DNA from: Nitrospirota bacterium
GTDB lineage: Bacteria > Nitrospirota > JACRHJ01
Length of the DNA stretch: 64,000 nt
Assembly: GCA_016212105.1 (NCBI GenBank)
Contig: JACRHJ010000046.1
Coordinates: 30,136 to 94,135 of the forward strand
Direction: 5' to 3'
Shown: in pieces, positions 1-64,000 of the stretch
How positions within the stretch are numbered: position 1 is the stretch's first letter
How the letters are laid out: every line of letters begins with the position of its first letter
Translations under genes and position numbers: made by a program
Notes under the pieces: generated by a model
Databases searched by the model: none
What the model saw: only the letters and a program-made list of their open reading frames with translations
What the model was told of the DNA's origin: nothing

Positions 1-503
1 TAGTTCTCGCGGAGGATGCTCTGCATGATGCCCATGTAGCGGCCGGAGCGTTCGAGGTACCTGACAAAATGCTTCCGGAGGTTGACGCTGAACATGTTGA
101 TGTTCTTCTCGACCGCGCCGGTGTAGTCCACGCTGGTAAGGGTGAGTGACTTGAGGACGTCTTCGTACACCTTGGGGTCGGCGGCCTCCCGGAGCGTCTT
201 CGCGGTGGTTGCGAGCGCGGGTTTCGCGTCGGCCTGCACGAGCGTCGTGTCGGGGGCGTGCAGGAAGCCGGACGCGTCCGCGCCGCCGGGCGCCGCCTTG
301 GCGGTCTTGTCAGAGGCGTTCGCGGGATACTCCGAGAACTTGACAAATTCTTCGTTTTCCTTGGGTTTGGAGGCATCTGGCTGGCTCTGGACTGTTATCG
401 TCCTGGCGGCCCTGGCCGGCTGTGCGCCTTCGGCGTGGGAGACCGCCGGGTATAAAAGAGTAAAGGACAGTGCGAGTGCGGCAAGCTTCGTATTGCTTTG
501 CAA
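1..503 (-). CDS. MltD-like membrane-bound lytic murein transglycosylase, N-terminal part (gene runs off window start)
   Basis: This minus-strand frame is absent from the ORF track because the window edge truncates it. It has a TTG start at 503 preceded by AGGAGG. The signal peptide (KLAALALSFTLLYPAVSHA) is followed by ...RKHFVRYLERSGRYMGIMQSILREN, which matches the conserved MltD N-terminal motif. Confidence 0.45.
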   Translation of the reverse strand, partial: MQSNTKLAALALSFTLLYPAVSHAEGAQPARAARTITVQSQPDASKPKENEEFVKFSEYPANASDKTAKAAPGGADASGFLHAPDTTLVQADAKPALATTAKTLREAADPKVYEDVLKSLTLTSVDYTGAVEKNINMFSVNLRKHFVRYLERSGRYMGIMQSILREN

Positions 504-747
504 ATCGTCCTCCTTTCGGAGCGTATGACGTATGATTACGGAGATTAAGAATTATTCATTTATGAGCGGTTCCTTGCAGCCAGAATCCGCCCTGTGTTAA
601 TATAAGACATCGATTGCCGAAAGTCAAGGAAAAAGCAGGTTAAATTCTTTTAACTGCATGTATTAAAGGCCGATTGACAACGACCGAAAAATTAGGATAT
701 AGTTACGTCGGACAGGCAGGCAGGAAAGCGTCGCGTGGAGACTGATT

Positions 748-1491
748 ATGACAAATGGTTATGTGTCCGAGATGTTCGGCTCGTTCCAGGGCGAGGGGCC
801 GATGGTGGGGGAGCGGCAGCTGTTCCTCAGGCTCTGCTGCTGCAACCTGCGCTGCCGGTACTGCGACACGCGGGACTCGCTGACTGAGCAGCCAGAGGCG
901 AGGATAACCGCCCCGGACGGCTCCGGCGTCAGGTCACTGCCCAACCCGCTCCGGGCGGAGGTGGTGGCGGAGCTTCTCGACTCCATGGAGCCCGAGCCGG
1001 GGCATTATTACGCCCTGACCGTCACCGGAGGCGAGCCGCTGGAGCAGCCGGGGTTTCTCGCGGACATACTGGGGCTCCTCGACGGGCGATACAGGGTGGT
1101 GCTGGAGACGAACGGGACGCTCGCGGAGGCGTTCAGGGAGGTCGGGCACCTCGTCGACATTGTCAGCATGGACGTGAAGCTCCCGTCCGTCACGGGCCTC
1201 GGGCCGCTCTGGGACAGTCACCTGGCCTTCCTGGAGGAGTGCCGCCACAAGGAACTCGTGGTGAAGGCCGTGTTCTCGGAAGCCACGCCCGTGGAGGAGG
1301 TCGGCCATGCCGCACGGCTTGTCGCGGGCTACGCCCCGGACGCGGTATTCGTCCTCCAGCCGATGTCTGTTTCCGGCGCGGTCCGGCCCCAGCCGGAGGA
1401 CAGGCTGCTCGCGCTTTACAGGGAGGCAAGGAGGTCGCTCGCGAACGTCCGGGTGATACCGCAGGTACACAAGATAATGGGGGTAAGGTAG
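748..1491 (+). CDS. queE: 7-carboxy-7-deazaguanine synthase (radical SAM, QueE-like)
   Basis: The N-terminus EMFGSFQGEGPMVGERQLFLRLCCCNLRCRYCDT matches the QueE signature, with QGEG followed by a CX3CX2C cluster. Confidence 0.65.
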   Translation: MTNGYVSEMFGSFQGEGPMVGERQLFLRLCCCNLRCRYCDTRDSLTEQPEARITAPDGSGVRSLPNPLRAEVVAELLDSMEPEPGHYYALTVTGGEPLEQPGFLADILGLLDGRYRVVLETNGTLAEAFREVGHLVDIVSMDVKLPSVTGLGPLWDSHLAFLEECRHKELVVKAVFSEATPVEEVGHAARLVAGYAPDAVFVLQPMSVSGAVRPQPEDRLLALYREARRSLANVRVIPQVHKIMGVR

Positions 1492-2445
1492 ATGCCGCTC
1501 GCCGCATCGATAGACGTCGGAAGCAACACCGTCCGCCTCCTCGCCGCCGAGGTCGAGGACGGGAGGATAGTAAAGGAAGTTCTCAACCTGCGTGACATCA
1601 CCCGCCTCGGCGAGGGGTTGGGTATGGGCGGGAGCCTTAAGCCGGAGGCGAGGGACAGGACGCTCGCCGTGCTGAGGGAGTACGCGTCGCGCCTCGATGC
1701 AATGAAGGTAAAAAATGTCAGCATAATCGCGACAGAGGCACTCAGGAAGGCTAACGACTCCGCCGCGTTCATCTCGGACGTCAAGTCCGATACAGGGCTC
1801 GACATAGAGCTTATCACGGGCGAAGATGAGGCAAAAAGGACGCTCCTCGGCGTGAGGGCCGGGATGGCGGGCGCCGTTTCCGGCGGCATGGCAGTCGGCG
1901 AGAAGCTCCTCGTGGACATAGGCGGCGGCAGCACCGAGGTCGTCACGACCCCCGACTGGGAGGAGTTCAAGGCGGTCAGCCTGCCGCTCGGGGCGGTGAC
2001 GCTCTACGAGCGCTTCCTCGTGGAGGACCCACCGACTCCCCGGGAGATGGGCGAGCTGGTCAGGCACTGCCTTGCCCCGCTCGGCGCCCTCGCCGGGATG
2101 CGGCCAAAGGGCGGCTGGTCCGTGCTCGTTGGGACGGCGGGCACGGTCACTACCCTCGCGGCCGTGGACATGAGGATGGACGTGTACGACCCGGACAGGA
2201 TAACCGGCCACCGTATGTCGCGCGATACGGTCGCGAGGCTCCTTTCGAGGTTCATGGGCATGTCCAAGGAGAGCCGGAGGCTCCTGGCGGGCCTGGAGGC
2301 GGGCCGGGAAGACATAATACTCTCCGGGACTGCCATCCTGGGGGCCGTCATGGACCTTTCCGGGGCCGACTATGTGGTCGCGTGCGACTACGGTCTCCGC
2401 GAGGGAAACCTGCTCCGCCACTGCGCCTCGGTGGGCTGCCGTTAG
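1492..2445 (+). CDS. Ppx/GppA family exopolyphosphatase / guanosine pentaphosphate phosphohydrolase
   Basis: It carries the N-terminal IDVGSNTVRLLAAE actin-like ATPase motif typical of Ppx/GppA. Its ATG start abuts the queE stop codon. Confidence 0.7.
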   Translation: MPLAASIDVGSNTVRLLAAEVEDGRIVKEVLNLRDITRLGEGLGMGGSLKPEARDRTLAVLREYASRLDAMKVKNVSIIATEALRKANDSAAFISDVKSDTGLDIELITGEDEAKRTLLGVRAGMAGAVSGGMAVGEKLLVDIGGGSTEVVTTPDWEEFKAVSLPLGAVTLYERFLVEDPPTPREMGELVRHCLAPLGALAGMRPKGGWSVLVGTAGTVTTLAAVDMRMDVYDPDRITGHRMSRDTVARLLSRFMGMSKESRRLLAGLEAGREDIILSGTAILGAVMDLSGADYVVACDYGLREGNLLRHCASVGCR

Positions 2446-2590
2446 AGTCTTTTTGCTTTACAACGGCACCCCCCTGTGTTATATTTTTTTATAAGAAAAG
2501 GGGTGTTCTGGCCTGACATTTGCAAGGACGGGACATCCCCCGGAACCATGAGGTCCGAAACGGGAAGCGACGCCCTGAGAGCGGCTTTAT

Positions 2591-3175
2591 ATGAGATATG
2601 CCACGAAGGCAAAACTGTTTCTGACAGCCGCGATACTGACACTTGTTTCCGTAAGCATCGCCTATCTTATCGACAAACCGGGCCGAAAAGAGCCTGTCCC
2701 CGTGTCGAGGTCCATGAAGACCGACGGCGCGGAGGTCGTCATCGACCAATTCCATTTCGCAAACAGTGAAAGCGACAAGGTAAGCTGGGAACTTTCGGCG
2801 GCAAGGGCCGAGATGAGGAAGGACGAGGGCATGGCGAGGCTCAGGGACCTGAAGGCCGTGTTCAACGGCAGGGACGGCATGGTTTTGACGCTCGTCGCGG
2901 ACGGCGGCACCTTCGAGGAGGGAACCCGTGCGATAACTCTCGGCGGCGGAGACGGGCCGGTGACGCTTACGTCGAGCAACGGGTACACGATGTCTGCGGA
3001 GGACCTGAGCTGGGACGACGTGAAGAAGACCCTCAGCACGGACAACCACATAACAATAAAGGGCTCCGCCATCGACATCGAGGGCAGGGGCATGGTAGCG
3101 AGGGCCGACTTACAGGAGGTCAGGATAACAGATGGCGTCAGGACAGTATTCAGACAGGGCGGGAAGGGCCGTTAA
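2591..3175 (+). CDS. lptC: LPS export protein LptC
   Basis: It has a single N-terminal TM helix and a ~190 aa periplasmic OstA-like fold. It sits immediately upstream of lptA-lptB-rpoN. Confidence 0.65.
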   Translation: MRYATKAKLFLTAAILTLVSVSIAYLIDKPGRKEPVPVSRSMKTDGAEVVIDQFHFANSESDKVSWELSAARAEMRKDEGMARLRDLKAVFNGRDGMVLTLVADGGTFEEGTRAITLGGGDGPVTLTSSNGYTMSAEDLSWDDVKKTLSTDNHITIKGSAIDIEGRGMVARADLQEVRITDGVRTVFRQGGKGR

Positions 3176-3743
3176 GGCGGCAGTTTCGGCTGCGGCGTTT
3201 GTGTGCGCCATAGGTGCCGCAGGCCTCTGCTTCGGGCTATGCGGGCCGTTTTCCGGTGTCTCGCTTGCCGGGGACAAGGCGGCAGCGAAGGCCGGCGAGC
3301 CGGTGGTCGTCACGGCGCGCACGCTGACCGCGGACAACAAGAAGAGGGTCGTCATATACAAGGACGGCGTCGTGGTAAAACGGGGCGACATAACCCTCCA
3401 CGCCGACAACGTAACGATAAGGCTCGCCCCGGCGGAGAACAAGGCCGGAGGCGCGTCGGATATATTCAACAAGGGCGGCGGCATCGAGACGATCGAGGCG
3501 ACCGGCCGGGTCAGGATACTCCAGGGAGACAGGACCGCGACCGCGGACAAGGCCGTATTCTACACCGCCGAGGACCGCATCGTGATGTCCGGAAGCCCGC
3601 GCGTCTGGGAGGGCGGAAACGTCCTTACCGGTTCGACGGTCTCATACGACCTGAAGGAGGACACCTTCACTGTCGAGGACGCGAAGACGATGCTGTACCC
3701 CGAGCAGCCCGAACGGAATGCCGCGGAGGGCAAACTCAGATGA
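3132..3743 (+). CDS. lptA: LPS transport periplasmic protein LptA (OstA-like)
   Basis: Signal peptide, OstA-like repeats ([19 protein letters not shown]... [22 protein letters not shown]) and position upstream of lptB support the call. The start is uncertain: ATG 3132 overlaps lptC, and an alternative GTG lies at 3201. Confidence 0.65.
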
Positions 3744-4462
3744 AGACCCTGCATACCAAGGGTCTCATGAAGACGTACGGCGGACGGCAGGTGGTCAAGA
3801 AGGTCGGCCTCGACATAAAAAGCGGCGAGGTCGTCGGGCTCCTGGGCCCGAACGGGGCCGGCAAGACCACGATATTCTACATGATCGTCGGCCTGGTGAG
3901 CCCGGACAAGGGCACGGTCCACCTGGACCACACCGAGCTGACGGGGCTGCCGATATACAAGAGGGCCCGGCTCGGCCTGGGGTACCTGCCCCAGGAGCCG
4001 TCGATATTCAGGAAGATGACGGTCGAGGACAACATCATGGCGGTGCTCGAGACGCTGGATTTGAGCCACTCCGAAAGGGAGGAGCGGTTAGCCGAGCTTC
4101 TCGAAGACCTGAACATCGCCCACATAGCGAAGAGCATGGCGTATACGCTTTCGGGCGGCGAGAGGCGCAGGGTGGAGATAACACGCGCGCTCGTCATGTC
4201 GCCGTCGTTCATACTGCTCGACGAGCCGTTCGCGGGCATAGACCCGATAGCGGTGACGGACATACAGAAGATAATATCCCGGCTGAAGGCCAAGGGTATC
4301 GGGGTGCTGATAACCGACCACAACGTCCGGGAGACTCTCGGGAGCACCGACAGGGCGTACATCATCAGCGAGGGCACGATACTGGAGTCCGGTACCCCGG
4401 AGCAGATAGCCGGGAGCGCCAGGGCGAGGCAGATATACCTGGGCGAGAATTTCAGGCTGTAG
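3740..4462 (+). CDS. lptB: LPS export ABC transporter ATP-binding protein LptB
   Basis: It has Walker [10 protein letters not shown], the ABC signature LSGGERRR, Walker B ILLDEP and the conserved LptB C-terminus. The ATG at 3740 lies inside the longer track ORF 3203..4462. Confidence 0.85.
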
Positions 4463-4604
4463 GGCGGGAAAGGCTCTCCCTCACCCCCCGCCCCTCTCCC
4501 GGAAGGAGAGGGGGGTAACAGGGTATTCCCGCATCGCGGGAATGTATGGAAATTTGTAGGGGCCGTACCAAGCGAAGCGCGTGTCGGCCCTGTTGTCTCA
4601 GGTT

Positions 4605-4629
4605 GTCATTCTGAACGAAGTGAAGAATC
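4605..4629. repeat. REP-A copy (gtcattctgaacgaagtgaagaatc)
   Basis: An identical 25-mer is found at 8377..8401. Confidence 0.6.
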
Positions 4630-4710
4630 TACAGTTGAATTTGATTGTATAAATGCGAAAGTCAAAGGTGGGTCCTTCGACTTCGCTCAGGACGACAAGA
4701 GAAACCAAGA

Positions 4711-4743
4711 AGGGCCTACACACGGGTCGGCCCCTACATAAAA
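4711..4743. repeat. REP-D hairpin repeat (gggccNacacacgggtcggcccct + cataaaa)
   Basis: This is a variant of the palindrome at 8536, 12291 and 24812. Confidence 0.5.
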
Positions 4744-4745
4744 CC

Positions 4746-4774
4746 CTGGACCCCGTGTCAAGCACGGGGCGACA
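4746..4774. repeat. REP-C hairpin repeat (ctggaccccgtgtcaagcacggggcgaca)
   Basis: Near-identical copies lie at 12394 and 26583. The internal palindrome is ccccgtg/cacgggg. Confidence 0.6.
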
Positions 4775-4820
4775 ACATAAAGAAACGGCACGGGGCGACA
4801 GGTTTTACCCGTTAATGGTT

Positions 4821-4858
4821 TTTTGGCCGCTTTTTTACAAAAAAGCGGGACATTCGCC
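4821..4858 (+). promoter_or_regulatory. Recurrent palindromic ~40-nt motif (TTTTGGCCGC-TTTTTTACAAAAAAGCGGGAC), 27 nt upstream of the rpoN ATG
   Basis: A 10-nt inverted repeat, ccgctttttt/aaaaaagcgg, flanks the central AC. The same architecture occurs at 9561, 12569 and 59271. Confidence 0.45.
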
Positions 4859-4885
4859 TTTGTCCGTAATGCGAGGTAAGGTTAT

Positions 4886-6325
4886 ATGAGCCTGGAGATG
4901 AGGCTGGACCTAAAGCTTGCGCAGAAGCTGGTGATGACCCCCCAGCTCCAGCAGGCTATCAAGCTTCTGCAGCTCTCGAGGCTTGAGATGTCTCAGCTCG
5001 CCTACCAGGAGATGCTCGAAAACCCCGTCCTGGAGGACGCGACACTCGAGGTCGAGCCGGATACCGAGGAGCAGGAGCGGCTCCTGAAGGAGTCCGCCTC
5101 CGCCGCGGAAGAGCCGGCCTACGAAGACCGGGCGGTCGACGTCTTCGACATCAAATGGGACAACTACCTTGACGCCGACGAGTACCGGGAGGAGATGAAC
5201 CTCTACTCGGACTACGACGAGGACCTGCCCACCTACGACCAGACGCTTTCGTCGCATATAAGCCTCTCCGAACACCTGATGTGGCAGCTCATGCTCACGC
5301 CGACCAACGACGAGGAGAAGCTGGCCGGCGAGGTCATCATCGGGAACATAGACGACGACGGGTACCTGCGGGACATGACCGTCGAGGAAGTCGCCCGGAC
5401 CGCGGGCGTGGGCGTGGCCGCCGCAAGGAAGGCGCTCGGGATGGTGCAGGAGCTCGACCCGCCCGGCGTCGGCGCGCGCGACCTGCGCGAGTGCCTGCTG
5501 ATACAGGCGAGGCAGCTCGGCTTCGGCGGGACCATAGTCGAGGACATGATAAGGCGGCACCTGGAGGACATCGAGAAGAAACGGTTCGCGTCGGTCGCGC
5601 GTGACCTGAAGGTTTCCGTCAAGGAGGTAGCCGCCGCGGCCGATGTCATCGAGTCGATGGAGCCCAAGCCCGGCAGGCCGTTCATGGTCACGGACGTCCA
5701 GTACATCATACCGGACGTGTACGTGGTCAAGAAGGACGGCGAGTACGTCATCCTGCTGAACGACGAGGGTATGCCCAGGCTCAAGATCAGCCCGTTCTAC
5801 AAGAACCTGATGCGCTCGGGCGGCGACGACCAGACTAAGGAGTACATCGAGACAAAGCTCCGCTCCGCCCAGTGGCTGATCAAGAGCATCGAGCAGAGGA
5901 ACAAGACGATATTCCGCGTCACGGAGAGCATAGTCGTTCGTCAGAAGGAATTCCTGGACAGGGGCATACACAACGTCAAGCCGATGATACTCAGGGACGT
6001 GGCGGACGACATCGGCATGCACGAATCCACCATCAGCCGCGTAACGACCAACAAGTACATGCACACCCCGCAGGGTATATTCGAGCTGAAGTACTTCTTC
6101 TCCGGCGGCATATCGGGCGTCAACGGAGACTCGCTGTCGTCCATAGCCGTCCGGAGCCTTGTCCAAAAGACCATAAGCGAGGAGGACCCCAAAAACCCGC
6201 TGAACGACAGACGCATAGTTGACCTGCTCAAGAAGAAGAACATAGACATTGCAAGGCGGACCGTGGCGAAGTACCGCTGCGAACTGAAGATACCGCCTGC
6301 GAACGTGCGCAAGAAGCCCTGCTGA
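4886..6325 (+). CDS. rpoN: RNA polymerase sigma-54 factor
   Basis: The N-terminal Gln/Leu-rich region I (LAQKLVMTPQLQQAIKLLQLSRLEM), the core, and the C-terminal RpoN box ARRTVAKYR are all present. Confidence 0.9.
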   Translation: MSLEMRLDLKLAQKLVMTPQLQQAIKLLQLSRLEMSQLAYQEMLENPVLEDATLEVEPDTEEQERLLKESASAAEEPAYEDRAVDVFDIKWDNYLDADEYREEMNLYSDYDEDLPTYDQTLSSHISLSEHLMWQLMLTPTNDEEKLAGEVIIGNIDDDGYLRDMTVEEVARTAGVGVAAARKALGMVQELDPPGVGARDLRECLLIQARQLGFGGTIVEDMIRRHLEDIEKKRFASVARDLKVSVKEVAAAADVIESMEPKPGRPFMVTDVQYIIPDVYVVKKDGEYVILLNDEGMPRLKISPFYKNLMRSGGDDQTKEYIETKLRSAQWLIKSIEQRNKTIFRVTESIVVRQKEFLDRGIHNVKPMILRDVADDIGMHESTISRVTTNKYMHTPQGIFELKYFFSGGISGVNGDSLSSIAVRSLVQKTISEEDPKNPLNDRRIVDLLKKKNIDIARRTVAKYRCELKIPPANVRKKPC

Positions 6326-6356
6326 TGCGGGCGGCACATCCCCAAGGAGGAACATC

Positions 6357-6884
6357 ATGAACATCACCGTGAACGGCAGACACATGGAAATCACCGACGC
6401 CCTCAGGTCCTACGCGACGGAGAAGGTGGCGAAGCTCGACAAATACCTGCCTTCCGGCGCCGAGGCCGTCGTGACCTTCAACGTCGAGAAGTACCGCCAC
6501 AAGGCGGAGGTGCAGATAAAGGTGAACGGCATCGTCATCCAGGCCCAGGAGGAGACGGAGGGCATGTACGCCTCCATAGACCAGGTGCTGGACAAGCTGG
6601 AGCGTCAGGTCAAGAAGTACAAGGAGAAGCTGAAGAACCACAAGGTCAAGGGCGAGGAGAAGGCCGCCGCGGCGGCAGCCGAGCCGGAGTCCGACCTGGA
6701 CCGCATCCCCGAGATAATAAAGACCAAGAAGTTCGACATGAAGCCGATGACCTCCGACGAGGCGGTCATGCAGATGGAGCTCCTCGACAAGGACTTCTTC
6801 GTCTTCTCGAACGTCGCTACCGGCGCATTGAGCGTCATCTACAAGCGCAGGGACGGGAACGTGGGCCTTATCGAGCCTGCCTGA
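6357..6884 (+). CDS. hpf: ribosome hibernation promoting factor (long HPF/RaiA)
   Basis: MNITVNGRHMEITDALRSYATEKVAKLDKY is typical of the S30AE family. It is a long form with a C-terminal dimerisation domain and occupies the canonical position after rpoN. Confidence 0.85.
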   Translation: MNITVNGRHMEITDALRSYATEKVAKLDKYLPSGAEAVVTFNVEKYRHKAEVQIKVNGIVIQAQEETEGMYASIDQVLDKLERQVKKYKEKLKNHKVKGEEKAAAAAAEPESDLDRIPEIIKTKKFDMKPMTSDEAVMQMELLDKDFFVFSNVATGALSVIYKRRDGNVGLIEPA

Positions 6885-6921
6885 AAAACTGGCGCAAGCT
6901 TGCGGCCTGGGGGGCTTCATA

Positions 6922-7380
6922 TTGAAGATGACCGACCTGCTGGACCATGACCTCATCATCGACGAGTTCAAGGGTGAGACGAAACTGGACGTCCTCCAGG
7001 AGTTCTCCGCCCTGCTCTTCGACAGGAAGCTGATAGACGACAAGGAGGGCCTGACGAAGGTCCTGGCTGCCCGCGAGGCGCTCGGCAGCACCGGCGTCGG
7101 AGACGGTGTCGCTATACCGCACGGGAAGCTGGGCGGGCTCGACAGGCTCCTCCTCGCCTTCGGGCGCTCCAGGAAGGGCATAGACTTCGACTCCCTCGAC
7201 GGCAGACCGGCGCATATATTCTTCCTGATAATAGCGCCCGACGACGCGCCCGGGGAGCACCTGCGTGCCCTGGCCCGGATCTCCCGCATGATGAAGAGCG
7301 GAGAGCTGAGGGACTCGCTGATGAAGGCAAGGGGGATGGACGAGCTGAAGATGGTCATCTCCGAAGCGGACGGGCGTTGA
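6922..7380 (+). CDS. ptsN: PTS EIIA-Ntr nitrogen regulatory protein
   Basis: This is a PTS_EIIA_2 fold with a conserved His region (VAIPHGK) in the canonical rpoN-hpf-ptsN arrangement. Confidence 0.8.
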   Translation: MKMTDLLDHDLIIDEFKGETKLDVLQEFSALLFDRKLIDDKEGLTKVLAAREALGSTGVGDGVAIPHGKLGGLDRLLLAFGRSRKGIDFDSLDGRPAHIFFLIIAPDDAPGEHLRALARISRMMKSGELRDSLMKARGMDELKMVISEADGR

Positions 7381-7387
7381 GGCCTGC

Positions 7388-8326
7388 ATGAAGAAGATAT
7401 ACGTCGAGGACCTGCTGAAGGCCTGCCCGGAGGACATGTCCCTGAAGCTCTTCGCGGGCAGGAAGGGAGTCAGGCGCAGGGCGCTCCTGCCGGAGATACA
7501 GAAGGTCGGGCTCGCCCTGACAGGCCGGTTCGACAACCTCGACCCGAGGAAGATACAGGTGCTCGGCAGGACCGAGTTCTCGTACCTCGACACGCTCGCG
7601 CCAAAGAAGAGGCGGCAGGTCGTATCAGACCTGTTCGCCAAGAAGGCCGCGGCATACCTCGTCACCTGCGGCAACACGCCGACAAAGGAGATGGCCGAGG
7701 CTGCCGAGGAGAACGGCGCGCCGCTCATCACTTCGGCGCAGGAGACCATCCGCTGCATACGCGGCCTGGTGAAGACGCTGGAGGAGATGGCGGCGGCGGA
7801 GGTCCACGTACACGGCGTGCTTGTGGACGTCATGGGCGTCGGCGTCCTTATAATGGGGGAGAGCGGCATAGGCAAGAGCGAGTGCGCGCTCGAACTTGTC
7901 GTGCGCGGCCACAGGCTGGTCGCGGACGACGTCGTCGTGGTAAAGAGGCTGGGCGACGGGAGGCTTGTCGGCACCGGCTCGGAGCTTATCCGGTACCACA
8001 TGGAGATACGCGGCCTCGGCATACTGAACGTCAAGGAGCTGTTCGGCATATCATCGGTCAAGACGAAGAAGACGGTCGAGCTTGTGGTAGAACTCGTCCA
8101 CTGGGACGACAAGGTGAGCTACGACAGGCTCGGCATCGACGAGAGGACGTACGCCATTGCGGGTATGAACCTGCCGTACATGAGGATGCCGGTCACGCCG
8201 GGCAGGAACATCGCGGTCATCGTGGAGGTCGCGGCGAGGAACCACGCGCTCAAGGCGCAGGGGGTCAACCCGGCGGTTGAACTCGACAGGAAACTGGCCG
8301 GAAGATTAACCGGTAAGATGCGGTGA
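7388..8326 (+). CDS. hprK: HPr kinase/phosphorylase
   Basis: It has the P-loop GESGIGKSE and the HprK C-terminal domain signature (ELIRYHMEIRGLGILNV). Confidence 0.85.
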   Translation: MKKIYVEDLLKACPEDMSLKLFAGRKGVRRRALLPEIQKVGLALTGRFDNLDPRKIQVLGRTEFSYLDTLAPKKRRQVVSDLFAKKAAAYLVTCGNTPTKEMAEAAEENGAPLITSAQETIRCIRGLVKTLEEMAAAEVHVHGVLVDVMGVGVLIMGESGIGKSECALELVVRGHRLVADDVVVVKRLGDGRLVGTGSELIRYHMEIRGLGILNVKELFGISSVKTKKTVELVVELVHWDDKVSYDRLGIDERTYAIAGMNLPYMRMPVTPGRNIAVIVEVAARNHALKAQGVNPAVELDRKLAGRLTGKMR

Positions 8327-8376
8327 GGTGCGAGAGCCTGTCATTGAGAGGAGTCGAAAGCGACGCGGTTTATGCC

Positions 8377-8497
8377 GTCATTCTGAACGAAGTGAAGAAT
8401 CCGCCTTTATACGATAAAATTGTAGGGGCGCAATTAATTGCGTCCGTCCGTAAGTGTTGATACAAGCAGATTCTTCGCTGCGCTCAGAATGACAGGC
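8377..8497. repeat. MITE-like element: REP-A 25-mer (8377..8401) and an imperfect inverted copy (gattcttcgctgcgctcagaatgacagg, ~8467..8494) flanking ~65 nt
   Basis: The terminal inverted repeats share about 20 of 25 positions and the internal sequence is AT-rich. Confidence 0.4.
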
Positions 8498-8535
8498 CAG
8501 GCGCTCGGAATGACAGGCCAAACCAAATTCAAGGC

Positions 8536-8570
8536 AGGGCCGACACACGGGTCGGCCCCTGCATAAAAAC
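8536..8570. repeat. REP-D hairpin repeat (agggccgacacacgggtcggcccctgcataaaaac)
   Basis: It contains a perfect 8-bp stem gggccgac/gtcggccc. Copies occur at 4711, 12291 and 24812. Confidence 0.6.
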
Positions 8571-8589
8571 AGATGCGTTCGGTAATATT

Positions 8590-9450
8590 ATGTCCAAGCT
8601 GAACATAATCATAATCTCCGGGCTGTCCGGCTCCGGCAAGAGCTACGCCATCAAGTCCCTCGAGGACATGGGGTACTTCTGCGTGGACAACCTGCCGACC
8701 GCGCTGGTGCCCAAGTTCGTCGAGCTGTGCGCCCAGTCGGACAAGGGCATCAACCGGGCGGCGCTTGGGATCGACATACGGGAGCGCGACTTCTTCGGGA
8801 ACTTCCAGAAGCTCCATGAAGACATGAAGGCCGCGGGCTACGACCTCGAGGTGCTGTTCCTCGAGGCCTCGGACGAGGTGCTGTCCCGGCGTTTCTCCGA
8901 AAGCCGCAGGCCGCATCCCCTGGCGAAGGACAAGCCGCTCCCGGAGGCCATTAGGCTCGAACGCGAGCTGATGGACGAAATAAGAAAGAAGGCGGACAGG
9001 ATAATCGACACGTCCAACCTCTCTGTCCACCAGCTGAGGGACGAGCTGTCCAAGCACTACAGGCCGACCGGCGGCAAGGGTCTCACGGTCTCCATCATGT
9101 CCTTCGGGTTCAAGTACGGCGTGCCGTACGACGCGGACCTCGTCTTCGACGTCCGGTTCCTGCCGAACCCGCATTTCGTGCCGGAGTTGAAGCCTCTTAC
9201 GGGGATGGACGCACCGGTACGCGAATTCGTGCTGGCAAAAGAAGATACCGTAAGGTTCGTTGAGAAGATAAACGGGCTCCTCGACTTCCTGCTGCCCCTC
9301 TACGAGAAGGAAGGCAAGAACTACCTCACAATAGCGTTCGGATGCACCGGAGGCAGGCACCGCTCCGTGGCCGTATCCGGGATGCTCGCGGAAGGCATGA
9401 AGGCGCGGGACATCGACGTTATTGTAAGACACAGGGACGTGGAGAAATAA
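8590..9450 (+). CDS. rapZ: RNase adapter protein RapZ (YhbJ)
   Basis: It has the Walker A GLSGSGKS and the conserved C-terminal half (FGFKYGVPYDADLVFDVRFLPNPH). Its position after hprK is canonical. Confidence 0.85.
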   Translation: MSKLNIIIISGLSGSGKSYAIKSLEDMGYFCVDNLPTALVPKFVELCAQSDKGINRAALGIDIRERDFFGNFQKLHEDMKAAGYDLEVLFLEASDEVLSRRFSESRRPHPLAKDKPLPEAIRLERELMDEIRKKADRIIDTSNLSVHQLRDELSKHYRPTGGKGLTVSIMSFGFKYGVPYDADLVFDVRFLPNPHFVPELKPLTGMDAPVREFVLAKEDTVRFVEKINGLLDFLLPLYEKEGKNYLTIAFGCTGGRHRSVAVSGMLAEGMKARDIDVIVRHRDVEK

Positions 9451-9560
9451 GTGGATACCCCTCACCTCAGCCCCCGTTCGACTTCGCTCAGGGCAGGCTC
9501 TCTCCCGCGAGGAGAGGGGATTTTATTAAAGCAAACCGGATTATATGTGAACGCTTAATA

Positions 9561-9650
9561 GTTTTTGGGCCGGACCGACCCGCGCTAAGGTTAGGATAAG
9601 GCACCTCACCTAAGCGGTGTGGACCCCCTTTACAATAAGGCGGGACTTTG
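9561..9650 (+). promoter_or_regulatory. Palindromic ~40-nt motif copy split by a ~52-nt insertion (left half gtttttgggccgg 9561..9573, right half ccctttacaataaggcgggactttg 9626..9650)
   Basis: The two motif halves match the copies at 4821, 12569 and 59271. The intervening 9574..9625 forms its own small hairpin. Confidence 0.35.
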
Positions 9651-9694
9651 AATTAGCTTGTTGCTGTAATGGTTTTCTGGTGTTGAAAGGAGAG

Positions 9695-10108
9695 ATGATG
9701 GTCGGGCTTGTAATAGTCTGTCACGGAAACCTTGGCGCGGAACTCGTCAGGGTTGCCGAGCTTATAGTCGGGGTACAGGAGGGCGTGGCGACGGTCTCCG
9801 TCGGCTCGGTCGCGGAGGTGGACAAGGCCAGGGACGAGGTAGCCGCGGCCGTCAAGCGCGTCCAGGCCGGCGACGGCGTCCTCATCCTTACCGACATGTT
9901 CGGGGGCACCCCGTCCAACCTTTCCCTGTCGTTCCTCGACGAGGACAAGGTCGAGGTACTGACCGGGGTCAACCTGCCGATGCTGATAAAGTTCGCCAAC
10001 AACCGTAAGGAAAAGGGGCTGAAGGAGCTTATACCGATTGTCAGGGAGGGCGGCCTGAAAAGCATAATCGTCGCGAGCGACATGCTCCACCAGAAGGCAA
10101 AAAGGTGA
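9695..10108 (+). CDS. PTS EIIA component, mannose/fructose family
   Basis: MMVGLVIVCHGNLGAELV places the phospho-His early in the sequence, giving an EIIA-Man fold. RBS AAAGGAGAG precedes the ATG at 9695. The track ORF begins earlier, at 9617. Confidence 0.7.
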   Translation: MMVGLVIVCHGNLGAELVRVAELIVGVQEGVATVSVGSVAEVDKARDEVAAAVKRVQAGDGVLILTDMFGGTPSNLSLSFLDEDKVEVLTGVNLPMLIKFANNRKEKGLKELIPIVREGGLKSIIVASDMLHQKAKR

Positions 10109-10124
10109 GCGAGGGAGGTCGGGT

Positions 10125-10394
10125 TTGGTAGAGAGGGTAGTCACCATACAGAACAAGCTCGGGCTCCACGCGAGGGCGGCGGCGCTCTTCGTCCAGACCG
10201 CGAGCCGCTACGCCGCCGAGGTCACGTTGGAGAAGGACGGCGTCGAGGTCAACGGGAAGAGCATAATGGGCCTGATGATGCTCGCGGCGGCCAAGGGCTG
10301 CGACGTGGTGCTGAGGGCGGACGGAGACGACGAGCACGTCGCGATAGACGGCATGGCGAGGCTCATAGCCGACAAATTCAACGAGGAGGCTTAG
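10125..10394 (+). CDS. ptsH: phosphocarrier protein HPr
   Basis: The 89 aa protein has the active-site motif NKLGLHARAA and the GKSIMGLMMLAA regulatory Ser region. It uses a TTG start. Confidence 0.8.
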   Translation: MVERVVTIQNKLGLHARAAALFVQTASRYAAEVTLEKDGVEVNGKSIMGLMMLAAAKGCDVVLRADGDDEHVAIDGMARLIADKFNEEA

Positions 10395-10403
10395 ACGCCC
10401 CGG

Positions 10404-12167
10404 ATGAAGGTCTTTCACGGCATAGGCGTGTCTCTCGGCATCGCCATCGGCAAGGCGTACCTGGTAGACAGGGACCGCATCTCCGTGTCCAGGAAGAGCA
10501 TCACGGACGAGGAGGTCAAGGAGGAGATTGCCCGGTTCAAGCGGGCCGTCGCTACCTCCAAGGACCAGCTCCAGGACATCAGGAAGAAGCTCTCGCTCGA
10601 CATCGGCGAGGAGCACGGCTACATACTCGACAGCCACCTGATGATCCTCGACGACAAGATGCTGGTGAACGGCGCGATAGAGATGATCAAGGGCCAGATG
10701 GTCAACGCCGAGTACGCCCTCAAGGAAGTCATCGGCCGGTTCATGAGCATCTTCGATGGCATGGGCGACGAGTACCTCAAGGAGAGGAAGGGCGACATCG
10801 AGCACGTCGGCGAGAGGATACTAAGGAACCTCTCCGGCAAGGCGCTCGACTCGGTATCCGACCTGCCCGAGGAGGCGGTCGTCATAGCCCACGACCTCGC
10901 GCCGTCGGACACCTTCCAGATGCGCAAGGACCGCGTCATGGCCTTCGTCACGGACATAGGCAGCAGCACGTCGCACACCGCCATCATGGCCCGCTCCCTC
11001 GAAATGCCGGCCGTGGTAGGCCTCGAGGTCATCAGCCGCGAGGTCAGCACCGGCGACCCCATCATAGTGGACGGCAACCAGGGCGTTGTCGTCGTCAACC
11101 CCGACCAGGCGACGTTTCTCGAATACCTCGAACGCCAGCGCAGGTACAAGTATTTCGAGAAAGAGCTTGTAAAGATAAGCAAGCTTCCCGCCCGCACCCA
11201 GGACGGCCACGAGGTGCACCTCGCGGCGAACCTCGAGATACCCGAGGACGTCGAGGGCATGCAGGAGCACGGCGCGAAGGGCATAGGGCTGTTCCGGACG
11301 GAGTTCCTGTTCATGAACAGGAAGGACCTGCCGAGCGAGGAAGAGCACTTCCTCGCATGCAAGAAGATAGTCGAGAAGATGGAGCCGTACCACGTCATAG
11401 CGAGGACTTTCGACCTGGGCGGCGACAAGATACCGGTGCCGATGCCCATAAAGGGCGAGACTAACCCCGCCCTCGGACTCCGGGCGGTACGCTTCTCGCT
11501 CCTTCGCAGGGAGATATTCAAGGTGCAACTCCGGGGCATACTCAGGGCGAGCGCCTACGGCGACATCCGCCTGATGTACCCGATGATATCCGGCGTGTCC
11601 GAGCTTCGCCAGGCGAACCAGGTCGTCCACGAGGCGATGGACGAGCTGAGGCGCGAGAAGATACCGTTCAACGAGGACATCAAGATAGGCGTCATGATAG
11701 AGATTCCGTCCGCGGCCGTGACCGCCGACCTCATAGCGAAGGAGGCGGACTTCTTCAGCGTCGGAACGAACGACCTAATACAGTACGCGATGGCAATAGA
11801 CCGCCTCAACGAACACGTCGCGTACCTCTACGAACCGCTCCACCCGGCGGTGCTCCGGTTCCTGAAGATGATAGTGGAAGCGGGCCACAAGGCCGGGATA
11901 CCCGTCGGGATGTGCGGCGAGATGGCGGGCGAGCCGCTGTACTCGCTTGTCCTGCTCGGCCTCGGGTTCGACGAGCTGTCGATGAACCAGTACTCCATAC
12001 CGAGGATGAAGAAGCTGTTCCGCCAGTCGGAGATGAAGGAGGCGGCGCGGTTGACCGAGAAGGCCATCGGGCTGCCCACCGCCGAGGAGGCGAGGAAGCT
12101 CGTCGTCGATTACATGGCCGGCCGGTTCCCCGAGGACATCGGGGCGGACGGGAAGCTGATGTATTAG
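10404..12167 (+). CDS. ptsI: phosphoenolpyruvate-protein phosphotransferase (PTS Enzyme I)
   Basis: It is 587 aa, with the His domain GSSTSHTAIMARSLEMPAVVG and a PEP-utilising C-terminus (GMCGEMAG). Confidence 0.9.
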   Translation: MKVFHGIGVSLGIAIGKAYLVDRDRISVSRKSITDEEVKEEIARFKRAVATSKDQLQDIRKKLSLDIGEEHGYILDSHLMILDDKMLVNGAIEMIKGQMVNAEYALKEVIGRFMSIFDGMGDEYLKERKGDIEHVGERILRNLSGKALDSVSDLPEEAVVIAHDLAPSDTFQMRKDRVMAFVTDIGSSTSHTAIMARSLEMPAVVGLEVISREVSTGDPIIVDGNQGVVVVNPDQATFLEYLERQRRYKYFEKELVKISKLPARTQDGHEVHLAANLEIPEDVEGMQEHGAKGIGLFRTEFLFMNRKDLPSEEEHFLACKKIVEKMEPYHVIARTFDLGGDKIPVPMPIKGETNPALGLRAVRFSLLRREIFKVQLRGILRASAYGDIRLMYPMISGVSELRQANQVVHEAMDELRREKIPFNEDIKIGVMIEIPSAAVTADLIAKEADFFSVGTNDLIQYAMAIDRLNEHVAYLYEPLHPAVLRFLKMIVEAGHKAGIPVGMCGEMAGEPLYSLVLLGLGFDELSMNQYSIPRMKKLFRQSEMKEAARLTEKAIGLPTAEEARKLVVDYMAGRFPEDIGADGKLMY

Positions 12168-12290
12168 TGGGGATGGGCTGCCATAAACTGCACTATTAAT
12201 GTCCCTGTATCCCGTGTCATACTTCATAACGCCCCCCGGCCCCCTCTTATCTTAAGAGGGGGAGTAAGTGGTCGAGGCCGGATTCTTGGC

Positions 12291-12330
12291 AGGGCCGACA
12301 CGACGGTCGGCCCCTACAAAATCGTAGGGG
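12291..12330. repeat. REP-D hairpin repeat copy
   Basis: agggccgacacgacggtcggcccctacaaaatcgtagggg. Confidence 0.5.
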
Positions 12331-12393
12331 AGGACCATCGTGTCCTCCCTTCCTGATGTTATTATTGGTTCGGCAACAAAATAGGCAAACTTC

Positions 12394-12421
12394 CTGGACC
12401 CCGTGTCAAGCACGGGGCGAC
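12394..12421. repeat. REP-C hairpin repeat copy
   Basis: ctggaccccgtgtcaagcacggggcgac. Confidence 0.6.
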
Positions 12422-12433
12422 GAACAAGCACAC

Positions 12434-12460
12434 GTCATTCCCGCGAAAGCGGGAATCCAG
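12434..12460. repeat. REP-B perfect palindrome (gtcattcccgcgaaagcgggaatccag)
   Basis: The stem attcccgc/gcgggaat closes a gaaa loop. Identical copies lie at 26620 and 27449, and a nested variant lies at 18371. Confidence 0.65.
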
Positions 12461-12568
12461 CGACTTTTCTTACTTCGCATGGTTTGTATTTATTATTGCC
12501 GGTTTAATACCACAAGATATTCGGCGGCATCGCGGATTATATGTTATTATAATGGTATGGTTTAACAG

Positions 12569-12608
12569 TTCTTGGGCCGCCTATTAACAAAAGGCGGGAC
12601 TTTTCTCC
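12569..12608 (+). promoter_or_regulatory. Palindromic ~40-nt motif copy, 20 nt upstream of the response regulator ATG
   Basis: ttcttgggccgcctattaacaaaaggcgggacttttctcc. Confidence 0.45.
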
Positions 12609-12627
12609 CTGGTACCGGGGTGGCAAA

Positions 12628-13293
12628 ATGCGCATACTTGTTGTCGAAGACGAGCCCAAGGTAGCGAGCTTCGTCAAGAAGGGGCTGGAGGAGGAATCCT
12701 ACGCGGTCGATACCGCATCCGACGGCGAGGAGGGGCTCGGCATGCTCTCCCTGAACGTCTACGACGCGGTGGTGCTCGACCTGATGCTCCCAAAGAAAAA
12801 CGGCATCGAGGTCGTCCGGGAGATGCGGGCACAGGGGATGAACACCCCGGTCCTCATGCTGACCGCGAGGGACACGCTGGGCGAGAAGATACAAGGGCTG
12901 GACGCGGGCGCGGACGACTACCTGACGAAGCCCTTCGCCTTCCAGGAGCTGGTGGCGAGGCTCCGCTCGCTGCTCCGGCGCGGCAGGGCCGAGATTAACA
13001 TCCTCCAAGTGGACGACCTTTCGCTCGACCCGGCTACCCGCAAGGTGAAACGTGCGGGCGAGGAGCTTGTCCTGACCGCGAAGGAGTTCGCGCTCCTCGA
13101 ATACATGATGAGAAACGTCGGCAGGCCGCTCTCCAGGACTACTCTCTCCGAGCATGTCTGGGACATAAACTTCGACAGGATGACCAACGTCGTCGACGTG
13201 TACATAAACTTCCTCCGTAACAAGGTGGACAAGGGTTTCGACAGGAAGCTCATACACACCGTGCGCGGCGTCGGGTACATGCTCAAGGAATGA
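12628..13293 (+). CDS. OmpR-family response regulator (REC + winged-helix)
   Basis: It resembles CusR/CopR: REC Asp pocket VVLDLMLP and C-terminal LTAKEFALLEYM...TVRGVGYML. Confidence 0.85.
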   Translation: MRILVVEDEPKVASFVKKGLEEESYAVDTASDGEEGLGMLSLNVYDAVVLDLMLPKKNGIEVVREMRAQGMNTPVLMLTARDTLGEKIQGLDAGADDYLTKPFAFQELVARLRSLLRRGRAEINILQVDDLSLDPATRKVKRAGEELVLTAKEFALLEYMMRNVGRPLSRTTLSEHVWDINFDRMTNVVDVYINFLRNKVDKGFDRKLIHTVRGVGYMLKE

Positions 13294-14300
13294 AACAGCA
13301 CTCGCTCAAGTACCGGCTCGCCATGAAGAACGCCGGGGCGTGTCTGCTCGCAGCGCTGGTCAGCCTTGTCCTGTACTTCCTGATAGATCCGTTCAGCCGG
13401 TCCGCGGCGGTCATCGTCTCGCTCGCCTTCTTCTCCGCATCCGTATATCTCTCCGCGTACATATTCGCAGCCATGGAGTTGTGGGCCTTCAAGAAGCTCG
13501 CGGAGGGTGGCGAGAACGTCCTGTCCGACTCGGAGCTGGGCGAGCAGCTCCCCGAGGTGAGGGAGGTGCTCGACGTCGTGCGCGGCTTCAAGTCGAGGAT
13601 GGACGAGGCGGTGGTATCCCAGAAGAGGTTCCTCGCCGACGCGTCGCACGAGATGCGCTCCCCCATCACCATCATGAAGGGCAACATGGAGATAGCGCTC
13701 CGAAGGGAGCGCGGCGCGGCCGAGTACCGCGAGGTCCTCGCGAGCAACCTCGAGGAGATCGAGAGGCTCGAATACCTCGTCAAGGACCTGATGTTCCTCG
13801 CGCGCGCGGACTCCTCCGAGCTTGTCGTAAACAACGCGCCGGTGGTCCTGGACGAGGTGCTCCTGCAGGTCGTCGAGGGGCTCATGACGATGGCCGCCAC
13901 GAAGGGCGTGGAGCTGGAGATGAAGCCCGCCTGCGAGGACTGCTGCGTCGTAGACGGAGACCGTGACAGGCTTCGCCAGCTTTTCGTGAACCTCATCGAG
14001 AACTCGCTCCGGTACACGCCGCGGGGAGGCCGCGTGACGGTCGAACTCAGGTCGCTCGCCGGGGTCAACAAGGTAACCGTTTCGGACACCGGCATCGGGA
14101 TACCCAAGGACGAGCTGGGGAAGATATTCGAGAGGTTCTACCGCGTGGACAAGGCCCGTGCGCGTGAGTCTGGCGGCACCGGCCTCGGCCTCTGTATATC
14201 CAAATGGATTGTCGAGTCGCACGGCGGCGAGATAACCATCGAGAGCGAAGAGGGCGTCGGCACCGTCGTCACCGTGATGTTCCTGTCAAGTTTTTCTTGA
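13290..14300 (+). CDS. sensor histidine kinase (HisKA + HATPase_c)
   Basis: It has 2 TM helices, the H-box ASHEMRSPIT, N-box NLIENSLRYT and G-boxes DTGIGI/GGTGLGL. Its ATGA start overlaps the regulator. Confidence 0.85.
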   Translation: MKQHSLKYRLAMKNAGACLLAALVSLVLYFLIDPFSRSAAVIVSLAFFSASVYLSAYIFAAMELWAFKKLAEGGENVLSDSELGEQLPEVREVLDVVRGFKSRMDEAVVSQKRFLADASHEMRSPITIMKGNMEIALRRERGAAEYREVLASNLEEIERLEYLVKDLMFLARADSSELVVNNAPVVLDEVLLQVVEGLMTMAATKGVELEMKPACEDCCVVDGDRDRLRQLFVNLIENSLRYTPRGGRVTVELRSLAGVNKVTVSDTGIGIPKDELGKIFERFYRVDKARARESGGTGLGLCISKWIVESHGGEITIESEEGVGTVVTVMFLSSFS

Positions 14301-14435
14301 CATCGGGTAGCCTGAACTGATACGTTAAAGGGGACATAGTGGAGATCCCTCACCCCTGTGTCCCCTCTCCCGCAAGGAGAGGGGAATTATAGTTATCCGG
14401 TTCTTGAAGCAACGTTAATTCTGGAGGGCGCGGGT

Positions 14436-14663
14436 ATGGCCAGGGACGACATAGAGAGGCTGATTGGCAAGGCGATAATAGAGCCGGAGTTCCTGCGCGA
14501 GCTGCTGCAGGACCCAGAGGGCGCGGCCTTGAAGGCCGGCATAGTACTATCGCCGGACGAGGTGGAGGCCATAAAGCAGGTGAGCCGCGAGCAGGCGATG
14601 AAGTTCGCCGAGGAGTTCGAGAGCAGGATAGTCAAACGCTGGATGGGGGTGGGGACGATTTAG
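14436..14663 (+). CDS. small hypothetical protein (76 aa)
   Basis: GGAGGG lies 7 nt upstream of the ATG at 14436. The protein is helical and acidic (EPEFLRELLQDPEGAALKAGIVLSPDEVEAIKQV). It loosely resembles Nif11/NHLP-type leader sequences, but the match is not convincing. Confidence 0.3.
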   Translation: MARDDIERLIGKAIIEPEFLRELLQDPEGAALKAGIVLSPDEVEAIKQVSREQAMKFAEEFESRIVKRWMGVGTI

Positions 14664-14693
14664 CTCCCGCCAGGCGGCATAGTGTGATTTTGA

Positions 14694-14722
14694 AAGGGCG
14701 CGTGAGCGCCCTTTTTGTTTTT
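14694..14722 (+). terminator. rho-independent terminator
   Basis: The aagggcgc-gtga-gcgccctt hairpin is followed by tttttgttttt. Confidence 0.6.
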
Positions 14723-14809
14723 AAAACAAGATGTTTTCCTTGACCTGCGGTATTTAATGATATAGGATTATCTCCGCACGAGCAGGAGTCAATATGTTTA
14801 CCACTAAGG

Positions 14810-17800
14810 GTGAACCACCGAATGTCCCTTCTCGAAACCTACATAAAAGAAGTAAGAGACATCCGCGCGACTGGCGCGGGAGTCAAAGAAACCTCCTATT
14901 ACCCTGCCCTGTCCAATCTCTTCAACGAAATCGGCAAGACCCTCAAGCCTAAAGTACGGTGCGTATCGCAGCTTGCCAAACGGGGCGCGGGCAGCCCGGA
15001 TTTCGGGCTGTTTACTGCCGACCAGTTCCAGAAGTCCAATAAGGAAGAGCCTGCACCCGGAGTAATGCCCGCGCGTGGCGTTATCGAGGTCAAGGGCACG
15101 GGCGACGATGCATGGGTTGTCGCGGACGGCGGCCAAGTCTCAAAGTACTGGGAACGTTACGGCCTCGTGCTGGTCACGAACTACCGCGACTTCGTGCTGG
15201 TCGGGAAGGACGTCGAAGGCGCACCGGTCAAGCTGGAGACGTACCGTCTCGCCGCAAATGAAAAGGAGTTCTGGTCAGCAGCGGCGAACCCGCGCAAGTT
15301 TGCCACGGCGCACGAGGAGCGCTTCGTCGAGTATATCAGGCGCGTCCTGCTGCACTCCGCCCCGCTGGAGAAGCCGGAAGACCTGGCGTGGTTCCTCGCG
15401 TCTTACGCGAGAGACGCGAAGGCCCGCATCGAGCACAGCGAGCTTGAGGCGCTCGGCTCCATACGCACCGCGCTGGAGGAAGCGCTCGGCATAAAGTTTA
15501 CAGGCGAAAAGGGCGACCACTTCTTCCGCTCGACCCTCATCCAGACGCTTTTCTACGGCATATTCTCGTCATGGGTGCTTTGGAGCAAGAAGCACAAGCC
15601 CACCGACAAGAAGGCGCGTTTCGACTGGCGCATGGCGGCGTGGAGCCTGCACGTCCCGATGATACGCGCATTGTTCGAGCAGGTGGCGACGCCGACCAAG
15701 CTCGGGCCGCTGGGCCTTGAGGAAGTGCTTGACTGGACGGCTACCGCCCTGAACCGTGTGGACCGCGCGAACTTCTTCGAGAACTTCGAGGAAGGCCATG
15801 CGGTGCAGTACTTCTACGAGCCATTCCTGAAGGCGTTCGACCCGGAGCTTCGCAAAGACCTCGGCGTATGGTATACCCCGCCCGAGGTCGTGAAGTACAT
15901 GGTGGAGCGCGTGGATACCGTCCTGCGCGAGGAACTCGGCCTGCCCGACGGGCTTGCCGACCCGAACGTATACGTCCTCGACCCCTGCACTGGTACAGGC
16001 TCGTTCCTTGTCGAGACGCTCAAGCGAATACACAAGACATACGACGAGCAAGGCGCGGGCGCGCTCGGCGGCGAGAAGCTGAAGGAGGCCGCGAAAAGCC
16101 GCGTCTTCGGGTTCGAGATACTGCCCGCCCCGTTCGTGGTCGCGCACCTTCAGCTCGGGCTTCTGCTTCAGAACCTCGGCGTCCCGCTCTCGGATAAAAA
16201 CAACGAGCGGGTCGGGGTTTACCTGACCAACGCCCTCACCGGCTGGGAGCCTCCTGAAGGCCCGCAGGCGAAAGTTAGCTTTCCTGAACTGGAGGAAGAG
16301 CGCGACGCAGCCGAGCATGTCAAGCGCGACAAGCCCATACTCGTGATACTCGGCAACCCGCCGTATAACGCCTTCGCGGGTGCCAGCCCGCAGGAGGAGC
16401 ACGGGCTGGTCGAGCCGTACAAAGAGGGGCTTGTCAAGGAATGGAAGATAAAGAAGTTCAACCTCGACGACCTGTACGTGCGCTTCTTCCGTCTCGCGGA
16501 GAGGCGGATCGCCGAGAAGACAGGGCGGGGCGTCGTCTGCTATATCTCCAACTTCTCGTACCTGGGCGACCCCTCGTTCGTCGTGATGCGCAAGCGTTTC
16601 CTCGCCGGGTTCGACAGGCTGTGGTTCGACTGCATGAACGGAGATTCCCGCGAGACAGGCAAGGTTACGCCGGACGGGAAGCCCGACCCGTCCGTGTTCT
16701 CGACGGAGTACAACCGCGAGGGGATACGGGTCGGGACGGCTATCGGATTGATGGTTCGGAAGGACGGGCGGGCGGGTTCGCCCGATGTGCGGTTCAGGCA
16801 CTTCTGGGGCGCGGACAAGCGCGGGCAGCTTGTGGAGAGTCTTTCGGCAAAGGACTTTGAAGGCTCTTATGAGATTGCCGAGCCAGAAGCCTGGAATTAC
16901 CATAATTTCAAAATACTTAAGGTATCGGATGAGTATAAAGAGTGGCCGAAGATAATAGACCTGTGCGCACATGAACCCTATAATGGGCCGGTGGAGCGCA
17001 GGGGCATGGCGTTGATTTCTATGGATAAGGATTCACTTGCAAATCGGATATTAGCATATTTCGATGCCGCTATTTCTGATGACGAGATCAAGAAAATTCA
17101 TCCGTCTTTGATGATGACCGGTAACAGAATAGTTGGCCCTGACGCAAGGACGAAAATACAGCACGATTTCAGATATGACGAATCTCGAATTGTACACTAC
17201 CCGTTCAAACCAATGGATGTTCGCTGGTGTTATCTGGAAAATCTGCGGCCATTGTTTAGTGAGCCAAGTCCCCAACTGCTTAATCAAAGAACTCCGGGCA
17301 ATGCATTCTTCATTACCCGTGATTCAGCGGACAAAGACGGCGAGGGCATACCGTTCTACTTCTCCTCAAGTATTTGTGATTATGATGCAATATCTGGTCA
17401 TGCACGACACGTTCCTATGTTAATCAATATCGATGTGTTAAGGAAAACCCCACATAGCGATTATTTGCACAAAAGAGATTTGAAAGCGGAATACGTTTCA
17501 AATATATCTGAACAAGCAATAGTGTACATTGAGGAACTCGGCGTTAATTACCAAAACAACTATGAAACTGCAAGCCTGATCTGGTTGCACGCCCTCGCCA
17601 TCGGCTACTCGCCGCAGTATCTGAAAGAGAACGCCGACGGCATAAAAATAGACTGGCCCCGCATCCCGCTCCCGAACAGCAAGGCGCAACTGCAAAACTC
17701 CGCGAATCTCGGCAAAAAGATAGCCGCGCTCCTCGACACGGAAGGCCAAGTCCCCGGCGTAACCACGGGCAAAATACGACCAGAACTAAAGAATATGGCG

Positions 17801-18292
17801 GCCTGCGCAAAGGTGGGCGGCGGGAACCTCGACATAAACAAAGGCGAGTCCGCCCTGACCGCAGGCTGGGGCCACGGCGGAAAGGACGGCATAACCATGC
17901 CGGGCAAGGGAAAAGCCGTCGAGCGCGACTACACGCCCGAAGAGAAGGCCGCGATAGAAGAAGGCGCAAAGGCGCTCGGCCTTACGCTCGACGAGGCGAT
18001 GGAGCACCTCGGCGAGACCACATATGACATATACCTGAACGATACGGCCTACTGGAAGGACATCCCGCGCAAGGTATGGGAGTACACGATAGGCGGCTAC
18101 CAGGTAATGAAAAAGTGGCTGTCCTACCGCGAGCGCGACCTGCTTGGACGCGCGCTGACCGCCGATGAAATCACCGAGGTGACAAACATGGCGCGCAGGA
18201 TAGCCGCGATAGTCCTGCTTGAGCGGGAACTCGACGGCAACTACATAAAGGCCAAGGATGGCGCATACCGGTGGAAGGGTGAAGGCGGATAA
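14810..18292 (+). CDS. Type IIG/IIL-like fused restriction endonuclease - N6-adenine DNA methyltransferase
   Basis: It is 1160 aa. The N-terminal PD-(D/E)xK-like motif reads GSPDFGLF...GVIEVKG. The gamma-class MTase motifs are VLDPCTGTGSFL (SAM binding) and NPPY (catalytic). A C-terminal specificity region follows. GTG 14810 and ATG 14822 are the candidate starts. Confidence 0.6.
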   Translation: MNHRMSLLETYIKEVRDIRATGAGVKETSYYPALSNLFNEIGKTLKPKVRCVSQLAKRGAGSPDFGLFTADQFQKSNKEEPAPGVMPARGVIEVKGTGDDAWVVADGGQVSKYWERYGLVLVTNYRDFVLVGKDVEGAPVKLETYRLAANEKEFWSAAANPRKFATAHEERFVEYIRRVLLHSAPLEKPEDLAWFLASYARDAKARIEHSELEALGSIRTALEEALGIKFTGEKGDHFFRSTLIQTLFYGIFSSWVLWSKKHKPTDKKARFDWRMAAWSLHVPMIRALFEQVATPTKLGPLGLEEVLDWTATALNRVDRANFFENFEEGHAVQYFYEPFLKAFDPELRKDLGVWYTPPEVVKYMVERVDTVLREELGLPDGLADPNVYVLDPCTGTGSFLVETLKRIHKTYDEQGAGALGGEKLKEAAKSRVFGFEILPAPFVVAHLQLGLLLQNLGVPLSDKNNERVGVYLTNALTGWEPPEGPQAKVSFPELEEERDAAEHVKRDKPILVILGNPPYNAFAGASPQEEHGLVEPYKEGLVKEWKIKKFNLDDLYVRFFRLAERRIAEKTGRGVVCYISNFSYLGDPSFVVMRKRFLAGFDRLWFDCMNGDSRETGKVTPDGKPDPSVFSTEYNREGIRVGTAIGLMVRKDGRAGSPDVRFRHFWGADKRGQLVESLSAKDFEGSYEIAEPEAWNYHNFKILKVSDEYKEWPKIIDLCAHEPYNGPVERRGMALISMDKDSLANRILAYFDAAISDDEIKKIHPSLMMTGNRIVGPDARTKIQHDFRYDESRIVHYPFKPMDVRWCYLENLRPLFSEPSPQLLNQRTPGNAFFITRDSADKDGEGIPFYFSSSICDYDAISGHARHVPMLINIDVLRKTPHSDYLHKRDLKAEYVSNISEQAIVYIEELGVNYQNNYETASLIWLHALAIGYSPQYLKENADGIKIDWPRIPLPNSKAQLQNSANLGKKIAALLDTEGQVPGVTTGKIRPELKNMAACAKVGGGNLDINKGESALTAGWGHGGKDGITMPGKGKAVERDYTPEEKAAIEEGAKALGLTLDEAMEHLGETTYDIYLNDTAYWKDIPRKVWEYTIGGYQVMKKWLSYRERDLLGRALTADEITEVTNMARRIAAIVLLERELDGNYIKAKDGAYRWKGEGG

Positions 18293-18370
18293 TATAACGC
18301 GCCGGATAAACGTGTAGCCGCGAAAAAAGCAGATTCCTCGGCTTCGCTCGGAATGACAAGCAAAGTCACT

Positions 18371-18423
18371 GGATTCCCGCTGGAGTTTACCCCGGTATGC
18401 CTAAAGCCGGGGCGGGAATGACG
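18371..18423. repeat. nested REP-B variant (ggattcccgc ... gcgggaatgac) with a 32-nt hairpin inserted into the loop
   Basis: The arms are the reverse complement of REP-B. The insert ccccggtatgcctaaagccgggg is itself palindromic. Confidence 0.4.
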
Positions 18424-18487
18424 GTCAAAGGAGGAGATTGCCGCGTCGTCCCGCAAGGCGGGGCTCCTCGCAATGACATAAACAACC

Positions 18488-19273
18488 TCACCCCCGCCCG
18501 GTAGCCTTGGCCTCGTCCCAGAGCGCTTCCATCTCCGCGAGCGTCATGGCGGACAGCTCCTTGCCGGACAGCGCCGCCTGCTCCTCGATATACTGGAACC
18601 GGCGTATGAACTTCGAGATGGTCTTCCTGAGCGCGTCCTCCGGGTTCACGCCTATGAACCGCGAGATGTTGACCAGCATGAAGAAGATGTCGCCAAGCTC
18701 GTCCTCCATCTCGGAGGGGTTGCGGCGTCCGAGCGTGTCCTTGAACTCGCCGACCTCCTCGTCCAGCTTGGCTATCACGTCGCCCACGTCGTCCCAGTTG
18801 AACCCGACGCGCGCGGCGCGTTCCTGAAGCCTGTGCGCGCGTGTCAGCGCGGGCAGCTCTTTCGGCACGCCTTCGAGTATGGACTTCCTGTCCTTGTAGC
18901 CCTCCTCGGTCTTCTTCATCGCCTCCCAGTCGACGAGCACCTCCTTGGAGGTCGCAAGCACCTTGTCGCCGAAGACGTGCGGGTGCCGCCTTATCATCTT
19001 CTCCGCGATGCGGGACAGGACGTCGTCTATGGTGAACTCGCCAGCCTCCTCCGCGACACGGGAGTGGAAGACGACCTGGAACAGCACGTCGCCAAGCTCC
19101 TCCTTGACCTTGTCCGGCGAGCCCTCGTCGATGGCCTCGATGACCTCGTATGTCTCCTCGACAAGGAACGGCTTCAGAGACTCGCGCGTCTGCTCCCTGT
19201 CCCACGGGCAGCCGTCCGGCCCCCGAAGCCTCGCCATTATCTCAACAAGCTGTGAAAAACCCTCGTGCGCCAA
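18488..19273 (-). CDS. mazG: nucleoside triphosphate pyrophosphohydrolase MazG (tandem MazG domains)
   Basis: It has two EEVGE/EELGD MazG motifs (EETYEVIEAIDE..., LDEEVGEFKD...ELGDIFF). Confidence 0.8.
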   Translation of the reverse strand: MAHEGFSQLVEIMARLRGPDGCPWDREQTRESLKPFLVEETYEVIEAIDEGSPDKVKEELGDVLFQVVFHSRVAEEAGEFTIDDVLSRIAEKMIRRHPHVFGDKVLATSKEVLVDWEAMKKTEEGYKDRKSILEGVPKELPALTRAHRLQERAARVGFNWDDVGDVIAKLDEEVGEFKDTLGRRNPSEMEDELGDIFFMLVNISRFIGVNPEDALRKTISKFIRRFQYIEEQAALSGKELSAMTLAEMEALWDEAKATGRG

Positions 19274-19575
19274 GATTTCACCCCCGGAATAGTTTATATA
19301 TGGTGTTTTCGAGTACCTTATGCCCCCTCTTAAGATAAGAGGGGGATGGGGGCGTTATGAGACACTCGGACGGTGTCAACGCACGCGAATTTCATAACCC
19401 CCTTAATCCCCCTTATCTTAAGGGGGAGATATAAGGTTGAAGCCAGCCAGCATTATACCACCCGCGTCCGATATTGCAACGGATAATGAAGCTCCGAATT
19501 TGAGGCAATAGATGCTGTTTATGCTATAATATGTTATGCGTGATAATTATTTCCGGAAATTGTGAGGTGGCGAAT

Positions 19576-21831
19576 ATGGAGCCCCTGAAGGTGCTTCTTG
19601 TCGACGACGACCCCGACCTCGGCAGGATGATGAAGCTTCTGCTGTCCAGGGAGGCCCCCCATTGTTCGTTCCACTTCGCGGAAGGCGGGCGTGAATGCCT
19701 TGAGTACCTGAGAGACAACGAGGCCGACTGCATCCTGTCGGACTACCAGATGCCGGGCATGGACGGCATGCAGCTCATGCTCACCCTCAAGGAACAGGGG
19801 AGCGGTGTGCCATTCATATTCCTTACGGCGCAGGGTAACGAGGAGGTCGCACGGGACGCGCTCAAGAGCGGGGCCAGCGACTACTTCACGAAGGAGGCCG
19901 GCCTTGCGCATTTCGCGAGGATCGTCAACTCTGTCGAACAGGCGGTCAGCAAGAGGCAGGCGGAGTTGGCGAAAATGCGGGCCGACAGGGACTGGGAGGA
20001 GACGTTCGACGCGATAGACGACCTCATAACGCTCCAGAGGACGGACTATACCATCGAACGCGGCAACAGGGCCGCCTGCAAGGCGCTGGCGACGGACTGC
20101 GAGGGCATTGTCGGCAAAAAGTGCTACGAGCTATACCACGGAACGTCCGGGCCGATACCGGAATGCCCCGCGGCCGAGCTGCTGGAGGGGAGTTCCGCCG
20201 TCGTGACGCATGAGGTCGGCCTGGGCGACAGGGTCTTCGAGGTCAAAGTGTGTCCCGTGACGGACGACGGCTCCTTCGACAGGTTCGTGCACATAGCGAA
20301 GGACATCACCGCGAGGAAGAAGGCCGAGGACTCCCTCCTGCACGAGAAGAAGAAGCTCGAGGCGATACTCGCGAATATCGGGGACGGCATCAGCATCGTG
20401 GACAGGGATTTCACGGTCGTATACCAGAACAGGGCGCATGTGGAGATAGTAGGCCCTCACATCGGCGAGTTCTGCTACCAGGCCTACGAACACAAGGACG
20501 GGGTATGCGAGGGGTGCCCCGTCTCCGAGTCCTTCATGGACGGCGGGATACACTCCGTCAGGCGGTCTCCGACTACGGACAAGGGCCTTAAACACGTGGA
20601 CATCACGTCGTCGCCGCTCGTGGACACCGACGGCAACATCGTCGCGGGCATAGAGGTGGTGAAGGACGTTACGGCGAAGAAGCTCGCCGAGGACGCGCTG
20701 AAGGAGAGCGAGGAAAGGTTCCGCACCCTGTTCGAGTCGGCCGGAGACGCCATATTCATGATGGACAGGAACACGTTTCTCGACTGCAACCAGAAGGCTG
20801 TCGAGATGTTCGGGTGCAGGGATAAAAGCGAGATAGTCGGCCATTCCCCGGTGGAGTTCTCGCCCGACAAGCAGCCCGACGGCCGCCCGTCACTAAACAT
20901 GGCGCTGGAATACATTTCCGCGGCCCTGAGGAACATGCCCCAGAGGTTCTACTGGAAGCACACACGCAAGGACGGCGGGACGTTTGACGCCGAGGTGTCG
21001 CTGAACGCCTTCAGCTCCAAGTGGAGGGTCTACCTGCTCGCTATTGTCAGGGACGTGACCGCGAGAAAGCTCGCAGAGGACGCGCTTCGGCGCGAGAAGG
21101 ACTTCACAGAAACCGTCCTCAACAGCATTCCCGGGGTATTCTATGTCGTGGACGACCAGGCGCGCCTTGTAAGGTGGAACAAAAGGTATGCCGAGAACAT
21201 CGGCATGAAACCCGATGAGCTGCGGTCCTTGAACGTCCTGGACACCGTCGCGGAAGAAAACCGTGAACTTGCCTCATCTAAGATAAAAGAAGTGATGTCT
21301 GACCGCAAGGACGTCACCGCCGAACTGAACGTACTGGAAAAAGGTGAGAAAAAGGTTCCGTACCTCTGCACCGGCTCCCCGCTGGTAGCCGACGGCAGGA
21401 CATACCTCGTCGGTATGGGTATAGACATAACCGAAAGGAAGCTCGCGGAGGAGGCGGTCGCCAACTCTAACAGGGCGCTCACCACCCTGCTCGACAGCGT
21501 CAACTTCGGGATGATGGTGGTCGGCCGCGACCGGGTTATCAGGATGGCGAACAGGGCGGCCCTGGCGCTCATGGGATATAACGACGAGTCGGAGGTGGTA
21601 GGCAGGACATGCCACAACTTCATCTGTCCCGCCGAGGCGGGAAAATGCCCGGTCATAGACCTCGGCATGTGCCTGGACCTGTCGGAGAGGGTCCTGTTGA
21701 GCAGGGACGGGGAGAGGATAAGCATACTGAAGTCCGTGAGCCCGGCCATCATCGGAGGCGAGGACGTGCTCATCGAGACCTTCGTGGATATCTCGGGCAA
21801 AAATAAGCACAAACCGGCCCCGGAATGTTGA
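19576..21831 (+). CDS. response regulator receiver fused to five PAS/PAC domains; no recognisable output domain
   Basis: The REC domain is VLLVDDDPDLG...DCILSDYQMPGMDG. Repeated PAS blocks are each followed by a (T/V)xRK(K/L)AE(D/E) linker. The ATG at 19576 follows GAGGTGG, and the track ORF starts earlier at 19531. Confidence 0.75.
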   Translation: MEPLKVLLVDDDPDLGRMMKLLLSREAPHCSFHFAEGGRECLEYLRDNEADCILSDYQMPGMDGMQLMLTLKEQGSGVPFIFLTAQGNEEVARDALKSGASDYFTKEAGLAHFARIVNSVEQAVSKRQAELAKMRADRDWEETFDAIDDLITLQRTDYTIERGNRAACKALATDCEGIVGKKCYELYHGTSGPIPECPAAELLEGSSAVVTHEVGLGDRVFEVKVCPVTDDGSFDRFVHIAKDITARKKAEDSLLHEKKKLEAILANIGDGISIVDRDFTVVYQNRAHVEIVGPHIGEFCYQAYEHKDGVCEGCPVSESFMDGGIHSVRRSPTTDKGLKHVDITSSPLVDTDGNIVAGIEVVKDVTAKKLAEDALKESEERFRTLFESAGDAIFMMDRNTFLDCNQKAVEMFGCRDKSEIVGHSPVEFSPDKQPDGRPSLNMALEYISAALRNMPQRFYWKHTRKDGGTFDAEVSLNAFSSKWRVYLLAIVRDVTARKLAEDALRREKDFTETVLNSIPGVFYVVDDQARLVRWNKRYAENIGMKPDELRSLNVLDTVAEENRELASSKIKEVMSDRKDVTAELNVLEKGEKKVPYLCTGSPLVADGRTYLVGMGIDITERKLAEEAVANSNRALTTLLDSVNFGMMVVGRDRVIRMANRAALALMGYNDESEVVGRTCHNFICPAEAGKCPVIDLGMCLDLSERVLLSRDGERISILKSVSPAIIGGEDVLIETFVDISGKNKHKPAPEC

Positions 21832-21900
21832 CAAGGACTGCCGGGCGGGGTAATATTTAATTAAGAAGCGCACACCATCCCCCAAAGGAGCGACCCGCAC

Positions 21901-22338
21901 ATGAAGATCACGAACATCCTTCACCCGACCGACTTTTCCGATGGTTCCAAGGCCGCCATGGAGTACGTGAAGTCCCTGGCGAAACAGTATGGAGCGAAGG
22001 TCACGCTCATGCACGTGGTGAACGAGTTCTCCAAGACCCACGGCTGGTACGTCCCGCACATCTCGCTGACCGAGCTGTACAAGGACATCGAGGAATCCGC
22101 CAAGAAGCAGATAGAGAAGTGCTGTTACGAGGAACTGAGGGACTTCGGTGACGTGAAGAAGGTGGTCGTCAAGGGCGTCCCGGACGAGGAGATAGTCAAG
22201 TACGCGGGAGACAACGGCGTGGACCTTATCGTGATGGGCACGTTCAGCAAGAGCGGCATGGACTACGTCTTCGGCTCGACCACGGAAAAGGTGCTCCGGA
22301 AGGCGAGCTGCCCGGTCTTCTGCGTGAAGGTGCCGTAA
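21901..22338 (+). CDS. universal stress protein (UspA family)
   Basis: It is 145 aa, with ILHPTDFSDGSKAA... and GVDLIVMGT...GSTTEKVLRKASCPVFCV. Confidence 0.8.
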   Translation: MKITNILHPTDFSDGSKAAMEYVKSLAKQYGAKVTLMHVVNEFSKTHGWYVPHISLTELYKDIEESAKKQIEKCCYEELRDFGDVKKVVVKGVPDEEIVKYAGDNGVDLIVMGTFSKSGMDYVFGSTTEKVLRKASCPVFCVKVP

Positions 22339-22381
22339 GGGCCGGATGGCGTCGTAACTGGCAACAAGGTCAGGAGGGTAT

Positions 22382-22681
22382 ATGAAGAAGGACACCGAGG
22401 AAAAGCTCGAAAGACAGCCCTTTGACATAAGACAGAAGCTGACGGAGATGAAGGACGTGAGCGCCGGGATACGGGAGGCCGTCAAGGAGGCCAGGCCGGC
22501 CGAGGAGCGGTTGGCCGAGGCGAGGCTGAAGGTCAGCATGAAGGAGCACATCGGGAACCGGCTGAAATCCGGCTACCAGACGTTCTCCCTCAAGCTGAAG
22601 AAGACCCACAGCCTGGGCGACTTCTACGGCAGGTTCCACCCCTCCAAGAGCAGGAAGGGAATAAAGAGGAGCGAGGGGTAG
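22382..22681 (+). CDS. hypothetical small charged protein (99 aa)
   Basis: GGAGGG precedes the ATG. The protein is Lys/Glu-rich with no recognisable motif, and a terminator follows. Confidence 0.35.
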   Translation: MKKDTEEKLERQPFDIRQKLTEMKDVSAGIREAVKEARPAEERLAEARLKVSMKEHIGNRLKSGYQTFSLKLKKTHSLGDFYGRFHPSKSRKGIKRSEG

Positions 22682-22719
22682 GGGGCTACTCCCGTTAGAC
22701 AACCTATAAACGAAAATAC

Positions 22720-22760
22720 AGGGCCCGCCGGAAAAACCGGGGGCCTTTTTCTATTTTTGT
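22720..22760 (+). terminator. rho-independent terminator
   Basis: gggcccgccgg-aaaaa-ccgggggcc is followed by tttttctattttt. Confidence 0.55.
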
Positions 22761-22761
22761 C

Positions 22762-22790
22762 TTGACTTTTCGCCGCCGTTATTCTATATT
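22762..22790 (+). promoter_or_regulatory. sigma-70 promoter for tRNA-Glu (TTGACT-N17-TATATT)
   Basis: The -35 element is at 22762..22767 and the -10 at 22785..22790. The tRNA starts about 17 nt downstream. Confidence 0.55.
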
Positions 22791-22806
22791 TTGCACTCCT
22801 GTGGAC

Positions 22807-22882
22807 GGTCCCTTCGTCTAGCGGTCTAGGACGTTGGCCTCTCACGCCGAAAACACGGGTTCGAGTCCCGTAGGGATCACCA
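22807..22882 (+). tRNA. tRNA-Glu (anticodon CTC)
   Basis: A manual cloverleaf fits: acceptor ggtccct/agggatc, anticodon loop ctCTCac, T-loop ttcgagt, and an encoded CCA. Confidence 0.8.
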
Positions 22883-23015
22883 AAACCGGCCCAGGATTCA
22901 GGCAGTACCGACGCGCAAAGTGCAGCGATGCGCCGCGCGGGTTAATAGCAGCACAGGCATTACGTGGTTACCTCCGAGTAAGACGTGGGCTGTGCTGGTA
23001 TTAATGTAATTCAGA

Positions 23016-23050
23016 GCCCATCTCCGAAAACGGGGGTGGGCTTTTTGGTT
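23016..23050 (+). terminator. rho-independent terminator after tRNA-Glu
   Basis: gcccatctccg-aaaa-cgggggtgggc is followed by tttttggtttt. Confidence 0.5.
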
Positions 23051-23087
23051 TTGTGGGCGTTCCTGCGTTTACACAGTGGAGGGATGT

Positions 23088-23471
23088 ATGACGAAAAGAC
23101 CGCTGGCCGTGACTATTATCTCGTGGTTCCTTATAGTCGGCGGTGTGATAAGTGTTTTTTCAATAAGTTTCAGCCTCAATAACCCGATTGCAAGAGACAT
23201 GATGAGCAAGAGCCTTCTTCCGCTACCTGTCCAGGTGGCGATGGTATATGTTGGCGTGGTCATAGGCATCACATCCGGCGTAGCAATGCTCAAGTGCAGG
23301 AAATGGGGGCGTACCCTGTATGTATCCTGGAGTGCTTTAGGGTTCTTGGTAAGCCTTGTCACATCTCCGTTAAGGTTGATGCTTATACCATCAATACTCG
23401 TCTTCGGTATCATGGTGTACTTTCTTTTCAGGCCGGACGCGAACGAGTATTTTAATGCAGGCGTTAAATAG
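23088..23471 (+). CDS. small integral membrane protein (4 predicted TM helices), unknown function
   Basis: GGAGG lies 5 nt upstream of the ATG at 23088, and the track start is GTG 23076. The sequence has hydrophobic helices, and local GC is clearly lower than the flanking DNA. Confidence 0.45.
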   Translation: MTKRPLAVTIISWFLIVGGVISVFSISFSLNNPIARDMMSKSLLPLPVQVAMVYVGVVIGITSGVAMLKCRKWGRTLYVSWSALGFLVSLVTSPLRLMLIPSILVFGIMVYFLFRPDANEYFNAGVK

Positions 23472-23480
23472 GGAGACAGA

Positions 23481-23915
23481 ATGGTGCGCAGGGTTATCAG
23501 CATATTACTGTATATCATAGCTGGATATTTTGTGCTCATGATGACTGCAATGGCGTTTATTGATATTCCGTACAAGGCGGTATTTCTGTCGGTTGTATTT
23601 GCAATCGCTCTTATATTTCTGGCTGCTGGTGGTGCGGTCAACAGGTTCAGGCGCTGGAAGACCGCATTTGGAGCCGTACTGCTGTCGGTAGGCGGTTTCA
23701 GTGCGTTTGGAGCGTTGACGATGGCAAGCATATTACTTGACGATGAGTTACTCGCAATGATGCCTAAGCCGGATACGGCATTGTCGTTCGATTATATAAC
23801 TGGTTTTTCTATTCTGACTATGCAGATTTGCGCAGGCATACTTCTTATTAAACTCGAAAATCAACCTGCTGCGGACGCTCCGCAAGGTGGTGCGACTGTA
23901 GAGGCGGAGAAATAG
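23481..23915 (+). CDS. small integral membrane protein (4 predicted TM helices), unknown function
   Basis: GGAGA lies upstream. It shares the architecture of 23088..23471 and is in the low-GC block. Confidence 0.45.
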   Translation: MVRRVISILLYIIAGYFVLMMTAMAFIDIPYKAVFLSVVFAIALIFLAAGGAVNRFRRWKTAFGAVLLSVGGFSAFGALTMASILLDDELLAMMPKPDTALSFDYITGFSILTMQICAGILLIKLENQPAADAPQGGATVEAEK

Positions 23916-23916
23916 G

Positions 23917-24543
23917 ATGGGCTACCTCGAAAGGGCTGTACGAAGGATTGACGAGATGCCCGAGTTCCTGATGCTGGTGATAAACATCGGGATCGCGTGC
24001 TTCATAATCCTCGCGCACGGAGGCTGGCTTGCGGCCACGATGATGCAGAAAAACTGGAGCATGACCGATATACTGCCGGTCGCGCTCGGCAGCCTGCCGG
24101 TCGCGCTACTCATCGTTATCTCCGCGGCCGTCGCACTCGCGCGGGAGAAATACCGCGAGAAGGCGCTCGCGTTTCATGCAATCGTCCTGTCCCTGGGTGC
24201 CGCAGGACTGCTGGGCTGGGCCATTTACATGATTATAGCAGGTACGCCGGAAGGCAACTTCAGTTGGGGCGGAGGCATGCTCCCGTTATTTTGCACATAT
24301 CCAGTCTACATGCTCAGGCGCACCGTACTGAAGCAAAGGATTTACAGCTCCTCGTTCATCAAGTACATGCACATTTGGGTACTTGCGATTTCTATATTTG
24401 CCGACCTCGGAGTGCTCGGGCGGTTCATGTACGACATGCCGGCACGCATGGAAAGATTTCGCCAGGAAGCCATACAGAACGCGAGCCATGGCCACGAGGG
24501 CGCATGCCCGAGCCCGGCAAATGTGCCCGGCACGTCCAAATAA
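23917..24543 (+). CDS. integral membrane protein (about 5 TM helices), unknown function
   Basis: It starts 1 nt after the stop of the previous gene and is the third membrane protein of the low-GC islet. Confidence 0.45.
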   Translation: MGYLERAVRRIDEMPEFLMLVINIGIACFIILAHGGWLAATMMQKNWSMTDILPVALGSLPVALLIVISAAVALAREKYREKALAFHAIVLSLGAAGLLGWAIYMIIAGTPEGNFSWGGGMLPLFCTYPVYMLRRTVLKQRIYSSSFIKYMHIWVLAISIFADLGVLGRFMYDMPARMERFRQEAIQNASHGHEGACPSPANVPGTSK

Positions 24544-24594
24544 CCTTCGTATCGTCGCAGCCTAATATTTCCTGCCTGAGCGTGTGTTATTTTC

Positions 24595-24623
24595 TTGACA
24601 AAACGCCCCGAAAACCTTAGAAT
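24595..24623 (+). promoter_or_regulatory. sigma-70 promoter for tRNA-Val (TTGACA-N17-TAGAAT)
   Basis: The -35 element is at 24595..24600 and the -10 at 24618..24623. Confidence 0.55.
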
Positions 24624-24640
24624 TACAACCTGCAAATCGA

Positions 24641-24715
<75 letters not shown>

Positions 24716-24722
24716 CGCAAAC

Positions 24723-24757
24723 GAAGGGGAAGCCAAAAGGCTTCCCCTTTTGTTGTT
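24723..24757 (+). terminator. rho-independent terminator after tRNA-Val
   Basis: gaaggggaagcc-aaaa-ggcttcccc is followed by ttttgttgtt. Confidence 0.6.
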
Positions 24758-24811
24758 AATTTGGCCGATAATCTCCGTCACCCTCTTACCACATCCCAAT
24801 AAGACCAAAGA

Positions 24812-24850
24812 AGGGCCGACACGCGCTTAGCTTGGTACGGCCCCTACCTG
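24812..24850. repeat. REP-D hairpin repeat copy (with internal insertion)
   Basis: agggccgacacgcgcttagcttggtacggcccctacctgta. Confidence 0.4.
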
Positions 24851-25027
24851 TATGCACGGTGGGCGCAGCCCACCCTACAACTTCTTCCCCCTCCCCACCC
24901 GCGGGGGAGGGGGGCAGGGGGGCTGGGGGCGTCTCTACCTTATTCTCCCCCTCTCCTTTCGGGAGAGGGGGCCGGGGGTGAGGGAGCCCCCACTTGCCAT
25001 CCTGAAATTTTATGGCATACTTGTTTC

Positions 25028-25246
25028 ATGTGCTTCGACAAACTCATAGAGCGCCTCGACAGGTTCGAGGCCGACCCGGGACTCATCCACACAAAGGACG
25101 GGGCCGTAGAGCTGCTGTGCGCCGACTGCGACTTCTACAAGGACAGCGACAAGGACCTCGAATGCGGCGCGTTCAAGCTGCTGCGGCTCCTGCTCGACAA
25201 GAAGGCGCTCACGCTGAAGCAGATATCCGATGCGGTCAGGCAGTAG
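25028..25246 (+). CDS. small Cys-containing protein (72 aa); candidate precursor or partner of the downstream radical SAM/SPASM maturase
   Basis: Its stop codon sits 17 nt inside the radical SAM start, consistent with translational coupling. It has 4 Cys (C2, C31, C34, C46: LLCADCDFYKDSDKDLECG) and no recognisable enzyme motif. Confidence 0.3.
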   Translation: MCFDKLIERLDRFEADPGLIHTKDGAVELLCADCDFYKDSDKDLECGAFKLLRLLLDKKALTLKQISDAVRQ

Positions 25247-26489
25247 GTACATAGCCCTGTCCGACGGCTGCGTACTCAGGCGGCTTGAGACCCCGTGCGT
25301 CTACGACAGGCGCACCGATGAGCTGTACGAGCTTGGCGACGAGGCGGCGGAGTTCCTCCGGCTGTGCGACGGGACGAGGACCCTGCGGGAGCTTGGCTGC
25401 GAGCCGGGGGGCGGGTTCGAAGAAGACGCCGACCTGCTCGACTACTGCTTCGCCGAGGGGATCCTCACCGCGTCCGACAGGCCCTCGCCCAGAATCTTCC
25501 GCGACGGCAAGTCCCCGCCGGTATCGCTCCGGTACCTCGAATTCCAGATAACCAGCCGCTGCAACCTGCGCTGCCGCCACTGCTACATAGACCTTGTCGG
25601 CCGCCGGGAGATGGAGGCGCTCGACGTATTCCGTGTTATGGACGAGTTCGACGGGATGCAGGGCCTCAGGCTGCTGATAAGCGGCGGTGAGCCGCTTACG
25701 CACACAGATTTCTGGGCGATCAACGCACGGCTGCCTGAGTACGGTTTCAGGTCCGTCCTGATGACGAACGGGACGCTCGTCGACGCCGAGGCCGCCGAAC
25801 GCCTGAACGTCCAGGAGGCCCAGGTGAGCCTCGACGGCATGCGCGTCGCCCATGACATCATCAGGGGGACCGGCGCGTTCGACAAGGCCGTGGCCGGCAT
25901 CGAACGGCTGCTTGTGGCCGGGAAGAAGGTCTCGGTGGCGACGATGGTAACCGCCATCAACAGGAACGATTTCGACGACATGGCGAGGCTCATGGAATCG
26001 CTCGGCGTGCACGAATGGAACGTGGACGCCCCTTCGCTCACCGGGCGGTTCAGGAACAACCCCGGCCTGCTGCTCCATCCCGAGCTGTCCGCGAGGTACA
26101 TGGAGTACGGCTTCGGAGGCGGGTTGCACGAAGGGCGCGAGGGATACACATGCGGCGCGCACCTCTGCGCGGCCGGGCCGGGCGGGCAGGTCGCCAAATG
26201 CGGATTTTACCTCGACAGCCCGTCGGGTCACATATCGGAAGGGCTTGCCCGGTGCTGGGCCAGGATGGCGCCGGAACCGGTCGGCAAGCTCGACTGCGAC
26301 TGCGTCCATATCGAGAAATGCAGGGGCGGGTGCAGGTTCCGCGCCTCGACATATTCGGGAGAGTTTGGTCCGGACCCGGTGAAGTGCGCCGGTTTCGGTG
26401 TCAGGCCATGCATGGACAGGTTCAACGGGGAAGGAGGTGGCAGGCATGACTATTACAAAGGTAGCGAAGGTATCGGCGAGCGTCTGTAA
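25230..26489 (+). CDS. radical SAM/SPASM peptide-modifying enzyme with N-terminal PqqD-like RRE domain
   Basis: The N-terminus GDEAAEFLRLCDGTRTLREL matches the PqqD/RRE hallmark. The radical SAM cluster is CNLRCRHC, followed by the GGEPL motif. A C-terminal SPASM-type Cys cluster (CDCVHIEKCRGGC) is present, with additional upstream Cys. Confidence 0.75.
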   Translation: MRSGSRYIALSDGCVLRRLETPCVYDRRTDELYELGDEAAEFLRLCDGTRTLRELGCEPGGGFEEDADLLDYCFAEGILTASDRPSPRIFRDGKSPPVSLRYLEFQITSRCNLRCRHCYIDLVGRREMEALDVFRVMDEFDGMQGLRLLISGGEPLTHTDFWAINARLPEYGFRSVLMTNGTLVDAEAAERLNVQEAQVSLDGMRVAHDIIRGTGAFDKAVAGIERLLVAGKKVSVATMVTAINRNDFDDMARLMESLGVHEWNVDAPSLTGRFRNNPGLLLHPELSARYMEYGFGGGLHEGREGYTCGAHLCAAGPGGQVAKCGFYLDSPSGHISEGLARCWARMAPEPVGKLDCDCVHIEKCRGGCRFRASTYSGEFGPDPVKCAGFGVRPCMDRFNGEGGGRHDYYKGSEGIGERL

Positions 26490-26517
26490 GTGCAAGAGTT
26501 CGTGTTAGCCTTGTCGT

Positions 26518-26544
26518 GGCCCGGCCCTATGGCCGGGCCTTTTC
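26518..26544 (+). terminator. probable rho-independent terminator
   Basis: The ggcccggcc-ctat-ggccgggcc hairpin is followed by ttttcag, a short T-tract. Confidence 0.4.
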
Positions 26545-26582
26545 AGTATAACCGCCATTTGTATTTCTGATGGATGAACTTC

Positions 26583-26610
26583 CTGGACCCCGTGTCAGGC
26601 ACGGGGCGAC
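26583..26610. repeat. REP-C hairpin repeat copy
   Basis: ctggaccccgtgtcaggcacggggcgac. Confidence 0.6.
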
Positions 26611-26619
26611 AAATAGAGC

Positions 26620-26646
26620 GTCATTCCCGCGAAAGCGGGAATCCAG
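26620..26646. repeat. REP-B palindrome copy
   Basis: gtcattcccgcgaaagcgggaatccag. Confidence 0.65.
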
Positions 26647-26706
26647 GAATTAGATTTCGCATTATGCTGAATCGCTCCATAAAGTTGTCTTCCCGCAAGA
26701 AAAAGG

Positions 26707-26735
26707 GTTGACATTTCAACGCCCGTGTAGTATAA
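26707..26735 (+). promoter_or_regulatory. sigma-70 promoter for the tRNA array (TTGACA-N17-TATAAA)
   Basis: The -35 element is at 26707..26712 and the -10 at 26730..26735. tRNA-Pro starts about 14 nt downstream. Confidence 0.55.
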
Positions 26736-26748
26736 ACTTAGCTTCTGA

Positions 26749-26826
<78 letters not shown>

Positions 26827-26911
26827 ATGTGGGCGACGAGGATGGCAAGGGGGGATGGACGGGAGGTTGCCGTCCAAGAGAGTTTCACCCTTGTTTCCGT
26901 CCTCTTGATGG

Positions 26912-26988
26912 GCGCCCGTAGCTCAGGCGGATAGAGCAACAGCCTTCTAAGCTGTGGGCCGCAGGTTCGAGTCCTGCCGGGCGCACCA
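26912..26988 (+). tRNA. tRNA-Arg (anticodon TCT)
   Basis: Acceptor gcgcccg/cgggcgc, anticodon stem acagc/gctgt with loop ctTCTaa, and CCA. Confidence 0.75.
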
Positions 26989-27063
26989 GACTGGCCGGCG
27001 GCATGCAGGACCGGAAAGCGGTGCAAAATCCCCTGGCGCGGAAACGGGCAAGGTCAGCCGGTG

Positions 27064-27139
27064 TGGTGAGTGTAGCACAATGGTAGTGCACCAGATTGTG
27101 GATCTGGGCGTTGTGGGTTCGAGCCCCATCACTCACCCC
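27064..27139 (+). tRNA. tRNA-His (anticodon GTG) with G-1
   Basis: An extra 5' G precedes acceptor gtgagtg/cactcac. The anticodon stem ccaga/tctgg carries loop ttGTGga, and CCA is encoded. Confidence 0.75.
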
Positions 27140-27195
27140 AACTCTTCCGGGCACGAGCTTTGGCGGGAAGCCGTTGTTGTGGCGGGACTTCACAT

Positions 27196-27272
27196 GCGCC
27201 CGTAGCTCAGTTGGATAGAGCGTCGGACTTCGAATCCGCAGGTCGCAGGTTCGAGCCCTGCCGGGCGCACCA
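27196..27272 (+). tRNA. tRNA-Arg (anticodon TCG)
   Basis: Acceptor gcgcccg/cgggcgc, anticodon loop ctTCGaa, T-arm gcagg-ttcgagc-cctgc, and CCA. Confidence 0.65.
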
Positions 27273-27354
27273 TAAGGGGCCCGGGCGGGCAGTCCGGAAG
27301 CCGGGCGGTACTTGGGCTCCGGTTGCGAGAGAATACCCGTACCGCGGGTGATAC

Positions 27355-27431
27355 GCGCCTGTAGCTCAGTTGGATAGAGCAACGGATTCCGGTTCCGTGT
27401 GTCGGGAGTTCGAGTCTCTCCAGGCGCGCCA
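27355..27431 (+). tRNA. tRNA-Arg (anticodon CCG)
   Basis: Acceptor gcgcctg/caggcgc, anticodon stem acgga/tccgt with loop ttCCGgt, and CCA. Confidence 0.75.
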
Positions 27432-27448
27432 GATTTTGCTTTTTAGTT

Positions 27449-27475
27449 GTCATTCCCGCGAAAGCGGGAATCCAG
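27449..27475. repeat. REP-B palindrome copy (between tRNA-Arg and tRNA-Lys)
   Basis: gtcattcccgcgaaagcgggaatccag. Confidence 0.65.
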
Positions 27476-27497
27476 GGTTTATACAATATTTGAAGTT

Positions 27498-27573
<76 letters not shown>

Positions 27574-27804
27574 AAACTTATCAAGGGGTTAGGCGTTATC
27601 GCCTAACCCCTTTGTTGTTTCCGGTTGTTAATATAACCGAGTGCGGCCCTCAGTAATGAAAATGGCAGTTCACGGCTTACAAATTCCGCTAATTGCGCGT
27701 AAACGAGCAACGAGAAGAGCGTTATCGCTATGCATGTCGTACGATTCCATCATTAATTAGCTCCAATATCCTGTACTATATCGATTATCGTTTTATCGTT
27801 CTAC

Positions 27805-27820
27805 GGGCACAAAACTTGCA
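27805..27820 (+). promoter_or_regulatory. sigma-54-type -24/-12 promoter element (GGGCAC-N5-TTGCA) in front of the first multiheme cytochrome
   Basis: cGGGCACaaaacTTGCAtt matches the TGGCAC-N5-TTGCW consensus, with the invariant GG and GC correctly spaced. It sits at the 3' end of an ~230-bp AT-rich region with TATCGTT-type direct repeats (27607..27804), and rpoN is encoded in this window. Confidence 0.5.
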
Positions 27821-27840
27821 TTAATTATTAAAGACTATTC

Positions 27841-29493
27841 ATGAGTGTTTTTACTCATAAGATTGATATTGTTGCAGGCGCGTCAACAATAAATGAGGAT
27901 AACGTGAGAAAACTTCATAAAAACGCCAATAAAACCTATTGGCTGTACCTCCTTCTGGTGATATTCGCGGCCGCGCTGGTCGCACCGGACCAGGCCTTTG
28001 CGGCGCCTATCGGCTGCGGAGGCTGTCACAGCACTCCTCCGTCGGATACGGACAGCGAGGGTTGTCTCGTCGAGACCGCCAAGAGCCATCTGGCTCACTC
28101 AAGCGCGGACACCTCCACATGTCTCAGATGCCACCCGGCCCCCGGCACGGTGCACGCGCCCGGCGGCAGGCATTACGACGGCCTGGTCAACGTCACCTCG
28201 CTGCCCGGACTTGGAATGAACTACACCAAGGCGGACTCGACCTGCACGAGCGTCTGCCACAAGAACGAGAACTCATACGTCTGGGGCGGAAGTCTTGACT
28301 GCAACTCCTGCCACTTCAGGAGCGGCGCGCAGGGCAACTACATCATGTCCGGACAGCACATGGCGTCGGACCGGAGTTTCCGGCATTTCAGCTCCCCCAT
28401 AAAGGTCACTGACAACACGAAGACCATTACGTGCGCCAACTGCCACCCTGTAAACGGGGGCGACAACACCGCGCCGCGAAGCCATATCAACTCGGCCAGC
28501 TTCGACAAGAAGGCCGACATGTCGGAGGCGCACACCTACGTCAACGTATCCGGCGTGGGCATCGTAAAGGGCGCGACGGCGGCGGACGCGACCTGCTCGA
28601 ACTCCTGCCACTACAACGGCACGGATACGTTTGGGCTGCTGACGACGTACTTCAGGCCCGGCCAGAAGGTCCGGTTCGGCCCGTACCAGAGTTCGAACTG
28701 GGGCTCGGAAGACCTCAACTGCAACGAGTGCCACAGCTCCCCGAGCCAGAGCGCGAGCTTCGGCGGGTCGAGCAGCGTGAACGCCGACAAGCACCATACG
28801 TCCCACATGTTCAAGTACAAGCTGGCCGCCGGCAGGTACGCGAACGACGACAAGAACATATACTGCTACGACTGCCACCGCCTCCCCGACATGTCAGGGA
28901 CCCGCGGGTTCAAGGGGCACTCCACGACAGGTCAGGGCGGGAGCGGTATGATATCCCTGCCAGTGAAGTCCGGAAACGCCAAGGTGAACATCGCGTGGCG
29001 CAACGGCAACGTCGGCCACGACGGCATCAACCCGCCCGCGTACGACAAGGACGCAAGGACCTGCGACAACGTGTACTGCCACACCGCCATATCTTCCGCG
29101 ACCTGGACCGACAGGGCCTGCGACGACTGCCACGGCGTCCGGGGCGGCGTCCTGACCGGCTCCGGCGCCCCCGGCTACAGGAACTGGACCACCCCGGCCA
29201 CGTACCCCGAGTTCCAGGAGTACGCGGGCGGCGGCGGCGCACACTACCTGCACGTCTTCGGACGCGGGTACACCTGCAACACCTGCCACAGCAGCGGCGG
29301 CAAGGACGGCAACCCCGCCAACCACAACCAGGGCGCGGGTACGGTCATCAGGGCCAACGTGAACGTCGGCATGGAGACCGCGTACTGGTTCAACGGCGTT
29401 CCTTCTTCGTACGATACAGCTACCAGGACCTGCCTGAGCGTCAACTGCCATTACGGGACGTCGAGGAGCTGGGACTGCGAGCCGCTTCATTAA
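27841..29493 (+). CDS. multiheme c-type cytochrome (~12 heme-binding motifs), secreted
   Basis: Of the 12 motifs, eight are CXXCH (CGGCH, CLRCH, CNSCH, CANCH, CNECH, CYDCH, CDDCH, CNTCH). The rest are CX3CH (CTSVCH, CSNSCH) and CX4CH (CDNVYCH, CLSVNCH). The signal peptide is KTYWLYLLLVIFAAALVAPDQAFA. The likely true start is GTG 27904 with a GAGGA RBS. The C-terminal module (...NCHYG.S..W.C) is shared with the 1994-aa paralog. Confidence 0.8.
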   Translation: MSVFTHKIDIVAGASTINEDNVRKLHKNANKTYWLYLLLVIFAAALVAPDQAFAAPIGCGGCHSTPPSDTDSEGCLVETAKSHLAHSSADTSTCLRCHPAPGTVHAPGGRHYDGLVNVTSLPGLGMNYTKADSTCTSVCHKNENSYVWGGSLDCNSCHFRSGAQGNYIMSGQHMASDRSFRHFSSPIKVTDNTKTITCANCHPVNGGDNTAPRSHINSASFDKKADMSEAHTYVNVSGVGIVKGATAADATCSNSCHYNGTDTFGLLTTYFRPGQKVRFGPYQSSNWGSEDLNCNECHSSPSQSASFGGSSSVNADKHHTSHMFKYKLAAGRYANDDKNIYCYDCHRLPDMSGTRGFKGHSTTGQGGSGMISLPVKSGNAKVNIAWRNGNVGHDGINPPAYDKDARTCDNVYCHTAISSATWTDRACDDCHGVRGGVLTGSGAPGYRNWTTPATYPEFQEYAGGGGAHYLHVFGRGYTCNTCHSSGGKDGNPANHNQGAGTVIRANVNVGMETAYWFNGVPSSYDTATRTCLSVNCHYGTSRSWDCEPLH

Positions 29494-29578
29494 GACAGGC
29501 GATAAAGGATTACGAGATATACGGAACTGAACTTTCTGAGTTTTGAAGTTAACTTGTTAAGAGGCGAGGGAGGCTGGG

Positions 29579-32500
29579 ATGGAAAAGAGAAGGCGGACCG
29601 GAGTTGCTTCGGGCTGGATGTTGATGCTGGCATTCGTGGTTAGCATGTTCATCCCGGCCGTGGCGCACGCGACCAAGGCCACCAACCCGGGCACGGTGAC
29701 GTGCACCCAGAACGGGAGCGCGATAGACGTCGTCGCCACGTTCACGATAGTCAACTGCGCCGGTGGCGACACGAACCTGCCCCAGTTCTATGTGGAGTGG
29801 GACATAGACCCGGACGGCGGCGGCGCCGGCGTGCCGGACTGGACGGGCACGGGTTACGGCAACAGCGGGAGCTACGCCACGGACAACACCACGCCGTACA
29901 ACTACACGACGCCCGCACTCACGTTGGGCAACAGCTATGCCGTCAGGGTCACCTATCAGGACTTGGACGGCATCGGCGTCACGTGCGGCGGCGCCACCAC
30001 GCAGGTGGTCAACGGCAACAACGTCCAGCTCGGCAACAACTCGACCACGACCGGCTCGCTCAGCTCCCCGTCGCAGACCATGAACTCGGTGGACCTGGAG
30101 GCGACGTACACAAACGACGACAACAACAGTAACACTGCCGTCTTCGAGTACCAGCACCCGGTCAACGGCTGGACGACCATCAGCGGCCCCAGCGTGACGA
30201 GGGGGACGAAGACCTGGTCGGTGTCGGCCACCGGCCTGGACCCCGGCACGTCTTACAACTTCAGGGTGACATTCTCTGACGGCGACACGGTCAGCGGCAC
30301 GAACCCGGTAACCGGCAGCTACTCCACCATGGTCTTCTGCAGCAGCACGGTCACCGGCTGCACCGACTGCCACACTATGCCGCCGTCCGCCGGCGACCAC
30401 GAGATCAGCGCCCACAAAGGCGCGGGCGCCCGCGACGACTGCGCGGTCTGCCACTACAACTACGCCGCGATGACCAACGTGACATCGGCGTCGAGGTGGC
30501 TGACCGGCCATTCGAACCTTACTATGGACATATACACCTCCAACCACGTTGCGAACAAGGTCTTCTCCGCCCCGTACGACAAGGGCATCAAGGGCGGCTA
30601 CTACAAGGGCTACAGGAACTCTTCCACCTTGTGGGAAGACAAAACGCCCAACGCAAACAACGTCTGCGCCGCTACGTACTGCCACGGCGCGGGCGACTCG
30701 CCCGTTTGGGGCGTCGGCACGGCTTCCTGCGGAAGCTGCCACGGCGTGTCCACACCGCCGGCCGGAGGCAAGCACGGCTCCCACACCAACGGCTACGTCG
30801 GGTACAAGGACAGCTCCAACGCGACGACATACAACTTCGGCTGCTACAAGTGCCACGACGAAGGGACGGTAGGCCACTCGTCCGGGCCGAGCAGTGCCAA
30901 CCAGGCGGCGGCCGTCGGCTTCGACAACCGCACCGCCCCGTTCAACCCCTCGGGCAGCTACACCCCGGGCGGCTCGACGGCCGGCACGGACGGCACGTTC
31001 AACTGGACCAACGGCACATGCGCGAGCCTTTACTGCCACTCAGACGGCAAGGGCGGCTACACCAACCCGACCTGGAACGGCACGCTTGCCGCCAACTGCC
31101 TCGGCTGCCACAAGAACAACAAGGCATCCGGCGGCGGCAACATCATGGCCACCGGCAAGCACACGGAGCACGTTAACAACGCGGACGCGAACCTTGCCAC
31201 GTACGGCTGCGTGAAATGTCACAACGCGACAGTCAGCGCGGACAGGACGCTCTCCGACAAGTCCAAGCACGTGGACGGGACCCCGAACGTCGCCTTCGAC
31301 ACGCTCAACCCGTCCGGCTCATACTCGAGCCCGGACTGCTCGACGGCCTACTGCCACAGCACCGGCCAGTCCACGCCTTCCTACCAGACCCCTGACTGGA
31401 ACACGGGCGCGGCCCTCACATGCGACGGCTGCCACGGCGTCGAGGGCGTCGCGCTTTCGGCCGGCGCTCCGGAATACGCGAACGCCTCCACTAGCAACAG
31501 GAACACGTTCAACAGCCACGACAAGCACGCGCTTGCCGACGCGGACTGCGTGAACTGCCACGGCCAGACCGTGGACGGGGCCAAGGCCATAGTCGCCTCC
31601 TCCCGTCACATCGACACGTTCAGGAACGTAAGCTTCGCCAAGGGCGGCACGTACAACACCACGCTCAAGCGCTGCGACAACACCGACTGCCACGGCACGA
31701 CCGAGATGCGCTGGGGCGGGTCGCTCCCGGCAAGCTGCCAGAGCTGCCACAGCGACATGGGCGCGGGCACGAACGGTTCGCACGGCAATACGGGCAAGCA
31801 CGACAGGCACACAAACGCGTACGGCTACGCCTGCGAGGTATGCCACGCCACGAAGAACGCCACCGGAAACACCAGCCATGCGGGCGGCGACGTATCGTCA
31901 AAGCACGCGGCACAGGTGTTCTTCAACAGGTCCGCGACGGTCTGGACCGCCATACAGTACGGCGGCGGCGGTTCGAGCTTCAAGTACCTCCAGATGGACA
32001 GCGCGTTCGGCCTCTCGGGCATCGCGCCAATCTACAAGCCGGCGACCACCGCTTCCGCACAGTCGGACCCGATAAGCCTCAACAGGAAGTGGACCGAGGG
32101 CCGCTGCGAGAACGTCTGGTGCCACTCGAACGCGAACCCGATGGGCGGCGCGATGCAGTACGCGCAGTTCGCCAACTGGTCGGCCTCCGAGGCGACAACA
32201 TGCACGTCCTGCCACGGCGGGCCCGGGACATACGCCGCCGTGTCGCTGTCCGCGAAGCACAAGATGCACGCGGGCACGGACAGGTACTCGTACGCATGCA
32301 GCGAGTGCCATAACGCGACGGTCGGCTCCGGCAACTCGCCGGTCACCGACCTGACGAAGCATGTCAACGCGGTCAAGGACGTTGGCTTCGACGGCACCAA
32401 CGTCAGCGGCTCCTACACAGGCCCGAACTGCTCCACCCTTTACTGCCACGGCGACGGAAACGGCGGCACCGGCGGCGCTGCCTGGAACGGCGCGGCCACG

Positions 32501-35500
32501 ACCTGCACGAGCTGCCATGCCTACTCGGCCCTTGCCACGAGCAAGCACGACGAGCATCTGGCGGGCGGCAACCTCGCCTCCTTCAGGTGCGGTGACTGCC
32601 ACAAGGTCACAGTGCAGACCAACAATACGACGATCAACTATGCACTGGGCAAGCACGTCAACAGCACCAAGGACGTCTCGTTCAAGGCGATGGGCAGCTA
32701 CACCGGCTTCTACACGGCGTCAAGGACCTGCCGGAACTCCTACTGCCACAGCTCGGGCCAGGCCACTCCGAGCTTCCGCACGGCGGCCGACTGGTCGGGC
32801 GCCACTGCATACGGCTGCGCCTCCTGCCACGGCGCTGACTCGGCATTCCTCGCGCCGTCCGGCGAGCCAAACTACGCAAACGTCTCTACGGCCACCAGGA
32901 ACGCGTTCAACAGCCACAGCTCCCACGTAACCGCGTCCACGGACTGCGCCAGGTGCCACAACACCACGGTCGACGCCTCGCAGGCAGTACTCGCGGGCGG
33001 CAAGCACCTTGACACGGCGCGCGACGTATCGTTCGCCAAGGGCGGCACGTACAACAACACGAGCAAGCGCTGCAACAACACCGACTGCCACGGCACGACG
33101 CAGATGCGCTGGGGCGGCAGGCTTCCGAAGAACTGCCAGTCCTGCCACTCCGACATGGGCTCGGGCACGTACGCGAACCACAGCTCGACCGGCAAGCACG
33201 GCAAGCACGTGGCGACTTACGGCTACGCCTGCGAGGTCTGCCACGCGACCAAGAACGCATCCGTCAACACCAGCCATGCGGGCGGCGACGTCTCGTCCAA
33301 ACATGCGGCGCAGGTGTTCTTCAACACATCCGCCACGGTATGGGCGAACGTCACTTACGGCGGTGGCGGCGCGTCGCTCAAGTACAGGCAGATGGACGGC
33401 GCATACGGCCAGAACGGCATAGCCCCGGTCTACACCCCGTGGACGACCACCACGGCGCTCTCCGACCCGCTCAGCCCGAACCGCAAGTACACCCAGGGCC
33501 GCTGCGACAACATATGGTGCCACTCCAACGCGAAACCGCTGGGCGGCGTCATAACCTACGCGAAGTTCGCCAACTGGTCGACGGGCGAGACCGCGACATG
33601 CACCTCCTGCCATGGTGGGGCTGGCACGTTTGCGAACGTAACGCTTTCCGACGCGCACAAGAAGCATGTCGGTACGGACCGCTACGGCTACACCTGCAGC
33701 GAGTGCCACAACGCAACCGTCTCGGCGGGCAACTCGCCGGTAACGGACTACAGCAAGCACGTCAACGCGGCCAAGGAAGTGGGCTTCGACGGGACCAACC
33801 CGGCCGGCACGTACACCAGCCCGAGCTGCGCGAACCTCGCCTGCCACGGTAACGGAAACGGCGGCACCGGCTCCTATGCATGGAACGGCGCCGCGACAAC
33901 ATGCGCGAGCTGCCACAACTACACCGTTGGCTCGGGCTCGCCGATTACGACCGGCGCACACGGCACGCACATCAACCAGGGCAACCTCGGCGTGTCCAAG
34001 TGCGTAGACTGCCACAAGCTGACGGTGCTGAACAACAACACCACGATCCAGTACTCGACCGGCAACCACGTAAACCAGGTCAAGACGGTGTCGATGAAGA
34101 GCTTTAACTCCTACACCGGCTTCTACACAGCATCGAACACCTGCCGGAACGCGTACTGCCACAGCTCCGGCCAGTTCGTACCGGCCTTCGTCACGACCCC
34201 GGTCTGGGCCTCCGGCAGCCTCACCTGCGACGGCTGCCACGGCGCCGAGGGTGCGACGCTCGTTGCCGGCTCGCCGGAGTACGCGAACGTGTCCACGACC
34301 AACAGGAACACGTTCAACGGACACGCGGTAAGCGGGCACGTCGGCGCGGCAACCGACTGCATCAAGTGCCACAACTCCACCGTCGACGCCGCGGGCGCGA
34401 TAAAGGCCGGCTCCCTGCACCTCGACGGTTCGAGGAACGTGAGCTTCCAGCTCGGCGGCAGCTACGACAGCACGAACAAGCGCTGCAGCAACACCGACGC
34501 AGGGTGCCACGGCACGACGACCATGCGCTGGGGCGGCTCGGGCACCTGCTCAACCTGCCACCAGGTGACTACGGCCGAGGACGACGACTATACATACGGT
34601 TCTCTGCCGAAGGCGACAGTGAACTTCTACGAGTACACCTCGGTCGGCCACGGCAAGAAGGGCGCGTACAGGTACACCGGCAACACCGGCGCGGACCTGG
34701 CCTGCACCTCGTGCCACAGCATGACGACACCGCACAACGCGGCTACCAACCCGTTCAGGCTGATATCCTCGGCGACCATCAAGCCGAGCCAGCCGAACAC
34801 GCTGTGCGCGTCCTGCCACGGGACGGTGGGCAACCACGACTTCGCGCACGTCGCGCAGGGCACCTGGTCCTGGACGCCGAAGTGCGTAGACTGCCACGAC
34901 CCGCACGGCGACAACGGCGGCGTGACGACCACGGAGAGAAACGGCGCGATGGTGCAGAAGCAGGTGTCCTACACCGCGTCCAACACCTACGGCGTGCCGG
35001 GCACCACCGAGGCCGTAGACTTCCCGGCCAACTACGCCCGCGCAAAGAGCCTCGCGGCTTTCAACTGGTCGAGCTTCGTGGTCAACACCGGCCAGGCCAA
35101 CAAGGGCATATGCCGCGTCTGCCATACGCAGGCGAGCACGAACTACTTCACGAGGACCGTGTCCAGCTCTACCCATGAGATCGGCTCGGCCTGCATAACC
35201 TGCCATTCGCACCCGGCAGGGTTCCAGCCGCCGGCCTGCGACAGCTGCCACGGCAACCCGCCGAACACCGGCGACGCGAAGACCGACACGCAGGGCGCGG
35301 TCGGCGCGCACGCCAAGCACGTGAACAGGGGCATGAGCTGCTACGACTGCCACAAGTCGAACCAGCACAACCAGTCCGGCGTCTCCAGCGGGTACTCCGG
35401 CGCGCTCACCCCGGGCTTCGTGAACATGAGCGTCGCATACACGTTCAAGTTCAACGGCAGCCTGCCGAACTACAACGGTACGCCGGGCGGCTGGAGCACG

Positions 35501-35563
35501 AGCAAGACCTGCAGCAACGTAAACTGCCATTACGGCGAGTCGAAGGACTGGAGCTGCCAGTAA
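29579..35563 (+). CDS. giant multiheme c-type cytochrome, 1994 aa, ~45 heme-binding motifs
   Basis: The signal peptide is MLMLAFVVSMFIPAVAHA. A non-heme N-terminal ~250 aa Thr/Gly/Asn-rich region comes first, then 45 CX(2-6)CH motifs: about 32 CXXCH, about 12 CX4CH (for example CAATYCH, CENVWCH, CRNSYCH) and 1 CX6CH. The protein is built of three ~470-aa tandem modules. Confidence 0.85.
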   Translation: MEKRRRTGVASGWMLMLAFVVSMFIPAVAHATKATNPGTVTCTQNGSAIDVVATFTIVNCAGGDTNLPQFYVEWDIDPDGGGAGVPDWTGTGYGNSGSYATDNTTPYNYTTPALTLGNSYAVRVTYQDLDGIGVTCGGATTQVVNGNNVQLGNNSTTTGSLSSPSQTMNSVDLEATYTNDDNNSNTAVFEYQHPVNGWTTISGPSVTRGTKTWSVSATGLDPGTSYNFRVTFSDGDTVSGTNPVTGSYSTMVFCSSTVTGCTDCHTMPPSAGDHEISAHKGAGARDDCAVCHYNYAAMTNVTSASRWLTGHSNLTMDIYTSNHVANKVFSAPYDKGIKGGYYKGYRNSSTLWEDKTPNANNVCAATYCHGAGDSPVWGVGTASCGSCHGVSTPPAGGKHGSHTNGYVGYKDSSNATTYNFGCYKCHDEGTVGHSSGPSSANQAAAVGFDNRTAPFNPSGSYTPGGSTAGTDGTFNWTNGTCASLYCHSDGKGGYTNPTWNGTLAANCLGCHKNNKASGGGNIMATGKHTEHVNNADANLATYGCVKCHNATVSADRTLSDKSKHVDGTPNVAFDTLNPSGSYSSPDCSTAYCHSTGQSTPSYQTPDWNTGAALTCDGCHGVEGVALSAGAPEYANASTSNRNTFNSHDKHALADADCVNCHGQTVDGAKAIVASSRHIDTFRNVSFAKGGTYNTTLKRCDNTDCHGTTEMRWGGSLPASCQSCHSDMGAGTNGSHGNTGKHDRHTNAYGYACEVCHATKNATGNTSHAGGDVSSKHAAQVFFNRSATVWTAIQYGGGGSSFKYLQMDSAFGLSGIAPIYKPATTASAQSDPISLNRKWTEGRCENVWCHSNANPMGGAMQYAQFANWSASEATTCTSCHGGPGTYAAVSLSAKHKMHAGTDRYSYACSECHNATVGSGNSPVTDLTKHVNAVKDVGFDGTNVSGSYTGPNCSTLYCHGDGNGGTGGAAWNGAATTCTSCHAYSALATSKHDEHLAGGNLASFRCGDCHKVTVQTNNTTINYALGKHVNSTKDVSFKAMGSYTGFYTASRTCRNSYCHSSGQATPSFRTAADWSGATAYGCASCHGADSAFLAPSGEPNYANVSTATRNAFNSHSSHVTASTDCARCHNTTVDASQAVLAGGKHLDTARDVSFAKGGTYNNTSKRCNNTDCHGTTQMRWGGRLPKNCQSCHSDMGSGTYANHSSTGKHGKHVATYGYACEVCHATKNASVNTSHAGGDVSSKHAAQVFFNTSATVWANVTYGGGGASLKYRQMDGAYGQNGIAPVYTPWTTTTALSDPLSPNRKYTQGRCDNIWCHSNAKPLGGVITYAKFANWSTGETATCTSCHGGAGTFANVTLSDAHKKHVGTDRYGYTCSECHNATVSAGNSPVTDYSKHVNAAKEVGFDGTNPAGTYTSPSCANLACHGNGNGGTGSYAWNGAATTCASCHNYTVGSGSPITTGAHGTHINQGNLGVSKCVDCHKLTVLNNNTTIQYSTGNHVNQVKTVSMKSFNSYTGFYTASNTCRNAYCHSSGQFVPAFVTTPVWASGSLTCDGCHGAEGATLVAGSPEYANVSTTNRNTFNGHAVSGHVGAATDCIKCHNSTVDAAGAIKAGSLHLDGSRNVSFQLGGSYDSTNKRCSNTDAGCHGTTTMRWGGSGTCSTCHQVTTAEDDDYTYGSLPKATVNFYEYTSVGHGKKGAYRYTGNTGADLACTSCHSMTTPHNAATNPFRLISSATIKPSQPNTLCASCHGTVGNHDFAHVAQGTWSWTPKCVDCHDPHGDNGGVTTTERNGAMVQKQVSYTASNTYGVPGTTEAVDFPANYARAKSLAAFNWSSFVVNTGQANKGICRVCHTQASTNYFTRTVSSSTHEIGSACITCHSHPAGFQPPACDSCHGNPPNTGDAKTDTQGAVGAHAKHVNRGMSCYDCHKSNQHNQSGVSSGYSGALTPGFVNMSVAYTFKFNGSLPNYNGTPGGWSTSKTCSNVNCHYGESKDWSCQ
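31421..35563 (+). repeat. three tandem ~1.4-kb coding repeat units inside the 1994-aa cytochrome gene (unit boundaries ~31421, ~32816, ~34225)
   Basis: Units 1 and 2 are about 85% identical at the DNA level. An example is ...aagcgctgcgacaacaccgactgccacggcacgac... versus ...aagcgctgcaacaacaccgactgccacggcacgac.... Unit 3 is more diverged. Confidence 0.6.
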
Positions 35564-35576
35564 GTCGTAGGGAGAA

Positions 35577-35607
35577 CCCCCTGGAGGCCGGTAACGGCCT
35601 CCAGGGG
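35577..35607 (+). terminator. strong stem-loop (cccctggaggccg-gtaa-cggcctccagggg) after cytochrome 2; no U-tract
   Basis: It is a perfect 13-bp stem. It is related to the stem-loop after cytochrome 3 (42241..42267), sharing the gaggccg-N3-4-cggcctc core. It may be an attenuator or an RNA-stability element rather than a full terminator. Confidence 0.4.
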
Positions 35608-35623
35608 TGAACTTATTCAGGTC

Positions 35624-35652
35624 TTGGGTATTGGCCGAAAATGTGCTATATT
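35624..35652 (+). promoter_or_regulatory. candidate extended -10 sigma-70 promoter (TTGGGT-N17-TGcTATATT) for the second giant cytochrome
   Basis: The extended -10 element aTGtGcTATATT lies at 35642..35652, about 120 nt upstream of the ATG at 35776. Confidence 0.3.
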
Positions 35653-35775
35653 CGGCCTTGTCCCTAGCCCTGAAAAGTGCGGACGCGGGGAGAAACTCCG
35701 CGTCCTTCTGGTTGCGTTATTCAATACGAGACCTTATATTTAATAGATATAGATTTTCCGCACACGGAGGAACCG

Positions 35776-38700
35776 ATGAGGCGTATAGCTCTCGAAGGCA
35801 GTATCACATACATTGCCGCGCTGGCGGCGGCGCTGATAGTCATGTTGTCGCCAGGCTCCGCGCTTGCGGTCAAGTATTGGACCAATACCGGGACGGTCAC
35901 TGCTACGGCGAACGGCAATGCGATAAACGTCAGCGCGACCTACACCACAGGTGGCACAAGCTGCGGTAACGGCGGAGACACAGCGCCGACGTTCTTCGTG
36001 GAGTGGGACGTTACGCCCGCCGACTGGACGGGCGCGGGATACGGCTCGTCCGGCGGGTACAATGCGGACACGGGCGGGGTATCGCCTTACGCCTATACGA
36101 CGCCAAACCTCGCGGCCGGGACCTACGCGGTCAGGGTTACCTACGAAGACGCCAACGGTATAGCCTCCTGCGGCGGCGGCAACGTCGCGGTAAACGCCGG
36201 CTCCAACGTGACGCTGGTAGCGAACAACCTCACAGTGGGGACGAACTCCGCGGTAGTAAACTCGTCGACGCAGATAACCGCCTCGGCGACGTTCTCTGAC
36301 GACATCAACGGGAACAGCAACACCAGCTTCCGTTACAGCACGAACGCCGGCGGCCCCTGGACGGACAAGTGCCTGAGCGTTACAGGAAATTCGCCGCGTA
36401 CCTGCGTGATAGACGGCCTCTCCGCGAGCACGGACTACTACGTACAGGTAACGCATGCAGACGCGGACGGCGTGACCGGGACGAACCCGCAGGTCGTGGG
36501 CCCGTACACGACACAGTCCGCGGTCGCCTGCGACCCGCTGGTCAACGACTGCTCAGACTGCCACGCGGCCCCGCCTGCCGACTGGGACGGTATCAGCCCG
36601 AAGGCCGGTACCACCGGCCACAAGGGCGACCACGCAGTCCCCGCCCACACCTCGGACGGCGCGAGGGACAAGTGTGCGATATGCCACTTCAAGTATTCGG
36701 GCATGGTGAATGTCACATCGGCCGCGCGCTGGCCGGTGGGACATTTAAACGGCATACTGGACATATATACATCCAACCACGTGGCAAACAAGGTATTCTC
36801 CGCCCCGTACGACAAGGGCATCAAGGGCGGCTACTACAAGGGCTACAGGAACAGGTCAACCATATTCGAAGAAAAAGCCGCGAACGCCAACAACGCCTGC
36901 ACTGCGACGTACTGCCACGGCGCGGGCGACTCGCCCGTATGGGGGACAGGCACGGCCTCGTGCGGCAGCTGCCACTCGCTTCCGCCGTCCGCGGGCAAGC
37001 ACGCAACGCACAGCCAGGGACTCGTCGGGCACGGAAACGGCAACAGCGGCACGACTTACGACTTCGGCTGCTACAAATGCCACTCCAACACGTCGGGCCA
37101 CTCCGCCGGCCCGGTGAGCGCGAACCGCGCGGCGCTTGTGGACTTCAACAACCTCTCGTCGCCCGTGAACGCCTCCGGCTCCTACGTGGAAGGCGCGCTC
37201 GCGGGCACGGACGGGACGTTCAAATGGACGAACGGGACCTGCAACGGCCTTTACTGCCACTCGACCGGCAAGGGCGGCGCGCCCGGCACCACGGCCACCT
37301 GGAACGGCACGATGGCGGCGAACTGCGCGGGCTGCCACAGGGGCACTACGGCATCCGGAACGCCGATGAACTCGGGCAAGCACACCCAGCACATGACCTC
37401 CGGCGCGTACAACTACGCCTGCAACAAGTGCCACAACGACACGACCACCACCGGCACGACCGTGACTAATACCGCGTTCCACGTCAACTCCTCGATCGAC
37501 GTGAAGTTCGAGGGGCAGAACCCCACCGGCTCATATGCTGGCACGACATGTTCGAGCATGTCCTGCCACTCGGACGGCGCGGGCGGCACGGGAAGCGCGG
37601 ACTGGACCGGTGCCGCCATGACATGCACGTCGTGCCACAAGTTCAACAAGGCCGCGGCCCCCAACGACATCACAAGCGGGAAGCACACGCAGCACATAAA
37701 CAACGGCGACCTCGGCAAGATATCCTGCTCGCAGTGCCACAGGCTGACCGTCAGCGCGGGCGATTCGCCCGTCACCGGCTACTCAAGGCACGTGAACGCC
37801 GCCAAGGACGTCTATTTCAACGCGCTCAACACTTACACCGGCTTCTACACCGGCGCGTACACCTGCCGCAACAACTACTGCCACAGCTCGGGCCAGGCGA
37901 CCCCGACGTTCCGGACTGCTGACGCGTGGAACGGCGCGACGACGTACACGTGCAACGCGTGCCACGGCGCGGACAACTACTACACGGACGTGAACGGGTC
38001 TCCTGACTACCAGAACGTCTCGTCCTCGACGCGCAACAGCTTCAACGGGCATTACCTGCCCGGCCACGTAGCCGCGACCGGCGACTGCATCGACTGCCAC
38101 AGGACTGTCGTGAACAACTTCGGGAACCTGACGACCGGCACGGTGAAGCACATAGACGCCACGAGGGACGTTATGTTCAAGGGCGGCGGCTCATACGCCA
38201 ACAAGCGCTGCACGAACACGAACTGCCACGGGACGACTGCGGTGCGCTGGGGCGGCAAGCTTCCGAAGGACTGCCAGTCCTGCCACAGCGACCAGGGCGC
38301 GGGCTCGTATGCGAACCACAGCACGACCGGCAAGCACAGGAAGCACACTGATTCGGCGACCTACAACTACGCGTGCGAGGTATGCCACGCGCTCCTTAAC
38401 GCGAGCGGCAACACGGACCACGCGAAGGGCGACGTCGGCGCGAACCAGGCTGCGCAGATAGTGTTCCACAGCGCGACGACGGCATGGCGCACGAAGACCT
38501 ACGGCTCTGGCGGCGCCGCCAAGCGGTACGTCCAGATGGACAGCGCGCTTGGCGCGGCGCACAGCCCTGTATACGCGGCCGGCCCGGCCTCGGCGGGCTC
38601 CGACCCGGTGAACGTGAACCGCAAGTGGACTCAGGGCCGCTGCACTGCCATATGGTGCCACTCGAACGGCCAGAGCACGCCGACGTACGTTAACTTTGCT

Positions 38701-41700
38701 AACTGGTCCACGGCGGAGACGGTGAACTGCCGGAGCTGCCACGCGGGCGACAAGACGGCGTCCCCGACGATAAACTCCGGGAAGCATACGCAGCACGTGA
38801 ACAACGCTGAGCTTGGCAGCTTCCGGTGCGCGCTCTGCCACGTGAAGACGGTCGCCACGAACACGGTGATAGACGGTTACGCCAAGCACGTGGATGGCAC
38901 CCGCAACGTGAACTTCACGACTATCACGGTGAGCAACTACACCGGCTTCTACACCGGCACGTACACCTGCCGGAACAACTACTGCCACAGCTCGGGCCAG
39001 GCGACACCGGCGTTCCGTACGGCGGCTGCCTGGAACAGCGCGACGGTTTACGGCTGCGACGACTGCCACGGCTCGGAGGGCACGACCTACGTGGCCGGCG
39101 CGCCGGAGTACGCTAACACCTCGACCTCCAACAGAAACAGCTTCAACGGGCATTACGTCTCCGGCCACGTCAGCGCCGTTGGCGACTGCATCGACTGCCA
39201 CAGGACTGTCGTGAACAACTTCGGTAACCTGACGACCGGCACGGTAAAGCACATCAACGGCACGATAGACATCGTGTTCAAGGGCGGCGGTTCATACGCC
39301 AACAAGCGCTGCTCCGGGACGGCGTCCTCCTGCCACGGCGCGACCACTCCACGCTGGGGCGGCAGCCTGGCCTGCGCCGACTGCCACCAGGTGACGGCGG
39401 CCGAGACCGACAACTTCAGCTACGGAGACGCGACCAAGGCTACCGTGAACTTCTACGAGTACACCTCCGTCGGACACGGCAAGAAGGGTACGTACAGGTA
39501 CACCGCCAACGCCGGCGCGAACCTCTCCTGCACCAGCACGAGCGACACCAACACCGTCGGCGGCTGCCACAGGGGCGTCACCGCGCACAACGTGACCGGC
39601 AACCCGTTCCGGCTCGTGTCCTCGGCCACGATCAAGCCGACCGTCCCGAACTCCCTGTGTGCGACGACCTGCCACACCTCGCCTGCCGTGCAGAACCACG
39701 TCAAGGCGATAACCGGCGGCACGAAGTACGCGACCTGGTTCTTCACGCCCAAGTGCGTGGACTGCCACGACCCGCACGGCGACAACGGCGGCAACGACAC
39801 GGCGCAGAGAAACTACATGATGGTGCAGAGCTTCGTCAACTACTCGACAGGCAGCAACGCCTACGGCGCGCCGTACCCGGCAGCGACATACCCGAGGCGC
39901 GCCATGGACTTCCCGGCCGAGACGACGAGGCCGGCGAGCCTGACGAGGTCGAGCTTCGTGACGGCTGGCTACGACGGCATCTGCCAGCTATGTCACAGGA
40001 GGAACTCCACCGTTGTGTTCGACAGGAACCAGAACCAGGCGCACAACGGCACGACCGTATGCACCGACTGCCATACCAGCTCGCTCGTCCACAACGAGGG
40101 CTTCAAGGGCGCTGGCGGCAGCTGCCTGGACTGCCACAACCAGGTCCAGAACAGCAGGCCTAGCATGCAGGCCGAGTTCGGCAAGACCTCGCACCACGTC
40201 AGCGCGTCCTGGGCGAGCTTCACGACAACGACGTGCTCGGTCTGCCATCTCGAGGGCGACTCGACCGGCGCGATTACGAGCTACCACAACAACAACGTTG
40301 GCGGGGGATACCCCGTCGACCTCAGGGTCATCGTCACGGTCGGGGCGACAGAGGCGACCACCGTCACGAACAACGCCAACTCGGTCCAGTTCTACTCCGG
40401 CCACGGGACCAACGGCGGGACCAGGAGCGCGGGCAACGCGGCCAACAGGCACTGCGGCGGATGCCACAACGAAACCAACGCCGCCTCGAAACCGTTCCCG
40501 ACGGCGGAGGCGACCGACCTGACGCCGGGCGCATACACCCCGACAAACGCCGGGTCTGTGTTCAAGCGCTATTCGTCGGCCACTACGACCAAGTCGCACC
40601 CGTACAACCCGAACACGTACAACGTCGTCGGCCAGCTGAACAAGGCGTACTCCCCGCACGGCCACCCGGAGAAGAACCAGATGAAGAACGTGGTCTCCGG
40701 CGCCTGGGTGGACGACACGCAGACAGTCTCGAACGCGGTAGGATGCCTGGACTGCCACAACAGCCACGGCTCCAACGCCGGCGCGGACGAGACCGGGCTG
40801 AACATGATAACCTACAACAGCGCGGTCGGCGGCTACTTCGGCGGCCTAATCAAGGAGGAATCGGCCTACGACCCGGACAAGTCGGGCACCACCTTCAATG
40901 CGGTATCCGACCTCTGCTTCGACTGCCACCTGGGCGACGACGCCAGCGCGCCCAAGAAATACTCGGACTTCGGCGTCGCGGCGGCCAGGCCTGTCAAGGA
41001 GTACTTCGACGCCGGCAGGTGGACGCCCAACTTCAGCAACGTCTCCAGCTCGTTCGCGTACAAGGCGGGCACTCTGGCGGCCAACTCCGGTAGGATAAAG
41101 GGCGGTCACTTCGGCGCCAGTGAAGCGCTCAGGGGCTCTGCTACAAACTCCGTGGGCGGCAGCTGTCTCGCATGCCACGACCCGCACGGCACGCCGTACA
41201 CGAACCTTGTCGGCCCGGGCAGCGAAAGGGCGTTCATGGCCCCGGCTCTCAAGGGTACATGGATGGCGTCTCCGTACAAGGAGGACCGCGTCGGCGAATA
41301 CGGCGCGAGCACGCTTGGCGACGCCAACCCGTACTCGTACAGCATGAATAAATCCGGGCGCGTCGGGCCGAGGGAGTCGCCAGCGTTCGCTTACAACAAC
41401 CCGGCCAAGGTTGGCGCGGGCTTCGGCACGGGCGCATCGGCATTCGGCATGTACGCCGCGGGCGGCAGCGGACATGACGGTTACTTCGTCGACGACAACA
41501 CGTTCGGCAACAGCGGCATAGGCTCCACGGCGAGCAACCCGTGGGCTTCGGCAATTACCGGCACGTATATCAGTCAGACCGACAGCCAGTTCGCCGGTCT
41601 GTGCCTGGGCTGCCACCCGCAGACAAACATCGATGCCGAGGTTGCCAGGACCGCGGGCGAGACCGGCAACGTCGCCATCAACGTCCACAGGACGGTTAAG

Positions 41701-42228
41701 GGCTGGGATACCATCGCGACGGCATCTGACTTCTTCAAGCCGGCGCACACCAACCAGCACCTGATGGCGTACAAGGCGACGGGCACGGACACCACCAACT
41801 GGTGCGGCACGACCCACGCGTACTACCCGGTGCCGTCCGGATACAGGTGGTCGGTCAACCCGGGCACGCAGATAACCATAGCCGCGGGCAGGCCGCCGTC
41901 GCCGAGCCAGCCCATGGTCGACCCGCCGAGCGGGGGCGGCGGACAGCAGGGCACCACGCCGCAGTCGACGTACCATCAGTTCCCGTGCGCGAAGTGCCAT
42001 GCTCCTCACGCGACGAAGCTCCCGAGGCTGATGAAGACGAACTGTCTCGACGTTGGCCCGACGGAATCGTCCGGGACGCATAAACCCAAGCATAACTCGT
42101 CGTTCAACATGGGCTACTGCGACGACGGCTCCGGAGTGGCGATATACAAGCGGTCTATGGTCTGCCATAACTCCAACAGGACGAACACATCCGGCGGAGG
42201 TGGCTGGAACATCAAGACAGGCTGGTAA
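35776..42228 (+). CDS. giant multiheme c-type cytochrome, ~2150 aa, ~40 heme-binding motifs
   Basis: The ATG at 35776 follows GGAGG, and the track ORF starts earlier at 35677. The signal peptide is IAALAAALIVMLSPGSALA. The motifs mix CXXCH with CX3/CX4CH, CX6CH and a C-terminal CX14CH. Aa ~330-400 are about 90% identical in DNA to the matching segment of the 1994-aa paralog. The C-terminal ~700 aa are Gly/Ser/Thr/Asn-rich. Confidence 0.85.
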   Translation: MRRIALEGSITYIAALAAALIVMLSPGSALAVKYWTNTGTVTATANGNAINVSATYTTGGTSCGNGGDTAPTFFVEWDVTPADWTGAGYGSSGGYNADTGGVSPYAYTTPNLAAGTYAVRVTYEDANGIASCGGGNVAVNAGSNVTLVANNLTVGTNSAVVNSSTQITASATFSDDINGNSNTSFRYSTNAGGPWTDKCLSVTGNSPRTCVIDGLSASTDYYVQVTHADADGVTGTNPQVVGPYTTQSAVACDPLVNDCSDCHAAPPADWDGISPKAGTTGHKGDHAVPAHTSDGARDKCAICHFKYSGMVNVTSAARWPVGHLNGILDIYTSNHVANKVFSAPYDKGIKGGYYKGYRNRSTIFEEKAANANNACTATYCHGAGDSPVWGTGTASCGSCHSLPPSAGKHATHSQGLVGHGNGNSGTTYDFGCYKCHSNTSGHSAGPVSANRAALVDFNNLSSPVNASGSYVEGALAGTDGTFKWTNGTCNGLYCHSTGKGGAPGTTATWNGTMAANCAGCHRGTTASGTPMNSGKHTQHMTSGAYNYACNKCHNDTTTTGTTVTNTAFHVNSSIDVKFEGQNPTGSYAGTTCSSMSCHSDGAGGTGSADWTGAAMTCTSCHKFNKAAAPNDITSGKHTQHINNGDLGKISCSQCHRLTVSAGDSPVTGYSRHVNAAKDVYFNALNTYTGFYTGAYTCRNNYCHSSGQATPTFRTADAWNGATTYTCNACHGADNYYTDVNGSPDYQNVSSSTRNSFNGHYLPGHVAATGDCIDCHRTVVNNFGNLTTGTVKHIDATRDVMFKGGGSYANKRCTNTNCHGTTAVRWGGKLPKDCQSCHSDQGAGSYANHSTTGKHRKHTDSATYNYACEVCHALLNASGNTDHAKGDVGANQAAQIVFHSATTAWRTKTYGSGGAAKRYVQMDSALGAAHSPVYAAGPASAGSDPVNVNRKWTQGRCTAIWCHSNGQSTPTYVNFANWSTAETVNCRSCHAGDKTASPTINSGKHTQHVNNAELGSFRCALCHVKTVATNTVIDGYAKHVDGTRNVNFTTITVSNYTGFYTGTYTCRNNYCHSSGQATPAFRTAAAWNSATVYGCDDCHGSEGTTYVAGAPEYANTSTSNRNSFNGHYVSGHVSAVGDCIDCHRTVVNNFGNLTTGTVKHINGTIDIVFKGGGSYANKRCSGTASSCHGATTPRWGGSLACADCHQVTAAETDNFSYGDATKATVNFYEYTSVGHGKKGTYRYTANAGANLSCTSTSDTNTVGGCHRGVTAHNVTGNPFRLVSSATIKPTVPNSLCATTCHTSPAVQNHVKAITGGTKYATWFFTPKCVDCHDPHGDNGGNDTAQRNYMMVQSFVNYSTGSNAYGAPYPAATYPRRAMDFPAETTRPASLTRSSFVTAGYDGICQLCHRRNSTVVFDRNQNQAHNGTTVCTDCHTSSLVHNEGFKGAGGSCLDCHNQVQNSRPSMQAEFGKTSHHVSASWASFTTTTCSVCHLEGDSTGAITSYHNNNVGGGYPVDLRVIVTVGATEATTVTNNANSVQFYSGHGTNGGTRSAGNAANRHCGGCHNETNAASKPFPTAEATDLTPGAYTPTNAGSVFKRYSSATTTKSHPYNPNTYNVVGQLNKAYSPHGHPEKNQMKNVVSGAWVDDTQTVSNAVGCLDCHNSHGSNAGADETGLNMITYNSAVGGYFGGLIKEESAYDPDKSGTTFNAVSDLCFDCHLGDDASAPKKYSDFGVAAARPVKEYFDAGRWTPNFSNVSSSFAYKAGTLAANSGRIKGGHFGASEALRGSATNSVGGSCLACHDPHGTPYTNLVGPGSERAFMAPALKGTWMASPYKEDRVGEYGASTLGDANPYSYSMNKSGRVGPRESPAFAYNNPAKVGAGFGTGASAFGMYAAGGSGHDGYFVDDNTFGNSGIGSTASNPWASAITGTYISQTDSQFAGLCLGCHPQTNIDAEVARTAGETGNVAINVHRTVKGWDTIATASDFFKPAHTNQHLMAYKATGTDTTNWCGTTHAYYPVPSGYRWSVNPGTQITIAAGRPPSPSQPMVDPPSGGGGQQGTTPQSTYHQFPCAKCHAPHATKLPRLMKTNCLDVGPTESSGTHKPKHNSSFNMGYCDDGSGVAIYKRSMVCHNSNRTNTSGGGGWNIKTGW

Positions 42229-42240
42229 CACAACAACCTC

Positions 42241-42267
42241 GCGGGGAGGCCGATACGGCCTCCCCGC
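42241..42267 (+). terminator. stem-loop (gcggggaggccg-ata-cggcctccccgc) after cytochrome 3; weak U-tract
   Basis: It is a 12-bp perfect stem that is followed 24 nt later by AAGGAGG and the HEAT-protein ATG. Confidence 0.4.
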
Positions 42268-42291
42268 TTCATTACAAGGAGGTTAAACGGT

Positions 42292-43551
42292 ATGAGACGC
42301 CAGTTTATCATACCTGCCATGACTGCGGCGTTCATCGCCGCCGCCATGACGTACGCGTCCGTCGCGCCGTGCGCGACGGTCAGGGACCAGGACGGCAAGG
42401 TAGTGCTGGAGATTAAGGGAGCAGGGAGCGTGCCTAGGCTGATACCGCTCCTCGGGGACGACAGGCCGGAGGTCAGCGCACAGGCCATGGACGCCCTTGT
42501 GGAGATGGACGGTGACGCCGTGCCTGAGCTTATAGTGGAGCTGAAAGGGCCGAGGTTCAGAGAGGTTGCCATAGCCCTTGGGAAGATAAAGGATGCTCGC
42601 GCCGTAGTGCCGCTGTCAGAGTACATAAACGACATCACCTGGGAGAAGGCCGGGGTCGCAAGGGGCGCGCTGAGGGAGTTGGGCGACGCATCCGTACCGA
42701 GGATGGCGGAGCTTCTGAAAGACTCACGTTACCGGGATGCCGCTGCCGACGTGCTCCAGTACCTGAGCGGACCGCGCGCCGTCGAGGCCGTAGCGCCGCT
42801 TGCGGCGGATATCGACCCAGCCGTGCGCGGCGCGGCCATTCTGCTCCTGGTGAAGCTCGGGGCTCCTGGGGCGGGTGATGTTATACGTGGGGGGCTGACA
42901 GACAATGACCCGGCCGTGCGAGCGAAGGCCGCGGAGGCCTACATGGTCTCAGGCGAACGCGAAAGGCAGCTGCTTTACGGGATGCTCAAGGACGGTGACC
43001 TCGGCGTAAGGACGCTCGCGGCCAACATGCTTGAGGCCGCGCCGCACATGGAAAACTTTGGCCCGCTACTCGAATGCTACAGGGTTGAGAAGGACGGCAT
43101 GGCGAGGTCTATCGAGCTGTCCGCCCTGGGCGAGACCGGCGATGCGCGTGCCGTTCCCCTGATGCTGGAGGCGCTGGGGGATGGCAGCGAAGAGGTGGTC
43201 CTTTCAGCGCTGGTCTATTTTACCGAGCACCGCGACGAGCGGTCGGTCCCGGCGATACTGAAACTCTACGAAGGCCCGAAACATCCAGAAAACCCGCACG
43301 TGCTGATCTTTTCGCTCGACGCCCTGAAGTATCATAACTACAAAGGCGCGCATGGATTCGTCCTGGGTTACCTGGGAGAAGGCTGGCATTTCAAGCACAA
43401 GTCCGCAGCCCTGAACTACCTTGCCGAGACCGCGAGCGAGGGTGACACGAGTGTAGCTGACGCGGTAAGACGTATGCTCGGGAATGAGACCGACCTGACA
43501 CTCCGCGCCGCCGCCGACAGGGTGCTGAAGAGGGTCGGGCAGCTACCGTAG
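42292..43551 (+). CDS. secreted HEAT-repeat protein (PBS-lyase/E-Z type HEAT-like repeats)
   Basis: It has a signal peptide (AAFIAAAMTYASVA) and repeated ~30-aa units of the form [LV]..LL.D.D..VR..A..AL..xG (DPAVRGAAILLLVKLG, DNDPAVRAKAAEAY, DGDLGVRTLAANML...). Confidence 0.6.
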   Translation: MRRQFIIPAMTAAFIAAAMTYASVAPCATVRDQDGKVVLEIKGAGSVPRLIPLLGDDRPEVSAQAMDALVEMDGDAVPELIVELKGPRFREVAIALGKIKDARAVVPLSEYINDITWEKAGVARGALRELGDASVPRMAELLKDSRYRDAAADVLQYLSGPRAVEAVAPLAADIDPAVRGAAILLLVKLGAPGAGDVIRGGLTDNDPAVRAKAAEAYMVSGERERQLLYGMLKDGDLGVRTLAANMLEAAPHMENFGPLLECYRVEKDGMARSIELSALGETGDARAVPLMLEALGDGSEEVVLSALVYFTEHRDERSVPAILKLYEGPKHPENPHVLIFSLDALKYHNYKGAHGFVLGYLGEGWHFKHKSAALNYLAETASEGDTSVADAVRRMLGNETDLTLRAAADRVLKRVGQLP

Positions 43552-45426
43552 GCTTTCGTAAAGAGACCTCGCCCGCGTATCCCCGGGAGCAAGCTCCATT
43601 GCCCGACTGACCGACATCCGTGCCTGCTCGTTCATCCCCTGGGCAGCAAGCGCGGCTCCAAGGTACAGGTGGGCTTCCGCGTTGCCGGGAGCGGCATTCA
43701 CAGCCTTGCCGAGCGCCTCTGCGGCGCCCGCGAAGTCCTTCCTCTCGCCAAGTATCATACCCTGCTGCAGAAATGCTTCGTAAAGGAACGGGTCCGCCTC
43801 CCCAGCGCGTACCATGTACCCGAGGGCCGCGTCGGTTTCCCCTTTGGACAGCAGGACCCGTCCCATGTTCAGAAGCTGGAGCGCGCCGCGCGGGTTCAGC
43901 TCGATCGCCTTGTCGAGCGACCGCATAGCCCCATCGACATCGCCCTCCTCGAACCGCACCGCTGCAAGGTTGGTGTAGTACATGTCGCTGGAAAACCCGA
44001 GCGCGGCCGCTTTGGCGAGCGCCTTTCCTGCATGGCCGTACAGCCCGCGCTCGATATACACCGAGGCGAGTGTATACTGCACGTTGCCGTCGTCAGGGGC
44101 GGTCCTCGCGGCCTCCTCCAGGATGGCGGTGGCCTCTTCCTGCCTGCCGAGCACCATGTATGCCTGGGCCAGGTTCAGGTGGCTCTTTACGTAGCCCGGG
44201 AAGACGTCCAGAAGCCTCATGTTAATCTCCACAAGCTCTTCGTGCACTGTCAGGTTGTCTTTCCATACCTGGTTGCGGGAAATCGTCAGGAATGCAAGAC
44301 ATGCGAGCGTTACCGCGAGGAGCGTATTAGAAAAACCTCGTAATGCGGAACCTGGCATCCCGGATAAGGCCATGCCAATGGCCGCACATGAACCGGCGAG
44401 AGGGAGGTACATCGCCCGTTCCGTCATCGCCACCTCGGTGGGTATTATATTGGCCACTGGGAGAAGCGCCGAGAAGAACCAGGCGATGAAGAACACTGCC
44501 TCGGGCCTGCGCCTGAGCAGATAAGGCGTGGCGGCGATCAACAGCCCGAATGTCAACAGTGAGAGCAGCACCTGCGGGGAGAGCGGGTCTGGCGGGGCGT
44601 ACATGTACTGGGCCCTGAGGTCGAAGGGCAGGATGGAAAGCCTTACGTAATGCAGGAATGCCTCCAGCATCATGAGGAAACGCTCGCCGACGGTGATGCC
44701 CTTGAACATATGCTCGGCGGGCGCCGCCTCCCCTTGCAGGACCAGCAGGCGGACGGGTATGTATACCGCGAGTACAGCAAGGCACGGCGCAATATCTTTA
44801 ATTAGAGCCCAGATGCGACGCTGCTTCTTTATGGTGAGGCCGTGCAGTAATATGAGCAGAGGGAGCACTGCCGCTGTCTCTTTTGAGAGCAGCCCCAGCA
44901 GAAACAGGACGGGCATGACGACAAACCGCCACGGCCTCTCGTCGTGCCTGATATAAACAAGAAAACCTGCCAGCACGAACGCCGAGCCCAGCAGCTCAGC
45001 CCTCCCGGACACCCATGCGACCGCCTCCGAGTGCCCAGGGTGGGCCGCGAAAATTAGTGCCCCGAAAAAGGCGGCCCTGCCCTGGGGCAGAAGCTCGCTC
45101 AGGACGAAGTACACGAGCAGGGTGCACATTGCGTGCAGCAGGACGTTGTTCAGGTGGTATACGAGCGGGTTGGTCCCTCCTATACTGCGCTCTGCCATGA
45201 ACGACAGTATTGTGAGCGGTCTGTAAAGCCCGCCGGTCTTGCCCAGCGCGTACCAGTAGCCTGACGAGAAGATATCCCGGAGCCTGTCCCAGCCGAGGGT
45301 GAGGGGGTTGTTTGTAACAAGGTAGATGTCGTCCCAGGCGAACGTGTTCGACAGCGCGTTGAAATACGACGCCAGTACGGCGATGAACAGCGCGGCACAG
45401 TGTATTGCTTCTCTTTTGTGTTTCAT
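43543..45426 (-). CDS. TMTC/DUF1736-type GT-C glycosyltransferase-like membrane protein with C-terminal TPR repeats
   Basis: It has an N-terminal ~11-TM domain. The first-loop motif is FAWDD and the second conserved motif is AHPGHSEAVAWVSGRAELL, as in TMTC O-mannosyltransferases. At least 6 C-terminal TPRs follow. Confidence 0.65.
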   Translation of the reverse strand: MKHKREAIHCAALFIAVLASYFNALSNTFAWDDIYLVTNNPLTLGWDRLRDIFSSGYWYALGKTGGLYRPLTILSFMAERSIGGTNPLVYHLNNVLLHAMCTLLVYFVLSELLPQGRAAFFGALIFAAHPGHSEAVAWVSGRAELLGSAFVLAGFLVYIRHDERPWRFVVMPVLFLLGLLSKETAAVLPLLILLHGLTIKKQRRIWALIKDIAPCLAVLAVYIPVRLLVLQGEAAPAEHMFKGITVGERFLMMLEAFLHYVRLSILPFDLRAQYMYAPPDPLSPQVLLSLLTFGLLIAATPYLLRRRPEAVFFIAWFFSALLPVANIIPTEVAMTERAMYLPLAGSCAAIGMALSGMPGSALRGFSNTLLAVTLACLAFLTISRNQVWKDNLTVHEELVEINMRLLDVFPGYVKSHLNLAQAYMVLGRQEEATAILEEAARTAPDDGNVQYTLASVYIERGLYGHAGKALAKAAALGFSSDMYYTNLAAVRFEEGDVDGAMRSLDKAIELNPRGALQLLNMGRVLLSKGETDAALGYMVRAGEADPFLYEAFLQQGMILGERKDFAGAAEALGKAVNAAPGNAEAHLYLGAALAAQGMNEQARMSVSRAMELAPGDTRARSLYESLR

Positions 45427-45726
45427 GAATATGCCGGTGTACTACCCGTTATAATCGCTATGCATTTCTGAACCATTGGAAATTATAACTTAAAAGTTTA
45501 AACACTGCCAAACAATAAACGCGAGTGAACTTAAATGACAGATGCATTGGCGGGCTATCGATTTATCGTGTAAACAATTTCCGGTCCTTTAATGATGAGT
45601 TTGCTGGCAGCGGAATTATGGGCATCCGCATACAGGATGTAGACAGTTATAAACCTGGTTACGCGGGTCTCGGGTCAACTGTAATAATATCTTGAACTGA
45701 CTGTCAACCGGTAGTGACCTAACAAT

Positions 45727-47805
45727 TTAATAATATATCGGCGGCGGCTGAGGCATACCAGCCACAGTGGTGATGACCCCGTTTGTGTCCACCTTCCTGA
45801 CATAGACGCCGTCGAGGAAGAACAAGTTCCCGTTTGCGTCGACCACCAGTTTTTTGGGCCCTTCAAGGGATGCCGAGGTCGCCGGTCCGCCGTCCCCGGT
45901 ATGGCCCTTGGTACCGTCTCCCGCGACAGTCGATATGATGCCGTTGGTGTCTACCTTCCTTATCCTGTAATTCTCTGTGTCGGATATGTACAAGTTGCCT
46001 GACGAGTCGAAGGCGACACTATATGGTTCGCGCAGGCTGGACTCGTTTGCCGGTACGCCGTCGCCGGAGTAGCCTGGGGAGCCGTCCCCGGCCACCGTCG
46101 ATATCGTCCCGTCAGAGTCCACTCGCCTTATGCGGCTGTTCACGGTATCCGCTATGAACAGCCTGCCGGATACGTCGAAAGCAAGCCCGGACGCTTCTCT
46201 CAGGCAGGCTTCGGTGGCGGGTCCGCCGTCGCCCGCATCTTGGCAGGGCTTACTTGGTCTTGAGTTGTCCTTGTCTGAACGCTTCCCCGCTTCTGTTCTC
46301 GTGATTCCGCTGTTGTCAATCCTGTTGACCACGTTCGCGAAATCAAATGACACGTATATGTTCCCTTGCGTGTCCAAGGCAATGCATTTGGGTGTAGATG
46401 GCCAGCCTGCAACTTTGGTATCGCCTCCGGGAACGGTATCAATCGTGCCGTCCGTGCTTACACGTCTTATGCGGTTGTTGAACGAGTCCGTGAAATACAG
46501 GTTGAAATTGTCGTCAACGGCGATGTCCATTGGGCCGTATAACCCGGCGTTCAAAGCGGAGCAACCGTCGCCGGAGAACGAGCCAGTCCCCGTACCGGCG
46601 AGGGGAGTCACAAGGCCGTCCGGGCTGACCTTGACAATCCTGTTCCCATTTCTCTCTGTAATGTACAGGTTACCCATGTTATCGACCGCGAGGCCGGCCG
46701 GGTTGTTAAATACGTATTTCAGGGCGTCGCCATCGTCGCGCCACCTCTTGTACTTGCCAGCGACCGTCGTGAGTACGCCGTCCCTGTCTATCTTCCGTAT
46801 CATACAGTTGTAGGTATCCGCAAAGTACACGCTTCCGTCAGGGCCGATGCAGACCGCGTACGGCTCGTTGACGTTAGAGCCCGTCGACTGGCAGCCATTT
46901 ACGGAAAATCCGGATATGCCGTTTCCGGCGATGTCGGTTATGCTGCCGTCCGTATCCACCTTTCTGATTCGGTTGTTACGTGTATCGGCTATGTATACAT
47001 TGCCATCGTTGTCTACTGCGACTCCATATGGGTTGTAAAGTCCGGTATCAAGCGCGTCTCCCTTGTCTTTCAGCATGCGGGGAGGGGACTTGTAGCCATA
47101 TGACTTGTAATACCCCGCCACCAGCTCCTTAACGCCGTCCCTGCCAACCCTTACTATGCAGTTGCCCTCCGTGGCATAAAGGTTGTCGTATCTGTCGAAT
47201 GCTACGTTTACCGGACCGCTCTTCCATTCCATGAATGTCGTGATTATACCGTCAGTGTCTACCCTCCTTATGCGGTTGTTGATACTGTCGGCTATGTACA
47301 TGTTGCCAGAGGAGTCGAAGGCGACCCCCCACGTCATCGAGAGCTTTGCCGTGGAAGCCGGGCCACCGTCTCCGGAGAAGCCGGGCTCACCGGTACCGGC
47401 AACAGTAGTTATCATGCCTTCCGTATCCACCTTCCTGACCCTTAAGCCGTCTGCTATATACAAATTACGCGATTTGTCGAATGCTAGGCCGTGAGGATAG
47501 CATATAACCGCCGATGTCGCGGGACCACCGTCTCCTATATCTGCCGCAGTGGCGCCGTATCTTCCGCCTCCCGCGACAGTCGTGATTATCCCGGCCTTGT
47601 CGACCTTCCGTATTCGGCGGTTCTCGGTGTCTGAAATATACAGGTTGCCGTGCTCGTCGGCAACTATGCCGTACGGGAAATACAGGCTGGCCTCCGTTGC
47701 CGGGCCGCCGTCACCGGAAAAGTAATATGATTCACCGGATGCGTGCGCCATCTCGCCTTGGAAGACTATTACCGCAATGCTTATAACAGCAAGAAGGTAG
47801 CTCAT
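45727..47805 (-). CDS. NHL-repeat beta-propeller protein (secreted), 692 aa
   Basis: The ATG at 47805 overlaps the upstream gene's stop by 4 nt (ATGA). It has a signal peptide (MSYLLAVISIAVIVFQGEMAHA) and more than 12 NHL repeats (LYIADxxNxRIRKVDxxGxITTVAG). Confidence 0.75.
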   Translation of the reverse strand: MSYLLAVISIAVIVFQGEMAHASGESYYFSGDGGPATEASLYFPYGIVADEHGNLYISDTENRRIRKVDKAGIITTVAGGGRYGATAADIGDGGPATSAVICYPHGLAFDKSRNLYIADGLRVRKVDTEGMITTVAGTGEPGFSGDGGPASTAKLSMTWGVAFDSSGNMYIADSINNRIRRVDTDGIITTFMEWKSGPVNVAFDRYDNLYATEGNCIVRVGRDGVKELVAGYYKSYGYKSPPRMLKDKGDALDTGLYNPYGVAVDNDGNVYIADTRNNRIRKVDTDGSITDIAGNGISGFSVNGCQSTGSNVNEPYAVCIGPDGSVYFADTYNCMIRKIDRDGVLTTVAGKYKRWRDDGDALKYVFNNPAGLAVDNMGNLYITERNGNRIVKVSPDGLVTPLAGTGTGSFSGDGCSALNAGLYGPMDIAVDDNFNLYFTDSFNNRIRRVSTDGTIDTVPGGDTKVAGWPSTPKCIALDTQGNIYVSFDFANVVNRIDNSGITRTEAGKRSDKDNSRPSKPCQDAGDGGPATEACLREASGLAFDVSGRLFIADTVNSRIRRVDSDGTISTVAGDGSPGYSGDGVPANESSLREPYSVAFDSSGNLYISDTENYRIRKVDTNGIISTVAGDGTKGHTGDGGPATSASLEGPKKLVVDANGNLFFLDGVYVRKVDTNGVITTVAGMPQPPPIYY

Positions 47806-50800
47806 CTCGGCTCCTCCGGCATACCCGCCACGGTAGAGATCATGCCCTTCGTATCCACTTTCCTTATCAGGTTGTCGTCCTGTATATACATGTTGTCCAT
47901 AGCGTCGAACTGTATCCCGACGGGTTTTATCAGGCGGGCCTCGGTCGCGGGGCCGCCGTCTCCGGTGTACCCGCACGAACCCCTGCCGACGACCGTGCTG
48001 ACAATGCCGTCAGCGGTTATCTTGCGTATGCGGAAGTTGCCCGTGTCCGTGACGAACACCTCGCCCAAAGAGTTTACCTCGATGTCCACCGGGTCGCGGA
48101 AGGCCGCGGTGGCCCCCGGCCCGTCCGACGTGAAGCCGGACTTGCCCTTGATGCCGGCGATTAGAGTGCAGTTGTATTCCGGGTCTATCCTGTAAATGCA
48201 ACCGCCGTCGATTATGTAGATGTTACCCGCCTTGTCCACTGCCATGCTGCCAACGGGGACGACCGGCCTTCTCTGGTCGCCCGGGTAGTAGCGGCTTATG
48301 CCGTCCATGTAGAGCCTGTCCGCTCGGCGGTCCTTATCGACTATCTGGTCCGCCTTTTTGAAGCAGTCGCCGGACCTGACGATGACCGAGGATATGGTCC
48401 CCTTGGCGTCTATCTTTCTGACCCTGTCGCCACCGTTCATATACAGCTCACCGGCGGGTGAGAAGTACATGGACCCGCCCCCGGAGATCTTTGCGGCCGT
48501 CGCCGGGCCGCCGTCTCCTGATATGCCCTCCGATTCCTCCCGCCCGGCCACGGTCGAGATTATTCCTTTGCCGTCCACCATTCTTATGAGTCGGCCGTCG
48601 GTGAGGTAGAGGTTGCCGGAGCGGTCGCATGCGAGCTGTTTCGGCCGTTTCAGGCAAGTCTCGATTGCTCTGACATTTTCTTCTACTATCCCACCGCATC
48701 CGCAGCCTGCATAACCAAGAAGCCAGCCGCCCGGCCCGACCTTCCAGACCTTGTAAGGTGTACCGAGGTCCTCGGCAATGAATATGTTCCCGGCCGGGTC
48801 GACGGCAAACCCTCCGATACGCATTGTGGCCTTGGTCGCCTGCGTACCGTTTACAATCTTGCTTTCCCGGAACTCGCCGCCAGCGAACAGGCTCATCCTG
48901 CCGTCCCCGTCCATCCTCCAAACAGATTGATATCCCAGATGGAAGACACCTTGATCGACAATGTATGACAGGGACGATTCCATGCCGTTTCGGACATCCG
49001 CTATGTTTCTCGTCCTGCCTGACGGTTCGATCTTCAGTATCCTGCATTCCTGATATTCGGTGGTGTACAGGTTCCCGTCGTCGTCCACTGTGACTGATGT
49101 AGGTTTAAACCGGAGGTCCAGCGCAGACGGCAGGCCGCCCTTGTACTCTGGGTGCGCCTCGAAGTCCTCGAATTTACCTCCACCCGCTACTGTCGTAATG
49201 ATGCCGTTATTGCCGACCTTCCTGATGCGGCCGTTCTCCTTGTCTGCAATGAACATGTTGCCGAGCATGTCCAGTGAGACGGCCACTGGGAAGTTGAGGC
49301 TTGCGAGGGTTGCCTGGCCTCCGTCTCCCGCGATGCGCCCCACATACTCGTACCGGCCGTAATGCTTCTCCTTTGTCATAAAGCCGTCACCGGCGACGGT
49401 ATTTATTATCCCCTTCTTGTCTATCACTCGGATGCGGTGGTTGTTCGTGTCCGCTATGTACAGGTTACCGCGGGTATCCATCTTGATGTCGGACGGTCGG
49501 TTCAGCAGTGCGAATGCGGCCGGCCCGCCGTCTCCGAGCGGGACCAGCGCCGGGTCTGCCCCTCTTTCTTTCAGCGCGTCCTTGTGCAGGCCTCCTGCGA
49601 ATGTCGTGATTACGCCGTCCGTGTCCACCATCCTTATAGTATTGCCGTCTATGAAGTACAGGTTGCCTTCACTGTCCAGAGCCGCATCTTTCGGCTCGCC
49701 CAGCCTCGCGCGCAGGGCGTCGCCGCCGTCCCCGCAGTACCCCTGTAAACCGTTACCTGCTATCACGTACGCGCGCCCGTCTTTATCGAGCTTTACAATC
49801 CGGAACTTTCTGCCGTCGACGATGTAAGAGTTGCCGTTCTTGTCCATCGCAAAGCCGCTTGGGTACTCTATGGTCGACAGAAGCTTCAGGCTATCGAGTT
49901 TTGTCGGATTAAGGTTTCTTTCTACAGGTTTGGTCAGGTCCGCAAGCGTAAGTCCCGTACATGGCTCGACAATCGTGGCCGGGTCTTTATAGTCTGGTGT
50001 ACCGTTACCAGCGACAACAGCAATTCTAGCGTATGAATTATCACTGCCGAGCCTAAGCAGCCGGCTCCGCCTCTGCACTGCCTCGCGCACATCATTATTA
50101 TCGGCAGACTGAAAATGGATCTGCCCGAATCTATCGACATAGCCTGGCCAGCTCTGCTGGTTGTATGGATATTCTACATGTACTTCATTGACGGTTATTG
50201 TTCTAACAAGGTCCGGCCTTGATATACGGTTCATCGGTACGGTCATCCTTCCGGCGGTTTCCAGTCTCATCACCGTGTGGCTTGTTGGAAGGGAAAAATA
50301 TAAAGCATCCTTGTTGTCCAGCGCGATATAGAACCTGGATTTCTTGTATTCGGTTCCATTATTTAACTTCGTTGTAGAACTGTTTTCCACAAGAGCTAAT
50401 GTCAATATGTCATGTCTTGTCAGGACCCTTACGCAGTGGTTGCCGAAGTCCGCTAAGTAGATGTTTCCTGATGAGTCTACGTCAATGTCGCTAATCCAGA
50501 GGTGATCAATCGTGCCGCTGTAAAGAATGGTGGAGATTATCCCTGCTTTATCCACTTTCCGGATATTGTCGCCGCAGGCAATATACAGGTTGCCGCCGGA
50601 GTCAAGGGCGATGTCTTTCACCCATCCGATAGCTGCCAGGGTAGCCGGCCCGCCGTCACCGCTTGAACCTTTGCTGCCGTCTCCCGCAACGGTGCTGATT
50701 ATTCCGTTGAGGTCTATTTTCCTGACGCGGCTGTTTCCTCCATCTCCAATGTAAATATTTCCCTGACTGTCAACTACTACGCCCTCAGGGCTGTTAAGCT

Positions 50801-51284
50801 CAGCATATAACGCCGGCCCACCGTCGCCGGAATATTTGCTGGGGGAAACGAAGTAATTTAGCCCCGCGATAGGTGTATAATTGCCGTTCGCGTCTATTTT
50901 GCTGATCATATTATTCAGGCTGTCAGCTATGTAGATATTTCCGGAACTGTCCACCGCAATATCTTCCGGATTGTACAATACCGTTGATAGATACTGACTT
51001 TCTCCTCTTGCTTCTTTTTCTGCCTGATAGTGAGGCGCTTCCAAGGTTGTGATAAACCCTTCCTTGTCCACCTTGCGGATGAGGTTATTGTCCGTATCTG
51101 CAATGTACATATTGCCGGCATTGTCGAAGGCTATGCCGTGCGGGTTGTTGAGGCTTGTCTTGGCGGCCTCGACCAGCCTTAGGCTGGCGTAAGGGTCCTT
51201 GACCGCGGTTGACTGTACCGGGCAGCAGGCGGTGAATGCCAGTACTGTAGATATTAGGATTGCTGCAACCGTAAGTCGCGTCAT
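47802..51284 (-). CDS. NHL-repeat beta-propeller protein, 1160 aa (probable lipoprotein)
   Basis: The N-terminus is AILISTVLAFTAC. It has multiple NHL repeats (GNMYIADTDNNLIRKVDKEGFITT..., GNLYIADTNNHRIRVIDKKGIINTVAG). Confidence 0.75.
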   Translation of the reverse strand: MTRLTVAAILISTVLAFTACCPVQSTAVKDPYASLRLVEAAKTSLNNPHGIAFDNAGNMYIADTDNNLIRKVDKEGFITTLEAPHYQAEKEARGESQYLSTVLYNPEDIAVDSSGNIYIADSLNNMISKIDANGNYTPIAGLNYFVSPSKYSGDGGPALYAELNSPEGVVVDSQGNIYIGDGGNSRVRKIDLNGIISTVAGDGSKGSSGDGGPATLAAIGWVKDIALDSGGNLYIACGDNIRKVDKAGIISTILYSGTIDHLWISDIDVDSSGNIYLADFGNHCVRVLTRHDILTLALVENSSTTKLNNGTEYKKSRFYIALDNKDALYFSLPTSHTVMRLETAGRMTVPMNRISRPDLVRTITVNEVHVEYPYNQQSWPGYVDRFGQIHFQSADNNDVREAVQRRSRLLRLGSDNSYARIAVVAGNGTPDYKDPATIVEPCTGLTLADLTKPVERNLNPTKLDSLKLLSTIEYPSGFAMDKNGNSYIVDGRKFRIVKLDKDGRAYVIAGNGLQGYCGDGGDALRARLGEPKDAALDSEGNLYFIDGNTIRMVDTDGVITTFAGGLHKDALKERGADPALVPLGDGGPAAFALLNRPSDIKMDTRGNLYIADTNNHRIRVIDKKGIINTVAGDGFMTKEKHYGRYEYVGRIAGDGGQATLASLNFPVAVSLDMLGNMFIADKENGRIRKVGNNGIITTVAGGGKFEDFEAHPEYKGGLPSALDLRFKPTSVTVDDDGNLYTTEYQECRILKIEPSGRTRNIADVRNGMESSLSYIVDQGVFHLGYQSVWRMDGDGRMSLFAGGEFRESKIVNGTQATKATMRIGGFAVDPAGNIFIAEDLGTPYKVWKVGPGGWLLGYAGCGCGGIVEENVRAIETCLKRPKQLACDRSGNLYLTDGRLIRMVDGKGIISTVAGREESEGISGDGGPATAAKISGGGSMYFSPAGELYMNGGDRVRKIDAKGTISSVIVRSGDCFKKADQIVDKDRRADRLYMDGISRYYPGDQRRPVVPVGSMAVDKAGNIYIIDGGCIYRIDPEYNCTLIAGIKGKSGFTSDGPGATAAFRDPVDIEVNSLGEVFVTDTGNFRIRKITADGIVSTVVGRGSCGYTGDGGPATEARLIKPVGIQFDAMDNMYIQDDNLIRKVDTKGMISTVAGMPEEPR

Positions 51285-51360
51285 TGTTATGTCCCCTTAT
51301 GGGTATCCATCCGCTGTTAACTTTCGAGATGACGAAAGTCCGCCGAATCACCTGCTCTGT

Positions 51361-52107
51361 TCAGAAGCGATAACCATCGTAACCTCTCTCGAACTCCCTG
51401 TCGGAAAGGCCTGGGTTGACCTTGAGATCTTTGTAGCCGTAGCTCTCAAGCAGCTCTCCCGACCAGCCGTAGACCATTATCTTCACCGGCAGGCGCAGGG
51501 CCTGGTCTTGCCATATCTCGGACCGTCGGGCATAGAAAACGCCCTTGCCGTCCGCCGGGGCCTCTACAACTATCAACCTGGCCGGCCTTCCGAACACTGT
51601 ACTGTCCATTACGGTTATCGTCCCTACACCGGCCTTCCTGGCCTTGCCGACCTCCCCGGTCACGATGTCCAGCATCCTGCCGATGCCGACGTCCGTGACC
51701 GGATGCCTGTTGCCTCTCATTGCGACCTTGCCGTCCGGGTCCAGGTTCATGACAATAGACCGGGTAAAGCCTCCGCCATGGGCAACCAGCCTGTTGCCGT
51801 TGGTACCGGTGGCGTACAGCAACTCGCGGCCCTCCCCAGGGCCCGGCAGCCATTTCATATAAATCTTGAACGGCTTCTTGAACTTCAGCTCGATGCTTTC
51901 GGCCGGAAGGAGTTTGCCGTCCACGCGTTCCTGTTTCTGGAAGTTCGCGGTATAGTCGGTCACGCGGGCATACGCCTCGCGCATCCGGTCGAGCTCCCTG
52001 ATGGCATCCTTGTCGAAAGACGCGCATGGCGAGACGCCGGGCCACAGGGCAAGGACTGCCGAGGCTGCGAGCAGGGCACGCATAATATAACTCATCATTT
52101 TATCCAT
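51361..52107 (-). CDS. DUF1571/LolA-like outer-membrane lipoprotein-sorting-like protein
   Basis: It has a signal peptide (ALLAASAVLALWPGVSPCA) and is about 230 aa, resembling the LolA-like fold family. It overlaps the upstream radical SAM gene by 13 nt. Confidence 0.45.
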   Translation of the reverse strand: MDKMMSYIMRALLAASAVLALWPGVSPCASFDKDAIRELDRMREAYARVTDYTANFQKQERVDGKLLPAESIELKFKKPFKIYMKWLPGPGEGRELLYATGTNGNRLVAHGGGFTRSIVMNLDPDGKVAMRGNRHPVTDVGIGRMLDIVTGEVGKARKAGVGTITVMDSTVFGRPARLIVVEAPADGKGVFYARRSEIWQDQALRLPVKIMVYGWSGELLESYGYKDLKVNPGLSDREFERGYDGYRF

Positions 52108-53273
52108 TCCATCAGCACGGGCAGGCCGTCTCCCCGGCAGCTCTTGATGATGTCGACCGCATCCGTCAACGACACTGGACGCGGGACGTTAGGGAAACCG
52201 TTCATATGCGAGGCGAGGCAGTGCCGCGACGGCGCTTCGATATTCGCGGAGAGACTGTCGAGGACCTCGCCGAGCCCCTCTGCGTACACGTTGCCGAACG
52301 AGACCGGGAGGAAGTCGCACGGGTAGACATCGCCGCCCGCGTTAATGTAGATAAAGGTATACCCGGCCTGGCATCCCAGGTAGTCCGGGCCTTCGAGCCG
52401 TGTCATTGTCGAGATGCGGACAGGAGCTCCTTTAATGCTCTGGCCGAGTCCCGGGTCGCGAAGCCTCATTTTCGTGTGTTCGGGAAGTTCTCTTGTTTTG
52501 GAACCTGTCCTGACCGGCATCGGGTCGAGGAGCAGTATCTCGTCCACACCGATGCTTCCGCAGAAGGATACGTACCGCTCCCATACGCCTTCGCTCAGCA
52601 ATTCCTCCGACGCGACCGCCTGCGCCGCCGTATGCACGCCGTATTTCTTGAACAGCCCCATAGCCCGGACGGCGTCATCAAAAGTGCCTGGCCGGTGCCT
52701 TGTATTGTCGTGCGACTCACGGTCGAAGTGGTCCAGGCTCACGAACGCCCGGCACAGTCCCGCACCTGCGAGCTGTGAGGCGCGGCCCGCGTCGAGCCCG
52801 ATGCCGGTAGTAAAGAGCGTGGTACATACCTCTTCGCCGCACAGCCCGACAATATCCACGAGGTCATCGCGAAGCAGGGGCTCGCCGCCTGTGAATGCGA
52901 CGCATGCTGTGCCCGCGTCCTTCAGCTCGGCAAGCAGCCTCCCGACCATCTCGAACGTCGGCTCGACGCGGCCAGAGGGAATGTTCGAGCACCGCTCGCA
53001 CCCGCAATCGCAGCGGTCTGTGAGGGAGATATGCGCCATGACCGGGACGCGCTCACCATGGGATACCCTTTTAAGGGAGTTCAGGTATCGGCCGAACGCG
53101 CGGCTCCCGACTGGCGGGGCCAGGTGGTGTATGTCTATCCCGTATCTCGTCCGAATCGGACGCGCGTCCCTCATGGACCTCCACATGGCGCGTGATATTG
53201 AAGGAGGCAGCGTCCATGCCTCGCGATGCCAGAGTGTGGCGAGCAGCATCCGTACGCGCCATGCGGTGTTCAT
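52095..53273 (-). CDS. radical SAM enzyme with C-terminal SPASM/twitch domain
   Basis: The radical SAM cluster is CDCGCERC (CX3CX2C), followed by GGEPLL. The SPASM start is GCQAGYTFIYINAGGDVYPCDF. Its ATGA start overlaps the aminotransferase stop. Confidence 0.8.
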   Translation of the reverse strand: MNTAWRVRMLLATLWHREAWTLPPSISRAMWRSMRDARPIRTRYGIDIHHLAPPVGSRAFGRYLNSLKRVSHGERVPVMAHISLTDRCDCGCERCSNIPSGRVEPTFEMVGRLLAELKDAGTACVAFTGGEPLLRDDLVDIVGLCGEEVCTTLFTTGIGLDAGRASQLAGAGLCRAFVSLDHFDRESHDNTRHRPGTFDDAVRAMGLFKKYGVHTAAQAVASEELLSEGVWERYVSFCGSIGVDEILLLDPMPVRTGSKTRELPEHTKMRLRDPGLGQSIKGAPVRISTMTRLEGPDYLGCQAGYTFIYINAGGDVYPCDFLPVSFGNVYAEGLGEVLDSLSANIEAPSRHCLASHMNGFPNVPRPVSLTDAVDIIKSCRGDGLPVLMEWIK

Positions 53274-54613
53274 AACGGCCGCCCGAGGACGCTCTTCATA
53301 AATGCGGACCCAGCCGCCGAGCCGAACGACGGGCAGGCAGTTAGCACCGTATCAAGCGTGGACGTAAACCTGTCCACATGCTCAGGACAGGCGACAAGCG
53401 GGGGCTCGGCCCGGAGGACGTTCGGCGAGAGAGTGCACGAATGGGACACGATGCCGTGGTCGCGCAGCAGGAGGGCGGCAATGACATGCGTGAACAGCCC
53501 GTCCCGCGCCCACGCTGGTACGGCCCTGGAAAGTACTCCCTCCGGCCGCGTGAACTCTATCCCCACGAGCAGCCCCTCTCCGTGGATGTCTGTGATTACG
53601 GTATGGCGGCGCTTGAGGCCGTCGAGTAACCCGGCAAGCCGGACGCCCATCTCGCGCGCGTTGTCCGGAAGCCTTTCGGCCTCGACTATACCGATAGTTT
53701 CAAGTCCCGCTGTCATCGCAAGGTGGCCGCCGGCAAACGTCGATGCGGTGAGCGTGCAGCGTTCCGGCCCGGTGAACGCGCGCTTCCATACGTCGCCGGT
53801 CATCAGCGTCGCCGCGACGGGGACCATGCCGCCCGAAAGCGCCTTGCCGACAACGAGCGCGTCGGGGATTACGTCGGCGAAGTCCGTGGCGAACATTCGG
53901 CCTGTCCGCCCGAGCCCGGTCTGTACCTCGTCTATGATTAACAGGCAGCCATGCCGGGCGCATATCCTGCTCGCCTCCTTCAGGTATCCTTCGGCAGGGA
54001 CTCGCATACCTCCCTCGGCCTGTACCGGCTCTACGATGAACGCGGCAGGCTTTAGCTTGCCGCAGGTGGCTTCGAGCGCGTCCAGGTCGTCGAACGGTAT
54101 GTGAGCGGACCACGATGGCAGCGGCCCGGCGAGGGCGCGTCTCTTCTCGTCGCCCATCAGCGGCAGCGTCCCGGTGGTCTGGCCATGGTAGCCGCCATCG
54201 CACGCAAGTATGACCTGTCTCCCGGTTGCCGCCCGCGCCGCGCGTACTGCGGTGTCGACCGCCTCCGCCCCGGAGTTGGCGAAGCTCACGCGGTCAAGCG
54301 CAGGGTGGGTGAGCCGGGTCAGTCTCTCGGCAAGCAGCCCGGCGGACAGCGGCGCGTCTACATTCAGCATCGAGGCCTGCCCATCCGCGAGGGAGGCCGT
54401 GAGTCTTTCGATGAGGCGCGGGTGGTTGTGGCCTATGTTGTGGACTCCGAATCCGGCGAGGAAGTCGGTATACACCCTGCCGGTATAGTCGGTCAGCTCC
54501 ATCCCGCGTGCACGGACGAACATACGGCCGTAGTCGAGCGCCTCGAGCATCCGGACAAGGTCCGGGTTGACGAACTTCCGGTATAGCTCGTGCGCCTTTT
54601 CCAGCTCGTTCAT
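53270..54613 (-). CDS. class III PLP-dependent aminotransferase (acetylornithine/omega-aminotransferase family)
   Basis: The protein is 447 aa. It carries the aminotransferase class III motif (...LIIDEVQTGLGRTGRMFA...). The PLP-binding lysine sits in GKALSGG. Confidence 0.8.
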   Translation of the reverse strand: MNELEKAHELYRKFVNPDLVRMLEALDYGRMFVRARGMELTDYTGRVYTDFLAGFGVHNIGHNHPRLIERLTASLADGQASMLNVDAPLSAGLLAERLTRLTHPALDRVSFANSGAEAVDTAVRAARAATGRQVILACDGGYHGQTTGTLPLMGDEKRRALAGPLPSWSAHIPFDDLDALEATCGKLKPAAFIVEPVQAEGGMRVPAEGYLKEASRICARHGCLLIIDEVQTGLGRTGRMFATDFADVIPDALVVGKALSGGMVPVAATLMTGDVWKRAFTGPERCTLTASTFAGGHLAMTAGLETIGIVEAERLPDNAREMGVRLAGLLDGLKRRHTVITDIHGEGLLVGIEFTRPEGVLSRAVPAWARDGLFTHVIAALLLRDHGIVSHSCTLSPNVLRAEPPLVACPEHVDRFTSTLDTVLTACPSFGSAAGSAFMKSVLGRPL

Positions 54614-56088
54614 CGCTTCAGCCTCGATACGGCGTCCGGGTAGATACTCTCCCAGGCCGCGTACCCCCCGTAGACCACGCGCACCCTAGGATGGCCGGCG
54701 TTGGCGAGCCGGTATCCGGCCTGGAACGAGAATATCCCCGTCCCGCACATGAGCACAACCTCTCTGTCCCAGGGTATCTGCTTGAAGTACCGCTCGAAGT
54801 ATATGTGCGACCACTCCTTCGCGCCCGGTATGCCTTCCTTCAGCATGCGCTCGTAAGGGAAACGGAGGTCTACGAGGAAGGTATCCGGCGACTCGATACG
54901 TTCGGCCGTCAGCTGTTGCGGGTCCATGTATGCGAACCCTGCCGGGTCGTGGGCGAGAACCTTTCCGAGTACCTTCAGGACGTAGCGCATGTCGGCCTCG
55001 GCCGTCGTCCTGCCCATGCTCATCCTTATCGAGGACAGCGCCTCCGCCTCGGACAGCCCCATGCCGATGAGCACATGCGATGGTTCGACGCGGTCTGCGG
55101 TACAGGCCGAGCCGATGGAGACGCAGACCTCATAGCAGTCGAGCCCGGCGAGAATGCGAATGTTCTCCCGGCCGGGGAACGTGAGGTTAATCGTCCCCGG
55201 GAGCTGAGAACCGGCGGGGGCATCGTTAACTATAATATCCGGGACAAGACTCCTGAGACCTTCGAGGAAATACTCGCGGAGCCTTGCAAGCCGTGCGAAA
55301 TCGCCCTCACGGCGCTCCGCCGCGAGCAAGGCCGCCCTGGCGAGTCCGGCAATCTGGTGCACACCCTCGGTCCCGGTGCGGAGCCCGCGCTCCTGGTCGC
55401 CTCCGCTTATGAGCGGGATGAGCTTCGCGCCGTCCCGGACGAAGATCGCGCCCGCGCCTTTCGGACCGTTTATCTTGTGCGCGGAGAGCGTGAGGTAGTC
55501 GCATCCGATGTCGTCAACATTTACACCAATCTTCCCGAACGACTGGACGGCGTCGGTGTGGAAGGGTATGCCCGCATCCCTGGCTATTTTGCCGATATCC
55601 TCGACAGGCTGCAGCGCGCCGGTCTCGTTGTTCGCGTGCATTACGGAAACGAGTATCGTGTCAGGACGTATAGCGGCCTTCACATCGACCGCCTTGACCA
55701 GCCCGTCCCGTCCCGCTGGCAGATAGGTTACGTCGCCGCCAGCGAGCTGCACCTGCTGGCACGCGCCGAGCACGGAGTCATGCTCTATGGCCGTAGTGAT
55801 GATGTGCCCCCGCCTGCCAGCGGCCTCGAAAACGCCCCTGATTACCGTGTTGTTGCCCTCGGTCCCGCCGGAGGTGAAATATATCTCCGAGGAGTTGCAC
55901 CCGAGTATCCCTGCAACCGTGTCCCGCGCGGTCTCCACGATGCCGCGCGCGTCCCGGCCCCTGGTATGAAGCGAAGACGGGTTGCCCCAGCGGCCTCGAA
56001 GGATTCGTGACATCTCCTCCGCGACTTCTTTTGCGACTGGTGTAGTCGCGTTGTGGTCCAGGTAAACCTGCCTTGGTATGTGGAACAT
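54610..56088 (-). CDS. cysteine desulfurase (NifS/IscS class V aminotransferase) fused to a C-terminal rhodanese domain
   Basis: The NifS N-terminus is YLDHNATTPV and the PLP lysine is in SAHKINGPKGAG. The active-site Cys loop is SIGSACTADR. The C-terminal rhodanese domain has the catalytic CGTG motif. Its ATGA start overlaps the aminotransferase gene. Confidence 0.8.
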   Translation of the reverse strand: MFHIPRQVYLDHNATTPVAKEVAEEMSRILRGRWGNPSSLHTRGRDARGIVETARDTVAGILGCNSSEIYFTSGGTEGNNTVIRGVFEAAGRRGHIITTAIEHDSVLGACQQVQLAGGDVTYLPAGRDGLVKAVDVKAAIRPDTILVSVMHANNETGALQPVEDIGKIARDAGIPFHTDAVQSFGKIGVNVDDIGCDYLTLSAHKINGPKGAGAIFVRDGAKLIPLISGGDQERGLRTGTEGVHQIAGLARAALLAAERREGDFARLARLREYFLEGLRSLVPDIIVNDAPAGSQLPGTINLTFPGRENIRILAGLDCYEVCVSIGSACTADRVEPSHVLIGMGLSEAEALSSIRMSMGRTTAEADMRYVLKVLGKVLAHDPAGFAYMDPQQLTAERIESPDTFLVDLRFPYERMLKEGIPGAKEWSHIYFERYFKQIPWDREVVLMCGTGIFSFQAGYRLANAGHPRVRVVYGGYAAWESIYPDAVSRLKR

Positions 56089-56097
56089 CTCACCGCC

Positions 56098-56730
56098 TCA
56101 GTAGATGTATGGTATGAACCTGTAACGGACGTCCGACATGTACTCGCGGTATCCGGACTTAGTCACGAGGAACCGCTCCTCGAGGACTGCGCGGTATACG
56201 TAGGCCGCGGACGATATTACGAACAGCGCGAATACCGCGGGTGCCGGGTGGCTGATGAGATACCCGGCGCGGAGCAGGATGTCCGTCCCGTACATGGGGT
56301 GGCGTACCACTGAGTACAGGCCCGTCCGCCTGACCTCCCGGTACGCGATGAGTATCCCGAAGCTCCGGCCGAGGTTGATGAGCGATATGAGCCCGAGCAC
56401 GTTCGCCGTCATGATGACCGTTTTCGAGACTGTAAGAGCGGCCTCCCCGGTGCTCTCCGCTGCGCCTGTAAAGAACACACCCGAGAAAAACGCCGCGAGC
56501 GCTACACCCTGATGAAGGACATTCCTGTCTACTGTGATGTGGTCTTTCCTGACGAGGATAAGCACGACCATGACGAGGTTCTGGAGCGTGAACGCGGCCT
56601 CGATGTAGTCGAACCTGCCCTCCCGCCATGCGGTGTACGCCTGATAGCCGAGCCAGCCGGCGAGGTTAACGAACAGGTATAAGTTGAACGCCTTCTGGCC
56701 GTGTCTGTCTATGAACTCGCGGAGCGTCAT
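56098..56730 (-). CDS. isoprenylcysteine carboxyl methyltransferase (ICMT/PEMT) family membrane methyltransferase
   Basis: The ATG at 56730 overlaps the upstream gene by 4 nt, and the track ORF is longer. It has 4-5 TM helices and the family motif VRHPMYG...EERFL. Confidence 0.6.
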   Translation of the reverse strand: MTLREFIDRHGQKAFNLYLFVNLAGWLGYQAYTAWREGRFDYIEAAFTLQNLVMVVLILVRKDHITVDRNVLHQGVALAAFFSGVFFTGAAESTGEAALTVSKTVIMTANVLGLISLINLGRSFGILIAYREVRRTGLYSVVRHPMYGTDILLRAGYLISHPAPAVFALFVISSAAYVYRAVLEERFLVTKSGYREYMSDVRYRFIPYIY

Positions 56731-58130
56731 CCCATAAACCTTGGGGTGTTGTTTCGGACGCAGGCCGGGAGGACGCGGCCGTCCGGCTGTGGGTAGCCCT
56801 GGCAGCAGCGCCTGACGCGGGCGATGTCGAACGTGTCCCTGTCCTGGAAGGCGTGTATGAAGATGGACTTGACCTTGCGCTCCATCATCGTGAACGCGGC
56901 CCTCGGGTCGAAGCAGCAGGCCGGCGCCTCCGACATCTCGCGCAGTATGCCGCGCAGCGCGGAGAGTACCGCCAGGCTCTCCGGCGCGGCGGCCACCGGG
57001 CCGGACCACAGGTCGTACACCATCTGCCTCAGGCGCGCGTGCTCATCGGGATCGAGCCCGTATACAACGCGGTTCGCGAGCGAGTCGAGCATGCCGTCCA
57101 TGTCCGCGAGCCTGGCGAAGGCCACCGCCTGCCCGCCTACGGTCATAAGGTAGAACGCGAGCGAGAAGCAGAGCGGGTGGCTGCACGGGAGCGGTATGAA
57201 GTCCTCGCGCGATACGAACGGTACGCCGGCCTCACCGATGAGCCGCGTGATGTCCGGTATGGTGAGCCGTCGCTCCTTGCCCGGCATGTCCTTAGCGCGG
57301 CCGGTGTAGGCGAGCGGCTGGACCATCAGGCTCACGATATTATCGTAACCGAAGAGGCAGCCGAGTATCTCCGGGAAGCGGTCGTCGTTTATGCCCGTTG
57401 CGGCCGTCATCACGAGCGAGGTAGTTACGTCCGCATCCTTCAATGTATCGAGTATCTCGCGCTTCTCGTACGCAAGTGGCCTTCCGCGAAGCTTTACGCA
57501 GACCTCGTCCGAGAACCCGTCGAGCTGCAGGGACACCACTACGTTTCTGGCCTTCAGCTCGCTCACGAGCGCTGGGTTGCGCAGAAGCCTCAGCCCGTTT
57601 GTCGAGATGCTTACACGCACTATCGCCTCGCGCGCGAGTGCCATGTCCACGATACGGAGGATGTCCTGGTGCAGGAGCGGTTCGCCGCCGGAGATGTTAA
57701 GGAGGTCTATCCTGCCTTCGGCCGCTACGAGCCTGTCGAGTATGCCGCCGAACTCATCCGGCGTCATGTCCCATGCCGAGCCGGCAGGCCCGCCAGACTC
57801 GTTGATGCAGATGGGGCATGCGAGGTCGCAGCGGGAGGTTATCTCTATAATCGGCATGCAGAGGTGCTGCTCGTGACGGGAGCAGTATCCGCATCCGTCC
57901 GGGCAAGGCGCGGACGCGTCTCCGTGCGCGGCCATCGGGACGGATGCGGGTTTGACGTACCTGAGCGTGCGCATATAATCGTCCGCGTCCGAGCGTATGA
58001 ACGCCCGCGACTCCCCGTGCTCCGGGCAGAACTTCAGCATGTGCACGTTCCCGCCGTCCTCGACGACCTTGGCCGGTGCTGGTTGTCCGCACTCCGCGCA
58101 GACAGACTGTGTAACAGTTATCAACCTCAT
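56727..58130 (-). CDS. radical SAM enzyme with N-terminal Cys-rich zinc-ribbon-like extension (paralog of 60885..62351)
   Basis: The ATG at 58130 gives MRLITVTQSVCAECG. The extension reads CX2C...CPEH then CPDGCGYCSRHEQHLC, and the radical SAM cluster is CDLACPIC, followed by GGEPLL. The conserved C-terminal tail is KSIFIHAFQDRDTFDIARVRRCC...DGRVLPAC. The track ORF is extended to 58538. Confidence 0.75.
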   Translation of the reverse strand: MRLITVTQSVCAECGQPAPAKVVEDGGNVHMLKFCPEHGESRAFIRSDADDYMRTLRYVKPASVPMAAHGDASAPCPDGCGYCSRHEQHLCMPIIEITSRCDLACPICINESGGPAGSAWDMTPDEFGGILDRLVAAEGRIDLLNISGGEPLLHQDILRIVDMALAREAIVRVSISTNGLRLLRNPALVSELKARNVVVSLQLDGFSDEVCVKLRGRPLAYEKREILDTLKDADVTTSLVMTAATGINDDRFPEILGCLFGYDNIVSLMVQPLAYTGRAKDMPGKERRLTIPDITRLIGEAGVPFVSREDFIPLPCSHPLCFSLAFYLMTVGGQAVAFARLADMDGMLDSLANRVVYGLDPDEHARLRQMVYDLWSGPVAAAPESLAVLSALRGILREMSEAPACCFDPRAAFTMMERKVKSIFIHAFQDRDTFDIARVRRCCQGYPQPDGRVLPACVRNNTPRFMG

Positions 58131-58132
58131 TA

Positions 58133-59158
58133 TCAGTATCTCCTGACGGAGCTGTAGAACTCGCGGAGCTGCCTGATGAGCGGCCTCTTTGTGATGCTCT
58201 CGGCGAAGCCCCTGCATGACGTCCAGCACTCGGAGCATGCCGAGGTGCGCTGCAGGTCCTCGAGTTTGGCGCGGATGTCGTCCATGTCCTCGATCAGTAT
58301 GTTCCCGGCCGGGCTGTCGAGCATCTCTGTGCACCTCGCCACACGGCCCATGTTGTCTATGTTCATCATCAGCCGTCCGGCCTGGCATCTGCCGACCCCG
58401 CCGGTCTCGATCGCCTCGTCGAGCCGCTCTATGTACGACGTAAGCGTCACGAACTCCGGGTATCTCTTCTTGAGCGAGAGCAGGCGTGCCGCGACCTTGT
58501 CCTCCGGGAGCCTGCGCGTCTTCACGCCTCTGTTCCACGAGTACAGGCTCAGCATGTACGTCACGCCGAGCTTGCGCGAAAGCAGCAGCAGCGGCTCTAC
58601 CTCATCGAGGTTGTCGTCCATCAGGACGCTTATCATGTGGACGCGCCTCCGGTTGTCCCTGCGCGCGCGGTTGAGTGTGTCGAGCGCGGAAACAGCACGC
58701 TCCCACGCCCCGTCCATGCCGCGCATCGTGTCGTGCCGCTTCGGGTCGGCATAGTCGAGTGAGACGGATATCTCCTGTAAACCAGCCACGGATAGCTCCT
58801 CGGCGAGATCCGGTGTCACGTGCCAGCCGTTAGTGATGAGTATAGGGAAGTGGCCCTTCGCGTTCAGTATCCGTATTATATCAGGAAGGTCTTCCCGGAT
58901 GAGCGGCTCACCGCCGGCAAGCGATATGATAAACGTTCCGTAGCGTGCAAGCTTGTCGCCGATAACACGTATGTCGTCGAGTGACAGCTCTTCTTCCGCC
59001 TTGTGTTTCGTCTTCCAGAAGTCGCAGATGCTGCACCGGAACTGGCAGCGGTACGTCACCTGCAGGTTGCAGTAGATGAGCCTGCGCGTGGCGAAGCCCG
59101 CGAGCAGGCTCCCGCAGCGCCTCTGGTAGTGGAGTTCTTGTTTTATGGAATATAGCAT
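58133..59158 (-). CDS. radical SAM enzyme with SPASM/twitch-like C-terminus
   Basis: The ATG at 59158 gives MLYSIKQ. The radical SAM cluster is CQFRCSIC, followed by GGEPLI. The C-terminal Cys motif is CQAGR...RCTE...CSECWTSC. Its stop abuts the start of the downstream gene. Confidence 0.75.
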   Translation of the reverse strand: MLYSIKQELHYQRRCGSLLAGFATRRLIYCNLQVTYRCQFRCSICDFWKTKHKAEEELSLDDIRVIGDKLARYGTFIISLAGGEPLIREDLPDIIRILNAKGHFPILITNGWHVTPDLAEELSVAGLQEISVSLDYADPKRHDTMRGMDGAWERAVSALDTLNRARRDNRRRVHMISVLMDDNLDEVEPLLLLSRKLGVTYMLSLYSWNRGVKTRRLPEDKVAARLLSLKKRYPEFVTLTSYIERLDEAIETGGVGRCQAGRLMMNIDNMGRVARCTEMLDSPAGNILIEDMDDIRAKLEDLQRTSACSECWTSCRGFAESITKRPLIRQLREFYSSVRRY

Positions 59159-59270
59159 AATGATAAAGGATATAACCCCGCCTTCTTGTAAGAAGGCGGC
59201 CCAAGAACTTTTGGGCTGCACCAGCGGATATGCGTGAAACGCTACGCAATAGGCCGGAGGCGGCATAAAA

Positions 59271-59311
59271 GTTTTCGGGCCGCCCTTTTACAAAAGGGCG
59301 GGACTTGTTGG
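59271..59311 (+). promoter_or_regulatory. Palindromic ~40-nt motif copy inside the radical SAM operon (gttttcgggccgcccttttacaaaagggcgggacttgttgg)
   Basis: It is a perfect 10-nt inverted repeat, ccgccctttt AC aaaagggcgg. A second hairpin (ccccgccttct-tgta-agaaggcggc, 59177..59200) lies next to it, between two minus-strand genes. Confidence 0.4.
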
Positions 59312-59319
59312 CAGTGCCG

Positions 59320-60330
59320 TTATCTTCTCCCCGCGAACCGGGAGTCCTCTCGCATAGCCGAAACCGGGTGTGCCTGGAACATCGTCAGTCCCATGTGGCA
59401 GAATATGTGGCACCTGCCGGAGCAGTCCGGTATGCCGCCATAAGACTTACGCGCGGTCGTGAGCGCTGCCTCGTAGCCGCCGCGCTCCAGCACGCTCTCG
59501 TCCGCCCGCTTGAACTCCAGGCACGGGTAGTAGAGCCTCCCGTCCGGCCTTATGGCAGGCATGAGGAGGGGTGCGCACCTGAACTCGCGGAAGTATCTGA
59601 TCCCGTCGAGATACTCAGGTACTCCCAGCACTCCGGACCGCGTCTTCTTGGCATCGAGGACCTTCGACATCAGCCGGTCGTAGACAGGGTTGTCTCTAAG
59701 CGCCGGGTTCACGGACCTCCCGGTTATATCCGGCGATATATGGAAACCGAGCCTGTTTTCGAGCGCAAAACCGAGGACGTCAGCGACGTCGTCGAGGTTG
59801 GCGGGCGTCGCCACTGCGCTTAAAACCAGTGCGGTACCCGCATCCGCCGCCGTACGCACCGAGTATTCGAGGCTGTCGAGTATCCCGCGCGCCGCTGTTT
59901 TATTACCGGTGAGGGCCGTAAGTCTGTCCTCGTCGAGCGAGTCCACGCTCAGTACGAGGACGTTGGCCAGCCCGATTATTTCTTTACGTGACTCGAGCCC
60001 GATGCCCTTCGTGTTGAGGACAGTCGCCATCCCTGCGTGTCTTGCATGGGCGAGCACTTCCTCGATGTCGTCCCTTTCGAGCGGCTCTCCGCCGGTAATG
60101 TCGAGCGTGTCCGCGGAGCGGGCAAGCATCCCGACAAGCCTTTTAGCGTCTTCGGTCGACAGCTCATCCACGACATCCTCGCGGAAGCTTGCGCCATCGC
60201 CGTCGGAGCAGTATGCGCACCGGAGCCCGCAGCGGTGGGTTATGTAGTACGAGAAAAGCAGCGGCCGGGACGGCCTGCGCCCCACGGCGACGGAGATCAG
60301 ATTAAGGGCGTAGTTGAGCGCCGAGCCCAT
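59320..60330 (-). CDS. radical SAM enzyme with SPASM/twitch-like C-terminus
   Basis: The radical SAM cluster is CGLRCAYC, followed by GGEPLE. The C-terminal Cys motif is YYPCLEF...CSGRCHIFCH. Confidence 0.8.
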   Translation of the reverse strand: MGSALNYALNLISVAVGRRPSRPLLFSYYITHRCGLRCAYCSDGDGASFREDVVDELSTEDAKRLVGMLARSADTLDITGGEPLERDDIEEVLAHARHAGMATVLNTKGIGLESRKEIIGLANVLVLSVDSLDEDRLTALTGNKTAARGILDSLEYSVRTAADAGTALVLSAVATPANLDDVADVLGFALENRLGFHISPDITGRSVNPALRDNPVYDRLMSKVLDAKKTRSGVLGVPEYLDGIRYFREFRCAPLLMPAIRPDGRLYYPCLEFKRADESVLERGGYEAALTTARKSYGGIPDCSGRCHIFCHMGLTMFQAHPVSAMREDSRFAGRR

Positions 60331-60331
60331 G

Positions 60332-60892
60332 TCAGTCTTTACCCTTTAGGCTCTTTGCGGGCACGCCGCCGACGGAGTCATCGTCCGGAACGTCCCGGTT
60401 CACGAAGCTGTTGAACCCGACGTTCGCGCGCTCGCCTATGGTTACCCCGCACCGTACGGTCGAGAAGCCGCCTAAAACGGAATGCTTTCCTATGCGCACG
60501 CGGCCAAGCCTGAACTCCTTGACCGAGTACTCGTGCGTCATGACGCGCGAGCCGATACCGAGCAGGACGCCGTCCTCCAGCTCGATGAGCTGCGGGTACA
60601 GCGGGTCGATGTACGTCTCGGGCGATATGTACACGTCCCTGCCTATCCTCGCGCCCAGCAGCCTGAGCAGGGATACCTTTACGGACGATAAAGGCACGGC
60701 GTTCACGAACCACATGACGACGAGACGTATGCCGATGACGAGGTCCGGGCCGTGGCCTGTGAATATTGTCTCGCAGACGCAGTACCGCTCAGAGCGCGGT
60801 ACGACGAAAGGCTCGGAGCGGTCGCCCGCGAGCCACTCAGTGAGCGCGGCCCTGTGTCTGGCTACAGCCGACTTGTCTTCCGGGCTAAGCAT
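60332..60892 (-). CDS. hexapeptide-repeat (LbH) acyl/acetyltransferase
   Basis: It has left-handed beta-helix repeats (IGRDVYISPETYIDPLY...IGSRVMTHEY...IGKHSVLGGFSTVRCGVTIGERANVG). Confidence 0.7.
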   Translation of the reverse strand: MLSPEDKSAVARHRAALTEWLAGDRSEPFVVPRSERYCVCETIFTGHGPDLVIGIRLVVMWFVNAVPLSSVKVSLLRLLGARIGRDVYISPETYIDPLYPQLIELEDGVLLGIGSRVMTHEYSVKEFRLGRVRIGKHSVLGGFSTVRCGVTIGERANVGFNSFVNRDVPDDDSVGGVPAKSLKGKD

Positions 60893-62351
60893 GGAACCTC
60901 TCGTCCTTCATCCGGTGGAAGAGGTTATAGGTGCAGGCCGGTATCAGCCTGCCGGGCTCGGAGGGGACAAGGTCCGGGCAGAGCATCGCGCGCGCGCAGT
61001 CGAAGCTGTCCTCGTCCATGTGCGCGTGCACATATACCGTCCTGACGGAGGACTCCGCGAGCCGCTGCCGCATGAAAGGGCTTATCCTGCCCTCGTCAGG
61101 GTACAGCCGCTTTATCAGCTCCCGGAAAGCCTTCATGTGCACCTCGTCGCCCTTCGCGTAGAGCTCATTGATTATCTCGCGGAAGAAGTCCGCCCTGTCG
61201 TCAAGACGCATCAGGTAAGAGTCCGCCATGAACGACATGAGCGTCTCGGCCGGCGCGAACCGCGCGAACGGGTGGAACTTCCTGCCGGACTTCATCATGT
61301 AGCAGGTGAGGTAGCATAGCGGGTGCGCGGACGGCCTGGGGAGGAAGTCCGTGAACTCCAGCATACCGCCTGAGCCCGCCGCGACGAGCTTCGCGGCCTC
61401 GTCCACGGGTATGTGCGCGCGGCCCTCGACCGTCCCGCCGCCCTGGCCGGTGTAGGTCATCGTCTGGACTATCAGGCTAAGTATGCTGTCGTTCTCCAGC
61501 ATCAGGCCGAGTATGCCGCTGGTGGCGTCCTCGTTCACGCCGCGCATCATGACGTTCAGGAGCGTTATCCTCGCGCCCGCGCGTGTCAGGTTGTCTATAG
61601 CGCGGAGCTTTGTATCGACCACGTCCGCACCGTGCATGACCTTCGACGCCGCAGGGTCGAACGTGTTGAACGACAGGTTCACGTATACTCCAAGGTCGGC
61701 GATCCTTCTGCACAAGTCCATGTCGCGCGAGAGACGGAGCCCGTTGGAGTTCATCATGACGCGCCCGACCTCCTGGCGTTTGCAGCAGGCGAGTATCCCG
61801 AGTATGTCCGGGTGGAGCGCCGGCTCGCCGCCGGTAATGTCTATGAGGTCCACGCTGCCGGACGACTCGATAATCCAGTCCACGGTGCGGCGCATCTCGT
61901 CCACCGGCATGTAGTACTTCCTGTCCTGCCGGTTGTACGTGAAGCATATAGGGCAGCGCATCTCGCAGTCGTTCGTTATGGATATGACAGGGAGCTGACA
62001 GGGAGATGCGTGCCATGTGCACGGGCCGCAGTCGTGCGGACAGCCGCGCATCGGTGGATGCGAATGGCCGGCGGGCGAGCTGTCGGCGAACGGCCCCTGA
62101 CAGCTACTGAGGTACCAGTCCACGTCCGAGGCTATCATGGCGGGCTCGCCCTCGCCGCACCTGCATAACGACTGCTGCCAGACCTTGCCGTCCCGGAAGA
62201 AGACGCGCGCGGGCACGACCTCGCGGCAGGAGCGGCAGACGCCCCGGACCGTTGTGAAGTAAGTGTAGTCCCTGGTCTCAAGCACCGGCGTATATCTCCC
62301 GCCAGAGCGTCTCGCGTCCGGATGCGTCTTCCATGTCATGCAGGTCCGCAA
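60885..62351 (-). CDS. radical SAM enzyme with N-terminal Cys-rich zinc-ribbon-like extension (paralog of 56727..58130)
   Basis: The extension reads CRSC...CRCGEG then CPHDCGPCTWHASPC, and the radical SAM cluster is CEMRCPICF, followed by GGEPAL. The C-terminal tail is RTVYVHAHMDEDSFDCARAMLC...GRLIPAC. The start is uncertain because the 5' end overlaps the upstream hotdog gene. Confidence 0.75.
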   Translation of the reverse strand: MRTCMTWKTHPDARRSGGRYTPVLETRDYTYFTTVRGVCRSCREVVPARVFFRDGKVWQQSLCRCGEGEPAMIASDVDWYLSSCQGPFADSSPAGHSHPPMRGCPHDCGPCTWHASPCQLPVISITNDCEMRCPICFTYNRQDRKYYMPVDEMRRTVDWIIESSGSVDLIDITGGEPALHPDILGILACCKRQEVGRVMMNSNGLRLSRDMDLCRRIADLGVYVNLSFNTFDPAASKVMHGADVVDTKLRAIDNLTRAGARITLLNVMMRGVNEDATSGILGLMLENDSILSLIVQTMTYTGQGGGTVEGRAHIPVDEAAKLVAAGSGGMLEFTDFLPRPSAHPLCYLTCYMMKSGRKFHPFARFAPAETLMSFMADSYLMRLDDRADFFREIINELYAKGDEVHMKAFRELIKRLYPDEGRISPFMRQRLAESSVRTVYVHAHMDEDSFDCARAMLCPDLVPSEPGRLIPACTYNLFHRMKDERFHA

Positions 62352-62736
62352 GCGTGAAAGATAATGTCCCGGCGGCGACTTGCGCGCCGGATATGGCCGC
62401 CACTGAGCATTCGGCTATAAAAGAGCCTTTAGACACCTCTACTGGACGCACCTCGATTATCAGCGCATCGCCAATCCCCGGCTTGCCCGGCGATGCGGCG
62501 AACGTCATCTCCGATACTCCATCCAGCAGGCATGTCTTCTCGAACCGCGTACTTGCGGAAGCCAGCCAGCGTGCGGCGGATACGCAGCACTCCATGACAA
62601 GGCTCACCGGGAAGGCCCCCTTCAGGCCGAACGGCTTCAGAAGGCTGTACTCCTCGAGGCTGACCGTCTTCCTGCACCTGACGGCCTTCCATGACTCGAA
62701 GCTCTCTACTCTGTCAGTGAACCTCCAGCGCATCAT
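62278..62736 (-). CDS. hotdog-fold dehydratase (FabA/FabZ-like)
   Basis: The protein is 152 aa. Its N-terminal RWRFTDRVESFE resembles the FabZ LxDRV region. Its position in the operon is ACP-KR-DH. Confidence 0.45.
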   Translation of the reverse strand: MMRWRFTDRVESFESWKAVRCRKTVSLEEYSLLKPFGLKGAFPVSLVMECCVSAARWLASASTRFEKTCLLDGVSEMTFAASPGKPGIGDALIIEVRPVEVSKGSFIAECSVAAISGAQVAAGTLSFTLADLHDMEDASGRETLWREIYAGA

Positions 62737-63446
62737 ATACCGCCGTTCACGTGTATGCTCTGGGCGTTTATGTACGATGCCCTGTCGGAGGCGAGGAAGA
62801 GGGCGACCTCCGCAACCTCCTCCGGCTCTCCGGGCCTGCCTGCCGTGCAGTAGTTGAGGTACTCCTTCATCTCTTTCTCGGGCACGAGGGTGCCGACGCC
62901 CTTGGACAAAAGCCCCGGCACAATCTCGTTCACGCGGATGCCGAAGCGCGCGAGCTCCATGGCGAGCGCGGTCGTGAAGCCGGACACGGCCGCCTTTGCC
63001 GCGGCGTAGTGCACCGGCACCTCGAGGAGCCTGTGGCCCGCAATCGAGCCGATGTTGATTATGACGCCCGAACGGCGCGATATCATGGAGCGGGCCGCCT
63101 CCTTGCTCGCGAGGAACATGGGCTTGAGGTTCGCGGCGATGACCTCGTCCCAGTCCTCCTCCTCGATGAGCGCGAACGGCATCACCTGCGTCCGGCCGAC
63201 GGTGTTCACGAGGACGTCTATGCCGCCGAAACGTCCCGTAACGTCCTCGACCAATCTCGCAACACCCGCGCCTTTTGTCAGTTCGGCCTTGAACGCCAAG
63301 GCGCCCGTCACGGCTTCGAGTTGCCGTGCGGCCTCCTCGCCGTTCCGGTACGTGAACGCGACGGAGTATCCCTCGCGGGCGAACGCGCGGACGACCGCGC
63401 CGCCCACCGCTCCGCTCCCTCCGGTGACAAGCGCGGTCTTAGGCAT
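62733..63446 (-). CDS. short-chain dehydrogenase/reductase (FabG-like 3-oxoacyl-ACP reductase)
   Basis: The NAD(P)-binding motif is TGGSGAVGGAV. The catalytic Y...K is YAAAKAAV. The C-terminal motif is SIHVNGG. Confidence 0.8.
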   Translation of the reverse strand: MPKTALVTGGSGAVGGAVVRAFAREGYSVAFTYRNGEEAARQLEAVTGALAFKAELTKGAGVARLVEDVTGRFGGIDVLVNTVGRTQVMPFALIEEEDWDEVIAANLKPMFLASKEAARSMISRRSGVIINIGSIAGHRLLEVPVHYAAAKAAVSGFTTALAMELARFGIRVNEIVPGLLSKGVGTLVPEKEMKEYLNYCTAGRPGEPEEVAEVALFLASDRASYINAQSIHVNGGI

Positions 63447-63837
63447 GTCCTGCCTCCTTTAGCCTGGCGACAATGTTGACGAACGTCGCAACTCGGAACG
63501 TGCGCGGAAGCGCGGCGGCATGGAGCCCGTCGTGGAGCTCCTCCGGAGGCACCTCCGGGAGCGCGGCCCTTAGCTCTGCGAGCGCCTCCGGCGTGTATAT
63601 ACCGTCAACCTCGAAAGCCGCGCCGCCGAGCCTCTCACGCGCGCGGCGCTCAATGTCCCTGGGTGAAATCTTTATACTGAACCGTTGCTCGAGCTGGAAT
63701 ACCAGGTCGAGCAGGTCGAGCGAGTCCGCGCCGAGGTCGCCGATAATCCTCGCGTCCTCAGACACGCAGGATGCGTCCATGTCCAGCACCTTCGACAGGC
63801 TCTCGCGTACTCCGGCCTGTATCTCATCTCTCGTCAT
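63439..63837 (-). CDS. acyl carrier protein with C-terminal extension
   Basis: The phosphopantetheine attachment motif is DLGADSLDLLDLV. The protein is 132 aa, longer than a canonical ACP. Confidence 0.65.
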   Translation of the reverse strand: MTRDEIQAGVRESLSKVLDMDASCVSEDARIIGDLGADSLDLLDLVFQLEQRFSIKISPRDIERRARERLGGAAFEVDGIYTPEALAELRAALPEVPPEELHDGLHAAALPRTFRVATFVNIVARLKEAGHA

Positions 63838-64000
63838 CTATTATCCTCGTATAGTCGTCAACAGGTTTTCTCTCCGGGGCAGCGGGAGTCTCTGCCGGGT
63901 ATCCGAGCGCGACCAGGCAGACTATTTCGAAGCGTCCTCCGACACCGGCAATCTTCTTCAGCCTGTCTCCCGCCGCGAGCGGGCCGGTCAGGCAGCATGT
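63823..64000 (-). CDS. partial gene, possibly nitroreductase-family C-terminus (runs off window end)
   Basis: Minus-strand translation ends ...IVCLVALGYPAETPAAPERKPVDDYTRIIDDER*, and an LGYP ending is typical of nitroreductases. It overlaps the ACP start by about 15 nt. Confidence 0.25.

Follow-up and report, generated by a model that had tools for sequence, protein, structure and literature searches.

The question raised by this locus, from a metagenome-assembled genome (MAG) of a Nitrospirota bacterium, is what a radical SAM/SPASM enzyme does with the small cysteine-containing protein that is encoded directly upstream of it. An earlier note, made from the DNA letters alone, read the two genes as a maturase with a fused PqqD-like RRE and its RiPP-type precursor, and here we present a follow-up of that proposal using family models, predicted structures and the related loci of other genomes. 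By the window we mean the whole 64,000-nucleotide stretch of contig JACRHJ010000046.1 that was analysed, and the coordinates in Table 1 are counted from its first letter.

Table 1. Features of the two-gene unit and its boundaries, in window coordinates.
Feature	Position	Strand	Details or basis
tRNA-Val(GAC)	24641..24715	+	Upstream boundary, outside the two-gene unit
Terminator-like hairpin of tRNA-Val	24723..24750	+	Upstream boundary, outside the unit
Promoter-like site TTGCCA, 16-nt spacer, TG-CATACT	24994..25021	+	Consensus scan only
Small Cys3 protein gene	25028..25246	+	72 aa, MBI5191140.1, annotated 'hypothetical protein'
Invariant Cys loop C31-A-D-C34-D-F-Y-K-D-S-D-K-D-L-E-C46	25118..25165	+	Alignments, repeat-class logos
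Overlap of small gene end and enzyme gene start	25230..25246	+	17 nt
Radical SAM/SPASM enzyme gene, N-terminal RRE-like domain	25230..26489	+	419 aa, MBI5191141.1, annotated 'radical SAM protein'
RRE-like (PqqD-like) N-domain, residues 7-82	25248..25475	+	AlphaFold model, structural alignment
Radical SAM cluster motif C111-N-L-R-C115-R-H-C118	25560..25583	+	CX3CX2C
SPASM-type auxiliary-cluster region, C308 C324 C356 C358 C364 C368 C386	26151..26387	+	
Disordered C-terminal tail, residues 396-419	26415..26486	+	pLDDT <50
Intrinsic-terminator-like hairpin, 9 all-GC pairs, then T run	26518..26549 (hairpin 26518-26539)	+	

The locus is a self-contained two-gene operon. Comparison with the ORF list confirmed the two ORFs and the extent of their overlap exactly as first described, and an overlap of this kind suggests translational coupling of the small gene and the enzyme gene. 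The isolation of the unit was also correctly noted, with tRNA-Val and its terminator on one side and a strong terminator on the other, where the hairpin and T run 3' of the enzyme gene evidently close the unit. The promoter-like site stops 7 nt ahead of the ATG of the small ORF, so that the transcript may be leaderless, and no Shine–Dalgarno sequence is visible upstream of this ORF. A search upstream of the pair for known RNAs or riboswitches returned none, only tRNAs and sub-threshold noise. The small ORF and the enzyme gene have GC3 values of 0.89 and 0.83, respectively, against a window GC of 0.605, and these values, together with the homologues described below, indicate that the small ORF did not arise by chance. 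A minus-strand mirror ORF of 419 aa (25236-26495) was considered and is taken to be a GC-rich antisense artefact, because the homologues belong to the plus-strand product.

The match of the enzyme to PF04055 (E=6.6e-18, 65.9 bits, cutoff 29.5) marks it as a member of the radical SAM superfamily. Both cysteine clusters recognised at first reading, the CX3CX2C motif and the SPASM cluster, are present and invariant, since C111, C115 and C118 are found in 87/87 family members, as are the seven cysteines of the SPASM region. The latter are spaced C-x15-C ... C-x-C-x5-C-x3-C ... C, with CX1C in place of the usual CX2C; the SPASM model TIGR04085 scores 20.3 bits, below its cutoff of 27, and the Pfam SPASM model gives no match to the enzyme, but the predicted fold does resemble those of SPASM enzymes. 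The assignment of a fused PqqD-like RRE is suggested by its motif and by full-length fold alignment, but not by the PqqD profile, which is the sole Pfam match to the N-domain and stays below threshold (E=0.071, 13.9 bits, cutoff 23.4). The motif EFLRLCDGTRTLREL occupies residues 41-55, and FLRLCDGTRTLREL fits the PqqD helix-turn pattern as judged by eye. In the AlphaFold model the N-domain comprises strands together with two helices, at a pLDDT of mostly 77-95, and its profile found no match among PDB sequences. We also considered, and rejected, an N-domain three-cysteine site matching that of the small protein, as the N-domain cysteines vary across the family (C14 in 43/87, C46 in 74/87 and C73 in 82/87). 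The C-terminal tail carries a G-G-x-x-x-D-Y-x-K-G-like motif that is common to only part of the family.

The AlphaFold model of the complete enzyme (pLDDT 89, pTM 0.88) has RiPP maturases as its top PDB fold matches, namely SkfB (E 1.8e-17), SuiB and CteB (5why). These three RRE-containing enzymes align full-length with the model over 387-455 columns at 14-19% identity, with SuiB bound to its precursor reaching TM 0.67 over 455 columns, and these alignments support the peptide-modifying architecture first proposed. A profile search of the PDB likewise places SkfB first (1.2e-21) and BlsE second, and has PqqE and CteB among its first five matches. The earlier note had named a grouping with anSME- or BtrN-like enzymes as the contrary outcome; the ranked matches of the profile and fold searches put SkfB closest, with anSME ninth in the profile search (2.2e-9), after SkfB, BlsE, PqqE, CteB, MoaA and a viperin-like enzyme, and at 1e-10 in the fold search.

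Among NCBIfam models, the 25 best of 73 matches to the enzyme all lie far below their cutoffs, and the highest partial scores belong to NirJ, NirJ1 and AhbD (91-108 bits). These scores, together with the rank of BlsE, would be expected if the substrate of the enzyme were not a peptide but, for example, a tetrapyrrole, a cofactor or a nucleoside, as for NirJ, AhbD and BlsE, the small protein then being functionally unrelated or merely regulatory. We regard this as very improbable, because the NirJ/AhbD-type matches cover only the radical SAM core, residues 100-275 (the best, TIGR04051, has 107.6 bits against a cutoff of 515 over residues 106-276), whereas the RRE-like N-domain and the full-length maturase fold match point to a ligand that is a peptide or protein. 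Neither in the window nor in the related loci were genes of haem or cofactor pathways found near the enzyme, and the adjacency to the small protein across domains of life, in three gene arrangements, also argues against it.

The small protein is, on the evidence of its homologues, the product of a real and deeply conserved gene. A word search found 32 close relatives, several of them on contigs that equal in length those bearing homologues of the enzyme, and an exhaustive profile search gave 97 clusters (50% identity). The earlier count of four cysteines (C2, C31, C34 and C46) is correct, but conservation is limited to three of them, as C2 varies in the homologue alignment. The family motif is C-x2-C-[DE]-F-Y-K-x-S-D-K-D-L-E-C-G-A-F-K, and the loop that it forms sits between predicted helices H23-30 and H47-57. 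Within the loop F36, Y37 and K38 are near-invariant, and S-D-K-D-L-E is invariant among close homologues. AlphaFold predicts a compact, all-helical protein (pLDDT 92.9, pTM 0.80). Tandem double-repeat forms also exist, and repeat-class logos reveal a fourth invariant cysteine in their second repeat, which by ungapped counting from the second cysteine aligns with the Asp of S-D-K-D. A double-repeat small protein is also found naturally joined to the enzyme, with hardly any linker between them (MCL6620512.1), in three independent assemblies. When compared pair by pair, conservation of the small-protein core equals or exceeds that of the enzyme (median 52% vs 47%; 30/38 pairs). Its C-terminus, 'LLxxLLxKGxLTxxEI', resembles the PqqD helix-turn. 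We considered whether the protein might therefore be an RRE in split or degenerate form, and rejected the idea, as profile–profile comparison with the enzyme N-domain gave a probability of 0.9%.

To place the pair in a wider context, 86 non-duplicate enzyme-family loci were surveyed for small-protein family members nearby; the loci retrieved all come from MAGs, with no cultured isolate among them. The enzyme family itself is large, with at least 473 relatives among species-representative genomes, and clustering at 90% identity gives at least 120 clusters with E <1e-110. A small-protein gene adjoins the enzyme gene in 58 of the 86 loci and lies 0.8-7 kb away in 6 more; the other 22 have no partner within the retrieved flanks, which in 12 of them extend for about 2-8 kb on both sides. 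Paired loci span the Nitrospirota, Desulfobacterota, Chloroflexota, Actinomycetota and Asgard archaea. In most loci with the small gene ahead of the enzyme gene in the same orientation, the distance between the two is -16, i.e. the 17-nt overlap, which was directly confirmed in L001, L002/L003, L005 and L008, while the pair in L006 has no overlap. Two Nitrospirota loci (L009, L092) have a divergent pair and two from Asgard archaea (L010, L091) have the enzyme gene first. Conversely, all six small-protein genes that were looked up (6/6) fell beside a member of the enzyme family. The pair, which is uncharacterised, recurs in many anaerobic bacteria and Asgard archaea, and its adjacency in both bacteria and archaea, in three gene arrangements, means that the pairing cannot be incidental. 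The earlier note had tied its proposal to conserved homologues of the small ORF being paired with such maturases, and pairs of this kind are found across phyla. A full-text literature search for a description of this enzyme/small-protein pair found none.

In its classical form, the proposal is that the 72-aa ORF encodes a leader–core precursor of sactipeptide or ranthipeptide type that is cleaved and exported. It draws on the RRE-rSAM-SPASM architecture, on best fold matches to sactisynthases and SuiB, and on a cysteine-containing small ORF that is translationally coupled upstream of the enzyme. We nevertheless think it improbable. Protease, transporter or exporter, and immunity genes are absent from the unit in the window, and none is recurrent in the 86 loci. 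The alignment displays no leader/core division, no cleavage motif and no hypervariable core, the full length being conserved across phyla, and the protein is predicted to be folded and helical. The NCBIfam and Pfam collections, SCIFF, sactipeptide and other precursor models included, contain 0 family matches to the small protein, and no curated family claims either it or the enzyme. The broad, housekeeping-like distribution, Asgard archaea included, also sits poorly with a secreted antibiotic. The pairing of the small ORF with the enzyme is thus supported, but its assignment as a classical sactipeptide-, ranthipeptide- or PQQ-type precursor is not, in view of the folded model, the conserved core, duplication, fusion, divergent or distant placement and the lack of a protease or exporter as conserved neighbour. 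Judged on its predicted fold, it looks like a folded partner and not like a typical antibiotic precursor.

The reading that we favour, to which we give about an even chance, is that the enzyme modifies this dedicated small protein within the cell, in a way comparable to SCIFF/CteB or QhpC/QhpD. Our analysis establishes the pair of genes and how deeply it is conserved, as well as the architecture of the enzyme and the folds predicted; that the small protein is the substrate of the enzyme, and what the chemistry might be, we infer. The two proteins would be made together by virtue of the 17-nt overlap, and the RRE-like N-domain would dock the small protein. The radical SAM cluster would then cleave SAM to yield a 5'-deoxyadenosyl radical and, with its two SPASM auxiliary clusters, the enzyme would install at least one intramolecular modification within or adjoining the loop C-x2-C-[DE]-F-Y-K-x-S-D-K-D-L-E-C-G-A-F. 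The products would most probably be cysteine-derived thioether links to acidic or neighbouring residues, with an aromatic C–C crosslink at the invariant F-Y as the alternative. The end product would be a full-length modified small protein that is retained in the cell, with neither leader cleavage nor export. In favour of this reading we count the boundaries of the pair, the enzyme architecture, the conserved partnership, the absence of any other candidate substrate from the ORF list of the unit, and precedent, as to our knowledge all characterised fused RRE-rSAM-SPASM enzymes act on a peptide or protein encoded beside them. Against it stand the confidently predicted compact, all-helical fold, which is unusual for an RRE-recognised precursor, the absence of a leader/core division or cleavage motif in a protein whose core is conserved no less than the enzyme, and the 22/86 enzyme loci in which the retrieved flanks hold no partner. 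The natural fusion also counts against a substrate, because fusions are typical of subunits, and the alignment of a cysteine with Asp in the double-repeat forms is a pattern expected of metal or cluster ligands and not of crosslink sites.

These last points lead to a possible, though rather less probable, alternative in which the small protein is not modified but is an accessory subunit, a metal- or Fe–S-binding partner docked on the enzyme N-domain. Here it could, for example, relay electrons, donate a cluster or sulfur or act as an adaptor, and the substrate of the enzyme, whether another peptide, a protein or a small molecule, would be encoded elsewhere. A confidently predicted compact fold with three invariant cysteines at helix ends and in the loop would suit such a role, as would the equivalence of three cysteines plus Asp in single repeats to the four cysteines in the second repeat of double forms. 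Evolution in the manner of a domain, by tandem duplication and by fusion to the enzyme, conservation at least equal to that of the enzyme, the divergent or distant position of the small gene in Nitrospirota and the recurrence of Fe–S and redox-stress genes as neighbours point in the same direction. On the other side, an enzyme that already has an RRE-like domain and a pair of auxiliary clusters of its own has no obvious need for an extra chaperone or relay, and no alternative substrate gene is conserved nearby. The near-invariant non-cysteine residues of the loop exceed the needs of metal ligation alone, and neither by sequence nor by fold does the small protein have a relative in the PDB, ferredoxins, rubredoxins and zinc ribbons included. 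We know of no SPASM enzyme with a dedicated non-substrate cysteine protein of this kind.

Clustering of the neighbours in the 86 loci revealed no universally conserved third gene beside the pair; the idea of such a gene was dropped, as only lineage-restricted companions emerged. The recurrent neighbours are rubrerythrins, Fe/Mn SOD, NifU/NifS, pyruvate:ferredoxin oxidoreductase and DsrC. A role in Fe–S or oxidative-stress physiology is hinted at because rubrerythrin, SOD, NifU/NifS and pyruvate:ferredoxin oxidoreductase recur. We put forward, as a speculation that we consider more likely wrong than right, that strict anaerobes of at least five bacterial phyla and the Asgard archaea share in this pair an ancient system of housekeeping type. 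In it the enzyme would mature the Cys3 protein, a small protein of a new kind, either into a cofactor borne on that protein or into a crosslinked module that handles redox chemistry or metals, with a role tied to that physiology. What is at stake between the readings is a new protein-level modification or an accessory subunit of a type new to SPASM enzymes. The enzyme family is without a curated family or known function and the small protein without a Pfam, NCBIfam or PDB relative, and either outcome would allow annotation of thousands of 'radical SAM protein'/'hypothetical protein' pairs in anaerobe and Asgard genomes.

Several known systems offer points of comparison. For the accessory-subunit reading there are two precedents of small proteins closely linked to radical SAM enzymes. 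Dph3 is a small cysteine protein that donates electrons to Dph1–Dph2. In the graspetide loci of Bacteroidetes, small proteins of the LPL family are always encoded upstream of a SPASM enzyme, and they have been proposed to be auxiliary (PMC8939145). Neither is related in sequence to the small protein described here and, unlike in this locus, both systems have a separate identified substrate.

The sactisynthases SkfB and AlbA, and SuiB, which performs Lys–Trp crosslinking, share with our enzyme an N-terminal peptide-binding domain, a radical SAM barrel and an auxiliary-cluster domain, although the identity of SkfB and SuiB to it is as low as stated above. Their precursors are short leader–core peptides encoded with protease, export or immunity genes. 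The PqqE/PqqD/PqqA and MftC/MftB/MftA systems combine a SPASM enzyme and an RRE with a strongly conserved small precursor and, by analogy, would resemble the proposed system in having a product that is used inside the cell; the PDB rank of PqqE and the Pfam match to PqqD add to this likeness. In contrast, the MftC model TIGR03962 reaches 86.5 bits, where its cutoff is 265, the PqqE model is absent from the matches listed, and no mft or pqq neighbours, including the downstream tailoring genes pqqB/C/F and mftD/E/F, occur in the window or related loci. The partner here is also far larger and is predicted to be folded.

QhpD/QhpC is an analogy for the proposed modification of a small protein, instead of a short peptide, by a radical SAM-SPASM enzyme. 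QhpC is the gamma subunit of quinohaemoprotein amine dehydrogenase, and the product of QhpD is a functional protein that remains intracellular. The chemistry of QhpD is the formation of Cys–Asp/Glu thioethers, and the small protein resembles QhpC in having several cysteines near conserved Asp and Glu residues. The two differ in that QhpC is largely unstructured before crosslinking, whereas our small protein is predicted to be helical; qhpA, qhpB, qhpE, qhpF and qhpG were not found near the pair, and the QhpD model is absent from the listed NCBIfam matches.

The SCIFF/CteB system (Tte1186) resembles the pair in its RRE-rSAM-SPASM enzyme, with 5why in the top three fold matches, in the highly conserved cysteine-bearing small product encoded beside that enzyme, and in being a stand-alone two-gene module that lacks a protease or exporter. 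SCIFF, a ranthipeptide system of Clostridia, has a wide, housekeeping-like distribution, as does this pair. The two are nevertheless unrelated in sequence, and the models for SCIFF and its maturase are absent from the 25 best of 73 NCBIfam matches. SCIFF has six cysteines in a peptide of about 45 aa, whereas the partner here has three invariant ones in the central loop of what is predicted to be a folded helical protein of 50-72 aa, and is also found duplicated and fused. The purpose of widespread non-antibiotic two-gene maturase modules such as SCIFF is a standing question in radical SAM and RiPP biology. The enzyme/small-protein pair provides a second such module and a tractable two-gene target, one which, with its occurrence from Nitrospirota, Desulfobacterota, Chloroflexota and Actinomycetota to Asgard archaea, is phylogenetically much broader than SCIFF.

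The small gene and the enzyme gene overlap by 17 nt, the 3' end of the 72-codon ORF lying inside the start of the 419-codon ORF, and have GC3 values of 0.89 and 0.83, respectively (window GC, 0.605). A GC-rich structured spacer separates them from the terminator-like hairpin of the preceding tRNA-Val gene. No Shine-Dalgarno sequence is visible ahead of the small-ORF ATG (24994-25030) and, given also the proximity of a -10-like element, the operon may have a leaderless mRNA. Two tandem copies of a C-run/G-run hairpin unit, CCCCCTCYCC-loop-GGRGAGGGGG, lie between this promoter-like site and the tRNA-Val terminator, a pattern with no other copy in the window against a chance expectation of 0; the region has a strong tendency to fold (z = -3.6), and an Rfam search with it found no family match. 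Six closely clustered tRNA genes directly follow the operon terminator. The minus-strand ORF that exactly mirrors the enzyme gene was not taken as a gene, such ORFs being typical of GC-rich coding DNA.

Features of the gene pair and its surroundings
Feature	Coordinates	Strand	Remarks
1160-aa ORF	14810-18292		N6 DNA methylase domain and Type ISP restriction-modification C-terminal specificity domain
tRNA-Val(GAC)	24641-24715		upstream of the pair
Terminator-like hairpin of tRNA-Val	24723-24750
Tandem-hairpin region	24881-24978		units at 24887-24913 and 24947-24971, 58-nt spacing
Sigma-70-like promoter match	24994-25021		end 7 nt ahead of small-ORF ATG
Small ORF, 72 codons	25028-25246	+	MBI5191140.1, annotated 'hypothetical protein'
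Enzyme ORF, 419 codons	25230-26489	+	MBI5191141.1, annotated 'radical SAM protein'
Mirror ORF, 419 aa	25236-26495	-	rejected as a gene
Enzyme tail, residues 396-419	26415-26486
9-bp all-GC hairpin and T run	26518-26539		downstream of the enzyme gene
Six tRNA genes	26750-27574		Pro-TGG, Arg-TCT, His-GTG, Arg-TCG, Arg-CCG, Lys-CTT
Three consecutive multihaem cytochrome ORFs	27841-42228		550, 1994 and 2183 aa; 8, 32 and 28 CxxCH motifs

The association of the two genes extends well beyond this 107-kb contig of a Nitrospirae MAG. A scan for enzyme relatives that took a single genome from each species gave at least 473, of which the best 80 were used; together with loci from direct look-ups these gave 86 non-duplicate loci, which were searched for the small gene by HMM and regular expression. 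The small gene adjoins the enzyme gene on the same strand in 39 of the 86, divergently in 18 and in another arrangement in one, and lies 0.8-7 kb away in six; none was found in the flanking DNA scanned at the remaining 22, ten of which are on contigs that end near the enzyme gene. The 17-nt overlap itself was seen directly in L001, L002/L003 (where the small protein is a 58-aa form), L005 (Desulfobacterota, 54 aa) and L008, while an actinomycetotal locus (L006) has an 82-aa small gene directly upstream with no overlap. In Nitrospirota a double-repeat form of the small protein is usually encoded divergently from the enzyme (L009, L092), and in Asgard archaea the enzyme gene precedes the small gene, with a 4-nt overlap in L091 and the same order in L010. 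Look-ups begun from a small protein landed beside the enzyme family in six cases out of six. As adjacency persists through three gene arrangements and two domains of life, it indicates that the two proteins are functionally linked, and the pairing with such a maturase proposed in the earlier note is thus borne out across phyla.

In Syntrophobacterales the two are joined in a single 506-aa protein, P0151 (MCL6620512.1, L093:6001-7521), which consists of a double-repeat small protein fused to the enzyme with hardly any linker between them, and no separate small gene was found beside it. The same fusion (506-517 aa) is present in three independent assemblies and is therefore not a sequencing error. 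The 120-aa protein P0177 begins with ~50 residues similar to the N-terminal RRE-like strands and helix 1 of the enzyme (YALAPHCSLKRLETPALYD...LYELDEEALRFL), and the remainder is a small-protein repeat; it may reflect domain shuffling, or else an artefact of assembly or gene calling.

Its sequence relatives show the small ORF to be a genuine gene with deep conservation. From a word-indexed search came 32 homologues (40-97% identity in the alignment), almost all of 54-77 aa, in which C31, C34, F36, K38, S40, D41, K42, D43, L44, E45, C46, G47, A48 and K50 are invariant. The pair is otherwise just as the earlier note described it, with a single correction: of the four Cys residues only three are conserved, C2 being the exception. 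Exhaustive profile searching across 1.84 billion representatives gave 97 clusters, all small (33-134 aa), some with two matched stretches. A second family of 76 matches comprises double-repeat proteins of 100-146 aa, including some from Promethearchaeota and Helarchaeota. Repeat classes differ in Cys spacing (C-x2-C-x11/12-C, C-x3-C-x12/15-C and C-x2-C-x6-C-x10/11-C); all keep two Cys with an aromatic pair at +2/+3, then a third Cys, G/x-[GA]-[FY] and an amphipathic helix. The AlphaFold2 model (96 sequences; pLDDT 92.9, pTM 0.80) is compact with five helices, placing the three Cys residues where helix 3 ends, in the loop after it and just ahead of helix 4. Helices 1 and 2 are missing from short family members, which keep the helix, the Cys loop and the two later helices. 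Fold and sequence searches of the PDB found no relative.

A classical RiPP precursor is not what these properties describe, since the protein has a predicted compact fold, a conserved core and no visible leader/core boundary or cleavage motif. With the window pair as reference, the enzyme is no better conserved than the small-protein core in 30 of 38 pairs (median 52% for the core, 47% for the enzyme). Neighbour clustering over the 86 loci turned up neither a protease nor an exporter nor any other third gene that is conserved, and a secreted sactipeptide or ranthipeptide is very unlikely.

The clustering did bring out recurrent neighbours, lineage-restricted yet thematically repeated (L002-L092): three rubrerythrin families (15, 12 and 7 loci), Fe/Mn superoxide dismutase (13), pyruvate:ferredoxin oxidoreductase alpha and beta (16 and 13), NifU and NifS (7 and 6), DsrC-like proteins (8), a nitroreductase (7), a TudS/DUF1722 protein (9), an FAD amine-oxidase-family protein (12, in both Desulfobacterota and Chloroflexota) and, directly downstream in Desulfobacterota only, an ATP-grasp protein (18). 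Shared synteny may account for much of this signal, which is taken as a lead rather than as evidence. The window contains none of these neighbours; it encodes a Usp protein, membrane proteins, tRNAs and giant multihaem cytochromes. These cytochromes also carry several CxxxCH/CxxxxCH variants, and the 1994-aa one is internally repetitive.

For the enzyme, the proposed RRE-like, radical SAM and SPASM layout holds up mainly through structure prediction and Cys conservation rather than HMM thresholds. Only the radical SAM core exceeds the Pfam threshold (PF04055, 65.9 bits); PqqD, the sole Pfam match to the N-terminal 95 residues, reaches 13.9 bits (threshold 23.4), and SPASM model TIGR04085 scores 20.3 bits against the C-terminal region (threshold 27). 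Among 87 family members the CX3CX2C residues (C111, C115, C118) and seven C-terminal Cys (C308, C324, C356, C358, C364, C368, C386) are invariant. The AlphaFold2 model (47-sequence alignment; pLDDT 89.1, pTM 0.88) has strands and two helices at residues 7-82 and a disordered tail. This tail bears a motif, roughly [KE]GG-x3-D-[YD]-x-[KE]-G, common to members from Nitrospirota and Desulfobacterota and absent from those of Actinomycetota and Chloroflexota. Foldseek against the PDB ranked SkfB first (E 1.8e-17), followed by precursor-bound SuiB (TM 0.67, 455 columns) and CteB, with anSME, viperins and MoaA below; a profile search of PDB sequences also placed SkfB first (1.2e-21), then BlsE, PqqE and CteB. 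That the enzyme acts on a non-peptide substrate is hardly probable. Partial NCBIfam matches numbered 73, and the best 25 all fell far below cutoff (NirJ highest, 107.6 bits vs 515, residues 106-276 only), placing the pair outside every curated family tested: SCIFF, MftC, PqqE, NirJ/Ahb and anSME.

The small protein may well be the substrate of the enzyme, a reading that fits the enzyme architecture, the lack of any rival substrate candidate and the large number of loop residues besides Cys that are invariant. The RRE-like domain would dock the small protein and the enzyme would modify its invariant loop, perhaps by a thioether or aromatic crosslink, giving a full-length modified protein retained inside the cell. 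Less probably, the small protein could be an accessory subunit, a domain-like partner whose three-Cys site binds a metal or Fe-S cluster; the confident predicted fold, the duplication, the fusion to the enzyme and an apparent Asp-to-Cys correspondence between repeat classes favour this, and small proteins encoded beside SPASM enzymes have been proposed to be auxiliary (PMC8939145).

Beyond PF04055, Pfam and NCBIfam hold no family for either protein, and a full-text literature search found no description of the pair. What is new here is the very broadly distributed small-protein partner of an RRE-rSAM-SPASM enzyme, predicted to be folded and with three conserved Cys. The pair is not categorically strange; it is a large, unannotated and experimentally tractable system, which might shed light on the role of stand-alone housekeeping maturase pairs. 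It appears to work like a RiPP or protein-maturase module and, with the small protein as substrate, the analogues are SCIFF/CteB and, in particular, QhpC/QhpD, QhpD being a SPASM enzyme that crosslinks Cys to Asp/Glu in a small protein.

Follow-up and report, generated by a model that had tools for sequence, protein, structure and literature searches.

That respiratory cytochromes can be controlled by sigma-54 is known from Geobacter. In Geobacter sulfurreducens the cytochrome operon cbcBA has a sigma-54 promoter and requires the bEBP BccR (GSU0598) (bioRxiv 10.1101/2021.04.15.440034). Similarly, the locus analyzed here appears to be a respiratory multihaem cytochrome operon behind a −24/−12 promoter that would be switched by an AAA+ response-regulator activator, in our case a candidate one. 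In Geobacter the activator gene lies divergently adjacent to the operon and its deletion abolishes induction, whereas around the present element no such gene occurs within at least 27 kb to the left and at least 36 kb to the right. The products differ as well, being a bc-type inner-membrane complex in Geobacter and CxxCH/CxxxxCH cytochromes of 529, 1994 and 2150 aa in our locus. Finally, the present locus comes from a different phylum. Our literature search found no paper tying sigma-54 to Nitrospirota cytochromes.

Generic sigma-54 promoters follow the Barrios consensus mrNrYTGGCACG-N4-TTGCWNNw. The element described below shares with them the GG-N10-GC arrangement and exact GGCAC and TTGCA blocks, is intergenic and co-oriented with the downstream gene, and occurs in a genome in which rpoN is present. 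It departs from them by a G in place of the near-invariant T before GG, and by an A in place of the G after GGCAC, and neither an enhancer nor an IHF site can be recognised near it.

The nearest systems by gene content are cytochrome clusters of other Nitrospirota (L014-L018). As in our locus, giant cytochromes are encoded in them behind a cytochrome of about 530 aa, and an AT-rich gap of about 400-500 nt precedes their first gene. In these clusters, however, the homologue of our first gene is the third gene and is preceded by a leader hairpin that our locus does not have, and their sigma-54-like motifs are weaker.

Genomic setting of the cytochrome genes

We analyzed a 64-kb stretch of DNA, hereafter the window, from an uncultured Nitrospirota (Nitrospirae) MAG, the proteins of which are found at NCBI as MBI5191121 and neighbours with HZA22_ locus tags. 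The population also occurs in SRR12113407 and SRR12113397. The coordinates of all features are collected in Table 1. The cytochrome genes, whose GC and GC3 equal those of the genome, lie 3' of an array of six tRNA genes that ends in an intrinsic terminator. Since the terminator after tRNA-Lys is strong, read-through is unlikely and the cytochrome genes need a promoter of their own in 27613-27903. A terminator of the same style is also found 3' of the tRNA-Val gene, at about 24722-24760.

Between the terminator of the tRNA array and GTG 27904 lies a gap of 291 nt. An AT-rich tract of 230 bp in sharp contrast to a GC-rich genome had been described here from the sequence, and base composition agrees: positions 27607-27840 have 40.6% GC compared with 60.5% for the window. 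Just 0.6% of 234-nt windows match this AT-richness, and the window-wide GC minimum begins at 27700. The tract contains no integrase or transposase ORF; its ORFs are only 27-43 aa long and without support.

The sigma factor itself is encoded in the window. The rpoN gene, said to lie 22 kb upstream, was found 21.5-22.9 kb 5' of the motif with all three sigma-54 domains. It is named sigma-54 at NCBI and sits in the gene order lptC-lptA-lptB-rpoN-hpf-ptsN-hprK, which is a typical cluster.

Table 1. Features of the cytochrome locus and sigma-54-like motifs of homologous clusters (positions refer to the window).
Feature	Position	Strand	Remarks
rpoN (sigma-54)	4886-6325	+	AID, CBD and DBD Pfam domains, E = 6e-15 to 1e-61
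Six tRNA genes	26750-27574	+	ARAGORN
tRNA-Lys(CTT), last of six	27499-27574	+	ARAGORN; Rfam tRNA 76.5 bits
Intrinsic terminator of tRNA array	27583-27612	+	13-bp stem, 8 G-C pairs, 100% complementary, tail TGTTGTTTCC
AT-rich spacer 5' of candidate promoter	27613-27804		about 39-41% GC
TATCG direct repeats TATCGATTATCG / TTTTATCGTT	27779-27800	+	about −52 to −31
Candidate sigma-54 −24/−12 element GGGCACAAAACTTGCA	27805-27820	+	GGGCAC-AAAAC-TTGCA
Predicted transcription start	about 27831 (27829-27833)	+	12 nt after C of GC, standard −12 numbering
Predicted 5' leader, about 73 nt	27831-27903	+	small hairpins 27841-27858 and 27867-27891
Ribosome-binding site GAGGA	27895-27899	+	four bases 5' of GTG 27904
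Gene 1, multihaem cytochrome	27904-29493	+	529 aa from GTG 27904 (NCBI also 529 aa)
Gene 2, giant multihaem cytochrome	29579-35563	+	1994 aa
Gap between genes 2 and 3	35564-35776	+	213 nt
Gene 3, giant multihaem cytochrome	35777-42228	+	2150 aa from ATG 35777, RBS GGAGGA
HEAT-repeat protein	42292-43551	+	last + strand gene of cluster
Motif of L015			GGGTATATTATTTGCA; directly 3' of a histidine kinase + NtrC/AtoC-family bEBP pair
Motif of L014			CGGTACGGATGTTGCA; island conserved with L016, flanks diverged
Motif of L016			CGGTACGGTTGTTGCA; island conserved with L014, flanks diverged
Motif of L018			AGGAATGGATATTGCA

A candidate −24/−12 element upstream of the first cytochrome gene

GTG 27904, put forward with its GAGGA ribosome-binding site as a possible real start in the sequence-only reading, gives a clean canonical signal peptide (MRKLHKNANKTYWLYLLLVIFAAALVAPDQAFA↓AP), and the N-termini of 18 homologues line up with it. 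Together with the NCBI call these data agree on this start; from the alternative ATG 27841 the protein would be longer by 21 residues that include acidic side chains.

As judged by E. coli-style consensus scans, the 291-nt gap has no predicted sigma-70 promoter that would be usable. The best sigma-70-like pair of the promoter scan is TTGATA-16-AACAAT at 27863-27890 (+) with a start at about 27897. It was rejected because this start would fall inside the ribosome-binding site, and in L022, a strain variant, its −35 hexamer reads TTAATA and is thereby weaker. All other pairs in a relaxed sigma-70 scan of the gap have at most 7 of 12 matches. The −24/−12 element is the only credible candidate promoter in the gap.

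With GG at 27806-7 and GC at 27818-9 this element satisfies the canonical GG-N10-GC register. It is a good match to the sigma-54 type, as had been proposed: GGGCAC-N5-TTGCA is present with canonical spacing and co-oriented with the gene, and the core TGGCAC-N5-TTGCW is matched exactly except for the first T, which is G. Compared with the longer consensus TGGCACG-N4-TTGCW quoted in PMC2725144, in which a weakly conserved G also differs (A), the element scores 10 of 12. Validated Geobacter sigma-54 promoters match 9-11 of 13 consensus positions (PMC2725144). The 3' end of the element lies 82-84 nt before GTG 27904 in the orientation of the gene, and the distance of 82 nt falls inside the range of 27-154 bp between site and start codon of Salmonella sigma-54 promoters (PMC3844500).

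A transcript from this element would start with a leader of the length given in Table 1, which is sensible and matches the roughly 70 nt that had been expected from GTG 27904. Its predicted stability is no greater than that of shuffled sequence (fold z = −0.28), and Rfam searches at E up to 1 returned nothing but tRNAs, with no family match for the leader. On these two results we rejected a structured leader or riboswitch.

Matrix scores and chance expectation

We constructed a position matrix from 29 ChIP-confirmed intergenic Salmonella sigma-54 sites (PMC3844500 Table 3) and scanned both strands of the window. Scored with this Salmonella-derived matrix, the site at 27805 reaches 15.2 bits and ranks second among 128,000 positions. 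The training sites themselves score 16.2-23.6 bits, and our site falls just below the weakest of them because it begins with G instead of the T that is invariable in Salmonella. By chance, 0.19 matches of this score are expected per 128 kb. Within the 291-nt gap, with its local base composition, the expectation is 0.001. A second matrix modelled on the Barrios compilation gave 15.4 bits for the 27805 site and left the overall picture unchanged.

The three top matches to the Salmonella matrix, at 25013 (16.2 bits), 27805 (15.2 bits) and 2509 (14.8 bits), are all on the + strand in or at gaps preceding + strand genes, while the fourth has 11.9 bits and is intragenic. Since the top matches are all upstream of genes, the matrix seems to detect real sites in this organism. 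A small ORF has its ATG within the match at 25013, which shows that a high matrix rank is no proof of function.

When the entire window is considered, the core motif does not exceed chance. For the bare core GGCAC-N5-TTGC the expectation is 0.62 matches per window, and 49 of 100 shuffles contain one or more; for TGGCAC-N5-TTGCW with one mismatch allowed it is 1.6. Co-oriented upstream intergenic DNA makes up 4.35% of strand positions in the window, giving about 0.03 core matches expected in any co-oriented upstream gap (0.62 x 4.35%). The motif is thus unusual because of its position and orientation rather than its sequence alone.

The AT-rich tract has no recognisable enhancer

Activator sites are usually dyad-symmetric or tandem and are located about 80-200 bp 5' of a sigma-54 promoter. 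The direct repeats that had been pointed out in the AT-rich tract are present at 27779-27800, and they abut the polymerase footprint rather than sitting at enhancer distance. They include an exact tandem 8-mer (TTATCGTT x2 at 27785-27800), which is possibly a slippage duplication, and are unaltered in L022. An enrichment of TATCG/TTATCG was rejected by first-order Markov simulations of the tract, 52-64% of which contained some 5-mer or 6-mer that was equally or more frequent.

Searches for other regulatory sites gave the following results. The IHF consensus WATCAANNNNTTR has no match at up to one mismatch on either strand of 27613-27830. The tract has no significant dyad, its inverted repeats being short or imperfect with 77-89% complementarity, and by inspection no NifA-type TGT-N10-ACA. 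A comparison of the tract with the DNA 5' of the homologous clusters revealed no common motif (best E = 0.11). A palindrome TGAG[TC]G-N4-5-[AG]CTCA, seen by eye in four upstream regions, was discarded as short-word BLAST gave E values of at least 0.4 and its position relative to the promoter also varies. Neither a GAFTGA nor a Walker A signature of a bEBP was found in the six-frame translation of the 64-kb window, and there is no bEBP gene in the next 10 kb to its right or the next 2 kb to its left.

An upstream activator site with a DNA-bending site, as had been suggested for this tract, is consequently not borne out: the repeats are neither enriched nor at the right distance, an IHF consensus and a significant dyad are missing, and the window and these flanks encode no bEBP to occupy such a site. 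Activators of the bEBP type are often unlinked to their targets and IHF is optional for sigma-54 promoters, so the missing activator site, IHF site and bEBP gene do not refute a sigma-54 promoter. The AT-rich DNA 5' of the element is best read as ordinary promoter-region DNA.

Homologous clusters and strain variants

In order to compare the locus with its relatives, we used twelve loci obtained via genome and metagenome scans and six via exact-protein look-ups. The nearest homologues of gene 1 share 47-58% identity and come from other Nitrospirota MAGs. In the homologous loci the gene is internal, as the third gene of the cluster after another cytochrome gene. On its 5' side are a GC-rich hairpin, a conserved hairpin (52-116 nt; CUGURU...AYACAG) and the conserved ribosome-binding site AAGGAGGA. 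The conserved hairpin shows compensatory changes in 8 of 20 pairs and has no Rfam match. A covariance model detected this hairpin at all homologous loci, invariably some 60-150 nt 5' of the gene 1 homologue, and nowhere in the window.

No homologue in these loci is preceded by tRNA genes, AT-rich DNA or a sigma-54 element, nor by a matrix match within 700 nt upstream. About 20 homologues have an MGY... signal peptide, the ribosome-binding site and the leader hairpin in common, and both the N-terminus and the upstream region of our gene 1 differ from theirs. It follows that the 5' end of gene 1 in the window has been replaced, with a different signal peptide, leader and promoter. As the homologues are internal and have a different leader, the promoter is not checkable by conservation.

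Close relatives are limited to an identical contig (L013, 100%) and the strain variant L022 (97.7%). L022 has nine substitutions in the 377 nt upstream; seven are clustered at 27825-27880, and of these seven near the leader three are in hairpin loops and none in stems. None of the nine falls in the 16-mer, a result with P of about 0.7 under neutrality, as L022 is too close to inform. This pattern is compatible with constraint and statistically not significant.

Four of the homologous clusters carry a GG-N10-GC/TTGCA motif in the AT-rich gap before their first cytochrome gene (L014, L015, L016 and L018; Table 1). With the Salmonella matrix, their GGTAC, GGTAT and GGAAT variants do not exceed about 7 bits. 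GGTAC sites are among those bound in vivo in Salmonella (PMC3844500). L014, whose source is the same population as the window or a sister population, and L016 adjoin NarL-type response regulators and have a perfect TATAAT just after their TTGCA. Regulators of the NarL type normally work with sigma-70. Overall, the motifs of the homologous clusters lend weak support to a sigma-54 reading.

Alternative explanations

The −24/−12 match could have arisen by chance in AT-rich DNA, the real promoter being of the sigma-70 family (housekeeping or ECF) and missed by E. coli-style scans; a conventional response regulator would perhaps assist the sigma-70-family polymerase. The 0.6-1.6 core motifs expected per window fit this explanation, as do the NarL-type neighbours and TATAAT sequences of L016 and of the paralogous cluster L014 and the negative searches for a bEBP, an activator site and an IHF site around 27805-27820 (window and sampled flanks). 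Moreover, Nitrospirota sigma-70 promoters are poorly characterised, which makes a negative sigma-70 scan weak evidence. However, chance accounts for just about 0.03 matches in co-oriented upstream gaps, and the top matrix matches in the window are all upstream of genes. The best sigma-70-like pair, besides starting inside the ribosome-binding site, has a weakened −35 hexamer in L022, and the others do not exceed 7 of 12 matches. We regard a chance match as unlikely, if still to be taken seriously.

It is improbable that sigma-54 binds 27805-27820 non-productively, at a poised or repressive site or one that yields a short leader transcript only. Such roles have been proposed for many non-promoter sites in Salmonella, where 58% of about 70 sigma-54 ChIP sites are intragenic or non-canonical (PMC3844500), and our element has no recognisable activator site and two leader hairpins on its 3' side. 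Its position and orientation are nevertheless exactly those of a normal promoter, with a terminator upstream and no other promoter downstream, and the leader is neither unusually structured nor a member of an Rfam family. The AT-rich tract might also be the scar of a mobile element at tRNA-Lys that brought in the cytochromes as cargo or came to lie next to them by rearrangement, in which case the motif would be incidental. tRNA genes are common integration sites, and the unusual N-terminus and upstream region of gene 1 relative to about 20 homologues point to a rearrangement at the tRNA-cytochrome junction. Against this, the 3' end of tRNA-Lys is not repeated anywhere in the window, the tract has no integrase or transposase ORF and the cytochrome genes match the genome in GC and GC3; a past rearrangement would in any case be compatible with a working promoter. 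A scar with an incidental motif seems highly improbable to us.

Proposed mechanism of sigma-54-dependent expression

We lean towards 27805-27820 being a genuine sigma-54-dependent promoter, an assignment that sequence statistics and context make probable. The data above show the motif with its rank and position, the terminator 5' of it, the want of a sigma-70 alternative and the presence of rpoN; that sigma-54 binds, where transcription starts, that there is an activator and which one, and how far the operon extends are inferred. In the proposed mechanism, sigma-54 RNA polymerase, with the sigma factor encoded by rpoN, would bind GG(−24) and GC(−12) and stay there in a closed complex. Remodelling by an AAA+ activator (bEBP), the gene of which would lie elsewhere in the genome, would then allow transcription to begin near 27831. 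The transcript would carry the short leader followed by the 529-aa cytochrome and most likely the 1994-aa cytochrome; it may or may not run on into the genes for the 2150-aa cytochrome and the HEAT-repeat protein.

Should the promoter be real, production of two (perhaps three) of the largest multihaem cytochromes in this Nitrospirota bacterium would be an all-or-none decision by an ATP-dependent activator. It would also help to tell at what times these bacteria make use of a presumed machinery for extracellular electron transfer. In a heterologous host the cytochrome genes could be turned on with a constitutively active bEBP domain, comparable to the work in Salmonella (PMC3844500). As the principle is established for cbcBA and BccR of Geobacter, the gain would be one more case in a new phylum and no new mechanism.

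More tentatively, and as a combination of steps that we consider possible yet rather doubtful, the genome population may contain two paralogous giant-cytochrome clusters with different regulatory logic. L014 would keep the ancestral order, with a NarL-type two-component system, upstream cytochromes, the leader hairpin and the cytochrome of about 530 aa. The gene of the window would have moved behind the tRNA array, lost the hairpin leader and gained both a sigma-54 promoter and another signal peptide. Two giant extracellular-type cytochromes would then depend on an unlinked bEBP that switches them tightly on or off, with redox state or the electron acceptor as examples of a signal.

Extent of the transcription unit

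The sequence-only reading had the promoter driving the cytochrome locus. For genes 1 and 2 this fits, as they are separated by an 85-nt gap without a terminator and are therefore probably co-transcribed. For the third cytochrome gene it is overstated. The gap between genes 2 and 3 contains a 12-bp GC hairpin (35579-35608), a terminator-like hairpin (35681-35705) and a sigma-70-like pair, TTGCGT-17-TATATT (35712-35740), 37 nt before ATG 35777. Given these hairpins and this pair, gene 3 may be transcribed from a separate promoter. The gap may represent a boundary between transcription units, and the promoter at 27805-27820 may serve only the first two genes. The sister assembly has this gap at 98% identity but without conservation of the T-tail, and gives gene 3 likewise as 2150 aa.

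A conserved hairpin in the leaders of homologous cytochrome loci

Loci that carry homologues of the window's first cytochrome in other Nitrospirota genomes share a leader hairpin of 52-116 nt with the pattern CUGURU..CAGG..GCGCAA..UUGCGC..CCUG..AYACAG, conserved across L001-L021. It lies about 60-150 nt upstream of each homologue and is preceded by a GC-rich hairpin. Compensatory changes were found at 8 of the 20 pairs, and the + strand scores higher than the - strand. The hairpin has no match in Rfam and was not found within the 64-kb window. We consider it a candidate for a new element of cytochrome operons in Nitrospirota, either a cis-regulatory leader or a processing element.

One of these loci, L014 (GCA_016222885.1, JACRQC010000063.1), holds a second, paralogous cytochrome cluster in the same or a sister genome, in which cytochromes of 683, 478 and 536 aa are followed by one of more than 3700 aa. 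Upstream of this cluster are a histidine kinase with dCache and GAF domains and a response regulator of the NarL type, so the giant-cytochrome clusters of L014 and the window have different neighbouring regulators.

Strain variation was seen in L022, a 97.7%-identical strain variant. Seven of its nine upstream substitutions fall in 56 nt just 3' of the -12 element (27825-27880), a local divergence of 12.5%; with respect to the two leader hairpins, three of these substitutions lie in loops and none in stems.

Further sigma-54-type motifs

Two strong motifs near the cytochrome genes of L016, another of the homologous loci and part of a related MAG, are listed in the table together with those of the window; judged by such matches, sigma-54 promoters appear to be common near these cytochrome clusters. 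Within the window, TGGCCTGACATTTGCA is preceded by an AT-rich stretch and lies 67 nt upstream of lptC (2591), which opens the cluster lptC-lptA-lptB-rpoN-hpf-ptsN-hprK. It may be a sigma-54 site ahead of rpoN's own cluster, which raises the question of autoregulation. The match TGGCATACTTGTTTCATG carries TTTCA where TTGCA is expected and overlaps the ATG of the 72-aa ORF.

Features of the window and of the homologous cytochrome loci.
Feature	Position	Strand	Remarks
Sigma-54-type motif TGGCCTGACATTTGCA	2509-2524	+	Ranks first or third in window, depending on matrix
Type ISP restriction-modification enzyme	14810-18292	+	1160 aa; N6_Mtase + Type_ISP_C
Motif TGGCATACTTGTTTCATG	25013-25030	+	Best Salmonella-matrix match in window, 16.2 bits
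Small ORF beginning MCFDKLIERLDRFEADPG	25028-25246	+	72 aa, Cys-rich, acidic
Gap before third cytochrome gene	35564-35776		213 nt; two GC-rich hairpins and TTGCGT-17-TATATT
Weak sigma-54-like TGGCCGAAAATGTGCT	35632-35647		In this gap; itself part of a hairpin
Strong sigma-54-type motif TGGCCCGGCTCTTGCA	L016:20118-20133	+	~90 nt upstream of DUF1573 gene
Strong sigma-54-type motif TGGTACTGTTCTTGCA	L016:18251-18266	+	Convergent gap downstream of giant cytochrome
Conserved hairpin, example copies	L015:9403-9454, 9888-9939
Conserved hairpin, example copies	L014:9851-9936; L016:9877-9937; L018:9847-9939
Conserved hairpin, example copies	L004:243-358, 815-900, 2762-2848

Other features of the window

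The third cytochrome gene starts at ATG 35777, which has the RBS GGAGGA and yields a good signal peptide, and not at GTG 35677.

No RBS was seen for the 72-aa ORF, whose 3' end falls just within the radical SAM gene (25230-26489). Its product could be a small partner of the radical SAM enzyme or its precursor peptide.

The Type ISP gene has a markedly low internal GC (0.37-0.42 around 16900-17450) and a GC3 of 0.72, below that of neighbouring genes, which together suggest horizontal acquisition.

Between tRNA-Val and the small ORF, a series of palindromic G-rich/C-rich hairpins at 24880-24990, for example CCCCCTCCCC..GGGGGAGGGGGG and CTCCCCCTCTCC-TTTC-GGGAGAGGGGG, resembles a REP-like repeat. 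The spacer between tRNA-Arg(CCG) and tRNA-Lys contains a hairpin with a perfect 8-bp stem and the loop GAAA, ATTCCCGC-GAAA-GCGGGAAT (27452-27471), which may be a repeat or an element involved in processing.

Follow-up and report, generated by a model that had tools for sequence, protein, structure and literature searches.

The window, i.e., the whole 64-kb stretch of DNA analysed, was found to contain three neighbouring genes for multiheme cytochromes, designated A, B and C, followed by a gene for a HEAT-repeat protein. These genes and the features discussed below were as follows.

27805..27820, + strand: sigma-54-type promoter-like site GGGCACAAAACTTGCA, upstream of gene A
27904..29493, + strand: gene A, a 12-site cytochrome of 529 aa from GTG 27904, with four c7-like units
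29579..35563, + strand: gene B, 1994 aa, 45 heme-binding sites, Sec signal peptide with cleavage after AHA
29672..30343, + strand: N-terminal non-heme domain of B, ~225 aa with four free Cys, weakly FN3/Ig-like
31595..32992, + strand: B super-repeat 1, aa 673-1138, four triheme units with 12 sites
32993..34390, + strand: B super-repeat 2, aa 1139-1604
34484..34510, + strand: CX6CH site of B, CSNTDAGCH; relatives have CX4, CX6 or CX7 at this place
35776..42228, + strand: gene C, 2150 aa from ATG 35776, 39 sites, Sec signal peptide with cleavage after ALA
39310..39336, + strand: CX6CH site of C, CSGTASSCH, from the motif count
39316..42225, + strand: "head" module of C, the last ~970 aa, with lower heme density
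39529..39570, + strand: CX11CH site of C, CTSTSDTNTVGGCH, a 9-residue insertion in an otherwise canonical CXXCH
42118..42168, + strand: "CX14CH" site of C, near the C-terminus, from the alignment of relatives
42292..43551, + strand: HEAT-repeat protein, 419 aa, Sec signal peptide, Pfam HEAT_2 (E=3.3e-28)

The longest ORF of gene A started from ATG (27841-29493, 550 aa). The probable start was GTG 27904, which had a GAGGA ribosome-binding site upstream and yielded a classical signal peptide. The longest ORF of gene C had a GTG start (35677-42228, 2183 aa); almost certainly, the true start was ATG 35776, which was preceded by a GGAGGA ribosome-binding site and gave a protein of the same length as NCBI protein P0002. 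Signal peptides were identified by inspection on A, B, C and the HEAT protein. The ORFs and protein lengths reported in the first-pass annotation (A 550, B 1994 and C 2150 aa) were borne out, as was its description of A, B and C as secreted paralogous multiheme c-type cytochromes. The promoter-like site upstream of gene A was the sole match in the window to TGGCAC-N5-TTGCW at no more than one mismatch. Because chance alone would give approximately 1.6 matches per window, this site was suggestive by its position only. The window also encoded rpoN (4886-6325).

The number of CX2-4CH motifs was compared with that in shuffled sequences of preserved amino acid composition (n=2000). A, B and C contained 12, 44 and 36 such motifs, respectively, versus shuffle means of 0.19, 0.62 and 0.43 and shuffle maxima of 3, 5 and 5; the counts were far above chance. 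The complete tally was 12 sites in A (8 CX2CH, 2 CX3CH and 2 CX4CH), 45 in B (32 CX2, 12 CX4 and 1 CX6) and 39 in C (28 CX2, 1 CX3, 7 CX4, 1 CX6, 1 CX11 and 1 CX14), so that the numbers initially given for A and B (12 and 45) were exact and the approximate value of 40 for C became 39. Motifs included 24 of the 26 Cys residues of A, 90 of 95 in B and 78 of 85 in C, and the Cys residues capable of forming disulfides were confined almost wholly to the non-heme N-terminal FN3-like domains.

It had been proposed that a quarter to a third of the motifs are CX4CH, which was correct for B (27%) but not for C (18%) or A (17%). The variant motifs did occur at fixed positions, as had been noticed: each triad had the form one His, CX4CH, no His, CX2CH, two His, CX2CH. 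Since CX4CH stood at the same place in every triad, these sites were conserved features rather than errors. Pairs of CX4CH and a following CXXCH, with a gap of 12-25 residues, were present 11 times in B, 7 times in C and once in A. The twelfth CX4CH of B and the second of A were C-terminal, with no CXXCH after them. One pair in A began with CX3CH, and CX6CH replaced the first motif of a pair at one homologous position each in B and C.

Where C has its CX11CH site, every paralog and ortholog examined had a canonical CXXCH; the insertion was found in both assemblies (see below), P0002 carrying it as well. At the "CX14CH" site, the terminal CH was invariant, and the upstream Cys was absent in three of nine relatives. 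According to these alignments, loop length differs at homologous heme sites (CX2/CX3/CX11 and CX4/CX6/CX7), which is newly reported here; CX3CH, CX4CH, CX11CH and CX14CH themselves have already been described as heme-binding motifs (PMC11492766, PMC6469936, PMC9473688). Considering that, in the solved structure of HDH, heme 3 is covalently attached to a CX4CH motif (PMC6469936), that the Cys residues of A, B and C are paired in motifs and that the number of His residues fits, the sites would be expected to carry covalently bound heme.

The building block of the three proteins was a c7-like triheme unit, H..H-CXXCH (heme I), H-CX4CH (heme III), CXXCH (heme IV), and in every unit the order was two His, CXXCH, one His, CX4CH, no His and CXXCH. 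The three spare His residues per unit were sufficient for bis-His ligation of all three hemes. In an alignment of 22 modules, the motif Cys and His residues, one distal His, one Tyr and one Trp were invariant, and no conserved Met column was found. This combination of spare His and lack of a conserved Met favours bis-His ligation. A consisted of four units, B of approximately 14 units and a conserved tail, and C of fewer units and the head. The repeat-module build proposed for these proteins, including the super-repeat of ~466 aa in B, was confirmed; the two super-repeats (466 aa each) shared 65% amino acid identity and ~71% DNA identity. The C-terminal sequence NCHYGxSxxWxC was indeed common to A and B, but C had a different end. 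Heme density was ~38-48 residues per heme, which suggests an unbroken single-polypeptide heme wire. The AlphaFold2 models had pLDDT values (43 for 466 aa and 49 for 106 aa) too low for a fold search, so heme spacing and wire geometry are deduced here from sequence density only.

The N-terminal domain of B was homologous to the N-terminus of C, the alignment of the two proteins beginning at residues 16/49, and its fn3 match was below the threshold (17.6 bits vs a cut-off of 25). The head of C, which contained an MtrC-like pentaheme stretch, was conserved in P0003-P0008 and P0098, and Geobacter-type proteins had part of it.

The three proteins matched the TIGR01904 profile with 75.3 (A, E=2.3e-21), 312.9 (B) and 170.8 bits (C) at a cut-off of 27, in 3, 12 and 8 stretches, respectively. 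PF09698 was matched by B (93.1 bits) and C (70.2 bits; cut-off 21.7), and PF14522 (Cytochrome_C7) by B (136.9 bits, E=2e-40), C (65.1 bits) and A (30.3 bits; cut-off 24.8). The sequence of B was that of NCBI protein P0001, recorded as [quoted passage not shown], and both B and C have already been given the CxxxxCH/CxxCH name in NCBI, from "Nitrospirae bacterium" MAGs. More than 148 homologs of 1.2-3.5 kaa were found in Geobacter, Anaeromyxobacter, Desulfuromonadales and MAGs, one of them being "cytochrome c, 53 heme-binding sites" of Geotalea daltonii. A profile search yielded 1283 cluster representatives at E<=1e-30, with lengths of up to 5341 aa; 122 family members had a median of 43 and a maximum of 82 sites per protein, with CX4CH constituting 21% of sites. 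Judging by these matches, A, B and C belong, as typical representatives, to a known and named family of giant "heme-wire" cytochromes. Their size and heme density, initially considered rare, are so only in a relative sense given the range of the family, and the CX4CH-rich design, pointed out in the first-pass annotation, is not unusual: it already defines the curated family TIGR01904/PF09698. PDB sequence searches with the whole proteins and with a module profile revealed no sequence relative.

Relatives of the HEAT protein with 27-29% identity were found at the same position in two other loci, L002 and L003, and a weaker one was found in L013. The gene order was A-like, B-like, C-like, HEAT in L002 and B-like, C-like, HEAT in L003; in L002, an A-like C-terminus with 67% identity was located upstream of the B-like gene. 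By these comparisons, other metagenomic contigs have the same succession of A-like, B-like, C-like and exported HEAT genes, a finding that is also new here. Outside the cassette, only generic HEAT relatives were found, and the HEAT protein was absent from more distant loci carrying the C-type head. Pairing of the C-type gene with invasin/Big_1 surface proteins was observed in more distant loci. In the flanks, Pfam scans and inspection of the ORFs revealed tRNAs, radical SAM, small membrane proteins, HEAT, TPR/PMT_2, NHL and DUF1571, with no beta-barrel and no di-heme b protein. No porin, inner-membrane quinol dehydrogenase/oxidase partner or Ccm/Ccs genes were found in the 64-kb window. The outer-membrane route and the electron entry point are missing from the picture.

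It appears probable from these data that A, B, C and the HEAT protein form a four-gene heme-wire cassette for long-range electron transfer. Electrons would hop stepwise along A, B and C over tens of nanometres, and the periplasmic redox pool would thereby be linked to a partner located at the cell surface or beyond it. In this scheme, B may be the wire and A a shuttle or adaptor, C may form the distal end that contacts the substrate, and the exported HEAT protein may be a scaffold or assembly factor. The long-range electron-transfer scaffold suggested in the first-pass annotation is plausible as a role and fits the reading of such proteins in the literature (PMC11492766, PMC5566968, PMC10138318); an extracellular location and an electroactive or metal-respiring host, also suggested there, are conjectural.

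Alternatively, A, B and C could be periplasmic reservoirs (capacitors) that, in the absence of an acceptor, store electrons by the dozen and do not conduct outward. The unit architecture fits c7 polymers, a capacitor function in the periplasm has been discussed for GSU1996 (PMC10138318), the two roles suggested for multiheme cytochromes of very large size include storage (PMC11492766), and the window has no porin gene. However, by analogy with GSU1996 (12 hemes per 12 nm), 45 hemes would extend ~40 nm or more, which exceeds a typical periplasm, and the same argument from length has been made for a 27-heme protein (PMC11492766). Moreover, the N-terminal FN3/Ig-like domains and the MtrC-like stretch of C are typical of surface proteins, and the C-type gene is paired with invasin/Big_1 surface proteins in more distant loci. 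Storage is therefore considered unlikely, though conceivable.

A bolder and quite doubtful interpretation is that the A-B-C-HEAT order represents an electron-conduit module in its own right, lacking a porin and belonging to uncultured lineages of Nitrospirota and "Deltaproteobacteria", in which ~96 hemes on three polypeptides would form one relay and the periplasmic HEAT protein would be a dedicated assembly or maturation factor. In this case, the HEAT protein might, for example, help to attach or protect hemes at odd sites, namely CX6CH, the CX11CH insertion and the terminal site with a single or very distant Cys. HEAT_PBS repeats are also found in lyases that make thioether bonds to bilins, which is a lead only.

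It was also considered that C might be a redox enzyme with a catalytic head, to which the triheme array would merely feed electrons, and that the same might hold for B; soluble or colloidal sulfur, nitrogen, metal or metalloid species would be candidate substrates. The head is the best-conserved part of C and differs from the rest in its lower heme density; its terminal heme site is atypical, and it has invariant residues outside the motifs, among them the Cys of KTNC. In addition, a multiheme selenoenzyme for sulfur respiration has been described (PMC13510729), an indication that such enzymes are still emerging. On the other hand, no CXXCK or other classic catalytic-heme signatures and no above-noise matches to the NrfA, HAO, OTR and MccA families were found, and the spare His residues suffice for bis-His ligation throughout. 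An enzymatic role is thus decidedly unlikely.

Finally, the integrity of the assembly was considered. The longest internal DNA repeat of B (31347-33118 vs 32739-34537) was 70.9% identical, and an independent assembly, GCA_016222885.1, matched window positions 35234-52228 at 99.4% without gaps, so C, which P0002 matches in an independent assembly, is equally long there; the full length of B was supported by one assembly only. An origin of the gene lengths and motif counts in collapse or chimeric joining of repeats in a MAG is extremely improbable: although B is on record from a single contig and the GCA_016222885.1 contig starts 329 nt before the stop codon of B, internal DNA repeats are at most 71-79% identical and too diverged for collapse, C and 10 kb downstream were reproduced without one gap, the reading frames of 6 kb each are intact with perfect motif bookkeeping, and orthologs share the same architecture. 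Collapse, which the first-pass annotation had named as refuting its finding, is accordingly very unlikely, the repeats being diverged and the length of C being matched in the second assembly.

Few parts of microbial extracellular electron transfer are as poorly understood as giant single-chain heme wires, none of which, to our knowledge, has been purified or solved. The locus provides a clean, intact example from an uncultured Nitrospirae-labelled lineage outside Desulfuromonadia. Its modular grammar, i.e., the triheme unit and the 12-heme super-repeat, could help in the design of expression constructs, and the conserved order with the exported HEAT protein offers a testable partner. The CX2/CX3/CX11 and CX4/CX6/CX7 variation shows how non-canonical sites originate, and the loop-length variants are natural substrates for probing the tolerance of maturation systems. 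The current picture is not changed, the family having already been recognised by annotation pipelines.

Among known systems, c7 and PpcA have the same order of ligands and motifs as the units described here: two His, heme I, one His, heme III and heme IV. The units here are larger (~105-155 aa) than c7 units (~75-80 aa), and their heme III motif is CX4CH instead of CXXCH. As in GSU1996, whose chain comprises four c7-type domains and carries 12 hemes at distances of 3-5 A, triheme units are arranged in tandem on one polypeptide (PMC10138318). However, each GSU1996 domain has one His-Met heme, whereas the units here have three spare His and no conserved Met, and they number from 4 to 14 or more and are accompanied by extra domains. 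No detectable similarity to solved c7 or GSU1996 chains was found in the PDB search, the module profile giving only CXXCH-level matches; with phmmer, B matched only a "c7-like domain" protein (8k9e, E=0.004), and C matched nothing.

The PCC3 clusters of Fe(II) oxidisers also encode adjacent giant cytochromes, extracellular as well as periplasmic (median 34 and 21 hemes, up to 63), which are read as molecular wires and, like A, B and C, are repeat-rich and T/S/A/G-rich (He et al. 2017, PMC5566968). PCC3 clusters are defined by also encoding a porin and a conserved five-helix inner-membrane protein, neither of which lies beside A-B-C. With MtrC and OmcA, C shares a match to PF22113 (MtrC/MtrF II-IV domain) at aa 1686-1837 (49 bits vs a cut-off of 30), which should be regarded as borderline, since it was lost when only the C-terminal 942 aa were scanned. 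In contrast to these proteins, C has one such stretch and no four-domain layout, a type I rather than a lipoprotein signal peptide, and no MtrAB-type porin-cytochrome neighbours. OmcS, OmcE and OmcZ resemble the proposed wires in long-range electron transport along stacked hemes, and OmcZ, like C, has a long-loop CX14CH site (PMC9473688). PDB sequence searches gave no match to these three proteins, whose small 4-8-heme subunits polymerise, whereas here length is encoded in one polypeptide. The closest counterparts are in the TIGR01904/PF09698 family, first defined in Geobacter sulfurreducens, with which A, B and C share the CX4CH...CXXCH pairing, the T/G/A/S/N-rich composition and the giant repeat architecture; large multiheme cytochromes of Desulfuromonadia are predicted to be long and mostly extracellular wires (PMC11492766). 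What sets the proteins described here apart is a host labelled Nitrospirae rather than Desulfuromonadia, a few sites with lineage-specific loop lengths (CX6, CX11) and a conserved A-B-C-HEAT cassette.

Calling of ORFs in the window reproduced the positions that the first-pass annotation had assigned to three adjacent genes for giant multiheme c-type cytochromes, here named A, B and C. These genes and the gene following them were:

27841-29493, + strand: ORF of A, 550 aa
29579-35563, + strand: ORF of B, 1994 aa
35677-42228, + strand: ORF of C, 2183 aa from the first GTG
42292-43551, + strand: HEAT-repeat protein, 419 aa, with its own signal peptide, downstream of C

The true start of C is almost certainly the ATG at 35776; it is preceded by a GGAGGA ribosome-binding site, and the resulting product of 2150 aa is as long as P0002, an NCBI protein identical to it. 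The start of A is probably the GTG at 27904, directly preceded by GAGGA, from which a textbook signal peptide (MRKLHKNANKTYWLYLLLVIFAAALVAPDQAFA, followed by AP) is read. Heme-binding sites (CXnCH) were counted by pairing every CH with the closest upstream Cys. A contained 12 sites (8 CX2, 2 CX3 and 2 CX4), B contained 45 (32 CX2, 12 CX4 and 1 CX6), and C contained 39 (28 CX2, 1 CX3, 7 CX4, 1 CX6, 1 CX11 and 1 CX14), which corresponded to 40, 38 and 48 residues per heme, respectively, over the whole proteins. The CX2-4CH sites numbered 12, 44 and 36 in A, B and C, versus means of 0.19, 0.62 and 0.43 and a maximum of 5 in 2000 shuffles per protein. The motifs included 24 of the 26 Cys residues of A, 90 of the 95 in B and 78 of the 85 in C, and nearly all of the free Cys residues belonged to the N-terminal domains without heme or to the very C-terminal end. 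The ORFs, motif counts and shuffles thus confirmed that the locus encodes three multiheme cytochromes.

The three proteins were built of triheme units with the register H..H-CXXCH / H-CX4CH / CXXCH, in which the middle (heme III) motif was CX4CH. In every triad, one His was present in the gap before CX4CH, none before the next CX2CH and two before the following CX2CH. There were three spare His residues for every three hemes, a number consistent with bis-His ligation of all hemes. When 22 units of the three proteins were aligned, 12 positions proved invariant: the six Cys and three proximal His residues of the motifs, plus a single distal His, a Tyr and a Trp. The previously proposed module of ~470 aa was recovered in B as two super-repeats of 466 aa with four units each (aa 673-1138 and aa 1139-1604), which were 65% identical. 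B and C aligned collinearly from their signal peptides on, at 33% identity, and A aligned to both in many registers at 22-24% identity. In B and C, a Sec-type signal peptide was followed by a non-heme domain of ~225 aa with 4-5 Cys, whose fn3 match was sub-threshold (17 bits versus a cut-off of 25); domains of this type were present in many copies in relatives. The C-terminal motif ...NCHYGxSxxWxC, described earlier as common to all three proteins, was found in A and B (as ...CxxxNCHYGxSxxWxC followed by 0-4 aa, at 29446-29493 and 35513-35563, + strand) and was not found in C. A and B end at a lone Cys, at the point where the CXXCH of a next unit would start; this Cys is absent in some relatives. 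AlphaFold2 models of the first super-repeat of B (466 aa, 22-row alignment of family segments; pLDDT 43, pTM 0.28) and of one triheme module (106 aa, 22 paralogous modules; pLDDT 49) were too poor for a fold search.

By their profile scores, A, B and C are members of the curated NCBIfam family TIGR01904, 'CxxxxCH/CxxCH domain c-type cytochrome' (75, 313 and 171 bits, cut-off 27; 3, 12 and 8 matching stretches). The Pfam models PF09698 ('Geobacter CxxxxCH...CXXCH motif') and PF14522 (Cytochrome_C7) also scored above threshold. B was identical to the NCBI record 'MAG: CxxxxCH/CxxCH domain-containing protein [Nitrospirae bacterium]' (P0001), and C and the HEAT protein had also already been deposited there. 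At E<=1e-10, a word-indexed search yielded 148 relatives, almost all between 1200 and 3500 aa long. They belonged to Geobacter, Geotalea, Geomonas, Anaeromyxobacter, Desulfuromonadales and many MAGs, and the protein of Geotalea daltonii was annotated 'cytochrome c, 53 heme-binding sites'. A super-repeat profile, run against 1.84 billion cluster representatives, matched 4181 proteins at E<=1e-3; at the stricter limits of 1e-10 and 1e-30, 2837 and 1283 remained, and the best 150 matches were 866-5341 aa long. In 122 of the relatives, the number of sites per protein had a median of 43 and a maximum of 82, and the spacing spectrum was 4057 CX2, 1159 CX4 (21%), 130 CX3, 19 CX6, 9 CX5, 5 CX7 and a few longer. 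Therefore, B and C are mid-sized, typical members of the family. The initial interpretation was upheld in part: the proteins are secreted multiheme cytochromes made of repeat modules, and the rarity ascribed to such large, heme-dense proteins is only relative, as shown by the site numbers of their relatives. The abundance of CX4CH in B and C was the family norm. A maximum of 87 sites among multiheme cytochromes, and of 75 among the extracellular ones, was reported in a survey of Desulfuromonadia (PMC11492766). Sequence and profile searches of the PDB gave no informative relative of the cytochromes.

CX3CH, CX4CH, CX11CH, CX15CH and CX17CH are known heme-binding motifs (PMC11492766), and in the structure of hydrazine dehydrogenase, heme 3 is bound at CX4CH (PMC6469936). 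The CX11CH site of C (NLSCTSTSDTNTVGGCH, CTSTSDTNTVGGCH) was located at 39529-39570 (+ strand). Because the corresponding position was a canonical CXXCH in B and in every paralog and ortholog examined (for example, DLACTSCH, NLGCTDCH, NLSCTDCH, GLACEDCH, NLACESCH and NKQCTDCH), the CX11CH site is a 9-residue (27-nt) in-frame insertion inside CXXCH. This insertion was present in both independent assemblies. The site after it was CX3CH in C and in the relative P0003 and CXXCH elsewhere. At the position of the CX6CH sites of B (34484-34510, + strand) and C (39310-39336, + strand), relatives had CX4, CX6 or CX7. No paper using the terms 'CX5CH', 'CX6CH' or 'CX7CH' was found in the literature library searched. 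CX14CH is documented in OmcZ (PMC9473688). The 'CX14CH' of C was rejected as a firmly conserved long-loop motif, since the Cys 14 residues upstream of the last CH was absent in three of nine relatives. At this C-terminus (42049-42168, + strand), the last CH and the KTNC Cys ~40 residues upstream were invariant, and the last heme of C may be attached through one Cys or a very long loop.

The gene order of the locus was compared with that of related loci. The JGI contig L002 contained, in order, an A-like gene fragment whose last 61 residues were 67% identical to the A C-terminus, the B-like gene of P0009, the C-like gene of P0006 and a gene for an exported HEAT protein (14860-16122). P0009 (2712 aa) was 38% identical to B over 1163 aa; the identity was far higher in the final ~330 aa, and the C-terminal motif was common to both. 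In locus L003, a fragment with a B-type C-terminus was followed by the C-like gene of P0005 and an exported HEAT protein gene (6058-7335); a sigma-54 activator gene lay just downstream of the latter. The HEAT proteins of L002 and L003 were 27-29% identical to that of the window, and a weaker match (~12075-12785) was present in the Nitrospirota MAG locus L013, 0.9 kb past the end of a C-like gene for a 3664-aa protein. An exported HEAT/PBS-lyase-like repeat protein was encoded directly 3' of C-like genes in several unrelated contigs. In a tblastn search of 75 loci, it was undetected in the 72 more distant ones with a C-type head (Geobacteraceae, Desulfuromonadales, Nitrospirota, Thermodesulfovibrionia and others); at two of these loci, its place was taken by a Big_1/invasin-like surface protein. 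Since the HEAT protein was found only in the closest relatives, the cassette is a feature of a narrower clade. A search for relatives specific to the HEAT protein gave generic HEAT-repeat proteins only, which leaves gene order as the sole support for the idea of a dedicated lyase.

The window is chromosomal, with lptC, lptB, rpoN, hpf, hprK, rapZ and PTS genes at 2.5-12 kb. The following other features surrounded the cytochrome genes:

14810-18292, + strand: Type ISP restriction-modification enzyme, 1160 aa, N6 methylase and Type_ISP_C specificity domain
19531-21831, + strand: response-regulator receiver fused to multiple PAS domains, 766 aa, Cys-rich
26750-27574, + strand: array of six tRNA genes (Pro-TGG, Arg-TCT, His-GTG, Arg-TCG, Arg-CCG and Lys-CTT)
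27583-27612: strong terminator after the tRNA array, directly upstream of the cytochrome operon
27805-27820, + strand: sigma-54-type -24/-12 element GGGCACAAAACTTGCA, ~85 nt upstream of the probable GTG start of A
43543-45426, - strand: membrane GT-C-like (DUF6056/PMT_2) protein with C-terminal TPR repeats
45727-47976 and 47802-51284, - strand: two large NHL/beta-propeller repeat proteins (~692-749 aa and 1160 aa), convergent with the cytochrome operon
52095-62351, - strand: dense cluster of five radical SAM genes, one with SPASM and two with an HMPTM-type zinc ribbon

The probable GTG start of A lies ~330 nt past the end of the tRNA array; genes for tRNA-Glu and tRNA-Val are located farther upstream (22807-22882 and 24641-24715). 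Origin of the locus as a genomic island was rejected, as no integrase was found near the array and the high G+C is due to the Gly/Ala/Thr/Ser-rich composition of the proteins. The sigma-54-type element was the sole match in the window; as chance alone would produce ~1.6 such matches, it is suggestive by its position only. A and B were separated by 85 nt, B and C by 212 nt containing two hairpins, and C and the HEAT gene by 63 nt containing one. The PAS-fused response regulator, encoded a few kb upstream, could be a redox sensor. The cytochromes were very rich in Thr, Ser and Asn, with 49 and 39 NxS/T sequons, and their glycosylation is a possibility. DUF6056/PMT_2-TPR genes recurred within 10 kb of C-type cytochrome genes at about ten loci; relatives occurred in L005, L007, L009, L012, L023, L025, L064 and L067, and L002 had a PMT_2 gene from 17801. 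In tblastn of the flank proteins against the 75 related loci, the NHL proteins were matched only in the sister strain. The minus strand downstream of the HEAT gene also encodes a DUF1571 protein. The radical SAM-rich cluster, which is probably biosynthetic, also encodes a PEMT-like methyltransferase, a hexapeptide transferase and aminotransferases of class III and, in fusion with rhodanese, of class V. No porin, inner-membrane cytochrome b/quinol oxidase or Ccm/Ccs genes were found in the 64-kb window.

According to the best-supported reading, the cytochromes would be exported by Sec and loaded with heme in the periplasm, and electrons would hop along chains of closely packed bis-His hemes. 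B would be a long wire, C a wire with a distal head and A a short adaptor, with the HEAT protein as a scaffold or assembly factor. GSU1996 holds 12 hemes in 12 nm (PMC10138318), and on this scale the 45 hemes of B would span roughly 40 nm or more. This would exceed a normal periplasm and favors surface or extracellular reach; a role as a periplasmic capacitor is a less likely alternative. An enzymatic head on C, fed by the wire, was judged less probable still. This head, the last ~970 residues of C, is distinct and has a lower heme density; its conservation extends to the relatives P0003-P0008 and P0098 and, in part, to Geobacter-type proteins. One stretch of the head scored 49 bits with the model of the MtrC/MtrF pentaheme domain, for which the cut-off is 30.

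It is very unlikely that an assembly artefact underlies the gene lengths and motif counts. Repeat collapse, named beforehand as the main threat to the observation, was not supported: the longest internal DNA repeat pair in B (31347-33118 versus 32739-34537) was 70.9% identical and the others were 68-79% identical, far too diverged for collapse. In addition, the contig JACRQC010000069.1 (locus L001) of an independent, second assembly of this organism (GCA_016222885.1) matched the window from 35234 to 52228 at 99.4% with 101 mismatches and 0 gaps, so C was equally long there. Position 1 of that contig is 35234 of the window, inside B and 329 nt upstream of its stop codon, and full B is recorded from one contig only; its length is therefore without independent confirmation and rests on this assembly, the intact 6-kb frame and the ortholog architecture.

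The locus is a new example in a family that is well populated computationally and experimentally untouched. The analysis makes modest additions, namely a conserved gene order (A-B-C-HEAT), the grammar of the triheme units and evidence that non-canonical sites derive from insertions, and the locus offers a clean template for experiments on giant heme cytochromes. The order of ligands and motifs in the triheme units of A, B and C is the same as in triheme cytochrome c7, as known from PpcA, with the difference that the heme III motif in these units is CX4CH. Domains of the c7 type also make up GSU1996 (PMC10138318).
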